From contig DATKVU010000171.1 in assembly GCA_035529915.1 (NCBI GenBank), forward strand, positions 1-53,447: a DNA stretch of 53,447 bases. Direction: 5' to 3'. Source of the stretch: Clostridia bacterium (GTDB lineage: Bacteria; Patescibacteriota; Microgenomatia; UM-FILTER-40-11). The notes under the pieces are model-generated. The model made no database searches and was not told where the DNA came from. It worked only from the letters and a program-made list of their open reading frames with translations. Positions 1 through 53,447 of this stretch are shown one piece after another (positions within the stretch are counted from its first letter, which is position 1; each line of letters begins with the position of its first letter). The translations under genes were made by a program, and so were the position numbers.

Positions 1-546
1 TTGGCTTTAGTTTTGATTTATTTGCTTTATAATCTTTCTTTAGTAAGAGAGCGAAAAACAAGAATGAAAAAATTGCATAAACCAAGCAAGAAGAAAACCT
101 CTTGGCTTTTTGGCGAACTTTTTTTCTGGTTAGCAATTTTAGTCGGCAGTGCCCAGGTGATTGTTCGTGCTTCGGGGCAATTGGCTCAGGTAATCCAGAT
201 TCCTCTTTTACTGGTGGGATTTTTCTTGCTGGCTTTGGGGACAACTCTGCCGGAAATGGTTGTCGGCCTGAGAGCAGCCGAAAGAAGAGCTTCAGGGATT
301 TTATTTGGCAATGCTTTAGGTAGCGTGGTGGTTAATTCTACTTTGGTTTTAGGGGTAGTAGCGATGATATCGCCCTTTAAAGCCGAACGGATGAACCACT
401 TAATTGTTTCTGGTCTTTTTTTACTTTTGGCTTTTTTGCTTCTCCCTTATTTCCTTCGTTCGAAAAAGAAGCTTGAAAGGCATGAGGGTTTTTTTTTGGG
501 TCTTATTTACCTGGGGTTTTTTCTGTTTGAGTTTTGGTTGAAATAA
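1..546 (+). CDS. C-terminal part of a Ca2+/cation antiporter (CaCA/YrbG-like) membrane protein; the 5' end lies outside the window
   Basis: ORF is open at base 1. The protein is hydrophobic, with alpha-repeat-like motifs GTTLPEMVVGL and GNALGSVVVNS. Stop is TAA at 544-546. Confidence 0.65.
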   Translation: MALVLIYLLYNLSLVRERKTRMKKLHKPSKKKTSWLFGELFFWLAILVGSAQVIVRASGQLAQVIQIPLLLVGFFLLALGTTLPEMVVGLRAAERRASGILFGNALGSVVVNSTLVLGVVAMISPFKAERMNHLIVSGLFLLLAFLLLPYFLRSKKKLERHEGFFLGLIYLGFFLFEFWLK

Positions 547-547
547 A

Positions 548-1849
548 ATGCAGCTGGTAGCTGATTTACATCTTCACAGTAAATACTCTCGAGCGGTCTC
601 CCGACAAATGACCTTGCTGCCAATGACCCAGTGGGCGGCTTTTAAGGGGATTGATTTGTTGGGGACTGGGGATTTTACCCATCCTTTGTGGTTTCGGGAG
701 CTGCAACTGAATTTAGTGGAGGAGGCTGAGGGAATCTATAGGTTAAAGGACCAGGGGCCAGAAAACAAACAGACAAAATTTTTACTGACAGCAGAAATTT
801 CCAGCATTTACTCGCAAGGAGGGAAAACCAGAAAAATTCATAATCTGGTTTTAGCTCCCAATTTCAAAGCAGTCGAGAAAATTAACCAAGAGCTTCTTAA
901 AAGAGGGGCCAACTTAATGGCTGATGGCCGGCCAATTGTCGGCCTAAGCGCCCGGGAATTACTTTCTTTGGTTTTGGGAGCAGACGAGAACTGTTTGTTA
1001 ATTCCGGCTCATATTTGGACTCCTTGGTTTTCGCTTTTTGGCGCTAATTCTGGTTTTGATTCAATAGAAGAATGCTTTGCCGATTTAGCCTCTCATATTT
1101 ATGCAATCGAGACTGGCTTGTCGAGCGATCCTTCAATGAATTGGGCGATTGCTGATTTGAAAAATCGCCAAATTGTTAGCTTTAGCGATGCTCACTCACC
1201 CCAAAATTTAGGCAGAGAAATGACAATCTTGGAAGTGCCAAAACTTTCTTATCCAGAGCTAGTCAAAGCTTTAAAGGGTGATTTAGAATCTTTGGCGATT
1301 CGAACAATCGAGTTTTATCCTGAGGAAGGAAAATATCATTATACCGGGCATCGCCAGTGTGGAGTAGTCCAATCGCCCCAGGAGACTGCCAGCAAAGGAG
1401 TTACTTGCCCTGTTTGCGGCAAGCGGCTGACAGTTGGCGTGATGCATCGGGTTGAACAATTAGCCGGTAAACCAATCCCCGAACCAGAGTTTAAAAGCGA
1501 TGATTTTGGAGTCAGGTGGATTTCTCGGGAAGGAAGGGGTTCATACACCAATTTGGTGCCTTTAGCTGAAATTATTGCCGAGGTAAAAAGTGTTGGTAAA
1601 TCAAGCAAAACTGTTTTAAATGAGTATAAAACTTTAGTAAACAACTTCAAAAGTGAATTGGAGGTTTTAACTAGAACAAAACCCGAAGAAGTTACTGCTT
1701 TTTCGGGCGAGAAACTGGCTGAAGGAATTGCCAAAGTTCGTAAGGGCGAGATTTTTATTCGTCCAGGCTTTGATGGAGAGTATGGACAAGTTTCAATTTG
1801 GCAATCAGAAACTCCGCAGTCGAGCAACGAGCAAATGGGCTTGTTTTGA
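548..1849 (+). CDS. Endonuclease Q-like PHP-domain protein
   Basis: N-terminus is DLHLHSKYSRAVS...GTGDFTHP. It has internal SDAHSP, a Zn-ribbon CPVCGKRLTVGVMHRV, and a C-terminal PGFDGEYG. The layout is collinear with archaeal and Bacillus EndoQ as I recall them. Confidence 0.75.
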   Translation: MQLVADLHLHSKYSRAVSRQMTLLPMTQWAAFKGIDLLGTGDFTHPLWFRELQLNLVEEAEGIYRLKDQGPENKQTKFLLTAEISSIYSQGGKTRKIHNLVLAPNFKAVEKINQELLKRGANLMADGRPIVGLSARELLSLVLGADENCLLIPAHIWTPWFSLFGANSGFDSIEECFADLASHIYAIETGLSSDPSMNWAIADLKNRQIVSFSDAHSPQNLGREMTILEVPKLSYPELVKALKGDLESLAIRTIEFYPEEGKYHYTGHRQCGVVQSPQETASKGVTCPVCGKRLTVGVMHRVEQLAGKPIPEPEFKSDDFGVRWISREGRGSYTNLVPLAEIIAEVKSVGKSSKTVLNEYKTLVNNFKSELEVLTRTKPEEVTAFSGEKLAEGIAKVRKGEIFIRPGFDGEYGQVSIWQSETPQSSNEQMGLF

Positions 1850-1925
1850 GAGTTTTCGCTGGTTGCATTTGCCTTTAGGGTTGTTTTACTATGGAAATAA
1901 AGAGGGAAAGGGGGTGATTAATTAA

Positions 1926-2255
1926 GTGGAAACTCAAAAAAGCACTTTTGGTTTAGACAAAAATGTGGTCATGGCTGCCTGTTATCTTGTGGGTTGGTTA
2001 ACGGGAATAGTTTTTTTTCTCTCGGAAAAAGAGGACCCGGATATTCGCTTTAATGCCATGCAAGCAATTGTTTTTTTTGGCGCTTTGAATATTTTGGCAA
2101 TTGTGCCTTTAATTGGTTGGATTCTTTCTCCTTTTATTATGTTGGTAGCCTTGGTGAGTTGGATTGTCCTTTTGGTCAAATCATATCAAGGAGAAACTTT
2201 AAAACTGCCGGTGGTAGGAGCCTGGGCCCAGAAATTGACAAAGAAATTTAGCTAA
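1926..2255 (+). CDS. Small membrane protein, DUF4870-like
   Basis: GTG start lies 9 nt after a GGGGGTGA Shine-Dalgarno. There are three hydrophobic segments and an FNAMQA motif. Confidence 0.6.
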   Translation: METQKSTFGLDKNVVMAACYLVGWLTGIVFFLSEKEDPDIRFNAMQAIVFFGALNILAIVPLIGWILSPFIMLVALVSWIVLLVKSYQGETLKLPVVGAWAQKLTKKFS

Positions 2256-2259
2256 GTTT

Positions 2260-2895
2260 ATGTTTAGAAACAGGAACGAGGCTGGAGAAAAACTGGCTGC
2301 TAAGCTGAAGGCAGAGTTAAGCCCTCAGGAGAAAAAAAACGCCCTGGTTTTGGCTATTCCCCGGGGCGGAATTATAATTGGGGACCAGATAAGACAAAAG
2401 CTAAAGCTGTCGCTGGATTGTTTAATCAGCAAAAAAATTCCTGCTCCAGGAAATCAAGAGCTGGCCATTGGGGCGGTTGGCGAAGGTGGAGTGGTGGTTT
2501 GGGAGGAAGGATTGGTTAACAGGCTGGGGATTTCTTTGGATTATAAAAAAGAGATTGTTAAAGAAAAAGTGGCTGAGCTGGAGAAAAAAGATAAAGACTT
2601 TCGCCAGGGAAAAGAAATTCCTCAAATGGAAGGCAAGAGCGTAATTTTGGCTGATGACGGCGTAGCGACCGGAGCAACTATTAAAGTAGCGATTAAGGTG
2701 ATAAGAAGCTATCGGCCGCAGGAAATTATTGTGGCCGTGCCAGTAATTGCTTTGGATAGTTTGCCGGCGATTAAAGAAGTTGCCGACAAAGTTGTTTATC
2801 TTGAGGCACCGGAAATGTTTTTCAGTGTTAACCAGTTTTATGAGGATTTTCAACAAATTAGTGATGAAGAGGCAAGAGAGATATTAAAAACATGA
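2260..2895 (+). CDS. Phosphoribosyltransferase-family protein
   Basis: PRPP-binding loop VILADDGVATGATI. The ORF is 211 aa. Confidence 0.7.
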   Translation: MFRNRNEAGEKLAAKLKAELSPQEKKNALVLAIPRGGIIIGDQIRQKLKLSLDCLISKKIPAPGNQELAIGAVGEGGVVVWEEGLVNRLGISLDYKKEIVKEKVAELEKKDKDFRQGKEIPQMEGKSVILADDGVATGATIKVAIKVIRSYRPQEIIVAVPVIALDSLPAIKEVADKVVYLEAPEMFFSVNQFYEDFQQISDEEAREILKT

Positions 2896-3455
2896 TTTTA
2901 ATTGTTGGCTTGGGTAATCCAGGGAAAAAATACGAAAAAACCCGCCATAATGTGGGTTTTATGGTTTTGGATAGTCTGCTTCAAAAATTAACTGCGGTTA
3001 AAGATACGGTTTGGAAAAAAAGGCCAAAGCTTAATTCACTGGTGGCCAAAGCAGGCAAGGAAATAATTTTGGCCAAGCCCCAAAGTTTTATGAATGCTTC
3101 TGGAAAACCAGTAGTCGGTCTAATGAAATTTTATAAAATTCCTGTCTTTGGTCTTTATTTGGTCCATGATGATGTAGATTTGCCCTTAGGAAAGATAAAA
3201 ATTAGTTCCAACCAAGGCTCAGCTGGGCACAGAGGAGTTGAATCAGTTATAAAAGCAATTGGCGGTAAAAACTTTGTTCGAGTGCGAGTCGGAATTGGCG
3301 AGGGTAAAAAGATTGCCACAGAGAAATTTGTTTTAAGCCCTTTTTTTTGGCGGGAAAGGGGAAAGCTTAATCAAGTAGTCAAAAAAGCAACTGAAGCAAT
3401 GGAAATGATTTTAAAGGAAGGAGTGGAACGGACAGCGGCAAGATATAACCAATGA
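2892..3455 (+). CDS. pth: Peptidyl-tRNA hydrolase
   Basis: N-terminus is LIVGLGNPGKKYEKTRHNVGF, with HDDVDLPLGK further in. The start forms an ATGA overlap with the upstream gene. Confidence 0.9.
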   Translation: MILIVGLGNPGKKYEKTRHNVGFMVLDSLLQKLTAVKDTVWKKRPKLNSLVAKAGKEIILAKPQSFMNASGKPVVGLMKFYKIPVFGLYLVHDDVDLPLGKIKISSNQGSAGHRGVESVIKAIGGKNFVRVRVGIGEGKKIATEKFVLSPFFWRERGKLNQVVKKATEAMEMILKEGVERTAARYNQ

Positions 3456-4630
3456 GAAAAAAACTTCTACCATTATTCTTAAGCCAATCATTTCGTTCAG
3501 TGGCAGTTTCTTTGCTATCATTTTTCTCTGCCATCTATATTTTCAAGAGTGTTTTAAATACCGGCAGTGGTGAAAAACAAGCATTTTTGGCGGTTTTCCT
3601 TTTCTATTTAGTTCTTTTTATTTTCAAATTTATTGGCGTTTCATTAGCCGAGGAATTGGCCTTAAAGTTTGGTCTTAAAAGACAAGTTTTCATTGGCCAG
3701 TTTTTAAATGCTTTAGCTATTTTGGCTTTTGTCGCTTCTCAAAGCCAATTTCTCTTTTTGTGGCTAGCTTCAGCTCTTTGGGGAGCGGCAATTGGCTTTT
3801 TTTGGTTTGGCTGGCATGGTCTTTTTATCAAAGACGGCTATGCAAGGGAATACGGGAAAGCTTTAGGCTTAGGGAGTTTATTGGAAACAAGTTTTTTGCT
3901 TTTAACTCCTTTTTTAGGAGGAGTCTTAATTGGCGTTTTTGGCTACCAAGCTTTGTTTTGGACCTCTTTCTTTTTTATCTTTTTAGGGGTTTTGGCCATC
4001 CTGACTACTTTTGATCAAAAGACTCATCATGATACCAGTCCTCAAGAAGTCTTGGGACTTTTTTGGACTCACAAAAGGATGACCCTTTCTTACCTAAGCA
4101 GCGGGATTTTGGGGGTGCTTTATTCCCCGGTTTTTATTCTATATGTCTTTTTCTTTCTCAAAAAAGAACTGGCTTTAGGGGGCTTTTTTTCTCTGTCAAT
4201 GATTGTGACGGCGATTGCCAACTACAGCATTGGTAAGCGCGTTGACCAAAAAGGCAAGCGGGACCTGATTGCTTATGGCTCTTACTTTTCTTTTTTAGCT
4301 TGGCTGGGTCGGTTTTTAGTAAGCGCGCCTTCAATCCTTTTTATTTTTGATGTCATTTACCGGCTGGCTGGGGGAATGTTAGGGATTCCTCTGGGTGTTT
4401 TGACCTATCAAAAGGCCCGCGATGGCCATTCCACTGGTCGGGCTCTGCTTTTTAGAGAATTGGCCATCACTTTAGGCTCTGTTTTGGCCTGTCTTTTACT
4501 GATTGTTTTTGTCCTAATGCAGCTGGAGCTTAGATATGTTTTCTTAGGCGGAGCAGGTTTTAGTCTTTTGCCGCTTTTAATTGTTCGTGAACGAGGAATT
4601 TATGGGGAGCCGAATGAATCAAGACAGTAA
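3452..4630 (+). CDS. Multi-pass membrane protein, MFS-transporter-like
   Basis: The ORF is 392 aa with about 10-12 hydrophobic segments. The start forms an ATGA overlap with pth. Confidence 0.55.
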   Translation: MRKKLLPLFLSQSFRSVAVSLLSFFSAIYIFKSVLNTGSGEKQAFLAVFLFYLVLFIFKFIGVSLAEELALKFGLKRQVFIGQFLNALAILAFVASQSQFLFLWLASALWGAAIGFFWFGWHGLFIKDGYAREYGKALGLGSLLETSFLLLTPFLGGVLIGVFGYQALFWTSFFFIFLGVLAILTTFDQKTHHDTSPQEVLGLFWTHKRMTLSYLSSGILGVLYSPVFILYVFFFLKKELALGGFFSLSMIVTAIANYSIGKRVDQKGKRDLIAYGSYFSFLAWLGRFLVSAPSILFIFDVIYRLAGGMLGIPLGVLTYQKARDGHSTGRALLFRELAITLGSVLACLLLIVFVLMQLELRYVFLGGAGFSLLPLLIVRERGIYGEPNESRQ

Positions 4631-4925
4631 AAAAAACCAGCCCAAGTCAATTGGTGACATTTTAAAGAAATTTGACCCCCTAAAAGACAAATATGTTTCC
4701 CGGGAGTTTCAAAAATATGGCTATGACCTAGCCATGGAGTTGGGCGACTTAAAACGCAAGTCTTTATACATTAAGCTAGCCAAAGAAGTGCCCAGAGCAA
4801 TCTTGGAAAAAGCCAGATATTTTGTCAAAGATGCCAATGCCAGGAGCAAGCCAAGACTCTTTATGTGGAAGCTAAAGCAACTTCGGGAGGAAGCTAAGCA
4901 GAAGAAAGCTCCAAATCAGGAATAA
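4602..4925 (+). CDS. Small basic hypothetical protein; start uncertain (TTG 4581, ATG 4602 or ATG 4614)
   Basis: Open frame with GAGGA and GGGGAG Shine-Dalgarno-like sequences ahead of the two ATGs. Its 3' end overlaps the convergent gene by 32 nt. Confidence 0.45.
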   Translation: MGSRMNQDSKKNQPKSIGDILKKFDPLKDKYVSREFQKYGYDLAMELGDLKRKSLYIKLAKEVPRAILEKARYFVKDANARSKPRLFMWKLKQLREEAKQKKAPNQE

Positions 4926-6399
4926 TGAAATCCTCAACTAGACTAGGATAGACTTCCATAGAACAAAAATTAGGATTTAATAACCTGGCGGTTTTTTTAA
5001 GGTCAAAGCCGGTTTCCTGATAGATAAAGTTTAGGAAAGCAGGCCAACCTTTCATGGCCGGGCCTTGTTGCGTTTCCGCCATCAGCCCAATCAATCTATC
5101 CAGTCTGTCTTCATCATGTAAAAACTCATAAAGCTCAGGGAAAAAGCCTTGTGGGTCAATAAAGCCGGTTCCAAAAGCGGGAAGACTGGTAGGGTTTTCT
5201 CCTCTGGATAGCATTCTTATCAGGCCTAAGCTTGGATCTCCATTAATGCCTTTTTTTAAGGCTGTCAGTAATCTATTACTGACTATTTCCAGAGATTCTT
5301 TATTTTTTATAACTAGTTTTGGGGTTTTAGCAATGGGGTAGACAATTTCCGTTGCAAACCATTCAGACAATTGTTTGGCTATGTTCATAATTTCTTCTTT
5401 TTTTCTGTTATTTAATCGACAGAGCAATTGCCTCCATTGAAAATTTTCTTTTTTTCCAAAATCGGCGAGTGGCAATTGGTCTTGCCATGTCCAGGTTCTA
5501 AATTCATGCAAGAAGTGATAGAAGCTTTCTGCAATGGAAGAGGTAGGAAAAGCAAGTGCCGGCCAATGGTAAACTATCGGTTTTAGGTTTTTGCGTTTAG
5601 TTTTGGATGAATGGCCCTCTAGAGAATAAGCGAAATGATTGTATTTTTTTCTTTCTGGAAACAGGTCAATTAAGGCACCAATAAAATTGTCTACATTATT
5701 CATTGGAATTAGTAGGATATGGGGGCAATCTCTTCTTGATAAAGCAAATTCCAAAAAAGTTAAGTTTGGCAGGTATTGACCATCACGCTCAGGGAAAGAA
5801 ATTTGCGCCTTAGAGTACCCATTGTCCCTTATTTCAACTATTTTAAAATTTCTCCAGCAAGATTGCTTAACTTCAGACTTAAGATCCTTTCCTTCTGGGA
5901 GGTCCAGTCTAATCAGCGACTCGATTAATTCTTCGCTAACTTTTGGGTTATGTACTACTGCCACAACATCATTATCAATAAAGCTTGAATTTAGATTTCT
6001 TTTATGACTTGGTTTTTCTCCACTTATTTCATCTACTGATCCAGAAGTCAGAAAAAAACTTATTCCAACTTCAAGCTGTTGAAACCTTCTATAAATTGAT
6101 TTAATTATTTTTCCAGTATTAGTAAGAATTGGTTGTCCTTTGTTTTCGGAGCAGATTCCTATAATTTGTTGTGGTGGAATAATGGTGACTTCGACTTTTC
6201 CTTGATTTAAATTGACGCAAAATTTATTAGTTTTGTCTCTTATCAGGATGGATTTTTCAGAAATACTTTTGAGAAAAGCTCTTTCTTTGTCTTTATTAAG
6301 AAGTATGGAGAGGTGTCCAAAGCCCTTTTTTTCAAGATCTGCAACTTGAGAAACGGTGTAGGACCGCTGTCTCAATTGGCGGCCAAGCCGATTTGTCAC
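4894..6399 (-). CDS. Uncharacterised 501-aa protein; partner of module 1 and distant paralog of 8198..9811
   Basis: Long ORF with a GTG start and no motif I recognise. Its C-terminal ~300 aa share collinear anchors with the 537-aa protein: DCPHILLI, HWPAL, VYPIAKTPKL, AFGTG. Confidence 0.7.
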   Translation of the reverse strand: MTNRLGRQLRQRSYTVSQVADLEKKGFGHLSILLNKDKERAFLKSISEKSILIRDKTNKFCVNLNQGKVEVTIIPPQQIIGICSENKGQPILTNTGKIIKSIYRRFQQLEVGISFFLTSGSVDEISGEKPSHKRNLNSSFIDNDVVAVVHNPKVSEELIESLIRLDLPEGKDLKSEVKQSCWRNFKIVEIRDNGYSKAQISFPERDGQYLPNLTFLEFALSRRDCPHILLIPMNNVDNFIGALIDLFPERKKYNHFAYSLEGHSSKTKRKNLKPIVYHWPALAFPTSSIAESFYHFLHEFRTWTWQDQLPLADFGKKENFQWRQLLCRLNNRKKEEIMNIAKQLSEWFATEIVYPIAKTPKLVIKNKESLEIVSNRLLTALKKGINGDPSLGLIRMLSRGENPTSLPAFGTGFIDPQGFFPELYEFLHDEDRLDRLIGLMAETQQGPAMKGWPAFLNFIYQETGFDLKKTARLLNPNFCSMEVYPSLVEDFIIPDLELSSA

Positions 6400-6442
6400 A
6401 TTTTTGCTTATCCTTTCTATGTTCGGAGAATAGTTGGTAGAA

Positions 6443-6482
6443 GTAAGAAAAAGTTAAGGCGAGGGTAAGAATCTTGTAAGTA
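6443..6482. promoter_or_regulatory. Four GTAAGAA-like direct repeats at about 11-bp phasing, between the module-1 regulator and its partner gene
   Basis: GTAAGAA at 6443, GTTAAGG at 6453, GTAAGAA at 6465 and GTAAGTA at 6476. An AAGAAT...ATTCTT inverted repeat overlaps them. Confidence 0.5.
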
Positions 6483-6499
6483 TTCTTATTTAGCAAGAA

Positions 6500-7768
6500 C
6501 TAGCTTAACCAGCGATAGCCTCGACCCTTGATTGTTTGAATGCTATTTGGTGAAATACCCATTTTTTCAAGCTTCTTCCTTAATAAAGAAATTGTTTGGT
6601 CGATTGCCCAATCAGAATATTTCTGATAGCTATCTTTACCCCAAAGGATTTCTGAAATTTTGTCCCTTGTAATTATTTGGTTCTTGTTTTTCAACAAGGC
6701 CTCCAAAAGTCTGTATTCATTGAGGGTAACTGTTTCTTTCACAGGTAATTCGTTAACAAGAAATTCTCCGGTTTGTTCTGACATTGAAAGACTCTTTTTT
6801 TCCATTTTTTGGTTTTTCACAAAATTTTTGAAGATGGGAGAAAATAGGGTCCATTTATTGCTATGAAATTGAACTACTTTTAAGTTCTCCAAATAATTTG
6901 AAAGTAGATTTTTTGAGGGAGTGTTGCCTGTTACTATTTGGTAAAGAAAGCTCTTTTCTTCTCGAGTAAAAGCCTTCCAAATATCTTCCAGAACAATTTT
7001 TGTTTCCCATTGGCTCACAAGGAAATCAAAAATTTCTTTTTTTGTTTGAAACTTACTCCAGCTTATTAGTTTTAAGCATGTTTTTGTTAATCCTGGGTGA
7101 CCACCGCACAAATCCACGATTGCATTTTTTTGTTTTTCGTTCACCCTATATGCGTATTGACGAACTAAATATTCGGTTGAAAATTTAGAGTCGGCTTTAG
7201 AAAAAAGAGGGGAGTAAATGATATCTTGGATTATTAGCTCTCTCAATCTGCCAAGCTTTTGGATTTCCTTTTGATTGACCATGCTTCTTGTAATTGGGAA
7301 AATAAATTGTATTTTATTTTTGTTTGACTGCCAAAGATTAAAGAGATTATTGAAGAAGTAAAGGGGGTAATCAATTCTCGAAAAACCTTCCAAGATGAAA
7401 ATTATTTTGTCAAATTTTTCTAGACTCTTTTTGCACTTTTCTTTCAAGGAAATAAACGCCATTGCTGTTTCCTCTTCATTTAATCTGCTGCCGTCAAGTC
7501 TATAAATCATGAGCTTGAAGTAACTTTCTGGGTTATTTTCCGTCAGTTCGTCGAGACTTACGTAAACAATTTTATATTTACCGAGTTTGTTGAAGCCTAA
7601 AATGTCTGCATATTGCGTCAGAAAAATCATCTGTCTTATTCCTCCTCCGTGGGGTAACCAAACGATGCTTATGCTTTCTCCTTTTACAAGCGTGGCGAGA
7701 ATTTGGTCCGTGAAGAAGTGCTTTTCGGTTTCGGGAGTTAGAATATGCTGGATTTTTTTCTTTGGCAT
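6500..7768 (-). CDS. Regulator with an N-terminal STAND/AAA-like domain (degenerate P-loop) and a C-terminal OmpR/PhoB-type winged helix
   Basis: The C-terminus LTLNEYRLLEALL...ISEILWG...AIDQTISLLRKKL...IQTIKGRGYRW is typical of the trans_reg_C domain. The N-terminal half has HGGGIRQ, IIFILEGF and GGHPGL motifs. Confidence 0.75.
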   Translation of the reverse strand: MPKKKIQHILTPETEKHFFTDQILATLVKGESISIVWLPHGGGIRQMIFLTQYADILGFNKLGKYKIVYVSLDELTENNPESYFKLMIYRLDGSRLNEEETAMAFISLKEKCKKSLEKFDKIIFILEGFSRIDYPLYFFNNLFNLWQSNKNKIQFIFPITRSMVNQKEIQKLGRLRELIIQDIIYSPLFSKADSKFSTEYLVRQYAYRVNEKQKNAIVDLCGGHPGLTKTCLKLISWSKFQTKKEIFDFLVSQWETKIVLEDIWKAFTREEKSFLYQIVTGNTPSKNLLSNYLENLKVVQFHSNKWTLFSPIFKNFVKNQKMEKKSLSMSEQTGEFLVNELPVKETVTLNEYRLLEALLKNKNQIITRDKISEILWGKDSYQKYSDWAIDQTISLLRKKLEKMGISPNSIQTIKGRGYRWLS

Positions 7769-7835
7769 AGCAATTCTGATTATCTTGGCCGCATTTTAGC
7801 AAAAATCTATATACATATCAAATATATCTCAGGAA

Positions 7836-7864
7836 TTTCAGAAATATTTCAGAAATATTTCAAG
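7836..7864. promoter_or_regulatory. Tandem 11-bp direct repeat (TTTCAGAAATA, 2.6 copies) in the divergent promoter region upstream of regulator 6500..7768
   Basis: The 11-mers at 7836-7846 and 7847-7857 are identical, and a partial copy runs 7858-7864. Confidence 0.5.
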
Positions 7865-7910
7865 CAAGAGGGTGAATTGCTAGATAGAATAGCAGTTAAA
7901 AGGAGACAGA

Positions 7911-8201
7911 ATGCTAAAAAATAGCAGTGCCAGCAGTTTTGTGGTTGATTTAAGCTTTCTTTTTACTAAGCTTAAAGTTGCCTATTCAACGGAAAATCGC
8001 TCTTGTGAGCGAAAGTACTTGGTGGAGGCGAAAAAAGAAGGGGAGGAAATAAGGCTGGCGGAGGATTTTTTTCCGGCCAAGAAGAAGGCAAAGAAATTTA
8101 GCTTTCCTTTTGAGCTTTTCTATTATCTTTTTAAAAGTATAAAGCAAGTTTTTGGAATACTTTTGACGAAGCTAAAGGCAATCTTAGGATTGATTATTTA
8201 A
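7911..8201 (+). CDS. Small hypothetical protein (96 aa) with a hydrophobic C-terminus
   Basis: ATG lies 7 nt after an AAGGAG Shine-Dalgarno. The gene is divergent from the regulator, and its 3' end overlaps the convergent gene by 4 nt. Confidence 0.4.
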   Translation: MLKNSSASSFVVDLSFLFTKLKVAYSTENRSCERKYLVEAKKEGEEIRLAEDFFPAKKKAKKFSFPFELFYYLFKSIKQVFGILLTKLKAILGLII

Positions 8202-9811
8202 GAGTTAAGGGCACTGTCGAGAGTCTCTTTTACCAGCTTTTTTGCTAGCAAAGAGTCTTTTGCATAAAAAGGAGTGAACCAGTTATATAGCTCTTCAAGG
8301 CTCTTGGCTTTCTTTGCAGCGTATCTGATGAGCCTTTGCCATGATTTTCCGTCTTTCCATGTCCAACTTCCGGCTTCAGCAACTAGCTCTCCGAAATAAG
8401 GACGAAGTCCCCGATATCCATCAGTAAAAAAAAGTTGATATTCTCCGGTTCCAAAGATAGGGCCTTGGTTATCTTCTGGAGAAAGTATTTTCATTCTAAT
8501 GCCCATAACTGGAGCTACATTTATAGGATCTTTGATCGTTTCTAATTGGAAGGCCACTAATTTGGCCACTACTTCTTCGCTTGACAGCATCCGGTCAGAC
8601 TCTAGCTCGACTTCCCTGATAATTCCCTCCAGGTTTTTAGAAGAGGCAATTGGGGCAAAGATAACTCTCCTTACGTCTTCGGCTGTTTTCCTAGCTAAGT
8701 CAACCAGTTGACGCTGAGTTTCCGCGGTGTCGAGGCTAGCCCTGATTCTTTCCCAATTAACAGGGTAGCGAGGATCGCAGTCTTGGATGGGGATTAGATT
8801 ACAGGAAGCATAGGTTCTTGGTTTGCGACTAAAGCGAAAGAAGGTCTCGCTTTTGTTCCGTAGGCCAAGATAAGGCCAGTGGTCAGTAGTCACTCTGACT
8901 GCTCGGGGCCGATTTCCTTCCTGATAACGAATTCTTATCATTGGCCGATGTTGCCATTGGATGTCAACAAAAACGCCGTCAATTAAAAAGTCTGGTCTTC
9001 GGTGCAAAATAACCAGCGGGTCACAATCGGCTGCCATGAGAGATTCCATAATATCCTCATGGGGGCCTTTTAAGTAAAAGCCATTCTCGCAAGGATGGTA
9101 AAAGTGACCCAAAATCTGATTATTGGCGCCAAGGATATTTAGCATTGTCGCCGACTTTCTCCAGCTAGATTGCTTTTCCGCCAAAGAAAGCTCCGGGCAA
9201 ACAGTGGTTAGTTTTTGGTTAACGATTTCGGCAAGCTGATGAAAACCAATCAATTCCCGGGGAATTCCTTCAGGGAGAGCCATAATCCCGTCAGTATCAG
9301 CCATTGCCCACAACATTGTTCCTCTAAAAGCAGTTCTGAGTTTGTCAGTCACCTTAATCCAGGGGACAATATCACGGCCAGTACCGCCAACCAAGCCGAC
9401 TAAAAATTCGTTACTTTCGACCCCTCGCTCTTCGAAAGCGTCAAAGACGGCATTAACTACTATCCCTGGAGGCCCCAGGCTGGTTTCTTGATAAATAGCA
9501 GCATGGTGGGGATTGTAGACTAGGTTATGGGGAGGGAGCATAAAAGGAGGAAGATAGGTTAACTTGACACTTTCACCGAAAAAAGCAGTGGTTCTAAATT
9601 CATAACGACTGTTATCTTTGGCAAAATTATCAACTGCGCGGAGCAATCCTTTTAGGTTACCCACCAGGTGAGCAGCGCCTCCATGCCCCATAAGGGTTAG
9701 CAATCTTTTATAGTCTAGTCTTGGAGGTCGAGTTTCGGGAATGTAGGCGAGGGAAGAATCACGGTTAATGATAACTCTCTCTTTTTGCTCTAATTCTAGT
9801 AAGGTTGCCAT
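8198..9811 (-). CDS. Uncharacterised 537-aa protein; partner of module 2 and distant paralog of 4894..6399
   Basis: I chose ATG 9811 (MATLLELEQ) rather than the track start at 9883, which would overlap the upstream gene by 71 nt. The ATG lies 1 nt after the regulator's stop. No motif I recognise. Confidence 0.7.
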   Translation of the reverse strand: MATLLELEQKERVIINRDSSLAYIPETRPPRLDYKRLLTLMGHGGAAHLVGNLKGLLRAVDNFAKDNSRYEFRTTAFFGESVKLTYLPPFMLPPHNLVYNPHHAAIYQETSLGPPGIVVNAVFDAFEERGVESNEFLVGLVGGTGRDIVPWIKVTDKLRTAFRGTMLWAMADTDGIMALPEGIPRELIGFHQLAEIVNQKLTTVCPELSLAEKQSSWRKSATMLNILGANNQILGHFYHPCENGFYLKGPHEDIMESLMAADCDPLVILHRRPDFLIDGVFVDIQWQHRPMIRIRYQEGNRPRAVRVTTDHWPYLGLRNKSETFFRFSRKPRTYASCNLIPIQDCDPRYPVNWERIRASLDTAETQRQLVDLARKTAEDVRRVIFAPIASSKNLEGIIREVELESDRMLSSEEVVAKLVAFQLETIKDPINVAPVMGIRMKILSPEDNQGPIFGTGEYQLFFTDGYRGLRPYFGELVAEAGSWTWKDGKSWQRLIRYAAKKAKSLEELYNWFTPFYAKDSLLAKKLVKETLDSALNS

Positions 9812-9812
9812 C

Positions 9813-11087
9813 TTATTCGGTCCAGCGGTAACCGCGACCACGGATAGTTTGTAATTTTTGAGAAGAAATCCCCAGATGTTCAAGTTTTAATCTGAGCTTG
9901 GAAATAACTTGGTCAATTGCCCAGTCAGAATATTTTTCTTCAAAATCTTTGCCCCAAAGCGCTTGGGCGATTTGGTCGCGGGAAAGAGTAAGGTTTTTCT
10001 TTTTTAGAAATGAGAGCAGGAGGTGGTACTCTTGGAGAGTAATTTTTTCTTTGGCTGGTTGACCGTTGATTAAAATTTCTCCGGTTTTTGCTTCCAGACT
10101 AATTTGAGGAGAGTCACTTTTAAGATTGCTAATAAAATTTTCCAAGAGAGGGGAGAAGAGCTTAGAGGAAGTTTTTTCTTGAACAACAATTCCTAGGTTT
10201 AAAAGTCTTGTGGGGACTTTAGCTTTCTTAAGAGAAGTCCCTTGGTTAATTTGGATTAAACTCTTTTTTTCTTCATCATCAAAAGAATTCCAGATATCTT
10301 CGAGAATAACTTTTATCTCATATTGATCGGCGAGAAAAGCAAGTATTTTTTCTGAATTAGTAGAGTAGTAATTTTGCAAAATCCTTAAGGCGGCCCGGTT
10401 TAAAGAAGCATGACCGCCAGAGAGTTTTTTTATCAAAGAAAGTTGTTTGTGGGAGACTTTATAGCCATATTTTTGAATGAGGGTTTGAAGGCAAACTGCG
10501 TTGTCTTGATTTCCAAGTAGAGGGAAATGAATAAGATTTTGAGAAATAACTTCCTTAAGATGGCCAAGCTTACCAAAGCTTTCTGATTTGAAAATATCAG
10601 TGGAATTGGCAAAGAGAAAGTGAATTTTAGTTTTGTCAACTGACCAAAGGGCATGAAGATTATTAAAAAATGCAATTGGGAAATTATCCTCGTCATTAAG
10701 CTCGTCAAACCTTTCCAGGATGAAAATTAAATGATAGCCCCGACCAACCAATTTCTCAATTTCTTCTTTTAAAACAAAGAATGCTCTTTCGCTGCTTTGG
10801 CTATTGGTTTCTGGGTTAAGGCAACTGAGCATGAGCTGAAAAAAACCTGGAGGAGTTTTTTCAATCAAGTTCTCGGCAGGAACGTTAATTATTTTGTATT
10901 TAGCTAAAGCCTCAAAGCCAAGATGTTTTGCGTTTTGGACCAAAAAACGGCCGGTGCGTCTTCTTCCGGCGTGGCGAACCCAGAAGGCAGTAACGCTTTC
11001 CCCGCGAAGGAAACAGGGCAGGAGAGTTTCGGTAAAGAGCCTTTTTTCTGTTTCTTTGGTGAAAAGATGAGAGCAATTTTTGGACAC
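9813..11087 (-). CDS. Regulator with a STAND/AAA-like domain (degenerate P-loop) and an OmpR/PhoB-type winged helix; paralog of 6500..7768
   Basis: Similar to 6500..7768 along its full length: TKETEKRLFT, KYKIINV, LIFILERF, GGHASL, EKYSDWAIDQ, RGRGYRW. Confidence 0.75.
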   Translation of the reverse strand: MSKNCSHLFTKETEKRLFTETLLPCFLRGESVTAFWVRHAGRRRTGRFLVQNAKHLGFEALAKYKIINVPAENLIEKTPPGFFQLMLSCLNPETNSQSSERAFFVLKEEIEKLVGRGYHLIFILERFDELNDEDNFPIAFFNNLHALWSVDKTKIHFLFANSTDIFKSESFGKLGHLKEVISQNLIHFPLLGNQDNAVCLQTLIQKYGYKVSHKQLSLIKKLSGGHASLNRAALRILQNYYSTNSEKILAFLADQYEIKVILEDIWNSFDDEEKKSLIQINQGTSLKKAKVPTRLLNLGIVVQEKTSSKLFSPLLENFISNLKSDSPQISLEAKTGEILINGQPAKEKITLQEYHLLLSFLKKKNLTLSRDQIAQALWGKDFEEKYSDWAIDQVISKLRLKLEHLGISSQKLQTIRGRGYRWTE

Positions 11088-11134
11088 AGATATTATTTAA
11101 TTAATAGCTATAGGATTATAGCTTTGGCTCTCTT

Positions 11135-11156
11135 ATATGTCAAGAATATGTAAGAA
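11135..11156. promoter_or_regulatory. Tandem 11-bp direct repeat (ATATGTCAAGA / ATATGTAAGAA) upstream of regulator 9813..11087
   Basis: The two adjacent 11-mers lie 48-69 bp upstream of the start codon. The second contains GTAAGAA. Confidence 0.45.
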
Positions 11157-11234
11157 AATTTACTCAGGAAAGCCTAGATTTCCTTATCTTCTTTTTAGGT
11201 ACGGCTCAAGCAAGAAGAGCTTGGGCAGTTTAAA

Positions 11235-11453
11235 ATGCGTCCTATAATGAATATTGGAAAGACAATCCAAAGACAGATTGTCGCCCCCTTGCAGCAATGG
11301 TTGCTCGAACAAGGAAGATGTGTTGTTTGCGGCCAGGGATTGTCAAAAGGGAGTCGGGAGAAAGTTAGCGGTGGAGTAGTAGTTGGTTGTTCTTGTGGCC
11401 AGCAATATTTTTATTTGCCCAAGGGGAAAATTTATAAAAGATTAAATGTTTGA
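11235..11453 (+). CDS. Small Zn-ribbon-like hypothetical protein
   Basis: Cysteine pairs CVVCGQ and CSCGQ. The ORF is 72 aa. Confidence 0.45.
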   Translation: MRPIMNIGKTIQRQIVAPLQQWLLEQGRCVVCGQGLSKGSREKVSGGVVVGCSCGQQYFYLPKGKIYKRLNV

Positions 11454-11455
11454 AT

Positions 11456-12154
11456 ATGAGTAAAGAAGCTTTAAGAAACTTTGAGGAGCAGGAAAGGGGA
11501 GAAATCGGAGCCAAAGAGGAAGCTTTGTATAAAGTGATTGCCGAAAGCTCTTGTCTGGTCTATCAATTAACTAAAATTCCCATTATTAAAAAGGTAGACC
11601 AGCACCAAAATCCTTTTAAGGGCTGTCTTTTTATGCAAATTCTAGGTTTGGGAGCAGAAAACCTTTACCAAACTCTTTTGCAGACAGCTACTGGCGATAG
11701 AGATGAGGTTCTTAAAGCCTGTAACATTCGTACTCAGCTTTTTTGCCAAGCCTTAAGCGCTCGAATAAATTACAAAGGTTCATTGAGGGCAGCTTGGCAA
11801 AGCGAAGGGGCGGTTTGGAGCAAGGTTTGTGGAGAAGAAGTTTCGGAATTAGTCCAGGAGGCGGATAGTTTTTTGGCTTTAGCGGGAGAAGATGATTTTC
11901 CTGGTTTAAAAGGAAAAATTAGAGAAATTGAAGTGACGAGGGCCGATTTTAAACAAAGAGATGTAGGTCAGTGGTTAAGGTGGGTTTTTGAGCTGGCTTC
12001 TTTTTTAGGCGTCAAAAGCGAACTTAATCTCTTTGAATTTATGGCTGAAAAACAACAAGGGCGAATTGCCATGGGTAAGCAAGTTTTGAGCCCTGAGGAT
12101 AAAAAAGCCGAGTGGCAAAAGCTCTTGCCAAGAGCCAGAAAGTACTTTAATTGA
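11456..12154 (+). CDS. Hypothetical protein
   Basis: ATG lies 3 nt after the upstream stop. The track's start at 11450 is a TTG. No motif I recognise. Confidence 0.5.
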   Translation: MSKEALRNFEEQERGEIGAKEEALYKVIAESSCLVYQLTKIPIIKKVDQHQNPFKGCLFMQILGLGAENLYQTLLQTATGDRDEVLKACNIRTQLFCQALSARINYKGSLRAAWQSEGAVWSKVCGEEVSELVQEADSFLALAGEDDFPGLKGKIREIEVTRADFKQRDVGQWLRWVFELASFLGVKSELNLFEFMAEKQQGRIAMGKQVLSPEDKKAEWQKLLPRARKYFN

Positions 12155-12187
12155 AAATTTTTTGCTAATGCTTCATACTAAGCCTAG

Positions 12188-12736
12188 ATGCTTAGAAGTG
12201 AAATTGCTTCTCATTTATTGATTGCTTTCATTTACTTTTTAGTGGTCTCTTTGTGGCGTTGGGAGCTTAATTTTAATCTGTTTTGGTTATGGACAGGAGG
12301 CTTTTTGGGGACTTTTTTGCTTGATCTCGATCACTTGCTTTACTGGTTTTTTTCTCATCCAGAAAAACAAGATTCTCAGTATGCCAAAGTTTTGCTTAAA
12401 ACCAGAAACTATCGGGGAATGTATGCTCTTTTGCAAAGAACCCACCAAGCACATACCCGGCTGACTTTTCATACGGCTCTTTTTCAACTAGTTTTACTAG
12501 CACTAGCTTTTTATGTTCTTACTTCTGGGGGGAGTCTTTTTGGTTCAGCTTTGGTAATGGCCATGAATCTGCATTTGCTTAAAGATGAATGGTTTGATTA
12601 TTTGAGTGGGAAAAGGGAGACTTTGGCTGATTGGCTTTTTTGGCAGATTAAGGGAGTGGCAGTAGAAAAGTATTTGCGCCTTTACCTGGCGGGAGTAAGC
12701 GCAGTTTTTCTTCTTTTAAGCTTAATTTTAGTTTAA
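12188..12736 (+). CDS. Hypothetical membrane protein
   Basis: 182 aa with about 5 hydrophobic segments and His-rich loops. Confidence 0.5.
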   Translation: MLRSEIASHLLIAFIYFLVVSLWRWELNFNLFWLWTGGFLGTFLLDLDHLLYWFFSHPEKQDSQYAKVLLKTRNYRGMYALLQRTHQAHTRLTFHTALFQLVLLALAFYVLTSGGSLFGSALVMAMNLHLLKDEWFDYLSGKRETLADWLFWQIKGVAVEKYLRLYLAGVSAVFLLLSLILV

Positions 12737-12749
12737 TGTTTTAACGGCA

Positions 12750-13484
12750 ATGGCTAAACTGATAAACGTGGTTAAGGCTACAGGAGAAATAGAGCCTTTT
12801 TCCGAAGAAAAGGTAGTTAGTTCTTTAATGCGAGCAGGGGCTTCAAAAGGATTGGCTTACAAAATTGTTGATAAAGTTAAGTCCCAGCTTTATCAAAATA
12901 TTCCCACTTTTGAAATTTATTCGGCGGTAATGAAGATATTGCGGCGAGAACAAAAAGATTTGGCCAGCCGCTATAGCCTTAAAAGGGCAATTATGGAGTT
13001 AGGACCAACTGGCTATCCTTTTGAAATTTTTGTTGCTGGCGTTTTGGAAGCTGATGGTTTTAAAGTTCAAAACAATATGATGGTTTTAGGCAAGTGTGTT
13101 TCTCATGAAGTAGATATTGTGGCGAAAAAAGATAAGAAAACCCATATGGTCGAGTGTAAGTTTCATAATCAATTGGGAGGCAGAACCGAGATAAAACCAG
13201 CTTTATATACTTACGCTCGTTTTTTGGACCTTCGGGAAAGAGGTTTTGACTTGCCCTGGCTGGTGACCAACACTAAGGTAACTCAAGAAGTGCGCGCTTA
13301 TTGTCTTTGTATGGGCATGGAGGTGACTTCTTGGGATTACCCGGAAGGAAAAAGTCTGCGGGAGCTAGTCGATAAAAGCGACCTGCAGCCGCTTACCAGC
13401 CTTACTTCTTTAACTAAAAAACAAAAACAATCTTTTTTGGAGCAGGGAATTGTTTTTGCCAAAGATTTACCTCGGACAAGCTAA
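12750..13484 (+). CDS. ATP-cone domain fused to a restriction-endonuclease-like (Mrr-type) domain
   Basis: The N-terminus VVKATGEIEPFSEEKVVSSLMRAGAS is ATP-cone-like. The middle region GYPFEIFVAGVLE...HEVDIVAKK...VECKFH looks like a PD-(D/E)xK core. Confidence 0.6.
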   Translation: MAKLINVVKATGEIEPFSEEKVVSSLMRAGASKGLAYKIVDKVKSQLYQNIPTFEIYSAVMKILRREQKDLASRYSLKRAIMELGPTGYPFEIFVAGVLEADGFKVQNNMMVLGKCVSHEVDIVAKKDKKTHMVECKFHNQLGGRTEIKPALYTYARFLDLRERGFDLPWLVTNTKVTQEVRAYCLCMGMEVTSWDYPEGKSLRELVDKSDLQPLTSLTSLTKKQKQSFLEQGIVFAKDLPRTS

Positions 13485-13561
13485 GTCGACAAGAGCTTTA
13501 GCTTGATGCTTTGGCAATAAAATACTACAATGGTTAGAAACTATTAAAGAAAGGAAAAAAA

Positions 13562-13873
13562 ATGATAGGAACTTTTACTGATAAAAATTTTGAAAGAGAA
13601 GTTCTTAAAAGTGAGCTTCCGGTCCTGGTTGAGTTTTATGCCGACTGGTGTGGTCCCTGTAAAATGATGGCGCCCATAATTGAGGGATTGGCAGAGGAGT
13701 TAAAAGATAAAGCTAGGGTAGGCAAGCTTAATGTTGATGAAAACCAGCAAACTGCTCAAAACTATGGAGTGATGAGTATTCCTACCTTGATTTATTTTGA
13801 GAAGGGAAATCCTCTCAAAACCATGATAGGATTTAGGAATAAAGAGGAGATTCTTCAGGAAATCGGAAAATAG
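13562..13873 (+). CDS. trxA: Thioredoxin
   Basis: WCGPCK active site. The ORF is 103 aa. Confidence 0.9.
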   Translation: MIGTFTDKNFEREVLKSELPVLVEFYADWCGPCKMMAPIIEGLAEELKDKARVGKLNVDENQQTAQNYGVMSIPTLIYFEKGNPLKTMIGFRNKEEILQEIGK

Positions 13874-13876
13874 TTT

Positions 13877-14794
13877 ATGTACGATACGATTATCATTGGC
13901 TCCGGCCTGGCTGGACTGACAGCCTCAATTTATGCTTCTCGTTATCGGTTGAGCAACGTAATTTTAGGCAAACTGCTTGGTGGGACGATTACTTTGGCTC
14001 ATAAAGTAGAAAACTTTCCTGGCTTTGCCGGAATTTCCGGTATTGAGCTGGCCCAAAAAGTGATTAAGCAAGCCAAAGCTTTGGGAGCAGAAATCTTGCC
14101 TGAGCAAGTTTCCCGGGTGGAGATTTCGGGCAACAGCTTTTTAGTTTTGACCGAGAGCGAGAAAAAGTTTCAGGCCAAAACCTTGATTGCCACTACTGGA
14201 ACAGAAAGAAGAAAACTAGGTGTTGCCGGAGAAAAAGAATACTTGGGTAAGGGAGTTTCTTATTGCACCCAATGTGACGCCGCTTTTTTTAAGGGTAAAA
14301 CTGTTGGCTTAGTAGGCGGCAGTGATGCCGCTGTTGCCGGAGCTTTGCACACAGCCGATTTCGCCCAGAGGGTCTATATTATTTATCGGCGGGAAAAACT
14401 GCGGGCCGAGCCTCTTTTGGTTAAAAAAGCTTTAGCTCATCCTAAAATTGAGGTTGTTTACAATAGCAATGTAACAGAAATCTTGGGAGATGGTAATAAA
14501 GTGACTGGCGTTGGGTTGGATCAGGCTTATAAAAATAGTGAGGAGTTGGCGGTTGACGGTCTTTTTATTGAAATTGGCGGAGTTCCAGTCACCAATTATT
14601 TAGTGCCACTTAAAGTTGAACTTGATGAAGATGGTTATGTAAAAGTTAACCCCCAAATGGAAACGAATGTGGCTGGAGTTTTTGCTGCCGGAGACTTAAC
14701 GACCCAGAGTCGAATTTTACAGCAAGCAATTACGGCTGCCGCCCAGGGAGCGATGGCTGCTTCCTCAGCATTTCGCTATCTGAAAAAGAGATAA
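13877..14794 (+). CDS. trxB: Thioredoxin-disulfide reductase
   Basis: FAD-binding GSGLAG motif, redox CTQCD motif, NADPH-binding GGSDAA motif and a C-terminal GDLT motif. Confidence 0.85.
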   Translation: MYDTIIIGSGLAGLTASIYASRYRLSNVILGKLLGGTITLAHKVENFPGFAGISGIELAQKVIKQAKALGAEILPEQVSRVEISGNSFLVLTESEKKFQAKTLIATTGTERRKLGVAGEKEYLGKGVSYCTQCDAAFFKGKTVGLVGGSDAAVAGALHTADFAQRVYIIYRREKLRAEPLLVKKALAHPKIEVVYNSNVTEILGDGNKVTGVGLDQAYKNSEELAVDGLFIEIGGVPVTNYLVPLKVELDEDGYVKVNPQMETNVAGVFAAGDLTTQSRILQQAITAAAQGAMAASSAFRYLKKR

Positions 14795-14800
14795 GAGTGA

Positions 14801-16066
14801 ATGAACAATCCATTTAAAAATGCTCAAGAGCAGCTTGATAAAGTTGCTTCTTTTTTGGATGTCAAAGCTGACCTCTTGGCAGTCTTACGGATGCCGCAGC
14901 GGATAGTGGAGATTAATATCGCCCTTGAAATGGATAGCGGAGAGATTAAGGTTTTTCGCGGTTTTCGTTCTCAGCATAATAATGCCTTGGGCCCTTTTAA
15001 AGGCGGAATTAGATTCCATCAGGATGTAACCAAAGATGAGATAATGGCGCTTTCGCTTTGGATGACTTGGAAGACAGCGGTGGCTGGTATTCCTTTTGGG
15101 GGCGCCAAAGGCGGAGTAGCGGTTAATCCCAAAGAACTTTCTGAAAGAGAACTGGAAAAGCTTTCCCGGGGATATATTCGAGCAATTGCGCCGTTTATTG
15201 GACCGAAAACCGATGTCCCGGCGCCGGATGTAGGGACTAATCCGCAAATTATGGCTTGGATGCTGGATGAATATAAAATTTATAACCGTTATAAGAATTA
15301 TAAAGAAAATGAGCTTTTGGCAGCCCTTACCGGAAAGCCGCTGGAAAAAGGGGGAAGCTTGGGGAGGGTGCAGGCAACTGGCAGGGGTGGGCTTTATGTT
15401 TTGGAGCAATTAGTTCGAGAGCTTAGGCTCAATCCCCAAAAAACCACAGTTGCGGTTCAAGGAATCGGTAATGTTGGCTATTGGTTTGCTCAGTTAGCGC
15501 ACGAGCGGGGTTATAGAGTTGTTGCTCTTTCAGACTCCAAAGGAGGAGTCTATTCCCAGAGAGGTTTAAACCCTAAAGAGGTATTAAGATACAAAAAAGA
15601 GACTGGCAGCGTGGTTGGTTTCCCGGGGACGAAGACGATTACCAACAGGAAGTTGTTGGCTTTGCCAATTGATATCTTAGTGCCGGCGGCTTTAGAAAAT
15701 GTGATTACTCTTAAGAATGCTCGTTGGATTAAAGCTAAAGTAGTTTTGGAAATGGCCAACGGACCAACTACACCCGAGGCGGATGAGGTTTTGGGTAGAA
15801 AGGGAGTCCTAGTGATTCCAGACATTTTAACCAATGCCGGTGGAGTAGTGGTCTCTTTTTTTGAATGGGAGCAGAATATGAAAGGGGAGAGGTGGGCTGA
15901 GGCTGAGGTGAACAAAAAGCTCAAGAGGAAAATTATCAAAGCCTTTTTGGAAGTTTGGAGGGTTTCCCAAGAGAAGAGAGTTGATTTTCGTAAGGCTGCC
16001 TACGTTTTGGCAGTGGGCAAAGTTATAAAGGCGATGATTAAAAAGCCGCCAAACTTGATTTTTTGA
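14801..16066 (+). CDS. gdhA: Glutamate dehydrogenase
   Basis: Catalytic-region motifs FKGGIRFH and GGAKGG, plus the dinucleotide fold GIGNVG. Confidence 0.85.
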   Translation: MNNPFKNAQEQLDKVASFLDVKADLLAVLRMPQRIVEINIALEMDSGEIKVFRGFRSQHNNALGPFKGGIRFHQDVTKDEIMALSLWMTWKTAVAGIPFGGAKGGVAVNPKELSERELEKLSRGYIRAIAPFIGPKTDVPAPDVGTNPQIMAWMLDEYKIYNRYKNYKENELLAALTGKPLEKGGSLGRVQATGRGGLYVLEQLVRELRLNPQKTTVAVQGIGNVGYWFAQLAHERGYRVVALSDSKGGVYSQRGLNPKEVLRYKKETGSVVGFPGTKTITNRKLLALPIDILVPAALENVITLKNARWIKAKVVLEMANGPTTPEADEVLGRKGVLVIPDILTNAGGVVVSFFEWEQNMKGERWAEAEVNKKLKRKIIKAFLEVWRVSQEKRVDFRKAAYVLAVGKVIKAMIKKPPNLIF

Positions 16067-16120
16067 AATTTCATCGGTATCATATTTTTAATTTGTTAAA
16101 ATTGTTAAAAGGAGGAAAAA

Positions 16121-16816
16121 ATGCCTGAAGAAGAGGTTGTCCCCCAAGCTGAACAAACTGCTCATCTAACTCCAGAAGAAAAGAGCGAATTTGGTGGGAG
16201 GCTTGATGAATTGTTGAGAGATGGGAGCAGAGCGATAGGTGAGGTGATTAGCAGAGAGTCAAGGTTTTTAGGAAGAATCAGGGGAAGAGTTAGTCCCTTA
16301 AGGGGAAGAGAAAACTCCAGCGGAGTTGAGGGAGAAGCGGCCGGGAGAGTTATTAGAGGTGTTGATGCTACCCAAAAGACAGAAAATCGCCACGATCAAG
16401 GTTTAGGTGAAGATTGGCGAAATTTTGAGAAAAATGCTAGGGATCTTTTACCAAACTTAGTGGCAGATGACCGTAGGAGAGAAGAATTAGAAGACGTATG
16501 CCAAAGAGTAAATTCTCTTGTTGACGGATTTATGTCTAGGGTTGTTGAGGATCTTGAAAAGCTGCCCCAGTCGATGCGTGAGCTAAACTCTATTTTGCTT
16601 CATGCGACTCAATTGTTTGGTAGAGAACCCCAAAGTCCTCAAGCGCAAGAAGTAAAAAGGATGATTACCTCTTTATATCAGAATTTCGAGGGGGTTACAG
16701 AAGCAAAAGGAATTGCTGACGGGAGCTATGGGTCTATAAGAAGAGTTATTTCTGCCCTGAGGGGTTTGGTTGAAGAAACTATGGGAAGGCGCTTTGAGAG
16801 TCAGTCTAGCCATTAA
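16121..16816 (+). CDS. Hypothetical acidic, Arg-rich protein
   Basis: Strong AAGGAGG Shine-Dalgarno. No motif I recognise. Confidence 0.5.
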   Translation: MPEEEVVPQAEQTAHLTPEEKSEFGGRLDELLRDGSRAIGEVISRESRFLGRIRGRVSPLRGRENSSGVEGEAAGRVIRGVDATQKTENRHDQGLGEDWRNFEKNARDLLPNLVADDRRREELEDVCQRVNSLVDGFMSRVVEDLEKLPQSMRELNSILLHATQLFGREPQSPQAQEVKRMITSLYQNFEGVTEAKGIADGSYGSIRRVISALRGLVEETMGRRFESQSSH

Positions 16817-16867
16817 TAAGAAGTAAGTTGGGACATGGTAGATTGTTGGGAAAAGGGAGGATGATAA

Positions 16868-17065
16868 GTGAAGAAAGTCAAGATAGATAAAGAAAAATGT
16901 ATTGGTTGTGGGCTTTGTGTCACTATTGCCGAAAAAGCCTTTAAATTAAGTGATGAAGGCAAAGCGGAAGTTTTAGTAGTGGAAACAGAAGAGGAAAGTA
17001 AAGTCCAAGAAGCAATTGAATCTTGTCCGGTAGGAGCGATTACAGAAGTTGAAGAGCCTTTTTGA
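16868..17065 (+). CDS. Small single-cluster ferredoxin
   Basis: CIGCGLC...CP motif. The ORF is 65 aa with a GTG start after GGGAGGA. Confidence 0.75.
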   Translation: MKKVKIDKEKCIGCGLCVTIAEKAFKLSDEGKAEVLVVETEEESKVQEAIESCPVGAITEVEEPF

Positions 17066-17086
17066 CGATACTGGTATAATAGTTTG

Positions 17087-18043
17087 ATGAATAAAAAGAC
17101 TTCTTTTTTGATAGTTTTCCTTTTGTTGGTGGCTGCCTTTTTAGCGGGCTCTACGGCTGCCAAAATAAAATACTTTGATAAAGCTAGCCAAGATGCCAAG
17201 CCAACTGTTGCTCCTCAGGCCGTTGGGCCAACTCCGCCACCTTTTGAGCCAAGAAAAGCAGACAAACCAGAAGTTAAGTTTTTTGTGATGAGTTTTTGTC
17301 CTTATGGTAATCAGGCAGAGGCGGGGTTAGAGCCGGTTTATCAGCTGCTAAAAGATAAAGTTTCCTGGCAGCCAAGGTATATTGTTAACGACCAAAAATC
17401 TTCTTGCGAGCAAAGCTGTCCTTACCGAGTCTATAATGATGAAGCCCAAAAAAGATGTGAGGAAGCGATTGCCAATGGCCAAGTTGAAGATATGGATACT
17501 TGCAAAGGCTATTTTCCCTATAGTTCTACTGAAGAATGTTTAACCAAAGAATGTTCCAAGTTGGCAGCGGGAAAATATGAGTCGCTCCATGGCGAGCAGG
17601 AATTAAACCAAGATGTTAGGGAAATTTGTGCTTACAGCCAGTTAACAGAAGGTCAAAATAGCGTCTTGGGAGCAGAAGCAGAAAAGGGAATATTAGACCA
17701 ATGGTGGAAGTTTGTTTCCTTGGTGAATACCAATTGCAGCGACAAGAATGCCGATACTTGCTGGACCAAACAGGCCCAGGAGGCGGGATTAAATACCGCC
17801 CAGATTTCCTCTTGCTCCCAAACTCAAGCCAAAACGTTAATGACAAACGAAATCACGGAAAGCGAAAAGTATCGGGCTAGCGGTTCTCCCACTTTCTATA
17901 TCAACGATGTTTTGTATCAAGGCGGTCGAGCACCAGAGGATTTAAAAAAAGCGATTTGTGCTTCTTTTGATAATCCGCCTGAAGAGTGTAATCAAAGTTT
18001 AGGTCAAGAAACTGGTTCAGCAAGCGGAGGTTGTGGACAATGA
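17087..18043 (+). CDS. Exported Cys-rich thioredoxin-fold (DsbA-like) protein with a monothiol CPYG site
   Basis: N-terminal TM/signal segment. FVMSFCPYGNQ and GSPTFYIND are thioredoxin-fold halves separated by a Cys-rich insert. Confidence 0.55.
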   Translation: MNKKTSFLIVFLLLVAAFLAGSTAAKIKYFDKASQDAKPTVAPQAVGPTPPPFEPRKADKPEVKFFVMSFCPYGNQAEAGLEPVYQLLKDKVSWQPRYIVNDQKSSCEQSCPYRVYNDEAQKRCEEAIANGQVEDMDTCKGYFPYSSTEECLTKECSKLAAGKYESLHGEQELNQDVREICAYSQLTEGQNSVLGAEAEKGILDQWWKFVSLVNTNCSDKNADTCWTKQAQEAGLNTAQISSCSQTQAKTLMTNEITESEKYRASGSPTFYINDVLYQGGRAPEDLKKAICASFDNPPEECNQSLGQETGSASGGCGQ

Positions 18044-18618
18044 AGAAATATCTTAAATATCTAATTATCTTGCTTTTAGTACTGGCAGCAACGGCCGGAG
18101 GTTTTTTCTGGACCAGAAACAGTCTCTTGAAGAACCCTGAAGTTAAAAGTGCAGCCGTTAGTCCGACTCAGACGCCAACTAAGCCGGCTCCCAGCTATTC
18201 CCGGACAATTGGTGGTTTTATGGTTACCGAGAGAGAAATAGTCAGAGAAGAGGGTAAGCCGGTAGTTTACTTTTTTGGGATGGAAACTTGTCCTCATTGT
18301 CTTTGGGAAAAACCGATTGCCCAAAAAGTTTTTTCTCAGTTTAAAGACGAGATTGTTTATAAGGAACGCTTTGATTCAGAGGAAGACATGGATGTTTTTG
18401 AGAGTTATAAAGATGTTAATCCTGACTATGGAGTTCCCTTAATAATCGTTGGCGGAAAGTATGTTCGAGTCGGAGCAGGGGAAAGCTTGGGTGCAACTGA
18501 AGAAGAATCCAAAAAGCTGGAAGAAGAAGCCCTAACTGCTTTAGTTTGCAAGTTGACTGATAGCCAACCGTCTTCGATTTGTGGCCCGCTGGAAGAAGAA
18601 ATAAAAGCCATAGAGTAA
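18040..18618 (+). CDS. Membrane-anchored thioredoxin-like protein with a CPHC site
   Basis: The start forms an ATGA overlap with the upstream stop, with GGAGG 9 nt upstream. It has an N-terminal TM segment and an ETCPHC motif. Confidence 0.65.
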   Translation: MKKYLKYLIILLLVLAATAGGFFWTRNSLLKNPEVKSAAVSPTQTPTKPAPSYSRTIGGFMVTEREIVREEGKPVVYFFGMETCPHCLWEKPIAQKVFSQFKDEIVYKERFDSEEDMDVFESYKDVNPDYGVPLIIVGGKYVRVGAGESLGATEEESKKLEEEALTALVCKLTDSQPSSICGPLEEEIKAIE

Positions 18619-18641
18619 CTTCGGTGTGTTAAAATAGCTTC

Positions 18642-19181
18642 ATGATTAAGCTGAATGCCAAAGAGCTTAGGACCACTAAAGCTGATCCTAGTAAAGTAAA
18701 AAATTTACCCAAAAACCCGATTTTTATTGTTTTAGACGATGTTTTGGATACTTATAATATTGGCAGTATTTTTCGTTTGGCTGATGCAGTCGCTGCCCAA
18801 GAGCTGATTATAACCGGCAGATCAGAGACTCCTCCGAACTCTCGGATTAAAAAAGCTTCGGTTAATACGACTGAATGGGTAAGATGGCGATATGAGGAGA
18901 CGGCGGCTCAAGCAATTAAGAACTTAATCCGCCGATTCGGCGGAAAAAATTTGCAGGTAGTGGCCATAGAACAAAGCAAAGAAAGTATTGCTTATACTGA
19001 AATTGAATGGAAGTTTCCGGTAGCCCTGGTAGTGGGCAATGAAACTGCCGGCGTTTCCAAGGAAGCCTTAAAAGAGGCAGATGCAATTGCCGAGCTACCG
19101 ATGTTTGGCGTAAATATTTCTCTTAATGTGATGGTTTCTTTGGCAATTGTGCTTTACAAGGTGGTGGAAAACTTGGACTGA
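18642..19181 (+). CDS. SpoU/TrmH-family RNA 2'-O-methyltransferase
   Basis: Motifs NIGSIFR, LVVGNETAGVS and LNVMVS. Confidence 0.75.
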   Translation: MIKLNAKELRTTKADPSKVKNLPKNPIFIVLDDVLDTYNIGSIFRLADAVAAQELIITGRSETPPNSRIKKASVNTTEWVRWRYEETAAQAIKNLIRRFGGKNLQVVAIEQSKESIAYTEIEWKFPVALVVGNETAGVSKEALKEADAIAELPMFGVNISLNVMVSLAIVLYKVVENLD

Positions 19182-19259
19182 AGGCTATTGACTTTGGCTT
19201 CGGGTTTTGATATTCTGACACTAGATATGCAATAAAACTTTGCCAAGAGTTTTGGGAGC

Positions 19260-19282
19260 AACCCGCTTTTGGCGGGTTTTTT
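19260..19282 (+). terminator. Rho-independent terminator after the TrmH-family gene
   Basis: Stem CCCGC / GCGGG with loop UUUUG, followed by six U. Confidence 0.6.
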
Positions 19283-19298
19283 GATATCTTTTTACTTC

Positions 19299-19310
19299 GT
19301 ACTTTGACAA
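19299..19310 (+). promoter_or_regulatory. boxA-like element GTACTTTGACAA in the 16S leader
   Basis: Resembles E. coli rrn boxA (TGCTCTTTAACAA). An identical 12-mer recurs upstream of 23S at 23256-23267. Confidence 0.45.
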
Positions 19311-20179
19311 TCAAAAAGTGGTAGGAATCAATTTTTTTGAGAATTTGATCCTGGTTCAGGATGAACGCTGGCGGTGTGCCTTAGGCATGCAAGTCGAGCG
19401 CTCCGATGGATCCCGCAAGGGGCTCATCGGAGAGCGGCGAACGGGTGAGTAACGCGTAGGAATCTACCTCTTAGCGGGGCATAGCCTGCCGAAAGGTGGG
19501 GTAATTCCCCATAGTCTCGCAAGAGTAAAGGTCGTAACTGGCCACTAAGAGATGAGCCTGCGTCCTATCAGCTTGTTGGTAGGGTAATAGCCTACCAAGG
19601 CAATGACGGGTAGCTGGGCTGAGAGGTTGACCAGCCACAAGGGAACTGAGACACGGTCCCTACACCTACGGGTGGCAGCAACTAGGAATATTCCACAATG
19701 GGCGAAAGCCTGATGGAGCGACACCGCGTGGAGGATGAAGGTCTTCGGATTGTAAACTCCTTTTGTCCCGCATAGTGCGGGGAGAATAAACTTCTGCTAA
19801 CTACGTGCCAGAAGCCTCGGTAATACGTGGGAAGTAAGCGTTATCCGGATTTATTGGGCGTAAAGCGTTTCGTAGGCGGTTTACTGCATCTTGTTTCAAA
19901 GCCTTAGGCTCAACCTAAGAAAGGGGCAAGAGATGAGTAGACTAGGGTTAGGTCGGGGATGTTGGAATTTGCGGTGGAGCGGTGAAATGCGTTGATATCG
20001 CAAAGAACACCAAGGGCGAAGGCGAACATCTAGGCCTTGACCGACGCTGAGGAACGAAAGCTAGGGGAGCGAAAGGGATTAACATACTAGTCCCATTCAA
20101 CAGTAATGTTGGGTTAAAAACTGGCTATATCGGAGAAACTCCTTGCTATTTTCGGGTTTTATTTGGTAAACTCAAAGTA

Positions 20180-20813
20180 ATGAGGACAACCCCGAGGGAA
20201 GTTGGCTCTCTAAAGGCATCATTCCGACTGAGTACTTTACAAAAAAGCGTTTTAGTCGGGACACTTCTTGGAGATGGAGGATTAAGATATCGAGGGCATG
20301 ATTGCCGTTTGCATATAAAGCATTCTGACAATCAAATATCCTTGGTTCAATTCAAGAGGGAAGTATTTAGTAATATAACCTCGATGAAAATTAGGGTATT
20401 CAAACAAGCTGTAAGCAAAAGAGACTACACTTTTGCCGAGTTTGTTACTCTGACTCATTCAGAGTTTACTAAATATTTCAATCTTTTTTATTCTTCTTCC
20501 AAGAAATCTATTCCTGCTTCGATTGAAAAGTTATTAACCAACCCCCTTAGTTTAGCTGTGGTTTATGGATGACGGTTCAGCAGAGTATGCTGGTGCCTCA
20601 CTCCAAACGCACAGCTTTACTGAAAAGGAGGTTAACCGATTAGTCGAAGTGATTAAAAGGAATTATGAAATTGATGCCGGCAAGAGATTGAATAAGGGGA
20701 AATGGGTTATATATTTTCCAAAAGCAAGTATGCCTAAGCTGCGGAAAGCAATTTGGCATTATATGCTTAAGGATTTTAGATATAAACTCTGTCCTTATTC
20801 CGAGAGAGCTTAA
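20180..20813 (+). pseudogene. Double-motif LAGLIDADG homing endonuclease, split into two frames at the second motif
   Basis: Motif 1 is LVGTLLGDGGL. Frame 1 ends ...LSLAVVYG* at 20572. A different frame continues as MDDGSAEY from 20565. Confidence 0.7.
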
Positions 20814-20936
20814 CCCCGTAGAGACTGTACGCCGGGTCCCGGTATAACACCGGGATATGATACAGTCCGATCTGTGTAGCAATACGCAGAGCTTAATAGA
20901 AATATTGAGTCGCCCCATCTTAGATGGGGTTAGTAT

Positions 20937-20953
20937 CCCGATGTTACATCGGG
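20937..20953 (+). repeat. Copy 1 of the 17-nt palindromic hairpin CCCGATGTTACATCGGG (in the 16S intron)
   Basis: Exact 17-mer. Confidence 0.95.
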
Positions 20954-21072
20954 AGAAAGTAACAGAATGTAGAGACCCCTGTAGTCCTAGCCGTAAACGA
21001 TGCCTGCTAGCTGGTGGCCCCGATTATCGGGGCCGGTGGCGTAAGCTAACGCGTTAAGCAGGCCGCCTGGGG

Positions 21073-21112
<40 letters not shown>

Positions 21113-21842
21113 ACTCGCACAACCAGTGGAGCATGTGGTTTAATTCGATACGAAGCGTTGGACCTTACCCGGGCTTGACATGTTACCGTTTTAGTCTTCC
21201 AGAGATGGAGGACGATCCGCAAGGAAGGTAACACAGCTGCTGCATGGCTGTCGTCAGCTCTAGGCGTGAGCTGTAGGCTTAAGTGCCTCATAGAGCGCAA
21301 CCCCTGTCTTGTGTTAAATATTCACAAGAGACTGCCTCGATTTTTTATCGGGGAGGAAGGAGGGGACGACGTCAAGTCAGCATGGCGCTTATGTCCGGGG
21401 CGACACACATCCTACAATGGCGAAGAACAACGAGCTTAGCGACCTAGTAATGGGAAGCAAATCTCTGAAATTTCGCCTCAGTTCGGATTGAGGGCTGCAA
21501 CTTGCCCTCATGAAGTCGGAATTGGTAGTAATCGCGGATCAGCAGGCCGCGGTGAATACGTTCTCGAGTCTTGTACACACTGCCCGTCAAGTCAACAAAG
21601 TCGGGAGCGCCTGAAGATCCCGCTCAGCGGGATTGAAGGTGAGTTCGGCGATGGGGGCTAAGTCGTAACAAGGTAGCCGTTCTGGAAGGAGCGGCTGGAT
21701 CACCTCCTTTCTAAGGAGCTTTTACACGCCTCCGATGTCACATCGGAGAAACAAAGCCGTCTTGATTAGACGTTAAATAATCAGTCGGAGAAAAGTCATA
21801 TCCGACAAAGATTCCTACCGCTTTTTGATTGTCAAATAAAAA

Positions 21843-21865
21843 CCCCAGATTAATCTGGGGTTTTT
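21843..21865 (+). terminator. Terminator-like hairpin immediately after the 16S processing stem
   Basis: CCCCAGA-UUAA-UCUGGGG followed by five U. Confidence 0.55.
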
Positions 21866-21927
21866 GGTACATGCAAAATCTTTTCTTAATTTTGGTTTTG
21901 TGTTAAAATTTCGATACTTGAAGTTTT

Positions 21928-22002
21928 GGGCAAGTGGCTCAGTGGTAGAGCGATTCTCTGATAAAGAATAGGCCGAAGGTTCGATTCCTTCCTTGCCCAC
22001 CA
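21928..22002 (+). tRNA. tRNA-Ile (GAU anticodon), with CCA encoded
   Basis: Good cloverleaf: acceptor GGGCAAG/CTTGCCC, anticodon loop CTGATAA, T-arm GAAGG-TTCGATT-CCTTC. Confidence 0.9.
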
Positions 22003-22043
22003 CTTTTGCTTCTTGTATTTTCTCTTTCTGTTAAAATAACTTC

Positions 22044-22886
22044 ATGAAATTTTTGAAAAGGCTTTTGCTTTTGCTTTTTCTGGGAATTGGAATTTTGGGG
22101 CTAATTATTTTGGGGACAACGGTATTGGAGGAAGTAAGGGAAATTATCAATGTTGGCCGGGTCGAAGAAAGCAGGGAAGAGGAAATAGCTGAACAGGTCC
22201 TTAATTTTGCGGCCATGTCTGATGTTCACTCGGATATAGAAAGCCTAAAAAGAGCCTTGGAAATCGCTAAAGGCGAAGAAGTCGATTTTATTATTATTAC
22301 TGGCGATTTGACTTCTTTGGGTAAGAGGGATGAACTTTTGGAAGCAAAAAAAGTTTTGGACCAAAGCAGTTTTAAATATTACTCGATTCCGGGCAATCAT
22401 GATCTTTGGTGGAGCCAAAAATTTAATGAAGATGTTTTTGGAGAGGTCTTTGGCCAACACTTTCAGTCTTTTAAAGACAAAGGTGTAAAGTTTATTTTAG
22501 TTGATAATGGTAGTTACTTGGGAGTGGATGAAAAGCAAATGGAATGGATAGAAAATGAAGTGGTTGAATGTGCCCAGATAACCTGTCTGGTTTTTATGCA
22601 TATGCCTCTTAATCATCCTTCTTCTGTACATATTATGGGAGAAGATAGTCCCGAGGTAGCTAGCCAAGCGGCAGAGCTGGTGAAACTGTTGGTAGAAAAT
22701 AAAGTAAAAGAGCTTTTTGCTGGCCATTTACATTTTTCTTCTGAATATGAACTCCAAGGACTTCAGACTACTGTTGTTGGCGCTTTAACCCGAGCTCGCA
22801 ACCCCCAATCACCTAAATTTTTAGAAGTTTGGAAGGGAGAGGAGCTGGAAAAAAAAGAGGTTTTTTTAAGCGACTACACCCCCTGA
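22044..22886 (+). CDS. Calcineurin-like metallophosphoesterase with an N-terminal TM anchor
   Basis: Motifs SDVHS, GDLT, GNHD, MHMP and GHLH. It lies between tRNA-Ile and tRNA-Ala inside the rRNA locus. Confidence 0.8.
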   Translation: MKFLKRLLLLLFLGIGILGLIILGTTVLEEVREIINVGRVEESREEEIAEQVLNFAAMSDVHSDIESLKRALEIAKGEEVDFIIITGDLTSLGKRDELLEAKKVLDQSSFKYYSIPGNHDLWWSQKFNEDVFGEVFGQHFQSFKDKGVKFILVDNGSYLGVDEKQMEWIENEVVECAQITCLVFMHMPLNHPSSVHIMGEDSPEVASQAAELVKLLVENKVKELFAGHLHFSSEYELQGLQTTVVGALTRARNPQSPKFLEVWKGEELEKKEVFLSDYTP

Positions 22887-23048
22887 AATTGCCTGCTACG
22901 CTTCTTGACAGTCTCTGCCTATTTGGATATAATGCTTTTAGTCTCAAAGGAGACAGTTTAATTCATGAGAAGCACTCGAAAACAAGAAATCCTTTATCAG
23001 TTGTATTGTCACGGGCAAGGATAGCGGCTTCTTGTGAACTTTAGATAA

Positions 23049-23069
23049 CTGGCTCCGGCCAGTTTTTTT
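23049..23069 (+). terminator. Rho-independent terminator after the metallophosphoesterase gene
   Basis: CUGGC-UCCG-GCCAG followed by seven U. Confidence 0.6.
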
Positions 23070-23084
23070 GTTCTTTAATTTTAG

Positions 23085-23156
23085 GGGCCAGTAGTTCAAC
23101 GGTAGAATATCCCGTTTGCAACGGGAAGGTAGGCGGGTCAGTACCGCCCTGGTCCA
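23085..23156 (+). tRNA. tRNA-Ala (UGC anticodon) with an atypical T-loop; no CCA encoded
   Basis: Acceptor GGGCCAG/CTGGTCC with the G3:U70 pair. Anticodon loop is TTTGCAA. T-arm GGCGG-GTCAGTA-CCGCC has G at both position 54 and position 58. Confidence 0.75.
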
Positions 23157-23255
23157 CAGGAGTCGACGGCTTGTCCGTCCGAATCCCGATATCAATCGGG
23201 AGAAGGAGGATTCGAATCCGGCTGGCTCCACTGCCAGATAACTGGCAAGAAAATT

Positions 23256-23267
23256 GTACTTTGACAA
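23256..23267 (+). promoter_or_regulatory. boxA-like element GTACTTTGACAA in the 23S leader
   Basis: Identical to the 12-mer at 19299-19310. It sits immediately 5' of the 23S processing stem (23268-23287 pairs with 27088-27108). Confidence 0.45.
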
Positions 23268-23514
23268 GTGAAGAGAAATTTGATGTAGAGTCGCAAACTA
23301 CAGCTAAAGCTAATGGTGGATGCCTAGGTACAACGAGCCGAGGAAGGACGCGCAAGGCGGCGATACTCGTCGGGTAGGTGCCAAGAACCTGCGATCCGGC
23401 GGTTTCCGAATGAGGCAACTCAGTGCAGTGAAAGCTGTGCTATCCCGCTTTCGGCGGGAGGGGTACCCGGGGAACTGAAACATCTTAGTACCCGGAGGAA
23501 GAGAAATCAAATGA

Positions 23515-23546
<32 letters not shown>

Positions 23547-23566
23547 AAGCCTAAACCCCGATGTTA

Positions 23567-23583
23567 CATCGGGGGGTTGTGGG
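23567..23583 (+). repeat. Copy 2 of the 17-nt hairpin (23S domain I)
   Basis: Exact 17-mer; the stem extends to 19 nt with flanking C and G. Confidence 0.95.
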
Positions 23584-23757
23584 ACGCCACTTGGGAGTGT
23601 TTGCGGTAGCAGAAGGCCCTGGAATGGGCTGCCAAAGAAGGTGAAAGCCCTGTATGCGAAACTGCTAAACACCTCGGGCGAGTTCCCAAGTACCATGGGG
23701 AAAGTACCCTGTGGGAATCTGGGGGGGCCACCCTCCAAGGCTAAATACTCGTTGTGT

Positions 23758-23795
<38 letters not shown>

Positions 23796-24371
23796 AAGGG
23801 TGAGACACCCAGTGAAATAGAAACTGAAACCATTGGCTAACAAACAGATGAAGGTCCGACGTAACGTCGGACTGACATCGTGCCTATTGAAGAATGATCC
23901 GGCGAGTCTACGTTCAAGTGCTAGTTTAACCCCGCCGAGCGGGGGTAGGCGTAGTGAAAGCAAGCCTGAATAGGGCGTTAAGCGCTGGACGTAGAACCCG
24001 AAACCGGGCGAGCTAACCTTGAGCAGGGTGAACCCCGATGAAAATCGGGGAGAGGCCCGAACCCGTTGCTGTTGCAATAGCATGGGATGACTTGAGGTTA
24101 GGGGTAATATGCTAATCGAGCCCGGAGATAGCTGGTTCTCCCCGAAATATATTTTGGTATAGCCCATCTGTATAAACCAGAGGGGTAGAGATACTGAATG
24201 GTGGCAGGGCAGCAATGTCTTGTCCTCAACCAAACTCCGAATACTTTGGTGTTCACAGATGGAGTCAGACTAGTCGGGCTAAGCTGATTAGTCGAAAGGG
24301 AAACAGCCCAGACTTGCAATTAAGGCCTCTAAGTTTTAGCTAAGTAAAAGGAAGTTAAATTCCTCAGACAC

Positions 24372-24402
<31 letters not shown>

Positions 24403-24433
24403 CAAAGAAAGCGTAACAGCTCACTGGATGAGT

Positions 24434-24450
24434 CCCGATGTTACATCGGG
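24434..24450 (+). repeat. Copy 3 of the 17-nt hairpin (23S)
   Basis: Exact 17-mer. Confidence 0.95.
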
Positions 24451-25124
24451 AGGGGAATTTAGCGCCGTAGATGATCGAGAATAAGCTAAACGCCGAAATT
24501 CAAGATTGCTCGCTTATGCGAGTAGTGGTAGGGGAGCGTTCCGTGGGCGGTGAAGCCCTTCCGTAAGGTCAGGGTGGAGCGCACGGAAGTGAGAATGCCG
24601 GAATGAGTAACGAAAGTCCGATGAGAATTCGGACCGCCGAATACCCAAGGTTTCCCACGCAACGTTCGTCGACGTGGGGTAAGTCGGGACCTAACATGAG
24701 GCCAGCTAAACTGGCGTAGTGGATGGACAACAGGTTGATATTCCTGTACAGAGAAAGTGTCGTTATTTTCGCGCAAGCGGAAACAAGGTTCTGCAGACGT
24801 AAGTTTGCAGGGTCTTATTACCTGGGGACTGACGAAGTTGGAATAATCGAGTCAAGCGGTGAAGACGCTTGATTTAAGCATTGAAATGGTTTTGATTGGA
24901 AAATCCGTTAGAACGTTTAAATTGAGGTGTGAATAAAAGTTCTGCTGCAAGGCGGAGCAATTCGATGAGGTTCAGCTTCCCAGAAAAGGTTCGCAGGGAG
25001 ATGCTTTTTTTCCCGTACCGCAAACCGACACAGGTGGGTTGGTCGAGTAGACTAAGGCGAGCGAGAGAAGGAGGTTTAAGGAACTCGGCAAACAATCTGG
25101 ACGTAAGCTATGCAAGATGTCCTG

Positions 25125-25141
25125 CCCGATGTTACATCGGG
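25125..25141 (+). repeat. Copy 4 of the 17-nt hairpin (23S)
   Basis: Exact 17-mer. Confidence 0.95.
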
Positions 25142-25451
25142 CCACAGCAAAAGATTGCCAAGGGACTGTTTAACTAAAACACAGGTCTCTGCAAACCCGT
25201 AAGGGGAAGTATAGGGGCTGCGGCCTGCCCAGTGCCCGTAGGTCAAAGCTTAGGGTGACCCCGACGCAAGTCGGGATAGCTCTGGGCCTAAGCCCGGGTG
25301 AACGGCGGCACTAACTATAAGTGTCCTATGGTAGCGAAGTCCCTCGTCTGGTGAGTTCAGACCCGCACGAAAGGCTTAACCACTTGGCAACTGTCTTGAA
25401 CCTTCACTCGGTGAAATTGAAATGGCTGTGAAGATGCGGCCTATATGCTCT

Positions 25452-25482
<31 letters not shown>

Positions 25483-26093
25483 TACTTGGTACTGAAATGA
25501 AACGATGAACTGTTTAGAATAGGAGGGAGCCGCAAGGCGTCAGTGAAATACCTCTCTTTCGTTGTTTTCAGATCTAACTCATTCTGGCTGGAGACGCCAG
25601 AGGGGACCGTGCCAGGGAGACAGTTTGACTGGGGCAGTCGCTTGCTAAAAGGTAACGCAAGCTCACAAAGGTACCCTAAGCCCGGATGGAAATCGGGTGG
25701 TTTGTGTAAAGGCACAAGGGTGCTTGACTGCGAGACTGACAGGTCGAGCAGGTGCGAAAGCAGGTCTTAGTGATCCCCCGCCATTCCGTGGTTGGAGGCG
25801 GGGCTTAAAGGATAAAAGTTACCCCGGGGATAACAGAGTAGTCGCGCCCGAGCGTCCACAGCGCCGGCGCGGTTCGCTACCTCGATGTCGGCTCACCACA
25901 TCCTGGCGCTGAAGAAGGTGCCAAGGGTTGGACTGTTCGCCCATTAAAGTGGTACGTGAGCTGGGTTCAGAACGTAAATTACATTGCGTTCTATTGCAGT
26001 AATGCAGTACAATAAATCTGACTAAAATCGGTGAAACCCTCTTTCGGTTTTTAGAACTGGCCGAGAAGGGTAATACCGAGGGTAAGTCAAGAG

Positions 26094-26630
26094 GTGAGAA
26101 AAGAAGAGCTTGCTTATATTGCGAAGCAAACAAGCTTGGCTTATATTGCTGGTTTTCTAGATGGAGATGGATGTATTATGCTTCAGTTGGTATCTCGTAA
26201 GGATTATATTCTTGGATATCAGATAAGGGCAAGCATTGTTTTCTATCAAAAACAGAAATATAGGTCTTTTTTAGAAGAGATTAAGGAAAAGTTGAAATAT
26301 GGTTATATCAGGGAGCGAAACGATGGTATAGTGGAATACACTATCGTCGGATTTGAACCAGTAAAAAAGATTTTAACCTTACTTTATCCTTATTTGAAAC
26401 TGAAAAAGCAACAAGCCAAACTTGCGCTAGAAGTTATTGAGAAAATTCCGAAAGAAGTTAGGTTGCCAAAAAGAACGAAATTAAGCGCTGAGCTTCTAAT
26501 GGAATTATCATATGAAGTTGATAAATTTGCATCTTTGAATTATTCAAAGAGACGAACCAACACTTCAGCACAAGTAAAAGAATTCTTAATATCTCACAAT
26601 CTCTTGAATCCCGTAGAGACTGATCCCTAG
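26094..26630 (+). CDS. Single-motif LAGLIDADG homing endonuclease, I-CreI-like
   Basis: [36 protein letters not shown] and [15 protein letters not shown] are collinear with I-CreI as I recall it. GTG start. The 3' end of the ORF runs into the intron R element. Confidence 0.8.
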
Positions 26631-26659
26631 GTCCATCTAGTCAATGGAAGTAAGGTGAC

Positions 26660-26676
26660 CCCGATGTTACATCGGG
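26660..26676 (+). repeat. Copy 5 of the 17-nt hairpin (in the 23S intron)
   Basis: Exact 17-mer; the stem extends to 19 nt. Confidence 0.95.
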
Positions 26677-27137
26677 GATACGTCAGCTCCTAAGTTAGTA
26701 AGACTTTAACTTAGGATGAAGATATAGTCCATGCCATAAGAAATTATGGAATAACATGCGTGAGACAGTTCGGACTCTATCCAGAGCATACGTTCGATTC
26801 TTGAGGGGAGTCCTCCACAGTACGAGAGGACCTGGAGGAGGGAACCTCTGGTGTGCCAGTTGTTTCTGTCAAGAGCACCGCTGGGTAGCTATGTTCCTTA
26901 AGGATAACCGCTGAAAGCATCTCAAGTGGGAAGCCCACCCCAAGATTAGGAATCGTTGCCAGCTTAGCTGGCGAGAGACCCCTGGGAGATTACCAGGTTG
27001 ATAGGCGGCCGGTGTAAGTGCAGCAATGCATTTAGCCTAGCCGTACTAATGGTCGAATGTAGTTTGTTTACCAAGCTTAGCTTGGTTTACATCGAGTTTT
27101 CTCTTCACTATTCAGAGAGCAATTTGCTATAATATTG

Positions 27138-27255
27138 TGCTGGTACTTTGAGCGAGCTGGAACTACCTGATCCCATTTCGAACTCAGAAGTAAAACGGTT
27201 CAGCGCCGACGATAGTGTCTGGGCAACTGGATGCGAAAATAGGTCAGTGCCAGCA
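27138..27255 (+). rRNA. rrf: 5S rRNA
   Basis: Helix I pairs TGCTGGTAC with GTGCCAGCA. Internal CCCATTTCGAACTCAGAAGTAAAAC is present, and a T-run follows. Confidence 0.9.
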
Positions 27256-27329
27256 TTTTTTATGTTCCTTGTCTCTTGTGGGGATAAATGCTATAATTGT
27301 TTCATTCTAACGAAAGGTGGAAATGAAAA

Positions 27330-28499
27330 TTGCCGAAAAAGAAAAAAGAAAAAAAAGAAACTAAGAAAAGAGAAATAAAAAAGAAATCTCCTCGAACTTC
27401 TAAAGAACCCTCCGTCGCTAAAGCTATGAAGGGCGAGCCAACAACCATGGAAGAGCTTTTGGCTCTGGAAACAGAGAAAATCCGCGGTCTTAAGAGAGGC
27501 GAGATTATTGAAGGAATTGTTGCTGAGATTACTCCTAAAAGCATTTTCATTGATATTGGTGCTAAAAGCGATGGAGTAGTTTTGGGTAAGGAATTTGAGA
27601 GGGCAAAAGACTTTGTCAAAAATCTGAAAGTTGGCGATAAACTCAAGGCTTATGTTGGTAGTGTTGAGAGCGAGAACGGCCAGATTTTGCTTTCTTTGCG
27701 TCAGGCAGCCAGTGATTTTGCTTGGGGAAACTACCAAGAGCTTCTTAAGAGTGAAGAAACCACTGAAGTTCGGGGAAGAGAGGTTAATAAAGGAGGGCTA
27801 ATTGTTGATGCTTTATATTCTCTCCAGGGGTTTGTGCCTGGCAGCCAAATTGGCAGCGCTTGGCAGGGGAAAATTGATCAGCTGGTTGGCCGGAAAATTG
27901 AGGTTAAGGTAATTGAGGTTAATCGCGAGCAAAACCGCTTGGTTTTTTCTGAGAAACTGGTTTCTGATGCTGAAAAAATAGAAAAAATTGCCAAGGCAAT
28001 TGAGAAATTAAAACTGGATGATAGCTTTGAGGCCGAAGTGACCCAAGTGGCGCCATTTGGTCTTTTTGTTAAGATTAAACTGGATAAGGAAGAAGTTGAA
28101 GGATTAGTTCATATTTCTGAAGTCTCTTGGCAAAAAGTTGAAGATTTGGCCAAGCTTTACAAGCCAAAAGATAAAGTTAAAGTAAAAGTTATTAGTCTGG
28201 AGGATGGTCGGGTTCAGTTTTCCATCAAGCAACTTTTGACTGATCCTTGGGATGAGCTGGAGAAAAAGTATCCGGTAGAGAGCAAACTTAAAGGCGAAGT
28301 AACCCGCCTGACTTCTTTTGGGGCTTTAGTAGAGATTGAGTCAGGAATTGAAGGTTTGGTTCATATTTCCAAGATTCCACCAGAATTGACTATAAACGAA
28401 GGGGACAAGCTTGATATCTACATTGAGTCAATTGACATGGAAAACCGCCGGATTTCTTTAGGGCTGGTTTTAAGCCAAAAGCCAATAGGCTATAAGTAA
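27330..28499 (+). CDS. rpsA: 30S ribosomal protein S1 (four S1 domains) with a Lys-rich N-terminal extension
   Basis: Repeated S1-domain signatures (G.V...T..G.FV, GLVHISE). TTG start lies 9 nt after GGTGG. ATG 27426 is an alternative start. Confidence 0.8.
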   Translation: MPKKKKEKKETKKREIKKKSPRTSKEPSVAKAMKGEPTTMEELLALETEKIRGLKRGEIIEGIVAEITPKSIFIDIGAKSDGVVLGKEFERAKDFVKNLKVGDKLKAYVGSVESENGQILLSLRQAASDFAWGNYQELLKSEETTEVRGREVNKGGLIVDALYSLQGFVPGSQIGSAWQGKIDQLVGRKIEVKVIEVNREQNRLVFSEKLVSDAEKIEKIAKAIEKLKLDDSFEAEVTQVAPFGLFVKIKLDKEEVEGLVHISEVSWQKVEDLAKLYKPKDKVKVKVISLEDGRVQFSIKQLLTDPWDELEKKYPVESKLKGEVTRLTSFGALVEIESGIEGLVHISKIPPELTINEGDKLDIYIESIDMENRRISLGLVLSQKPIGYK

Positions 28500-28595
28500 A
28501 ATTTTCTTCTATTGACTTATCTGCTATACTGAAAGCAGTAAAATTTGTTAACCTGCCCTCCATAAAATGGAGGGTTAATTTGTAAAGGAGGAAGA

Positions 28596-29225
28596 ATGGC
28601 ACCAGAAATATATCTGGGGAAGGTTCCCGTAAATATTGAGCAGATTGCGTCTCCTGGCCGAGAGAGAGAATTTAAGCTAATACGCCGAGCTGATTTACCC
28701 GAGTTAGAAGGTTTTTTACCAATCGAAATTTCTCCAGGAATTGTTTTATATGAGCCGGATTTAGGGACAGATGAGGTCGAGAATGTCTTTCGTGTTTTCT
28801 ATTGTCTTTATGTAAGTCAGGGTGTTCCGGCTAAATATATTTACCCCTCCAAAAGTCGTTTGGGGAAAGAATTGCGACAGCCTTCTCCTCTAATAACTAA
28901 TTTTGGAAAAACACTCCATATTTTGTCTTGGCCTTCGGGGCCAGAAGCTTTTGTGTATTGGAGTAGACGGCCGGAAGTTGGTTTTGAAGAGATATTTAAA
29001 GTGAATAAGGAGGGTTTTACGCCAATTGAGCCCAATCTGCGGTCAGTGATGGGAGGGAAATTTTTATTTGACCCTTTGCTAAAAGACGAGATAATAGTTG
29101 GTCCGATAGTGGGCTCCGAAAGCAGACGAGGTGGATTGTGGATGGCAATGGGAGAGACTTTGAATGAGGTGGAAGATTTATGGCGAGAAGAAATGGCAGA
29201 AACCGTCGCTTTTGTTCAAGGATGA
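28596..29225 (+). CDS. Hypothetical protein
   Basis: Preceded by an AAGGAGG Shine-Dalgarno. No motif I recognise. Confidence 0.5.
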   Translation: MAPEIYLGKVPVNIEQIASPGREREFKLIRRADLPELEGFLPIEISPGIVLYEPDLGTDEVENVFRVFYCLYVSQGVPAKYIYPSKSRLGKELRQPSPLITNFGKTLHILSWPSGPEAFVYWSRRPEVGFEEIFKVNKEGFTPIEPNLRSVMGGKFLFDPLLKDEIIVGPIVGSESRRGGLWMAMGETLNEVEDLWREEMAETVAFVQG

Positions 29226-29237
29226 TATAATTTCCTT

Positions 29238-30575
29238 GTGAAGAGAACTTCAACTCAGTTTGTTTGTAAGGATTGTGGGTATGAGAGTTTACGCTGGATG
29301 GGGAAATGCCCGAATTGTGGGGAGTGGAACACTTTTCAAGAATTCAAAACTCCCGCCTCCGCCCATCCGAATCGGAGGGCTTCGGTCGGGCAAGCAAAAC
29401 TCAAAGTTAGCGAGGCGAGGCCAATTAAACTTTCAGAAATTAAAGCGATAAAAAGCCAAAGAATTCCTTCGAGGATAGGGGAACTTGACCGGGTTTTGGG
29501 TAATGGTTTTGTTCAGGGGTCAGTAGTTTTGCTCGCGGGCGAGCCAGGAATAGGTAAATCAACACTTTTGCTGGAGCTTTGCAAAAACTTGGCTTTAGTT
29601 TTATATGTTTGTGGTGAAGAGTCAGTCGAGCAGGTAAAGCTAAGAGCCCAAAGGTTAGGTTTGGAAGGAAAAGATTTGCTGCTTTTGCCGGAAACTAATG
29701 TAGAGGCAATTATTGAAAAAATACCCCAATCAGCAAACAAAAGTTCTTCTTTTCTTATTATAGACTCCATCCAAACCCTTTGGTCAGAAGAAATTGATGC
29801 TTATCCGGGTTCAATCTCTCAAGTCAGGGGCTGTTCACAAAAGATACTCGAATATGCCAAGAAGAATGGTATAACAGTAGTTTTAGTCGGTCACGTAACT
29901 AAAGAAGGAGCGATTGCCGGGCCAATGATTTTGTCTCATATGGTGGACACGGTTTTGTTTTTGGAAGGCGAGCGTTTTGCTGATCTGCGACTGCTTCGGG
30001 GAATTAAAAATCGCTTTGGTCCAACTGATGAAGTTGGGGTTTTTAGGATGGAAGAAAAAGGAATGCAAGAGGTCAAAAATCCTTCAGAGCTCTTTTTAGA
30101 AGAAGAGAAAACAATAGGAAAAGAGGCCGGCAATGTGAATATTTGTGTGATGGAAGGGACCAGGCCAATGTTACTGGAAATTCAGGCTTTGGTCACCCAA
30201 AGTGCCCTGGCAGTCCCACGGCGAGTAGTTAATGGGGTGGACTATAATCGAGTTTTGTTGCTTACAGCCGTAATCCAAAAAAGTTTGGGGATTCCTTTAT
30301 ATAATCAGGATATTTTTGTTAAAGTTGCTGGCGGCTTTAAGGTTTCCGAGCCGGCAGTTGATTTGGGTATTTGTTTAAGCATAATCTCTAGCTTCAAAAA
30401 CCAGCCTATGCCCCTTAAAACTTGCGTTTTTGGCGAAGTGGGCTTGTTAGGTGAGGTGAGACGAGTCGGAGGAGAGGAGAAAAGAGAAAAAGAAGCCAAA
30501 AAATTGGGCTTTAAGCAGATACTTTCTCCCAAAACCGTTAAAAGTCTTCGTGAGGCAGCAAAAGCCCTTAAATAG
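29238..30575 (+). CDS. radA: DNA repair protein RadA/Sms
   Basis: Zn finger CKDCGYES...CPNCGEWNTF, Walker A GEPGIGKST, KNRFG motif and a Lon-like C-terminus. GTG start. Confidence 0.9.
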   Translation: MKRTSTQFVCKDCGYESLRWMGKCPNCGEWNTFQEFKTPASAHPNRRASVGQAKLKVSEARPIKLSEIKAIKSQRIPSRIGELDRVLGNGFVQGSVVLLAGEPGIGKSTLLLELCKNLALVLYVCGEESVEQVKLRAQRLGLEGKDLLLLPETNVEAIIEKIPQSANKSSSFLIIDSIQTLWSEEIDAYPGSISQVRGCSQKILEYAKKNGITVVLVGHVTKEGAIAGPMILSHMVDTVLFLEGERFADLRLLRGIKNRFGPTDEVGVFRMEEKGMQEVKNPSELFLEEEKTIGKEAGNVNICVMEGTRPMLLEIQALVTQSALAVPRRVVNGVDYNRVLLLTAVIQKSLGIPLYNQDIFVKVAGGFKVSEPAVDLGICLSIISSFKNQPMPLKTCVFGEVGLLGEVRRVGGEEKREKEAKKLGFKQILSPKTVKSLREAAKALK

Positions 30576-31181
30576 CTTTCAGCCAAGTTGTCAACCCTTT
30601 TTTTGAGTTTTCCACAAGAGTTAAAAAATCATTAAAAATTGTTGATTTTGAGGCTAAATTACATGAAGTAATTTGTTATAAGCCTCAGGTTTTTAGGACA
30701 GAAAAATACTATAAGCTTGACGTTGAAAAAAAGGTATGGTATAACCAAATCAATGAGTAAACGTCGGCTGGTAAATTTGTTGAAAAGGAGATTTTCCTTC
30801 CCTTTTGGGAAACTAGCCTCTTCTAAGAAAATTGGCCATGACCAGTGGTTTTGTCATCAATTAAAAGATTTTTCCCGTCTGGGTGGGCAGTTGATTGTAA
30901 TGAAGATGGGGTAAAGCTCCTTGAAAACCGAGGACTAAATGCCTTTCTTACCAGGTTCTTACCTCTCCTTGACTGAGGCCTGATTTTTCACCTTTATTTT
31001 GAGCTTAATTGAAAAGAGCATTACTACCGCTAAGACTTTAGTTAAGATGAAAAGCTTACGAATAGTAATGCCCTTCGTGTTTAGGATTTAAACAAGGACA
31101 GGTTTTAATTTAAATCCTAAAAAAGAAAATAACATCCATAGGAGGAATTGTCAAGACCATTTAATAATTAAACGGTCAAAA

Positions 31182-31937
31182 ATGCTCAAAATAGGCTGTA
31201 AACAACTAGCAATAATCGGTTTGGGACTAACGGTGGGCATTTTGACTTTAATTTCTTCTTTGTTGGTTGATAAAAATTACCAGGTAAGTGCTGAAAGCCT
31301 GGGAGAAGGTAAGCTTATTTGCATGCCGGCTGATGAGCAAAGCAATATTACTAATGAGAAGTATCGCTTTAATAAAATAAAGGTGATTAATAAAACTGGC
31401 CAGCCAGTCACTATCTGGGTTCAGGAAAACCTTTGCGATTTTCAGGGAGAATTCCCAGGGCCCGGGTTTCGTTGTGATAACTTTGTCAGAAGGTTTAAAG
31501 AAACAATTCCTCCAGATCCAAATGCGGCCCGAGTTTTTGTGATTAATGTTCCTTGTAATAAAATTGGGCAGCTGGATGTTGCCCAGGATGATGAGGCAAT
31601 GGGCAGCTTAACTCCTGACTGCTTTAATACTGCTGACAACCGGGTTTGGGAAGGGGGAATTGCTTTTACGGTGGCGACCAATGTCTGTCCTACCAAGGTG
31701 CCGCCAACCGTGACTCCGATTCCAGCCATAGCGACTGCCACTCCTCGGCCGCCAACACCGACAGCAACACCAACGACAAAGGTAGTTGAAAAAGCAATTA
31801 CTGCCACTCCGACTCCTACTCCTAAAAAAGTTGTTAAGAAGGTAGTCGTTTTACCGGTGACTGGCTTTAATGGCGAGGCTTTACTGCTGGTAGGGGCGGC
31901 TGGAGTGCTCTTGAAAATTATCTCTATGATGCTTTAA
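31182..31937 (+). CDS. Secreted surface protein with a Pro/Thr linker and an LPVTG sortase-type sorting signal
   Basis: N-terminal signal/TM segment. LPVTG (31851-31865) is followed by a hydrophobic tail. Confidence 0.65.
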   Translation: MLKIGCKQLAIIGLGLTVGILTLISSLLVDKNYQVSAESLGEGKLICMPADEQSNITNEKYRFNKIKVINKTGQPVTIWVQENLCDFQGEFPGPGFRCDNFVRRFKETIPPDPNAARVFVINVPCNKIGQLDVAQDDEAMGSLTPDCFNTADNRVWEGGIAFTVATNVCPTKVPPTVTPIPAIATATPRPPTPTATPTTKVVEKAITATPTPTPKKVVKKVVVLPVTGFNGEALLLVGAAGVLLKIISMML

Positions 31938-32099
31938 GCTTGACCTTGGGGAGGAGGACGGCATGTTGGGCAGGCGTGCTGTTCTCCTTTCTGAGGTTAA
32001 GTCTTTTTTTGCTCTTGACAAAAAGAAAAATTTTCTGCTAGGATAAACTTCCAGGATGAAAATCCGGGAGATTTTTGCGAATAAAGCTTTAAAACTAAT

Positions 32100-32122
32100 A
32101 CCGCCGAAGAGGCGGTTTTTTT
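32100..32122 (+). terminator. pyrB leader terminator 1
   Basis: CCGCC-GAAGA-GGCGG followed by seven U. Confidence 0.6.
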
Positions 32123-32170
32123 ATGCCCAAAAAACAGGCTATTTGGTAAAAGTTATTATTAATCTTTAAA

Positions 32171-32190
32171 GCCACCGAAAGGTGGTTTTT
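32171..32190 (+). terminator. pyrB leader terminator 2
   Basis: CCACC-GAAA-GGUGG followed by five U, ending 16 nt before the pyrB ATG. Confidence 0.55.
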
Positions 32191-32205
32191 AATGAAGAGG
32201 TAAGG

Positions 32206-33249
32206 ATGTTACTAGAGATGGACCCTTCAGAGAGGGGAATAAGCACTGGATTGATTGCCAATGCTCAAGAGTCTGAGAGAGGGTGGATTTTCACTAATTT
32301 ACTAATAGAAAACAGGGATTACAGTTTTTATGGCCGGGATCTTCTTTCAATTAAGGAGTTTAATCGGAGGAGGTGGAACTATATCTTTGGATTAGCCGAA
32401 GAAATGCGAGAGATGGTGAAAGAGAAGGATTCTTGTGATCTCCTTCGTGGAAAAGTTTTAGCCAATTTGTTTTATGAGCCTAGCACACGAACGAGCTCTT
32501 CGTTTTCGGCGGCAATGCAACGTTTGGGTGGCAGCGTGATCCCAATTAATGAAGTGCGTTATTCTTCAGTGACTAAAGGTGAATCACTAGCCGACACAGT
32601 GCGGACACTCGGGTGCTATGCAGATGTCATTGTCCTGCGGCACCCGGAGGTAGGATCAGCTCAAATTGCGGCTGACTATGCTAGTAAACCAATTATTAAT
32701 GCTGGTGATGGTGCTACTGGCGAGCATCCGACCCAAGCTTTGCTGGATTTGTTTACCATTCAACAAGAAATGGGAAAGATTGGTAATTTAAAGGTAGTGA
32801 TGGTTGGAGATTTGCTCTCGGGAAGAACAGTTCATTCTTTAGCTCGTCTTCTTGCTCAATATAAGGTCAGTTTAGTGTTTGTTTCGCCCGAGCAATTAAA
32901 TGTCCCCGATGCTTTATTTAATGAGCTAAGAGCAAAGGGAGTTCCCATGGCAGCATGCACTGATATTAAAGAGGTGATTGAGTGCGCAGACGTGCTTTAT
33001 GTCACTCAAGTGCGGCCTGAGTGTTTTAAGAATGAAACTCTTTATGAAGAGGCTATGAATTGTTATGTAATTACTCCGGCACTTTTGAAGCGAGCCAAGA
33101 AGCAGATGATTATCATGCACCCGCTACCTCGTGGCAGCGAGATAAGTTGCGATGTCGATAAGGACCCGCGAGCAGCTTACTTCCGGCAAGCGGAGAACGG
33201 CATGTATATTCGGATGGCTTTGCTAGCGGCTATTCTAACTACTCCTTGA
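32206..33249 (+). CDS. pyrB: Aspartate carbamoyltransferase catalytic chain
   Basis: Motifs [18 protein letters not shown] and HPLPR. I chose ATG 32206 (after GAGG) because the track's GTG at 32182 lies inside the terminator hairpin. Confidence 0.85.
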
Positions 33250-33463
33250 CAAGCCAAAAGAAGTGTGATTAAATATGGCTGTTTACGAAAACTTCTGTTT
33301 TGTGTCCAGTTATCGGGATTTTTCCAAGATGAGTCCCCAGGATTTAAGTTAATTTTAATAAAAAAGAAGTAAAGAGATTCTCGGTTTTTTTAATGGTTGA
33401 GTTTCTTTCCAAAACTTTTCTAGATTTTATTATCACTTGTTAATATTGTAAACTTTTAAACTT

Positions 33464-34759
33464 ATGGCCAAAAAAGCAAGCCCTTCGGGCATTACGGCTG
33501 AAGATATTAAAGATATTATTGGTAAAGCCGAAGAAGAAAAATCTCCTGCTTCTTCTCCAAAATCCAAACCCACAGACCGCACCAATGATAAGTTTAGTGG
33601 TTATGTTGATGACCGGATGATTCCTGATGCTGGTTTGCCAACAGAAAGCGTTGAAGGCGTTTTGGATACCACTCCCAATGGGCACGGTTATTTGCGGCCA
33701 GAACTGATGCCTAGCAACCATGACATCTATATTTCTTCTTCTCAAATCCGGCGTTTCCAGCTGCGTCCGGGTGATATTGTTTCCGGTCAGGCCCGAAGAC
33801 CAAAAGAAAATGAGAGATATTGGGGTCTTTTGAAAGTCGAGACAATTAATGACCAGCCGGTTGATAAGCTGGCGGAGCGGCCTTGGTTTGACCAACTAAC
33901 ACCTATTTATCCTGACCAACAGTTGGTTTTGGAAACAGAAAAAGAGGTTCTTTCTAGTCGATTGATTGATTTGGTCAGCCCGATTGGCAAGGGCCAAAGA
34001 GGCTTGATTGTTTCTCCGCCAAAAGCCGGAAAAACTTTTCTGATTAAAGATATTGCTAGTGCGATTGCCAAAAACTATCCCCAGATGCACTTAATGGCGG
34101 TTTTGATTGGTGAGCGGCCTGAAGAGGTGACTGATATTAATATCCATATCAGAGAGGTAACCGGCGGTAAAGGAGAGGTTTTTTCTTCTAATTTTGATGA
34201 ATCTCCAGAAGAACAGACACGAATTGCCGAGCTGGCTTTGGAGCGGGCGAAAAGATTGGTTGAAAAAGGCCGCGATGTTTTTATTGTTTTAGATTCAATC
34301 ACCCGTCTAGCTCGAGCCTATAACCTGGCAATGCCGACTTCTGGTCGGACCTTGTCTGGCGGCTTTGACCCGGCCGCTTTGTTTCCGGCCAAGCACTTTT
34401 TGGGTGCCGCTCGGAACATTGAGGGCGGCGGTAGCTTAACCATTATCGGGACCGCCTTGATTGATACTGGTTCCAGAATGGATGACCTTATCTATGAGGA
34501 GTTTAAAGGCACCGGTAATATGGAGCTGCACTTGGATCGGCGGCTGGCCGAACGCCGAGTTTTCCCGGCTTTTGATATTCAACGCTCAGGAACTCGTCAA
34601 GAAGAGCGGCTTTATGATAAAAAAATCTATGACAAGATTGTTACCATGCGTCGAATGGTTGATATCTTAAGTCCGGACGAAAGAACTGAAGTGATTGTCG
34701 GGCGGCTTGGGAAAACCAAAAACAACCTCGAGTTTTTGGAAAGCCTTTCTGGGGGCTAA
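33464..34759 (+). CDS. rho: Transcription termination factor Rho
   Basis: Walker A PPKAGKT, ERPEEVTD and the RNA-binding-domain motif GYLR. Confidence 0.9.
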   Translation: MAKKASPSGITAEDIKDIIGKAEEEKSPASSPKSKPTDRTNDKFSGYVDDRMIPDAGLPTESVEGVLDTTPNGHGYLRPELMPSNHDIYISSSQIRRFQLRPGDIVSGQARRPKENERYWGLLKVETINDQPVDKLAERPWFDQLTPIYPDQQLVLETEKEVLSSRLIDLVSPIGKGQRGLIVSPPKAGKTFLIKDIASAIAKNYPQMHLMAVLIGERPEEVTDINIHIREVTGGKGEVFSSNFDESPEEQTRIAELALERAKRLVEKGRDVFIVLDSITRLARAYNLAMPTSGRTLSGGFDPAALFPAKHFLGAARNIEGGGSLTIIGTALIDTGSRMDDLIYEEFKGTGNMELHLDRRLAERRVFPAFDIQRSGTRQEERLYDKKIYDKIVTMRRMVDILSPDERTEVIVGRLGKTKNNLEFLESLSGG

Positions 34760-34820
34760 GGCTTTTGACATCTTCTTCTCTTTTTGCTATTCTTTTTAGA
34801 CTCAACTGATATTGAGTCTT

Positions 34821-35912
34821 ATGCTAAAGCTTCTTTTAAAAGACTTTAAAGATTTTTTGGCTGGCTGGTATCGCTTCCTTTTTGTTAGGTTCTATTTTTC
34901 TGTTAGACATTTTGAACAAACCAAAAGTTTGCTGGCAGAAAAACTTTATGAAGGGAGGGGAAAGTTGGTCCGGCCTTTTTTGCATTCGGGTATGGGCGGA
35001 CTAGTCATTTTGGGGATTATCTTAGCGCCGATAATTGCCAATTCTTTTCCTTCTTTTTCTGGTTCTTCTTTTGCCCAAACTCCAGCTTTATCGGCAGTTT
35101 TATCCTCCGCCACTGAAAGCGAACCAGACATTTCCACTTTTGAATCTCAAGTCCGAGCAGAAATTATTGATTATGAAGTTAAGTCCGGTGATACTCTTTC
35201 AGGGATTGCCCAAAAGTTTGGAGTTTCTATTGACACGATTCGCTGGGTAAACGACCTGGACTTAAAAGCGACCCTTAAGCCTGGCCAAATTATCGAAATT
35301 TCACCAGTGACCGGAGTAGTCCATCGGGTTAAAAAGGGTGATACGGTTTATTCTTTGGCCAAGTATTATAATACTGACGCTCAGGCGATTGTTGATTATC
35401 CTTTTAATACTTTTGTTAACGACGAAACCTTTGAGCTGGCGGTTGGCCAGGTCTTGATTATTCCTGATGGGGTAATGCCCAAAGCGCCTCAGACTGCGCC
35501 TCGACAATACATTGCCCAGCAAACACCCGATGCGGGAACAGTGGTTGCTTCAGGCAATTTTGTCTGGCCAACTTCAGGGAGAATTTCGCAAGGCTTTAGA
35601 TGGTATCATCGAGCGATTGATATTGCCAACAAAGCCGGGACTCCGGTTTTGGCCGCCGACGCTGGTCAGGTAATTGTCGCTGGCTGGCCGGATAATATTG
35701 GCTATGGAAATCGGGTGATTATTGATCATAACAATGGTTTTGTCACATTATATGCTCATCTTTTAAACTATACTGTTTCTGCAGGACAAAGGGTCAAAAG
35801 AGGAGACCTTATTGGTCACGTTGGTTCAAGCGGAAGAAGTACTGGCTCGCATTTGCATTTTGAAATTCGGGTTAATGGCCAAACTCAAGACCCCTTAAAC
35901 TACTTAAAATAG
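34821..35912 (+). CDS. LysM-domain M23 metallopeptidase
   Basis: Two LysM repeats (GDTLSGIAQKFGV, GDTVYSLAKYY). M23 motifs HRAIDI and GSHLHFE. TTG 34812 is an alternative start. Confidence 0.85.
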   Translation: MLKLLLKDFKDFLAGWYRFLFVRFYFSVRHFEQTKSLLAEKLYEGRGKLVRPFLHSGMGGLVILGIILAPIIANSFPSFSGSSFAQTPALSAVLSSATESEPDISTFESQVRAEIIDYEVKSGDTLSGIAQKFGVSIDTIRWVNDLDLKATLKPGQIIEISPVTGVVHRVKKGDTVYSLAKYYNTDAQAIVDYPFNTFVNDETFELAVGQVLIIPDGVMPKAPQTAPRQYIAQQTPDAGTVVASGNFVWPTSGRISQGFRWYHRAIDIANKAGTPVLAADAGQVIVAGWPDNIGYGNRVIIDHNNGFVTLYAHLLNYTVSAGQRVKRGDLIGHVGSSGRSTGSHLHFEIRVNGQTQDPLNYLK

Positions 35913-35981
35913 TTTTTGCTTCTTGACAGTGCTTTGCTTTTCTTTTTATTATGGAGAAAACCCTTTGGGGAAGGATTTTTA

Positions 35982-36617
35982 ATGAAAAGACTAAATTTTT
36001 TTCTCATTTTTCTGGCACTAGCCGGATATTTTGCAGGCGCCAAACAAGCCTGGGCCCAATCATTTTCTTTGTCACCCCAAGCCGCTACTAAAAGTGCTGG
36101 TTTAGAGTTTAATGTTGAGCTAAATATTGATACTGGAGGCGAGGAAGTTTCCGGGGCTGATGTCAAACTTACTTTTGAAGATGATATTTTAGAGATAGTC
36201 AAAGTAACTGAAGGTAGTTTTTTCCCTGAGGTTTCTCATAATATTTATGCCGGCACTTTATATATTGGCGCTTCTTTTTTAACTCTGGGGGACAGTGCTA
36301 GCGGGAGCGGTAAACTGGCGACTTTGACCTTGAAAGGGAAGAGTGCTGGAATTTCGGATTTGGCTTTTGTTTGCAGCTCCCAAACTACCGATACCAACAT
36401 TCTGGATACTTCAGCCACTGCCAAAGATATTGTTGATTGTACTGCTATTGAAGATGGCAGCTATACGATTGTTGGCGGTTTGGGCGGCGATTCTGGAGCA
36501 ACCGCCAGTGGAACCCCCACACCAGTACCGCCGGTCTCTGGTGTTGCTTGGCCGACTTTTCTTTCATTTGGCTTGGGAATATTGTTAATGGTTTTAGGTT
36601 TAGTAGTCATTTTCTGA
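35982..36617 (+). CDS. Secreted cohesin-domain-like protein with a C-terminal TM anchor
   Basis: I chose ATG 35982 (MKRLNFF..., a signal peptide ending AWA-Q, after GGGGAAGGA). The beta-rich pattern LEFNVELNIDTGGEEVSGADVKLTFEDDILEIV is cohesin-like. Confidence 0.55.
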   Translation: MKRLNFFLIFLALAGYFAGAKQAWAQSFSLSPQAATKSAGLEFNVELNIDTGGEEVSGADVKLTFEDDILEIVKVTEGSFFPEVSHNIYAGTLYIGASFLTLGDSASGSGKLATLTLKGKSAGISDLAFVCSSQTTDTNILDTSATAKDIVDCTAIEDGSYTIVGGLGGDSGATASGTPTPVPPVSGVAWPTFLSFGLGILLMVLGLVVIF

Positions 36618-36619
36618 GT

Positions 36620-37408
36620 ATGAATCAGCCAACAGGCAATCAACCTCCCAGCCCACCAGCTCAAAACCCACCCCTATCACCGACTCCAGGTTTTGTTGGC
36701 GGCGGATTTAAGGCAGCGGGGTTTAAGCCTTCTTCGCCCGATTCTCCAGTATCACCACCAGCTGCAGAAACTAAAGCCCCTCCTCAGTCTTCAGACCAGG
36801 CTTCAGCTCCTTCAGTAGCGGTAGTCGCTTCAAAAGGAAATGGCAAAGGTCCGGGAGCGAAAACTATTGCTTTGGTAATTTTTTTGGTTTTGCTTTTGGC
36901 TGGTTTAGTAGCTGGCTTTGGCAAAATCAGGAGTTTTATCTCCAGTGCCCAAGGCAGTTGTGAACCTGAGGCAGTCAGTGAGAGTAATTTAACCGCTAAT
37001 TCAGTAGAGATTGTTTTTCGCACTGGCAAAGCTTGCAAAACAGAAGTGGCTTATGGGACCAGTAAACAAGCCCTACTCTTAAAAGTGCCTGAAGCAATGG
37101 CCTCATTAAATCACCGGATTAGGTTAACGCCGCTTTTGGCTTCGACTACTTATTACTACCAAATTGAAAGTGAGGACAAGAAATTGGGAGAGGTGCGCAG
37201 CTTTTTAACCAAGCCGCCAGCCGCTACTCCAGTACCGACCGCGGCTCCGACGGCAATTCCGACCCAAAGCACTGCCAGTCCTTCGGCCGGTCTTTATACG
37301 CTTGAGGATTTCCAAGCTCAATTTGGCAGCGATAGTGCTGAGTTTGATGTTGACAAAAATGGAGTTGTTAACATGAGAGATTGGTTAATGTATCAGAAAG
37401 AGGACTAA
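36620..37408 (+). CDS. Surface protein: Pro-rich N-terminus, TM segment, FN3-like domain and a C-terminal dockerin/EF-hand-like loop
   Basis: I chose ATG 36620, 3 nt after the upstream stop. NSVEIVFRT...YYYQIES is FN3-like. DVDKNGVVNMRD lies at 37346-37381. Confidence 0.55.
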   Translation: MNQPTGNQPPSPPAQNPPLSPTPGFVGGGFKAAGFKPSSPDSPVSPPAAETKAPPQSSDQASAPSVAVVASKGNGKGPGAKTIALVIFLVLLLAGLVAGFGKIRSFISSAQGSCEPEAVSESNLTANSVEIVFRTGKACKTEVAYGTSKQALLLKVPEAMASLNHRIRLTPLLASTTYYYQIESEDKKLGEVRSFLTKPPAATPVPTAAPTAIPTQSTASPSAGLYTLEDFQAQFGSDSAEFDVDKNGVVNMRDWLMYQKED

Positions 37409-37452
37409 GTGCTTCTTGACTCTTTGCTAAAAATCTCTCTATTATAGAAGAA

Positions 37453-38697
37453 ATGGATAATCCTGCCAATCCTAATCCGCCGTTAGACCAAAAACCGGGT
37501 GAGGTAAAAATTGAGCTGCCGACTGATGAGCCAAGTTCCTTACCAATTCCTCCTTCACCTGGTTTGCTAGCAAAACCAGAGCCCGAGATACCAAAACCAT
37601 TCTCTCCTCAACCTCTACCTGAGCCGCCAAAGCCGCCCGAACCGCCTGTTAGTCCTGGGCCAACTCCGGCTCCTCAACCGCCAGGGCCGAGTTCAGACAA
37701 AATTATTAGTGCTGCTCCGCCGAAAAGCAGCTCAGTAAAATCAGTTTTAATTGCCTTGGTTCTTCTTCTTACGGCTGCTTCGGTTGGTCTTGGCTACTAC
37801 TATTTTCAAAAAGGGGGGTTTGATATTCGTAAAAGAGCCGAGGGTTGTGGTGGTTGTGCTAAATACTGTGGCAGGATTGGTGACCACTGTGGAAGTAAAA
37901 ACGATTGCGTTTGTTTTAGAGACGAGCAAAGTTGCGATTATTGTGACTGGTCTTGTTGTTTTACTCAGGAGCCACAACCAACGTCTCCGCCTGCTGGTCA
38001 ATGTGCTGGCAAGACTGGCTCTTCTGTTTGCGAAGGTGTAGGGGATGGGGATGGCTCAACTTCTGTTTTAAACTGCTCAGGTTCAACCCAGACTTATACT
38101 TGTCAAAGCAACCATACCAGGTTTGATAATGAGTCGTCATGCAAGAGTGCCAGTAAGACAGACAAATGGACTGGTTATTCTACCTTGGTCGTTGAAGATG
38201 GGAAGAGAGGGACTTGTTCTGTAGGAGCAGGGGGGAATTGTGATATTGGCCAGGCGGATATTTTGCCGGGCGGGACTTTGTCTCAGGTTTGTTGGGATAC
38301 TAAGAAAGACTGTTCAAATTGTGGTGGTCCTACTAATACGCCCACACCCACACCTTTCACTGTTACTTTAATTACCAGTCCGTCACCGACTCCGACACAG
38401 CCAGTCACTACTTGTGAATGCACTCAGATTGAAATTAGTGGTGCTAGTGGCACTGATGAAGAGGGCCAGCCGGTCTGGCAAGTTGGCGATCAAATACAAA
38501 TTACTGTTCACTTTAGCGGAGGTCCAGAAGATGTTGGTGTGAGGATTCTGAAAAATGGCGTTAAGCTAGCTGATCAGCTTCAGAGTGTGGTTGGTGGAAC
38601 CATAGGAGCATCTTCCTGGTCTACCAGTTTCACCATTACTGAAGCGGGGAGTTATGAGATTATGGCCTTTGTTAAAAAAGGCGGTCAATGGAAATAG
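37453..38697 (+). CDS. Pro-rich, Cys-rich surface protein with a TM anchor and a C-terminal Ig-like domain
   Basis: PxP repeats, one TM segment, more than 20 Cys and a PTPTP linker. Confidence 0.6.
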   Translation: MDNPANPNPPLDQKPGEVKIELPTDEPSSLPIPPSPGLLAKPEPEIPKPFSPQPLPEPPKPPEPPVSPGPTPAPQPPGPSSDKIISAAPPKSSSVKSVLIALVLLLTAASVGLGYYYFQKGGFDIRKRAEGCGGCAKYCGRIGDHCGSKNDCVCFRDEQSCDYCDWSCCFTQEPQPTSPPAGQCAGKTGSSVCEGVGDGDGSTSVLNCSGSTQTYTCQSNHTRFDNESSCKSASKTDKWTGYSTLVVEDGKRGTCSVGAGGNCDIGQADILPGGTLSQVCWDTKKDCSNCGGPTNTPTPTPFTVTLITSPSPTPTQPVTTCECTQIEISGASGTDEEGQPVWQVGDQIQITVHFSGGPEDVGVRILKNGVKLADQLQSVVGGTIGASSWSTSFTITEAGSYEIMAFVKKGGQWK

Positions 38698-38698
38698 T

Positions 38699-39418
38699 AT
38701 GAAGAAGAATTTAGTTTTAATCGGCATAATTGTTGCCACTATTGTTTTGGCGATTGTCTCGGTTCTGACGGCAATTAGAATTAGAGAAATGGGAACGCGG
38801 CCAGTAGCGCCTTCAGTGCCGGAGTCAAAACCAAAAGCAGTTGGAGAGATTCCTGAGGATATTACTCCTGCTCCTGTTTGCCAAACGAGTTTCAGTATTG
38901 AGGTTGAATCAAGCCCGACACCAACTACTACCACTACCACCACTCCTGGTCCCAGCTCGACCCCAACCCCTGGGCCAAGCAGCACGCCCATGCCAGGGCC
39001 GTATTGTGATTATCTTCATGCTGATAAAGCTGGAGGCGCTGCTCCTTTAACAGTTAAATTTGAAGGCAAGGGCTATGATCCCACCCGGGTTAAAGGTTTT
39101 CGCTTTACTTTTGGTGATGATGAGGAAAAAGAGTTTTTTGGCTCCTTTAGCAGTAGCCAAGCTCAGGAGGTTTCTCATACTTACAGTTCTGCGGGAACTT
39201 ATAAAGCAGTCTTGGAAATTATGGATGATGGCGATCACTGGCATACCAGACCAGAGTGTGAAGCGACAGTAGTAGTTACTGGGGTAGGAGCTTCTGTGAC
39301 TGAAGGCCCCAGCCCAACAGAAGTTACTTTGCCCGAAGCTGGTATTAAAATCCCGACTTTGGGAGGAATTATCATTGGCTTTTTGCTTATCTCCTTGGGA
39401 GTAGCCTTAGTCTTCTAA
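38699..39418 (+). CDS. PKD-domain surface protein with an LPEAG-type C-terminal sorting signal
   Basis: I chose ATG 38699, 1 nt after the upstream stop. APLTVKFEG...HTYSSAGTYKAVLEI is PKD-like. LPEAG (39329-39343) is followed by a TM segment. Confidence 0.65.
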   Translation: MKKNLVLIGIIVATIVLAIVSVLTAIRIREMGTRPVAPSVPESKPKAVGEIPEDITPAPVCQTSFSIEVESSPTPTTTTTTTPGPSSTPTPGPSSTPMPGPYCDYLHADKAGGAAPLTVKFEGKGYDPTRVKGFRFTFGDDEEKEFFGSFSSSQAQEVSHTYSSAGTYKAVLEIMDDGDHWHTRPECEATVVVTGVGASVTEGPSPTEVTLPEAGIKIPTLGGIIIGFLLISLGVALVF

Positions 39419-39473
39419 AACAGTAATTTTAGCGCCAATTTCAGCCAGTTTTTGTTATAATAGTAGGGTATTA

Positions 39474-39544
39474 GGGCTCATAGGTAAACGGTATACCGCA
39501 CCCCTCGCACGGGTGAATTTCGGGTTCAATTCCCGGTGAGTCCA
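39474..39544 (+). tRNA. tRNA-Ala (CGC anticodon)
   Basis: Acceptor GGGCTCA/TGAGTCC with G3:U70. Anticodon loop is CTCGCAC and the T-loop is TTCAATT. Confidence 0.85.
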
Positions 39545-39653
39545 CCGCTATTTTGAATTTGCGCCCGAATTTGGATAATAACAGTTTGGATATTATTGAT
39601 GGGGAAAAGAGACAAAGCTTTATTAATATTACTAAAAAATTATTTGAGCAATT

Positions 39654-39908
39654 ATGGCTTTAGATAAAAACAGTCTTAGGGCAGATGCAGTCGCAAACTT
39701 TTATCGCGCGGCCCTATATCTGGCCAAAGGTAATTTGGAAGTAGGACTTGATTTTTTAAAAAAAGCTGAAGTGTTTTTCCCTGATGAGACAACCGGTTTT
39801 GAGGAAATTATCAAAAATCCGGAGGTTTTAAAAGGAGAAAAAGAGCGTTTGTTTTGGGCAGAAAAAATCCTGGATCAGTACCAAAAATACCGCTTACTCC
39901 TTAGCTAA
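39654..39908 (+). CDS. Small hypothetical protein
   Basis: 84-aa ORF with no recognisable motif. Confidence 0.4.
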   Translation: MALDKNSLRADAVANFYRAALYLAKGNLEVGLDFLKKAEVFFPDETTGFEEIIKNPEVLKGEKERLFWAEKILDQYQKYRLLLS

Positions 39909-39969
39909 TGTAAAGACAAAGATGCACTGTCAGTATCTCGGGTTCATTAGGGTGTCTTTGGAGATAGAT

Positions 39970-40257
39970 TTACTTAAAATCAATAACCAATTTTTTATTA
40001 AGAGTTGAGGCAATTTTTTTAAGAAGCGAGAGGGAGGGGTTAGCTTCCATTGTCTCGATTCGGGAAATAACTGCTTGAGTAGTCTTAGCCCTTTTGGCTA
40101 GCTCTCTTTGAGACATTTTTTTAGCCAGTCTTTTTTCAATCAATTTTTTAGCCAATTGGTATTCAACTTCAGTCTCTTCCCAGGCTTTTCTGAACTCAGG
40201 ATTCTTGAGCCTCTTTTTTAAATCCTCTTCAAAGGTATAGTAGAATTTGTTTCTCAT
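39970..40257 (-). CDS. XRE-family HTH antitoxin (HigA-like)
   Basis: HTH motif MSQRELAKRAKTTQAVISRIE. Start is ATG 40257; TTG 40293, which overlaps the toxin stop, is an alternative. Confidence 0.7.
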   Translation of the reverse strand: MRNKFYYTFEEDLKKRLKNPEFRKAWEETEVEYQLAKKLIEKRLAKKMSQRELAKRAKTTQAVISRIETMEANPSLSLLKKIASTLNKKLVIDFK

Positions 40258-40282
40258 ATCGACTATGATATCTCTAAAGATA

Positions 40283-40621
40283 TCATTTGTCAAGAGTCTG
40301 GTAATAACGGCCTAAAGCAGTTTCAATCTCTTTTTTGGGAGTTTTTCGAGTTTTTTTGATAAATCCATGAAGAAGTAAAACAGTATCTAGATAAGGGACT
40401 ACATAGATAATCCTTAAGTTGTCTTTACCTAAAATCCTGATTTCCCATAGAGGAGTTCCGGTCAGCTTCCTAACATGAGGTAGTATTGACTGCAAGCCAG
40501 ACTCTTTAATAGTCTCGAAAATCCTTAAGATTTTAGCCTGTTGTTTGCCTGAAAGAGAATTTAAGAATTTGTCAATTGGGTTTTGACCCGAAGGAGTAGT
40601 GTAATAAAAAATTTGGGTCAT
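40283..40621 (-). CDS. RelE/HigB-superfamily toxin (Gp49/DUF891-like)
   Basis: 112 aa, with WEIRI...RIIYV motifs. It lies upstream of the HTH partner, in the toxin-first HigBA order. Confidence 0.65.
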   Translation of the reverse strand: MTQIFYYTTPSGQNPIDKFLNSLSGKQQAKILRIFETIKESGLQSILPHVRKLTGTPLWEIRILGKDNLRIIYVVPYLDTVLLLHGFIKKTRKTPKKEIETALGRYYQTLDK

Positions 40622-40845
40622 GGCTCTATTGTAGCAAAATTTAAGCGTTTAACCCAAGTTTTGCTTGACATTGTTTTTAATCTTATGATACTAATTAAAG
40701 TGTAAGAAAAAATATTATTTAAATGGGGAAAGGGGTGCTCACCTAATAGCTTGACTTATAGTAGTCGCTATAGTTATAATATTTCGCTGTGACTAATATT
40801 AATTTAAATATTAATCTTTATCCTCTTTTTTGAGGAAGCTTTTAA

Positions 40846-40868
40846 ACCCGCCTTTAGCGGGTTTTTTT
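40846..40868 (+). terminator. Terminator hairpin directly upstream of gene 40883
   Basis: ACCCGC-CUUUA-GCGGGU followed by seven U. Confidence 0.55.
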
Positions 40869-40882
40869 GTAAAAAGGAAAAA

Positions 40883-42649
40883 ATGATGCCAGAAGCAGAT
40901 AAAAAAGGGAATCTTGGAAAAATTGAAAAAGGAGTGAGAGCCTTGAGCATAGCCGCCGTTTTAACAGCAGCTCAATGTAAATCTCGGCCGCCTACTGCCG
41001 TTTCCCCAGAGAAGGGCCAATCCGACGGAATCACTTTAGTTTCCAGCGAAGAGACAATCCCTTCTGGCGCCGGGGAACCTAGTACTGTGCCGCCCCAAGC
41101 AACCGAAACTCCTCATTTTACCCCAATAAAGATTGTTGACTTAGGGCTAGCCAGAGGAAATGGTTTGGCGGAATTGGAACAGACAGGAGAAGCTGTTACT
41201 CCTGGAGCAGAAAAATATATTAAGGCTTGGAATGAGGGGAAGACCTACAGCGTCAATGGAGAGAGAATTGCGATAACCGAAGGGAGAGCAAACTTGATGG
41301 GCTGCCTTAATAACCGGACAGGTGAAGTTTGGCCAGTAATTATTGTTTACAATGAGGAGGAGGAGATTGAACATTACTTTTTGCCAACAGAAATAAAAAC
41401 TGGTGAAGAGGAAGAAATGTTCTTGGTCAAGGTTTTTGCCAAGGAAGGTGAAAGAATTGAGCCTTATCCTGACTATGGTGTAGTTGTTAAAGAACCAGCA
41501 GGAGATCAAACCAATCAGTGGTTTGATTCATGGCTTTACCCCAAGGGAAAAGTTGAAGTTCTTTCTGAAGAACCGCTTCAGTTTTCGCCTCCGGAAAAAT
41601 TTAGACCCACTCTTCAGATTTTAGCAAAAGAGAAAACAGCTGAGCTTTGGCAAGTGCCAGTTTGGGTCAATAAAGGAGGTAAGTTTGTTCCTGAAGTTTG
41701 GGATGCTTCCCAAAATCCGGCGGCTGTGCCTGAAGATTTTGTGATTTCGGCAATGGGGATTAGGGAGATAAAAGAATGGGTAAGAGGAAGCTATCTTGAT
41801 CCCCAGACTGGTCAGGCCGTAGAAGTTTACTTTAAATGGAACGACGCAAACTGCCTTTTACGAGGCGATGGAAGAGAAATTAAGATTCTAGAAGGGCTTC
41901 CGGCTGGGTTGTTAAACGAAGTGGTGGAGAGACCAGCTTGGGTGGTGGAGGTTTCTAATACGGAAGTAAGATACAATCAGGAAAAAGATGTTTGGGAGTA
42001 TTACAGTACTGCCGAAGGAGAAAAAGGGGATTATATTGTCAGTGTCAAACCGAACGAAGAAGGAGGGTGTTACTTTCACAATTTTGCCGAAGAGGCAGAT
42101 GTTGTTCTTCACCCAGAGGTGTTGTCTGATGCTACTTTCAACGAAATTATTGAAGCAATGAAAAAAACTGGAGCAGTTAAGTATATTCCTTGCTCAAGAG
42201 AGGGGATAAGGAAATTAAGGGTGCAAACCTATCCCAAATTTAATAATGATCCTTTAGGCTTGATAATCTATCCTAATAGTTATCCTCTAGAGGTTTATTA
42301 CCCTTACCTTAAAGGGGGTCAAGCTAATCCCGGATACCCGCTTATGGCTATTATCTTGGCTGATGTTAATCAGGGTAAGCCGGGATGGGAGACGCGTTGG
42401 GTGCAGGTGTATACCCTTGACAACTCTGAGAAGGCGAGGGTAATGACACCCGACGAGAGTAAAGTTGGTAGTGGAGTTTTGGCAAAAGCAGGAACTTTGA
42501 TTATGAAAGTCCAGTCAGGACTTGTTAAGATTTTGGGTCGACAAGAAAAAGAATACGATGACCCTGACAACAGAATGCTTCTTGATTCTTTTGCAAGAAA
42601 TAAGAATGGAAAGTTGATGGTTCCCAAGACCCAAACTCCTTCTAAATGA
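40883..42649 (+). CDS. Exported hypothetical protein (588 aa); its C-terminal ~250 aa are paralogous to the next gene
   Basis: Has an N-terminal signal-like segment. The C-terminal domain is about 80% identical to 42646..43590. Confidence 0.6.
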   Translation: MMPEADKKGNLGKIEKGVRALSIAAVLTAAQCKSRPPTAVSPEKGQSDGITLVSSEETIPSGAGEPSTVPPQATETPHFTPIKIVDLGLARGNGLAELEQTGEAVTPGAEKYIKAWNEGKTYSVNGERIAITEGRANLMGCLNNRTGEVWPVIIVYNEEEEIEHYFLPTEIKTGEEEEMFLVKVFAKEGERIEPYPDYGVVVKEPAGDQTNQWFDSWLYPKGKVEVLSEEPLQFSPPEKFRPTLQILAKEKTAELWQVPVWVNKGGKFVPEVWDASQNPAAVPEDFVISAMGIREIKEWVRGSYLDPQTGQAVEVYFKWNDANCLLRGDGREIKILEGLPAGLLNEVVERPAWVVEVSNTEVRYNQEKDVWEYYSTAEGEKGDYIVSVKPNEEGGCYFHNFAEEADVVLHPEVLSDATFNEIIEAMKKTGAVKYIPCSREGIRKLRVQTYPKFNNDPLGLIIYPNSYPLEVYYPYLKGGQANPGYPLMAIILADVNQGKPGWETRWVQVYTLDNSEKARVMTPDESKVGSGVLAKAGTLIMKVQSGLVKILGRQEKEYDDPDNRMLLDSFARNKNGKLMVPKTQTPSK

Positions 42650-43590
42650 TGCCTGAAAAACTTTCTAGAAGAGATTTTCTGAGATTAGCAGGATTAGGAA
42701 TAATTTCGACGGTCTTGGGAGCTTGTAAGAAAGACGTTTCCACCTCTGAAGCAAAAATTACCTTCTCTTCTGCTCCTCCAACCGCTACTCCCGAATCGTC
42801 AGGGACTATGACCCCAATTTCATCGGCGACAACAACAGAGGCTCCAACTGTCACCCCAACAATTGAGAGATTTTCTTGGGTAGTGGAGGTTTCCAATACG
42901 GAAGCAAGGTTTAATCAGGATTTTGATAACGGTGAGGGCAATCCCAAGGGAAGATGGGAGTATTACAGCACGGCAGAAGGAGAAAAAGACAACTACATCG
43001 TTAGTGTCAAGCAAAATGAAGAAGGAGAGTGTTACTTTCACAACTTTGCCGAAGAGGTAGATGTTGTTCTTCATCCCGAGTTACTCTCTGATGCAACGTT
43101 TAATGAAATCATCGAAGTGATGAAAAAAACAGGAGCAGTAAAGTATATACCTTGTTCAGGGGAGGGGATAAGGAAGTTGAAAGTTCAAATGTATGGTACT
43201 GAGCCAGGAGCCTTGATTATTTATCCCAAACTTTATCCGTTGAGAGTATACTATTCTCACTTTAAAGGTGGCCAGGCTAACCCTGGGTACCCTCTTATGG
43301 CGATTATTTTAGCTGATGTTAATCAAGGGAAAGAAGGATGGGAAACACGCTGGGTTCAAGTATATGCCCTGGACGATTCGGGAAAAGCGAGAGTAATGTC
43401 CCCTAGTGAAAGTTTGGTTGAAAGCGGAGTTTTGGCTGGAGTAGGAACCCCGATTATGGAGATTCAGAGGGGGTTGGTTAAGATTTTGGGTCGCCAAGAA
43501 TATAATGATGCCGATAACAGGATGTTTCTTGATTCTTTTGCCAGAGATCCTCATGGACGATTGATGGTTCCTTTGGTTTCTTCGAAGTAA
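42646..43590 (+). CDS. Tat-signal lipoprotein-like hypothetical protein (314 aa), paralog of 40883..42649
   Basis: SRRDFLRLAGLG twin-arginine motif followed by an LGAC lipobox. The start forms an ATGA overlap. Confidence 0.6.
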   Translation: MMPEKLSRRDFLRLAGLGIISTVLGACKKDVSTSEAKITFSSAPPTATPESSGTMTPISSATTTEAPTVTPTIERFSWVVEVSNTEARFNQDFDNGEGNPKGRWEYYSTAEGEKDNYIVSVKQNEEGECYFHNFAEEVDVVLHPELLSDATFNEIIEVMKKTGAVKYIPCSGEGIRKLKVQMYGTEPGALIIYPKLYPLRVYYSHFKGGQANPGYPLMAIILADVNQGKEGWETRWVQVYALDDSGKARVMSPSESLVESGVLAGVGTPIMEIQRGLVKILGRQEYNDADNRMFLDSFARDPHGRLMVPLVSSK

Positions 43591-43642
43591 CGCCAAACTT
43601 TTAGTTGACAAATCTTCCTGAATTTTTGCTATATTAGTATTA

Positions 43643-44125
43643 ATGATACCTGCTCAAGGCTTGTTTGCTAAAAAAACCTATTTACTGCTCTTATTGCTTC
43701 TTTTTTTAATTCTTTTTTTGTTACTTTTCAATTATGTTTATTGGCCTTGGATGAGCAGATGCCTTTTCACTAATTCTTTAGTTTGCCTGAAAGGGCAGAA
43801 ATATAAAAAATACAACTGGACAGGTAAAGGATTCAAACTTAGTGAGCCGCGAAAGGTTAAAGCGCCCTTTTCTGGTACTTTCGTCTATTCTCCATCCGGA
43901 ACTATGAATTATGAAGGTGAGCTAGCGGGGGTAACCGGAGTAATTGTTTTTACGGACACGGACCTTGGAATGATTAAGCTTTATGTCGGAGAAGTAAACC
44001 TATTAAAAGGAGAAGTTGCTGTTCAACAGAGCGTAGTGAAAGGAGAGGTAATGGCAGAAGTTTTGCCTCAAGGGATAGAATTTCTTGATAATTATAGTGC
44101 GGTTGAAATTGATTTGCGAAGATGA
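43643..44125 (+). CDS. Membrane-anchored hypothetical protein
   Basis: N-terminal Leu-rich TM segment and a beta-rich C-terminus. It overlaps the next gene by 4 nt. Confidence 0.5.
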   Translation: MIPAQGLFAKKTYLLLLLLLFLILFLLLFNYVYWPWMSRCLFTNSLVCLKGQKYKKYNWTGKGFKLSEPRKVKAPFSGTFVYSPSGTMNYEGELAGVTGVIVFTDTDLGMIKLYVGEVNLLKGEVAVQQSVVKGEVMAEVLPQGIEFLDNYSAVEIDLRR

Positions 44126-46821
44126 AGATTAGTAAAACTTTATCATTTTTTGGTTTCCTAATTATTTGCCTGTTCTTTTTTAGCGTTGTGCCAGTGAAAG
44201 CCACTAATTGGCTTTGCCCGAGTATTGACGCTTATATTTCTTGTTTTAGGGATCATATTTGTGGTATGTGTATTAACCTCGATGAAACTAGTGGTTGTTT
44301 TGCAGAAAACGATTGCGAGTGTATATCTTCGACTGCTTGTGGTAGTTATCCAGGAGATGTTTGTAACGGTGCTTCCGGCGGTTGGCTTTATCGGTATGGG
44401 GGAAAGTGCTATAAAGGGAAGCCAGACGCTGATGGCAATTGCATTGGCCAATATTATTGGAAATATAATGAATGTTTAGCCTCTGATAGATGTGAGGATT
44501 CAAGTGTGGGGAATGTCGAATGGCAATGCTCCTTGCCGGATAAGGGGGGAGGGGGTACTGGTTCAAACACTAACGGGAGAATTTTGCCCGGCATTTGCTC
44601 AGCGGGAACTTGCTCTGAAGGTTGCCGAAATGGTGGTTGGTATAAAACTTGCTGTCGGATTGCTGGTGGTGTAGTAACAGCGGGAGCTAGGTTGAGTGGA
44701 GCGGTTGCTCCCTGTAGCGGAGGATTTTGTCCTGATGCTGGAAGCACTTGCGTCAGAGACACAGGTTGTGATTCTACAAAATGTTTAAGCTCTGATTATT
44801 ATGGCTGTTGGATTTTAGGGGATTGTGCTGCTCCTACTAATACTCCTACTCCTGGCCTTGGGGCAACGAATACGCCTACACCTGTGCCGACTCAAGGGCC
44901 AACCCCTCTCCCAACATATTGCAACAGAAATGGCTGTACGGCAATGGAGTGCTGTGATTCTTGGGTTGAAATTGATGTTCCTTCCCAAGCACAAGTGGGT
45001 AGTAACGTAACCTTACGGGTTTTCCAACATCCTGGATGGTGTGGCCAGTCAGGCCAAGATAACGAGTGTGGTTGTGCCTACAACAATATTGATTTCTATA
45101 TGGTAGGGGTAAGCGCCTTAGGCTACCAGAAATGGCTTAGAGCTGATGGATTTACTAATCCCTATAAAATATGGAAGTTGGATAAAGTATATACCAGCAA
45201 TTCGGTTGGACACTGGTGGTACAACAAGAAAGTCAGAGAACAAAGGACTACTTGGAACACTACCGGTTTGGCCCCAGGATATTATGATGTTACTGCTGGC
45301 GGAGGGATGATTTATCTTGGCCATGGTGATAGATGTAGTGAGAATCATGCCTGTTGTGATGAATGGAGGACCTATTTGGGTGGAGCATATACTAGCGGAC
45401 CTTATATGCAACAAATTCTTAATCGATCAGTAAATCATAGGATTTTATTGACAGCTCCACCTCCAAGCTGTAGTGGTTTGACGGTTTCAAACTCTTGTCC
45501 AGTACCAGGAGAGAGCGTTATTCTTAATCAAACTACTTCTAATGTTGACTTTTTACATCGGGCTTACCGCTGGGGCGGAGTAGGCAGCTTTATTCACTTT
45601 GGCAGCAACAATACTGGCGCAGAAGCTTTTACAGTTCCTACTGGCGAAGGAAACTTGCAGCTGGTGGTTAATGCTTGTAATCGTGATACTTGGCAGGTTT
45701 GCCGCTGGACTGGCGGAGTTTACAACGACACTAATATGGATTGCAATCCAGATACTCTTACCTCATCTACTTGTCCTGGCTGTAATACCACTATTGGTGT
45801 TTGTCAAAAGCCGGGTAATCCTCTCTTTTCGGAAGCCTGTGAATCTACTGGAGAAGAAATAACTTTATCTTGGCTAGATCCAGCACCCCCGGGTAGCCCG
45901 AATAATGAGACTGGTTTTAGGATTACTCGTGATGGAAGTCCCTTAGGTAATTCTCCAGCTGACACAACCTCAGCCACTTTTGCTTGCCCTGACTTTAACT
46001 CTCATACCTATGGAATTGTTGCTTATAGGGATTGTGGGGCTTTGGTAGGTGGCAGTTGTACCGGAGTAGAGAAAGTAAGCACTCAAAACACCATTACTTG
46101 CTCTTGCGCTTATAAACATTGGTGGCAGGCTAAAGATGGAGATGTTCATGCTCAAGGGAATATTCATGTTGATGTTCCCAAAGATAACTTCTTAATCCTT
46201 GAAGGAGACAATGACGGTCAACCAGGGGTAGCCAGCTTTAAAGATGACTTGAATACTTCTCCAGGCTCACTTTCCAAGTCTGATTGGGACTGGCAAGCAA
46301 ATACCAGTTATGGAGCTAGGATAGGCTTTGAATATTTGAAGAACCGTCTTAATATTGATACCCGTGAGTCCAAGACTAGTTTTAGCGATATTTCCGGCAG
46401 CGGCATTTACTATTTTAACGATAGCAAAGCCATTGATTTTGAAACCCTTCCTGTTGGTACAGACAAAATAATTGTCTTTGTTGATAATGATGTTAATGTT
46501 GGGGGAGATATTACGGTTGACCAAGGCGGCTTTTTTGCCCTAATTGCTAGTGGTGACATTATCATTGCTAGTGAGGTAATCCAAGCCCACGGCTTTTTCT
46601 TGGCTGATGGAGAGATTAGGGTTCCCAGTGGAGAAACTGAGCAAGTATTTGAAGCCCAAGGCAGTTTTATTGGTCATGGTGGAGTTAGTTTAGAGAGGGA
46701 TTTAGGCCCAGAAGCAAATGTTGAGCCAGCTGAATTCTTTGTCTCTCGCTTTGACCTTTATCTTAATGCACCGGCTGAATTCCGCTTTTCTCCTTTTGTC
46801 TTCCGGGAAGTAGCTCCATAA
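44122..46821 (+). CDS. Giant Cys-rich secreted surface protein with an FN3-like domain and a beta-helix-like C-terminus
   Basis: Signal/TM segment, more than 50 Cys, PTNTPTP linkers and an ITLSWLDP...GFRITRDG FN3-like segment. Confidence 0.65.
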   Translation: MKISKTLSFFGFLIICLFFFSVVPVKATNWLCPSIDAYISCFRDHICGMCINLDETSGCFAENDCECISSTACGSYPGDVCNGASGGWLYRYGGKCYKGKPDADGNCIGQYYWKYNECLASDRCEDSSVGNVEWQCSLPDKGGGGTGSNTNGRILPGICSAGTCSEGCRNGGWYKTCCRIAGGVVTAGARLSGAVAPCSGGFCPDAGSTCVRDTGCDSTKCLSSDYYGCWILGDCAAPTNTPTPGLGATNTPTPVPTQGPTPLPTYCNRNGCTAMECCDSWVEIDVPSQAQVGSNVTLRVFQHPGWCGQSGQDNECGCAYNNIDFYMVGVSALGYQKWLRADGFTNPYKIWKLDKVYTSNSVGHWWYNKKVREQRTTWNTTGLAPGYYDVTAGGGMIYLGHGDRCSENHACCDEWRTYLGGAYTSGPYMQQILNRSVNHRILLTAPPPSCSGLTVSNSCPVPGESVILNQTTSNVDFLHRAYRWGGVGSFIHFGSNNTGAEAFTVPTGEGNLQLVVNACNRDTWQVCRWTGGVYNDTNMDCNPDTLTSSTCPGCNTTIGVCQKPGNPLFSEACESTGEEITLSWLDPAPPGSPNNETGFRITRDGSPLGNSPADTTSATFACPDFNSHTYGIVAYRDCGALVGGSCTGVEKVSTQNTITCSCAYKHWWQAKDGDVHAQGNIHVDVPKDNFLILEGDNDGQPGVASFKDDLNTSPGSLSKSDWDWQANTSYGARIGFEYLKNRLNIDTRESKTSFSDISGSGIYYFNDSKAIDFETLPVGTDKIIVFVDNDVNVGGDITVDQGGFFALIASGDIIIASEVIQAHGFFLADGEIRVPSGETEQVFEAQGSFIGHGGVSLERDLGPEANVEPAEFFVSRFDLYLNAPAEFRFSPFVFREVAP

Positions 46822-46852
46822 TAGTAGTTAGTAGATAGTAGTAAGTAGTTAG
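46822..46852. repeat. Left arm of an imperfect inverted repeat flanking the four-helix-bundle gene
   Basis: (TAGTAGNN)n-type sequence. 25 of 31 positions match the reverse complement of 47229-47259. Confidence 0.7.
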
Positions 46853-46856
46853 GAGA

Positions 46857-47231
46857 ATGGACCAGAGAGCAAAAATCAAATCGTTTACTGGATTGATTGC
46901 TTGGCAAAAAGGGCATCAATTGGTAATTGATACTTACAAGGCCACAAGCGAATTTCCAGCTAGAGAGACTTATTCTTTGATTGATCAAATGCGCCGAGCA
47001 GTGGTTTCAATAACTAGCAATATTGCTGAGGGTTTTAGCCGAAATAGTAATAAAGAGAAGGTCCAATTTTACTATCTTGCTTTAGGTTCGTTAACGGAGC
47101 TACAAAATCAGTTGTTAGTTGCTAAAGACGTTGGTTATTTATCGAAAAAGAAGTTTGAGGTTTTGGCCGCGCAGACTGTTGAACTCGCTAAAATCCTAAA
47201 TGGTCTAATTAAATCTGTCAAAAACATCTAG
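46857..47231 (+). CDS. Four-helix-bundle protein (23S rRNA intervening-sequence protein / Avd family)
   Basis: Family-typical motifs WQKGHQLVIDTYK...FPARETYSLIDQMRRAVVSITSNIAEGF...LGSLTELQNQL. Confidence 0.8.
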   Translation: MDQRAKIKSFTGLIAWQKGHQLVIDTYKATSEFPARETYSLIDQMRRAVVSITSNIAEGFSRNSNKEKVQFYYLALGSLTELQNQLLVAKDVGYLSKKKFEVLAAQTVELAKILNGLIKSVKNI

Positions 47232-47259
47232 CTACTGACTACTTTCTACTCGCTACTAA
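47229..47259. repeat. Right arm of the inverted repeat flanking the four-helix-bundle gene
   Basis: Its reverse complement, TTTAGTAGCGAGTAGAAAGTAGTCAGTAGCTA, aligns with 46822-46852. Confidence 0.7.
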
Positions 47260-47264
47260 ATCGG

Positions 47265-47337
47265 TGGAGTGTACCGGATTTGAACCGGTGACCTCCTCGC
47301 TGCCAGCGAGGCGCTCTACCAACTGAGCCAACACCCC
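47265..47337 (-). tRNA. tRNA-Ala (GGC anticodon)
   Basis: Acceptor GGGGTGT/ACACTCC with G3:U70. Anticodon loop is CTGGCAG and the T-loop is TTCAAAT. Confidence 0.9.
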
Positions 47338-47388
47338 AAGCCTATCTATTTTAGCAAAATTTGGGCTTAAACTCAATCAGTTAAGAGG

Positions 47389-47697
47389 CTATTGAGGAAA
47401 GACTCTGTTTTCCAAGCGCTTAATTCTTTTTTCGTGGTCTTTAAACTCAATCTGATTAGGAGTGTTTTTCTGTAAATAGTGAACTTCTCTTTTAATAATT
47501 TTGACATCTGTCTCAACTCCACCTAACCTGTTTTCAACTCCACCTAACCTGTTTTCAACCCTTTTTAAATCATCTTTTGTGGCCAGACTTTTCAGATCAT
47601 CCTTGGTAGCCATGTTTTCCGTCGCCTTGATAACGGCCTTGGAGATTTGAGCTACTGCTGTCTCGATTGCTTCGTCTAAATCTTTTTTGGTAATCAT
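47389..47697 (-). CDS. Small coiled-coil protein with a VENRLGG tandem repeat
   Basis: 102 aa. An in-frame 21-nt tandem repeat lies at 47513-47561. Confidence 0.5.
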   Translation of the reverse strand: MITKKDLDEAIETAVAQISKAVIKATENMATKDDLKSLATKDDLKRVENRLGGVENRLGGVETDVKIIKREVHYLQKNTPNQIEFKDHEKRIKRLENRVFPQ

Positions 47698-47749
47698 AGT
47701 TTAATCATGTCATAAATTAGATTAGCTAGTCAAGTAATTATTTCCTATT

Positions 47750-49735
47750 TTAAGGTTGAGCCTCTGGAGTAGGGGTGACTGGTGGCGACCCTTCCTCTGG
47801 TAGCTCCAAAGGTGGTTCAATTCCTTCAGCCGGTGGCGCCGGAGTCACTAGAGTTTCTGGCTCGCTTGGTTCTTGGGTTTTAGGAGTGGGAGTTGGGATA
47901 GGGAGCCGCTTTTTTACTTCTTCCAACTCACTGCTAACTTTCTGATAATCATTACTATCAATGGGAACCAGGCTTTGGCTAACTTCATACTCTTGCCTGG
48001 CACCAGCCAAGTCTCCTGCTTCCCGAAGGACATTGGCGAGATTATAGTGAGCATTGGCCCAATCAGGTTTTAGATTGACTGCTTGGGCAAAGAGATTAGC
48101 AGCCTGTTGCCAATTTTGCTGGCTGTAGTATAGTCCTCCCAGGTCAACTCTTAGTCGGGGATTTAAGGGATCAAGGTTAATGGCTTGCTGATAACTGGCC
48201 AGGGCCCATTGATCGGCGCCTTCAGCAAAATTAATTAGATTGCGATAAAGATTGGCCAGATTTTCCCAAGCCACTACGTTTCGGGGATCAACCGCGACTG
48301 CAGCCTTGGCTTCCCGAATTGCTTGTTGGACCAGCTGGGTAATGGTGCTTCGGTCCTGGTCAGTTAGCTCTTGCTTTGTTGCCAAAGAATTGGCTAAGGC
48401 AAGATTGGTTTGAGAGTAGGCAATTCGGTAATTGGCTGAGGCAGGATCAGCCTGAATTGCTTTTATCTGCAGATTGTAGGTTGTAACGCCATCGTTTTGA
48501 GCAGCGGCTTTAAGCGAGTTTAAAAAGTAATGGTTAGCCAAGGCTAGCTTGCCAGCAAAAAATAGAGTCCCTCCCCAAAAAGCTAAGGGTAAAACCAGGC
48601 CCAGAAAAGCAAAGCCGCCAGCTGCAGAAAAGTCCAGGCTAACTTGTTCCTCATCCCGAGCAACTGCCAGTAAGATAAATACCAAAGCTAAAAGAAAGAA
48701 GTTTAAAGGAATAAAAAATTGAGTGATTAAAAGAATAATTAGGGCCAGATAACTGGCTAGTCCTGTATAGGAAATTCTTGGCTTGCGAAAAACTCTAATT
48801 CCGTCTCTAAAAATCCTCCAGCCGAGAAAAAGATAAGCGACCAAACCAATAATTCCTACTTCAGTTAAAAGCTGGTAATACCAGTTGGAGGAGGAACCAA
48901 AACGCAAGTTCCAAAAATCAGTATTATTAAAATTCAGGCTTTTAAAAGAAGTAAAGGCATTGACAAACTGACCTGGACCCAAGCCCAAAGCCGCAAAGCG
49001 ACCGTTTTTTAAGCCCTCAAGAGCAATTGCCCAGGCAGTGGATTGGGGGAGCAAGATTGGTTGGGCGGTAGTCGTTAAAAGATGGAAACTCAAGCCTAGA
49101 CCGACCAGATTAAGAGTATTGAGTAAAAATATTGCTCCGGCACTTAGTAGTTTTTGCTGCCTTAAGTTTTCATACATTAAGCTAAAGCCCAAAGGAATAA
49201 GCGCTAAAAGAAAAACCGCTTGAGCAATTAAGCTGCCAGTCGGGCTCCAAGCTTTGGTTATCGAAAGATTTAAAGAGGGGTAATTAAGAGGAAAGCTAAA
49301 ATCGCCTAAAAAAAGAACTACTCTAAGTAAAGAAAGCACCAAACCGCTTCCTAAAAGCGAGTAGAGAATGGTTTTTCTCTTTCCTAAACTGTTGAGCAAA
49401 AGATAGAGCAGAGTGCTAATCAGAACCGCACCCGCGCCAGTAGCCGCGGCAAAAGATTGAGTTTTGTTGGAAGAATTAACAAAAGTTGAGGCTAAAAAAG
49501 CCACTAGAATCAAAAGAACAGGGAAAAGGTAATGGCTTTTTTTATAAATCAGTTTTTTTTCGCTAATAGTTTGTAGGGTCCAGACTAAAAAAACAACTAA
49601 ACAAGCTAGTAGCAAAAAGATTTGTTTGCCAAAATCAAAACCGTCAGTAAAATAGGGAAGAAATATTAAGGGAAGAAAGAAAACTACTGCCGCCAGAAGA
49701 AACTCAGCAGTTTGAGAAAAGATTTTGTTTTTCAT
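47750..49735 (-). CDS. O-antigen-ligase/polymerase-like polytopic membrane protein with C-terminal TPR repeats
   Basis: About 12 TM segments, then TPR-like repeats (AWENLANLY, ALASYQQAINLDP, AHYNLANVL), then a Pro-rich tail. Confidence 0.65.
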   Translation of the reverse strand: MKNKIFSQTAEFLLAAVVFFLPLIFLPYFTDGFDFGKQIFLLLACLVVFLVWTLQTISEKKLIYKKSHYLFPVLLILVAFLASTFVNSSNKTQSFAAATGAGAVLISTLLYLLLNSLGKRKTILYSLLGSGLVLSLLRVVLFLGDFSFPLNYPSLNLSITKAWSPTGSLIAQAVFLLALIPLGFSLMYENLRQQKLLSAGAIFLLNTLNLVGLGLSFHLLTTTAQPILLPQSTAWAIALEGLKNGRFAALGLGPGQFVNAFTSFKSLNFNNTDFWNLRFGSSSNWYYQLLTEVGIIGLVAYLFLGWRIFRDGIRVFRKPRISYTGLASYLALIILLITQFFIPLNFFLLALVFILLAVARDEEQVSLDFSAAGGFAFLGLVLPLAFWGGTLFFAGKLALANHYFLNSLKAAAQNDGVTTYNLQIKAIQADPASANYRIAYSQTNLALANSLATKQELTDQDRSTITQLVQQAIREAKAAVAVDPRNVVAWENLANLYRNLINFAEGADQWALASYQQAINLDPLNPRLRVDLGGLYYSQQNWQQAANLFAQAVNLKPDWANAHYNLANVLREAGDLAGARQEYEVSQSLVPIDSNDYQKVSSELEEVKKRLPIPTPTPKTQEPSEPETLVTPAPPAEGIEPPLELPEEGSPPVTPTPEAQP

Positions 49736-49748
49736 TATCTATGTTTCC

Positions 49749-49812
49749 GGTCCAAAAATCCTGCCTGGCTCCTTAGCTTCCAGAGAAGGAGGTAGCCTGA
49801 CTTGGATGGACC
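49749..49812 (-). ncRNA. Candidate structured RNA with an SRP-RNA domain-IV-like motif (tentative)
   Basis: Minus-strand hairpin GGUCCA...UGGACC encloses CCAAGUCAGG...GGAA...AAGGAGCCAGGCAGG. E. coli 4.5S has CCAGGUCAGGUCCGGAAGGAAGCAGCCAAGGCAG. The apical part does not fold canonically. Confidence 0.25.
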
Positions 49813-50043
49813 TTACTCCACTACCAAAAGCAAGCTTTCTTTGAGAAAACGCGGGCGAAAGTCCTCCGATTCGGAGGAGTCGTTAACCGCCTTTTCCAAA
49901 GCGCTTTACTTTCAGCGCTAATATTAAAATTTGAAAGTTCTTCTCTATATTGTTAAAAGAATCGGCAACTTTTGTCAAGGACCAATTTGAGGCGAAATCA
50001 ATAATCAATAACACAATAACACAATAACCAGTGAATACTTCAA

Positions 50044-50445
50044 TTAATTAATTTTCAATTTCTTTTTTGAGGAGCTGATGATTTTTGAGAATATTAAGAG
50101 CAATTCCTGGGCCTCTTTCCAAATTAACCTGAATTCATCTTTGTGTTCTTCGTTTGCCCTGGCCAAAAGTCTTAACCAATGCATGGTTTCCTTAATTTCC
50201 TTTTTGGCAATACCCATCTTATGGATGAAATCTTTTCTGCTTTCTGATTCGTTAGCCTCACAATAATTAGCCCCGATTGATCCTGAAGCACCCACGATTT
50301 GTTCAACCAATCTCTTATTAATTGTGCTCCCGGGAATTTTTTTGATCAAGTCAATTACCGTCTCGCCAAATTTAGCCGTTCTTTCTTCTAGGTCGAATGT
50401 CTTTGATTGATTATTGGAATTTGGAAATTGGTTATTATTAGTCAA
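50044..50445 (-). CDS. Four-helix-bundle protein (23S rRNA IVS protein / Avd family), second copy
   Basis: Motifs FDLEERTAKFGETVIDL...IVGASGSIGANYCEA...KKEIKETMHWLRLL. TTG start overlaps the LamG gene stop by 8 nt, so the true start is uncertain. Confidence 0.75.
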   Translation of the reverse strand: MTNNNQFPNSNNQSKTFDLEERTAKFGETVIDLIKKIPGSTINKRLVEQIVGASGSIGANYCEANESESRKDFIHKMGIAKKEIKETMHWLRLLARANEEHKDEFRLIWKEAQELLLIFSKIISSSKKKLKIN

Positions 50446-53400
50446 TTCTTACTCCCTCCATCCTTATGCCCTCAAACTTAAAGCTTCCTTGGCCGAGGTC
50501 TAGTTGGGAGGTAGAACACCAGTCGGAATAAACTCCGGATTTTTCCGCCCGAATGCGGTATTGGTAAGTATGGTTGCCGGAAGTTGAACTGTCGGTGTGG
50601 GAGGTGCTGTCAGGGTCTTTGGTAATTAAGTCGACAAAACCGGCGCCATCAGTGTTTTTCTGAATTTGATAGCCAGTTTCAATTGTATTAGTGTCGTTCC
50701 ACTTAACAATAATTTGACTGTCCTGGGGGTGCTCTTCCAAAAGGCAGCCGGTAGGAGTGTATAAGTATTCATAATCCAAAGTGACTGAAGTTAAGGAAGG
50801 AGAAACTGCTTTATCGTTACTGGAAAAAATTGTCCGGTATTGGAAATAGCGCTTGCCGAGAGAGGAGGTGATGGTTGAGCCGGTGGAATTGGTTAAATAA
50901 TTGCCGACGGAGCGGAAATCATCCAGCCAGACATTAGCGCCCGAGGAGCCGTCGGTGATTCTTAGGGTGACTTTAGTGGTGGTATTGCGGTGAGTACTTA
51001 AGCTACCCGTTATATCAAAATATTCCCGCTGCCACTTAGAAACAGTAGAGTTAGCAGTAAAGCCGTTGTTGGGAACAGTTGAGCCGGTATCCCATTCATC
51101 GACTGTTACTGCTCCGCTACTGGCGGTGACAGAGGTAACTGTTCCCTGGGCCAGGTATTCAGTGGCGCCGACTTTTTCTTTAATAATAATTTTGTCGCCA
51201 GCATATAAATTATCGCCCATGTTTTGAGCGCCATACGCGGTTCCGTCTATGGTAAAAGAAGTATCGCCTGATCCGGTAATTAAATCGGAATTGAGTTTAG
51301 CTTTAAAGTCAATCGTAATCGGATGAGTCCGCTGGCTAACTTCATAAGCTTGTCTAATTTCATCAGCCGGGTGAACGACACTGTCCGCTCTAAATTCATC
51401 AATTATGCCGTTGAAGAAGCCGCCATACGCGGCTCTGCCGATAGCACCAATAGTGGCTTTGTTAATGGTAGTGGTGGCTCGAGTATAAGTGCCGCTAATA
51501 TCGAGAGCGCCATTGACATAAACCTTGTATGTGCCGTTGTTGTCGGTATAGACGACATGGTTCCAGTTGTTATTAAAAACTGGAGTGTTGGTCATCACAT
51601 CGAGCCGGCCTACACCGTCATCGCTCCGAATAAAAACCCTTAGTTTACTGTTGGTAGAACTGGCGGTTAAGCCGGTTCCGATGGCTAAAAGAGGATTGTT
51701 ACTTGTCGAACTGCCTTCGGAAAAGACTCTTTTGTCTTCCAAGTTAGAAGGGGCTTTAACCCAAAAAGAAAGGGTATAGGCGCTATTGTTGTGAATTCCG
51801 GCCGCATCGTCAACTCGGATAAAATCACTGGAGCCATTAAAATATCTAGCTTTGCCGATTTTTCCTTGGGTTATGTTAGTCGGGTCAGTATAAGTAATCT
51901 TGAAATTGTCAATGTAGGCGGCAGAAGCGGAGATTGCCCAAGAGGCAAACCGCCAGGTTTGACCAGTAGGCATGGCGCAAGAGTAGTCGCCGTTAACGCT
52001 GGGATCATCTTTTTCCCAAACTTTTAGATAAAAGCCATTAGTATCGTCAACCCGAAGAAGTCCGGTATACCAAACGCCGGTTTGAGCGCTGGTAATCAGG
52101 GTTTTGGGATATTGCCAGCCACCACCATCGTTATATTGTACCCAAATATTACCAGCTCCGTCTTCTTGTATGCACCAGCGGTAAGCGCCGTCAGAGGTTT
52201 CCAGGGCGCCAATATGCCAAGTAGAGGTAGCGGTCCTTTGAAAATCAAAAATCACTTCCTCACCGCTGGTCAAACTGGGGGTAGTCTGATTAAACTTGCG
52301 GTAAGTACCGTCTCCTATCATTTTTAAGACATTTTCGCCACCGAGATTATAGGGGATTGTTTGGTAAGTGGCATTAATGGTCCAGAACGAAGTGTCCTGT
52401 GAGTCAAAACCTTCAAATTTCTCGTTTAAATATTCGCCGTCATCGTTGTTGTTAGAACTGTCATATATTTCCCGCTCAGGCCCTTGTTCGTCCAAATGCC
52501 AAAAACCGACGGTGTTGGCATCCGGTTCATAGCTGGCAAAGGCCGACTCGCCAATAGCCGCGTTTAAAAAAGTTCCCTGTCGGTCAGAGGCAACATAAAA
52601 AGGCAGTTTTGTTTTGCTAGATAAGTCGGTGGAGCTGATTGTTCGAGAGAGTCGATGGTCTCTTCCGGCCCGGTAGGCCTCGGCAATTTCTTCGGTCGTT
52701 CGGGCAGAATTGGAAACACGGACTTCATCAATAATGCCATCAAAATAAGAAGTGGTGGCAAAAACACTTCTCCCGATATTGCCGCTGCCAGAGACAGCCA
52801 TACTACCACCGCTACCGGTATATGTCCCGCCAGCATCAGCCCCGTTAATATAGATGCTCATATCAGTTGCTCCCCGAATAACACTGGCGAGATGGTACCA
52901 TTGCCCGGTGGTAACTGCGTTTGTTGCTGTTGTTTTTGACCTTCTACTGGTTGCTCCAATAACTGTCCCGTCACCATAGCTTATATCTAGTTGATATGTG
53001 CCCACGACTCCAAATCGAAAACCATAATAATTTGTCGTATTTCCATTCTGTTGGACAATCATTGGCGAACCGGTTTGCGAGTCGATTTTTACCCAGGCCT
53101 CAACTGTTATAGGAAGAGTAGTAATAGAGTTTAATCCTGTGCCCAGGTTAATATAATTGCTACTACCATTGAAGTCTCTTCCTTTTCCGGAAAATCCTTC
53201 GGTAATGGTTGGCATATTGGCCCCTATTCCGTGCTTATTGTTGCCGGACGAATCATAAAAAGTAGTCCCTACGCCTGTGCCAGTTTCTTCAAGATGCCAA
53301 AGAGCAACAGTATTAGTAATGGCCTGAGGGGGGCCAAAGGAAAGTTTCATGCTCCCGTTTCCTTCCATTTTAATGGTAGATTCATCGGTTTTGGTTTTGG

Positions 53401-53446
53401 GCATATAAGTAGCAGTATTATCCCAAGACCAGTAAGTTTGATCTGA
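50438..53446 (-). CDS. Giant LamG/concanavalin-A-like lectin repeat protein with a C-terminal FN3 domain; probably continues beyond the window
   Basis: Repeated Laminin_G_3-type signatures (WHLEE/WHLDE...G.DSSGN...F.G....I...; EAWVK, FWVKA; IDEVRVS, IDEFRA). The frame stays open upstream of ATG 53404 to the window edge. Confidence 0.8.
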   Translation of the reverse strand, partial: SDQTYWSWDNTATYMPKTKTDESTIKMEGNGSMKLSFGPPQAITNTVALWHLEETGTGVGTTFYDSSGNNKHGIGANMPTITEGFSGKGRDFNGSSNYINLGTGLNSITTLPITVEAWVKIDSQTGSPMIVQQNGNTTNYYGFRFGVVGTYQLDISYGDGTVIGATSRRSKTTATNAVTTGQWYHLASVIRGATDMSIYINGADAGGTYTGSGGSMAVSGSGNIGRSVFATTSYFDGIIDEVRVSNSARTTEEIAEAYRAGRDHRLSRTISSTDLSSKTKLPFYVASDRQGTFLNAAIGESAFASYEPDANTVGFWHLDEQGPEREIYDSSNNNDDGEYLNEKFEGFDSQDTSFWTINATYQTIPYNLGGENVLKMIGDGTYRKFNQTTPSLTSGEEVIFDFQRTATSTWHIGALETSDGAYRWCIQEDGAGNIWVQYNDGGGWQYPKTLITSAQTGVWYTGLLRVDDTNGFYLKVWEKDDPSVNGDYSCAMPTGQTWRFASWAISASAAYIDNFKITYTDPTNITQGKIGKARYFNGSSDFIRVDDAAGIHNNSAYTLSFWVKAPSNLEDKRVFSEGSSTSNNPLLAIGTGLTASSTNSKLRVFIRSDDGVGRLDVMTNTPVFNNNWNHVVYTDNNGTYKVYVNGALDISGTYTRATTTINKATIGAIGRAAYGGFFNGIIDEFRADSVVHPADEIRQAYEVSQRTHPITIDFKAKLNSDLITGSGDTSFTIDGTAYGAQNMGDNLYAGDKIIIKEKVGATEYLAQGTVTSVTASSGAVTVDEWDTGSTVPNNGFTANSTVSKWQREYFDITGSLSTHRNTTTKVTLRITDGSSGANVWLDDFRSVGNYLTNSTGSTITSSLGKRYFQYRTIFSSNDKAVSPSLTSVTLDYEYLYTPTGCLLEEHPQDSQIIVKWNDTNTIETGYQIQKNTDGAGFVDLITKDPDSTSHTDSSTSGNHTYQYRIRAEKSGVYSDWCSTSQLDLGQGSFKFEGIRMEGVRID

Positions 53447-53447
53447 A

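Follow-up and report, generated by a model that had tools for sequence, protein, structure and literature searches.

Among the described systems closest to the locus reported here, AfsR, a large SARP of Streptomyces, carries both an OmpR-type winged helix and a nucleotide-binding oligomerisation domain (NOD) of the STAND/AAA+-like kind. [quoted passage not shown] In AbiE the gene for a winged helix-turn-helix (wHTH) regulator lies immediately before the nucleotidyltransferase gene to which it is coupled, and the promoter carries repeats (PMC3985639, PMC7319586). Further points of comparison are the Pol-beta-type nucleotidyltransferases (class II CCA-adding enzymes, poly(A) polymerases, TUTases, cGAS and DncV) and the archaeal Orc1/Cdc6 and PAB2304-type (COG1672-like) proteins, built from an AAA+ base, a lid and a C-terminal winged helix.

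The locus studied here lies in a window (the whole stretch of DNA analysed) of 53,447 nucleotides and holds two regulator genes, R1 and R2, each paired with a gene for a large protein, L1 or L2. R shares with AfsR an OmpR-type winged helix and a STAND/AAA+-like domain, but its domains run in the opposite order (NOD-like at the N-terminus, wHTH at the C-terminus), the BTAD, the TPR sensor and the Walker A lysine are all missing, and R is ∼420 aa long rather than ∼1000 aa and occurs in Patescibacteria, not actinomycetes. The likeness to Orc1/Cdc6 and PAB2304 extends across full-length R, although its winged helix is of the OmpR type and its P-loop is degenerate. With AbiE and the MenAT type IV systems the locus shares its order, a wHTH regulator first and a (putative) Pol-beta-type nucleotidyltransferase second, as well as coupling and promoter repeats. 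In contrast to those systems, there is no sequence or HMM similarity to AbiEi or to AbiEii/MenT (DUF1814), R and L are each roughly double the size of their counterparts, R differs from AbiEi in having an AAA+-like domain and a wHTH of the OmpR type, and the R–L module sits in conserved chromosomal synteny instead of a mobile, patchy context. In Patescibacteria, whose genomes are tiny and whose biology is difficult to investigate, few regulators can be recognised. The module, a conserved and duplicated unit that evolves fast and is specific to this lineage, pairs a sensor-like transcription factor with a newly recognised enzyme-like family.

Two paralogous gene pairs share one architecture

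A first-pass annotation, made from the letters of this DNA, had described two consecutive minus-strand gene pairs of the same design, and four ORFs bear this out: R1 (6500..7768, 422 aa) with L1 (4894..6399, 501 aa, GTG start), and R2 (9813..11087, 424 aa) with L2 (8198..9811, 537 aa counted from the ATG; the mechanical ORF reaches further, to a TTG at 9883), all four on the minus strand. Along their entire length the regulators share 41% identity (E 1e-114), in keeping with the whole-length paralogy claimed for them. L1 and L2 had been called distant paralogues, and they share 24% identity across 272 aa (E 8e-11); since one family HMM matches both alike at E 1e-117 or better, this distant relationship is real rather than a product of chance. 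The anchor strings quoted in support of both relationships are all present, with one correction: the supposedly identical EKYSDWAIDQ is found in R2 only, R1 has QKYSDWAIDQ, and the string common to both is KYSDWAIDQ. We read the region as two copies, paralogous and ancient, of a two-gene module that has not been described before.

The junctions within the pairs also agree with the earlier description. A single base separates the R2 stop from the L2 ATG (taa-g-atg), which makes translational coupling likely, and the gap between R1 and L1 is exactly 100 nt and carries phased direct repeats.

R joins a degenerate AAA+/STAND-like domain to an OmpR-type winged helix

Both regulators end in a Trans_reg_C domain that scores 65.1 bits in R1 and 54.4 bits in R2 against a Pfam gathering cut-off of 26.2 bits, so the proposed OmpR/PhoB-type assignment of the C-terminus holds. 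NCBIfam response-regulator models score far below their cut-off and cover only residues ∼320–420, the DNA-binding domain, and no receiver domain (Response_reg) was found in R1 or R2 by Pfam and NCBIfam scans. Given this result and the AAA+-like fold of the N-domain, we rejected the idea that R is a two-component response regulator. The structure model of R (pLDDT 86) has its best Foldseek matches in PAB2304, Orc1/Cdc6, CED-4 and Apaf-1 (PDB entries 2qen, 1w5t, 2qby, 2a5y, 3sfz and 1z6t), with E-values of 6e-7 to 2e-6 at probability 1.00, and Pfam AAA_35 also matches, weakly (E 0.003). As modelled, the N-domain thus has the AAA+/STAND-like fold that had been suggested for it, with a helical lid. 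In R1 the degenerate N-domain, the lid with its GGHPG (GxP-like) motif and the C-terminal wHTH use up all 422 aa; Pfam detected no TPR, WD40 or LRR sensor repeats at the C-terminus of R, and a BTAD domain gave no match, the wHTH standing at the extreme C-terminus.

The nucleotide-binding motifs of this fold have decayed. Searches of R1 and R2 for Walker A (GxxxxGK[ST]) and Walker B (hhhhD[DE]) showed both to be absent: at the P-loop position R1 has PHGGGIRQ and R2 has RHAGRRRT, with no GK[ST] and only G42 invariant, and the stretches that correspond to Walker B are IIFILEGF and LIFILERF, respectively. Because the Walker A lysine is lost, R probably binds a ligand or nucleotide without hydrolysing ATP. 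Nothing suggests a role in replication, as the cumulative GC skew has no turning point in the window. A literature search on PF14516 found no papers.

L is an undescribed family with a putative nucleotidyltransferase core

No family in Pfam, NCBIfam, PADLOC or PHROGs matched L1 or L2, apart from a chance-level match to VMAP-M15 (E 0.03), and PDB sequence searches with single L sequences and with profiles A1 and A3 gave nothing meaningful. The family comprises only 52 clusters among 1.84 billion representatives, and these searches support the view that L1 and L2 belong to one undescribed protein family. The R–L module has so far been found only in Patescibacteria-type genomes; a scan of genome contigs with profile A1, a narrow search pattern, returned one locus. 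In a Pfam scan of 38 family members, no nucleotidyltransferase family was matched and the only matches were to wHTH domains in fusion forms, in line with distant relatives in which the L domain is fused to tandem winged-helix domains. The N-terminal extensions of two long L proteins (P0062 and P0064) gave no match to an R-like domain. Viral contigs yielded no relative, and a phage origin was rejected on that basis. L has no predicted membrane segment (maximum KD19 = 1.28), and we found no literature joining Patescibacteria, nucleotidyltransferase and winged helix.

The first-pass annotation had recognised no catalytic or binding motif in these proteins. On the catalytic motif this needs refinement: the best-conserved residues (G120, D142xD144 and E/D189) make up a Pol-beta nucleotidyltransferase signature. 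Across 38 diverse members with a mean column identity of 20%, D144 is the sole invariant residue (38/38), D142 is kept in 37 and G120 in 36, and R183, G410 and G412 are likewise at least 90% conserved. Such conservation among very divergent proteins points to a preserved active site. Position 189 is D or E in 28 of the 38, in an h[DE]h context. This third carboxylate is lacking in L2, which carries the LVGGTGRD...DTDG motif: the site is Asn in L2 and its close relatives, and Q, A or S in several other members, so L2 may be catalytically impaired.

The AF2 model of L1 (pLDDT 78.8, pTM 0.81) places helix 94–108, strand 113–118, G120, helix 120–126 and strand 143–149, which carries the DxD, in the strand-turn-helix-strand layout that is the canonical nucleotidyltransferase core. 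On this model, the parts of L1 are a core resembling Pol-beta nucleotidyltransferases (G120, D142xD144, E189), a middle region rich in beta structure and a C-terminal domain made up of helices. When the L model was compared with the PDB by Foldseek, 28 of the top 50 matches were Pol-beta-type nucleotidyltransferases, including DncV, CdnG, yeast PAP, Pla1, TUT4/7, CutA, Cid1, NF90 and Pol mu, the best at E 0.07–0.1 and none significant. The best viral fold match, likewise sub-significant by E-value, is a phage tRNA nucleotidyltransferase (probability 0.91, TM 0.32/0.39). The resemblance to class II CCA-adding enzymes and their relatives, all of them sub-significant matches, would consist of hGG(x)2[RK][DE]...DxD on this core and a largely helical body. 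Unlike in those enzymes, the G motif and the DxD of L are separated by a long basic insert (22–45 aa, against the classical 9–13), a beta-rich region of ∼140 aa follows the core, Pfam PolyA_pol, NTP_transf_2 and SMODS do not match, and when the L family and the L2 clade were compared with E. coli CCA and PcnB by hhalign, the expected GG motif was aligned, with a probability of just 2.4% and 0.5%. In L1-type proteins conservation is highest over the last ∼120 aa, and the core is variable apart from G..DxD.

Several more specific identities were rejected. A housekeeping CCA or poly(A) polymerase role disagrees with a family of only 52 clusters, variable copy number and fast evolution, and profile and Foldseek searches matched the large proteins to no known housekeeping enzyme family. 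A CBASS CD-NTase is argued against by the lack of a PADLOC match, by fold E-values of 0.1–0.24 for DncV/CdnG and by neighbours that are housekeeping genes. The idea of a GT-A glycosyltransferase with a DxD came from an RmlA-like neighbour at some loci, and no glycosyltransferase was among the top fold matches.

Phased repeats precede the module genes

The repeats in the R1–L1 gap, noticed in the earlier reading, are four CTTA[CA] half-sites in exact 11-bp phase (6443..6480, minus strand), an array with one match in the window and none expected from shuffles. Ten nucleotides lie between the last pentamer and a −10-like TATTCT, and a conserved CATAGAAAGGA leader/RBS also stands downstream. This predicted L1 promoter fits a SARP/PhoB-like architecture, with 11-bp repeats ending 10 nt before TATTCT, and we propose 6443–6480 as a candidate R operator and activator-dependent L1 promoter. 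The CTTAC layout is kept in eight other loci (including L019, L006, L013, L003, L014, L001 and L015), where the downstream genes are L1-type or form RmlA-like plus L operons. A conserved, 11-bp phased putative operator is a rare and directly testable cis-regulatory prediction in an uncultivated lineage.

The predicted R1 promoter (7821–7793, minus strand; TTGATA-17-TAAAAT with an extended −10 TG) has immediately upstream of it a run of direct repeats, (C)TGAAAT/TTCTGAA in four to five copies spaced 11/9 bp apart (7824–7863, minus strand; none expected, and unique in the window like the CTTA[CA] array), and the whole region (7793..7863) is conserved in L006, L001 and L003. The predicted promoter of the R2–L2 operon (11143–11115) matches the consensus at 12 of 12 positions (TTGACA-17-TATAAT); the half-sites TTCTTAC/TTCTTGAC (11156–11139) overlap its −35, and a conserved inverted repeat, GGAAATCTAGGCTTTCC (11183–11167), and the element TTGCTTGAG (11213–11205) lie upstream, all on the minus strand. 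This region (11115..11213) is conserved in L006, L003 and L009. The repeat sequences differ somewhat between the three promoter regions (CTTAC versus CTGAAAT). The 7-mer TTCTTRC is not enriched across the window (22 found, 24 expected); the special feature is the phased arrangement only, not the 7-mer itself. Another phased TTCTTAC site lies at 30945–30972, upstream of an LPxTG surface-protein gene.

Adjacency and position are conserved while the genes diverge

R adjoins L in every related locus with enough flank (L001, L003–L009, L011–L015, L018 and L019), so the regulator–partner pairing is kept in relatives. R1-type genes are matched with L1-type and R2-type with L2-type partners (Mantel r 0.39, 18/2000 permutations), and module copy number ranges from 1 to 4 among loci, with L001 holding a split L gene and R gene remnants. 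The syntenic position is constant in all genomes seen, between the Pth/PRTase/MFS and the ATP-cone/Mrr_cat genes, and no mobile-element genes are near the module in these genomes. Between L006 and L013, identity is 41% for L_a, 47.5% for R_b and 56% for L_b, against 81–87% for the neighbours; judged by such identities, the module changes faster than the housekeeping genes on either side. A nucleotide block of 93% identity stops exactly at the R/L junction, and L2 conservation between the window and L018 equals background. At L003/L004 and L014 a gene for an RmlA-like sugar-1-phosphate nucleotidylyltransferase separates R from the L1-type gene and follows the CTTAC repeats, and at L001 weaker PF00483-type genes precede the L genes; neither the window nor any L2-type module has the RmlA-like gene.

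A regulator and a nucleotidyltransferase-like partner

On balance, we favour the reading that a new nucleotidyltransferase-like enzyme is under the control of a STAND-like transcription factor and that translation of the two is often coupled. R would be a transcription factor in which an AAA+/STAND-like domain for oligomerisation or sensing is linked to a winged helix of the OmpR/PhoB type and which, judging by the repeats, would bind TTCTKAM/CTTAC half-sites 11 bp apart; at the L1 promoter these predicted sites would stand in for the −35, by analogy with SARP/PhoB-type activation, and their placement over or beside the −35 at the R1 and R2 promoters suggests autoregulation. L would be the output of the module, a soluble protein of ∼500 aa with a putative Pol-beta-superfamily core (hG[GS]...DxD...h[DE]h) that probably transfers a nucleotidyl or related phospho-group to some acceptor. 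Given the translational coupling of R2 and L2 and the L–wHTH fusions, R and L probably act jointly on or near nucleic acid, and are probably not merely regulator and target. If L is an active nucleotidyltransferase, it would represent a new branch of the Pol-beta superfamily and a trio of regulator, operator and enzyme that is testable in vitro.

Other readings explain part of these data. An AbiE/MenAT-like toxin–antitoxin or abortive infection system, with R as autoregulating antitoxin and L as a nucleotidyltransferase toxin (e.g. tRNA-modifying) at a variable chromosomal hotspot, would account for the AbiE-like logic (a wHTH gene immediately before, and coupled to, its nucleotidyltransferase partner, and repeats in the promoter), for the 1 to 4 copies, for the split L gene and R remnants of L001, and for a module that evolves much faster than its flanks and has a 93% block ending at the R/L junction. 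We nevertheless consider it unlikely, as neither PADLOC (E ≤ 1) nor Pfam AbiEii/DUF1814 matches, R and L are ∼2x the size of AbiEi and AbiEii, the syntenic position is fixed with no mobile-element genes nearby and no viral-contig relative, the L1 promoter seems activator-dependent and not repressed, and L2 is conserved at background level between the window and L018. The missing RmlA-like gene in the window and in all L2-type modules weighs against envelope or glycan modification, in which L would be a LicD/fukutin-like phosphotransferase of nucleotidyltransferase fold using an NDP-activated donor from the RmlA-like enzyme, analogous to LicC/LicD, and R would only regulate transcription. That L has no membrane segment (maximum KD19 1.28) and no LicD or glycosyltransferase match by sequence or fold, and that L–wHTH fusions and coupling to a DNA-binding protein are hard to square with an envelope enzyme, makes this role improbable, despite the RmlA-like gene between R and the L1-type gene at L003/L004 and L014, the PF00483-type genes of L001, the phased TTCTTAC site before the LPxTG gene (30945–30972) and a rate of evolution typical of surface-related loci.

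It is also conceivable that L is no enzyme but a scaffold or nucleotidyltransferase-like pseudoenzyme; as a co-regulator it would bind R, or a ligand, and tune DNA binding by R. The Asn at the third carboxylate of the L2 clade (Q, A or S in several members), a core that is variable except for G..DxD while the C-terminal ∼120 aa are best conserved in L1-type proteins, and coupled translation, which suggests a 1:1 complex, would fit such a role; the invariance of D144 and the strong conservation of D142 and G120 in 38 very divergent members leave it very improbable. A bolder extension, to which we attach little weight, is a Patescibacteria-specific system for signalling or conflict that is complete in itself. 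In it, L would make a nucleotide-derived signal, or tag a target with one, and the degenerate nucleotide pocket of its cognate R would read that signal; the fast turnover of alleles would stem from an arms race, either against phages or against the cell that hosts these epibionts. A defence or host-interaction system would be among the few described in this phylum; defence or surface roles for the module are speculation, as the first-pass annotation said.

Two small plus-strand ORFs also lie beside the module genes, and compared with each other they showed no homology. ORF a (4614..4925, 103 aa) is convergent with L1 and overlaps its 3′ end, has a weak FadR_C match (E 2e-4), and accompanies L1-type genes in other genomes with 81–87% conservation. 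ORF a may or may not be part of the module, and the same holds for ORF b (7911..8201, 96 aa), a conserved ORF convergent with L2 and divergent from R1 that accompanies L2-type genes elsewhere, with homologues at position 8143 of L006, 7350 of L003 and 7387 of L009.

Two paralogous regulator–partner modules

The first-pass annotation had described four minus-strand ORFs forming two pairs, each a regulator (R) and a large partner protein (L), and all four are present: L1 (4894–6399, 501 aa) with R1 (6500–7768, 422 aa), and L2 (8198–9811, 537 aa counted from the ATG) with R2 (9813–11087, 424 aa). The proposed paralogy also holds, with R1 and R2 41% identical end to end (E 1e-114) and L1 and L2 more distantly related (24% identity across 272 aa, E 8e-11), a single family HMM matching both large proteins at E 1e-117 or better. 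The spacings are likewise as reported, 1 nt between the R2 stop and the L2 ATG and 100 nt between R1 and L1. Housekeeping genes flank the modules, encoding a phosphoribosyltransferase, a peptidyl-tRNA hydrolase, an MFS transporter, an ATP-cone/Mrr_cat protein and a thioredoxin reductase.

The regulators combine a degenerate STAND-like domain with an OmpR-type winged helix

Both domain assignments made from the sequence were borne out. Trans_reg_C is found at residues ∼347–420 of R1 and R2, far over the Pfam threshold, as expected for an OmpR/PhoB-type winged helix, while no receiver domain was detected in either protein with Pfam or NCBIfam. The AF2 model of R1 (pLDDT 86, pTM 0.71) finds its matches among AAA+/STAND proteins that have a winged helix at the C-terminus (E 6e-7 to 2e-6, prob 1.00), including PAB2304, archaeal Orc1/Cdc6, CED-4, Apaf-1, RuvB and RFC. 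In both regulators the P-loop is degenerate. At the Walker A position R1 has PHGGGIRQ and R2 has RHAGRRRT, neither containing GK[ST], and the Walker B acidic pair is not kept; two motifs are retained, GGHPG (GxP-like) and FFNNL. Because of this fold, the degenerate P-loop and Trans_reg_C, we classify R as a compact pseudo-STAND/OmpR-type transcription factor. The predicted recognition helix, DWAIDQxISxLRKKL, is near-invariant between R1-type and R2-type proteins, which suggests that the two types would recognise similar half-sites.

The large proteins resemble nucleotidyltransferases

In keeping with the earlier view of the large proteins as uncharacterised, L has no match in Pfam, NCBIfam, PADLOC, PHROGs or PDB sequences. 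Word-indexed searches returned 2 relatives for L2 and 11 for L1, and when 1.84 billion cluster representatives were searched exhaustively by profile, the family came to only 52 clusters. When 38 divergent members were aligned (mean column identity 20%), D144 was the sole invariant residue; G120, D142, R183, G410, G412 and P476 were at least 90% conserved, and position 189 was Asp or Glu in 28 of the 38, in the context h[DE]h. No membrane segment was found in L.

The AF2 model of L1 (pLDDT 78.8, pTM 0.81) places helix 94–108, strand 113–118, G120, helix 120–126 and strand 143–149 with D142xD144 in succession, which in this predicted structure is the order of a canonical Pol-beta nucleotidyltransferase core. 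Foldseek gave no significant fold match for the model. Nucleotidyltransferases account for 28 of its top 50 PDB matches, none significant, and these represent ten different proteins (DncV, CdnG, yeast PAP, Pla1, TUT4, TUT7, CutA, Cid1, NF90 and Pol mu); the top viral match is a mycobacteriophage tRNA nucleotidyltransferase (E 0.07, prob 0.91, TM 0.32/0.39, 421 columns). In L2, LVGGTGRD...DTDG resembles the GGxVRD...DxD motif of class II enzymes, and hhalign of L against E. coli CCA/PcnB aligned exactly that GG motif, at negligible probability. The first-pass annotation recognised no catalytic motif in the large proteins; the conserved G120, D142xD144 and position 189 match a Pol-beta nucleotidyltransferase signature. 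L probably folds as a nucleotidyltransferase whose active site is preserved. Since the third carboxylate is replaced by Asn in L2 and its close relatives, L2 may be impaired. In distant L proteins of 650–890 aa, the C-terminus bears one or two winged-helix domains of MarR/TrmB/IclR-like type, and an R neighbour is still present beside these proteins.

The pairing is conserved while the module varies

The suggested check of regulator–partner adjacency across Patescibacteria genomes gave a uniform answer: in every related locus with enough flank (L001, L003–L009, L011–L015, L018 and L019), a full-length R-family gene adjoins L (R-HMM E 1e-89 to 1e-188). All homologues bearing a source name are labelled Patescibacteria. 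R usually lies directly upstream of L on the same strand, abutting it, the exceptions being L005 and L011, where it is downstream and convergent. L006 and L013 share the two-module layout and its flanking genes; copy number elsewhere is one (L008, L009) or three to four. L1-type genes are found beside R1-type regulators and L2-type beside R2-type (Mantel r 0.39, 18 of 2000 permutations), a pairing from which we conclude that the duplication is old and that both partners diverged together.

Between L006 and L013, flanking proteins are 81–87% identical, while the proteins of their two modules, a and b, reach 95% (R_a), 41% (L_a), 47.5% (R_b) and 56% (L_b), and a 93%-identical nucleotide block stops exactly at the R_a/L_a junction. 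Identity between the window and L006 is 61–65% for the flanks, 48–49% for R, 40% for L1 and 26% for L2; against L018, L2 is at background (81%) and R2 lower (67%). The module thus behaves as an island that varies and recombines at one fixed place in the chromosome. Viral contigs yielded no relatives. In L001, an L gene (7316–8931) is split into 364-aa and 174-aa ORFs, and R-gene 3′-end remnants (...GYRW...) lie at 7092–7315 and 8932–9145, immediately 5′ of CTTAC repeats, which indicates decay and turnover of module copies in that genome.

Phased repeats at the promoters

The phased direct repeats noticed in the R1–L1 gap consist of CTTA[CA], present four times in exact 11-bp phase (6443–6480, minus strand), where 0 are expected. 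A −10-like TATTCT follows ten nt downstream, and beyond it the CATAGAAAGGA leader, which is conserved. L1-type genes in L019, L006, L013, L001 and L015 have this arrangement upstream of them, and so does, in L003 and L014, an RmlA-like gene inserted ahead of the L1-type gene. A promoter scan of the gap found no −35 element; phased repeats without a −35 fit the published SARP rule, in which repeats are 11 or 22 bp apart and the 3′ repeat is ∼8 bp from the −10 (PMC10936776).

The R1 promoter, TTGATA-17-TAAAAT, is directly preceded by a run of four to five (C)TGAAAT/TTCTGAA repeats with 11/9-bp spacing, which are kept in L006, L001 and L003. R2 has a perfect TTGACA-17-TATAAT promoter, overlapped by TTCTTAC/TTCTTGAC and preceded by a conserved inverted repeat, GGAAATCTAGGCTTTCC. 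A separate inverted repeat, TTGCTA-N7-TAGCAA (TGCTATTCTATCTAGCA in the window, 7878–7896, minus strand; also in L006 and L001), lies upstream of the TGAAAT repeats in the divergent intergenic region between R1 and a small ORF (b, below), and may serve as operator for a further factor or for the promoter of that ORF.

In the other loci the generalised pattern TTCTKAM-N4-TTCTKAM is matched exactly at six places. Four of these (three in L001, one in L015) directly follow an R gene or R remnant or directly precede an L gene; the remaining two (L003, L019) are elsewhere. In the window the pattern also picks 30945–30962, upstream of an LPxTG surface-protein gene. There, TTCTTACcaggTTCTTACctctcCTTGAC (30945–30972, plus strand) repeats the 11-bp-phased half-sites of the L1 promoter, ∼210 nt upstream of an ORF (31182–31937, plus strand) for a 251-aa protein that has a signal/TM segment at its N-terminus, then a Pro/Thr-rich linker, and an LPVTG sortase signal at its C-terminus. 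This gene may be an additional R target.

A proposed regulator and partner enzyme, and the alternatives

We somewhat favour a joint reading in which R would be a ligand-responsive, probably non-hydrolysing STAND-like transcription factor that binds half-sites in 11-bp phase, activates transcription from the L1 promoter and controls its own expression, and L would be a new nucleotidyltransferase-like enzyme acting in close partnership with R, a partnership proposed because of the translational coupling and the winged-helix fusions in relatives. An AbiE/MenAT-like toxin–antitoxin or defence module would share the same gene logic and suit the variability of the module, but we think it unlikely given the lack of a family match, the fixed synteny and a promoter that looks activator-type. 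Slightly less probable again is a LicC/LicD-like envelope-modification operon, with which the RmlA-like neighbour and the possible LPxTG target agree, but not the winged-helix fusions or the R–L coupling. That L is a pseudoenzyme serving as co-regulator seems quite improbable.

Under the favoured regulator–enzyme reading, both R and L come from known superfamilies, and pairs of a regulator and a nucleotidyltransferase are already known. The L family, the R architecture (degenerate NOD then OmpR-type winged helix) and the obligate R–L pairing were absent from the libraries and literature searched.

Neighbouring small ORFs and the rRNA operon

Small ORF a (4614–4925, plus strand, 103 aa, DILKKFDPLKDKYVSREFQKYGYDLAMELGD...) faces L1 convergently and overlaps the 3′ end of that gene. 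It always follows an L1-type gene, is 81–87% identical across genomes whose housekeeping genes are 61–87% identical, and has a weak FadR_C match (E 2e-4). Small ORF b (7911–8201, plus strand, 96 aa), divergent from R1 and convergent with L2, is unrelated to small ORF a and has no family match; homologues at the equivalent position in L006, L003, L009 and L018 have in common an N-terminal ...LSFGxLFxxLKITY... motif and, at the C-terminus, ...LGLPx. Divergent from R2 is a 72-aa CxxC...CxC zinc-ribbon-like ORF (11235–11453, plus strand), followed by a 234-aa ORF (11450–12154, plus strand) that has no family match and is unusually fast-evolving (41% identity against a background of ∼80%, L018).

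Downstream of the module region lies an rRNA operon (19333–27255). Its 16S gene measures 2378 nt against a 1533-nt model, owing to a large insertion of ∼850 nt with an ORF (20180–20572); the spacer holds a 280-aa ORF (22044–22886) between tRNA-Ile and tRNA-Ala, and the 5S gene follows 1.1 kb after the 23S, with a 178-aa ORF (26094–26630) between them. Such insertions are typical of Patescibacteria/CPR rRNA genes.
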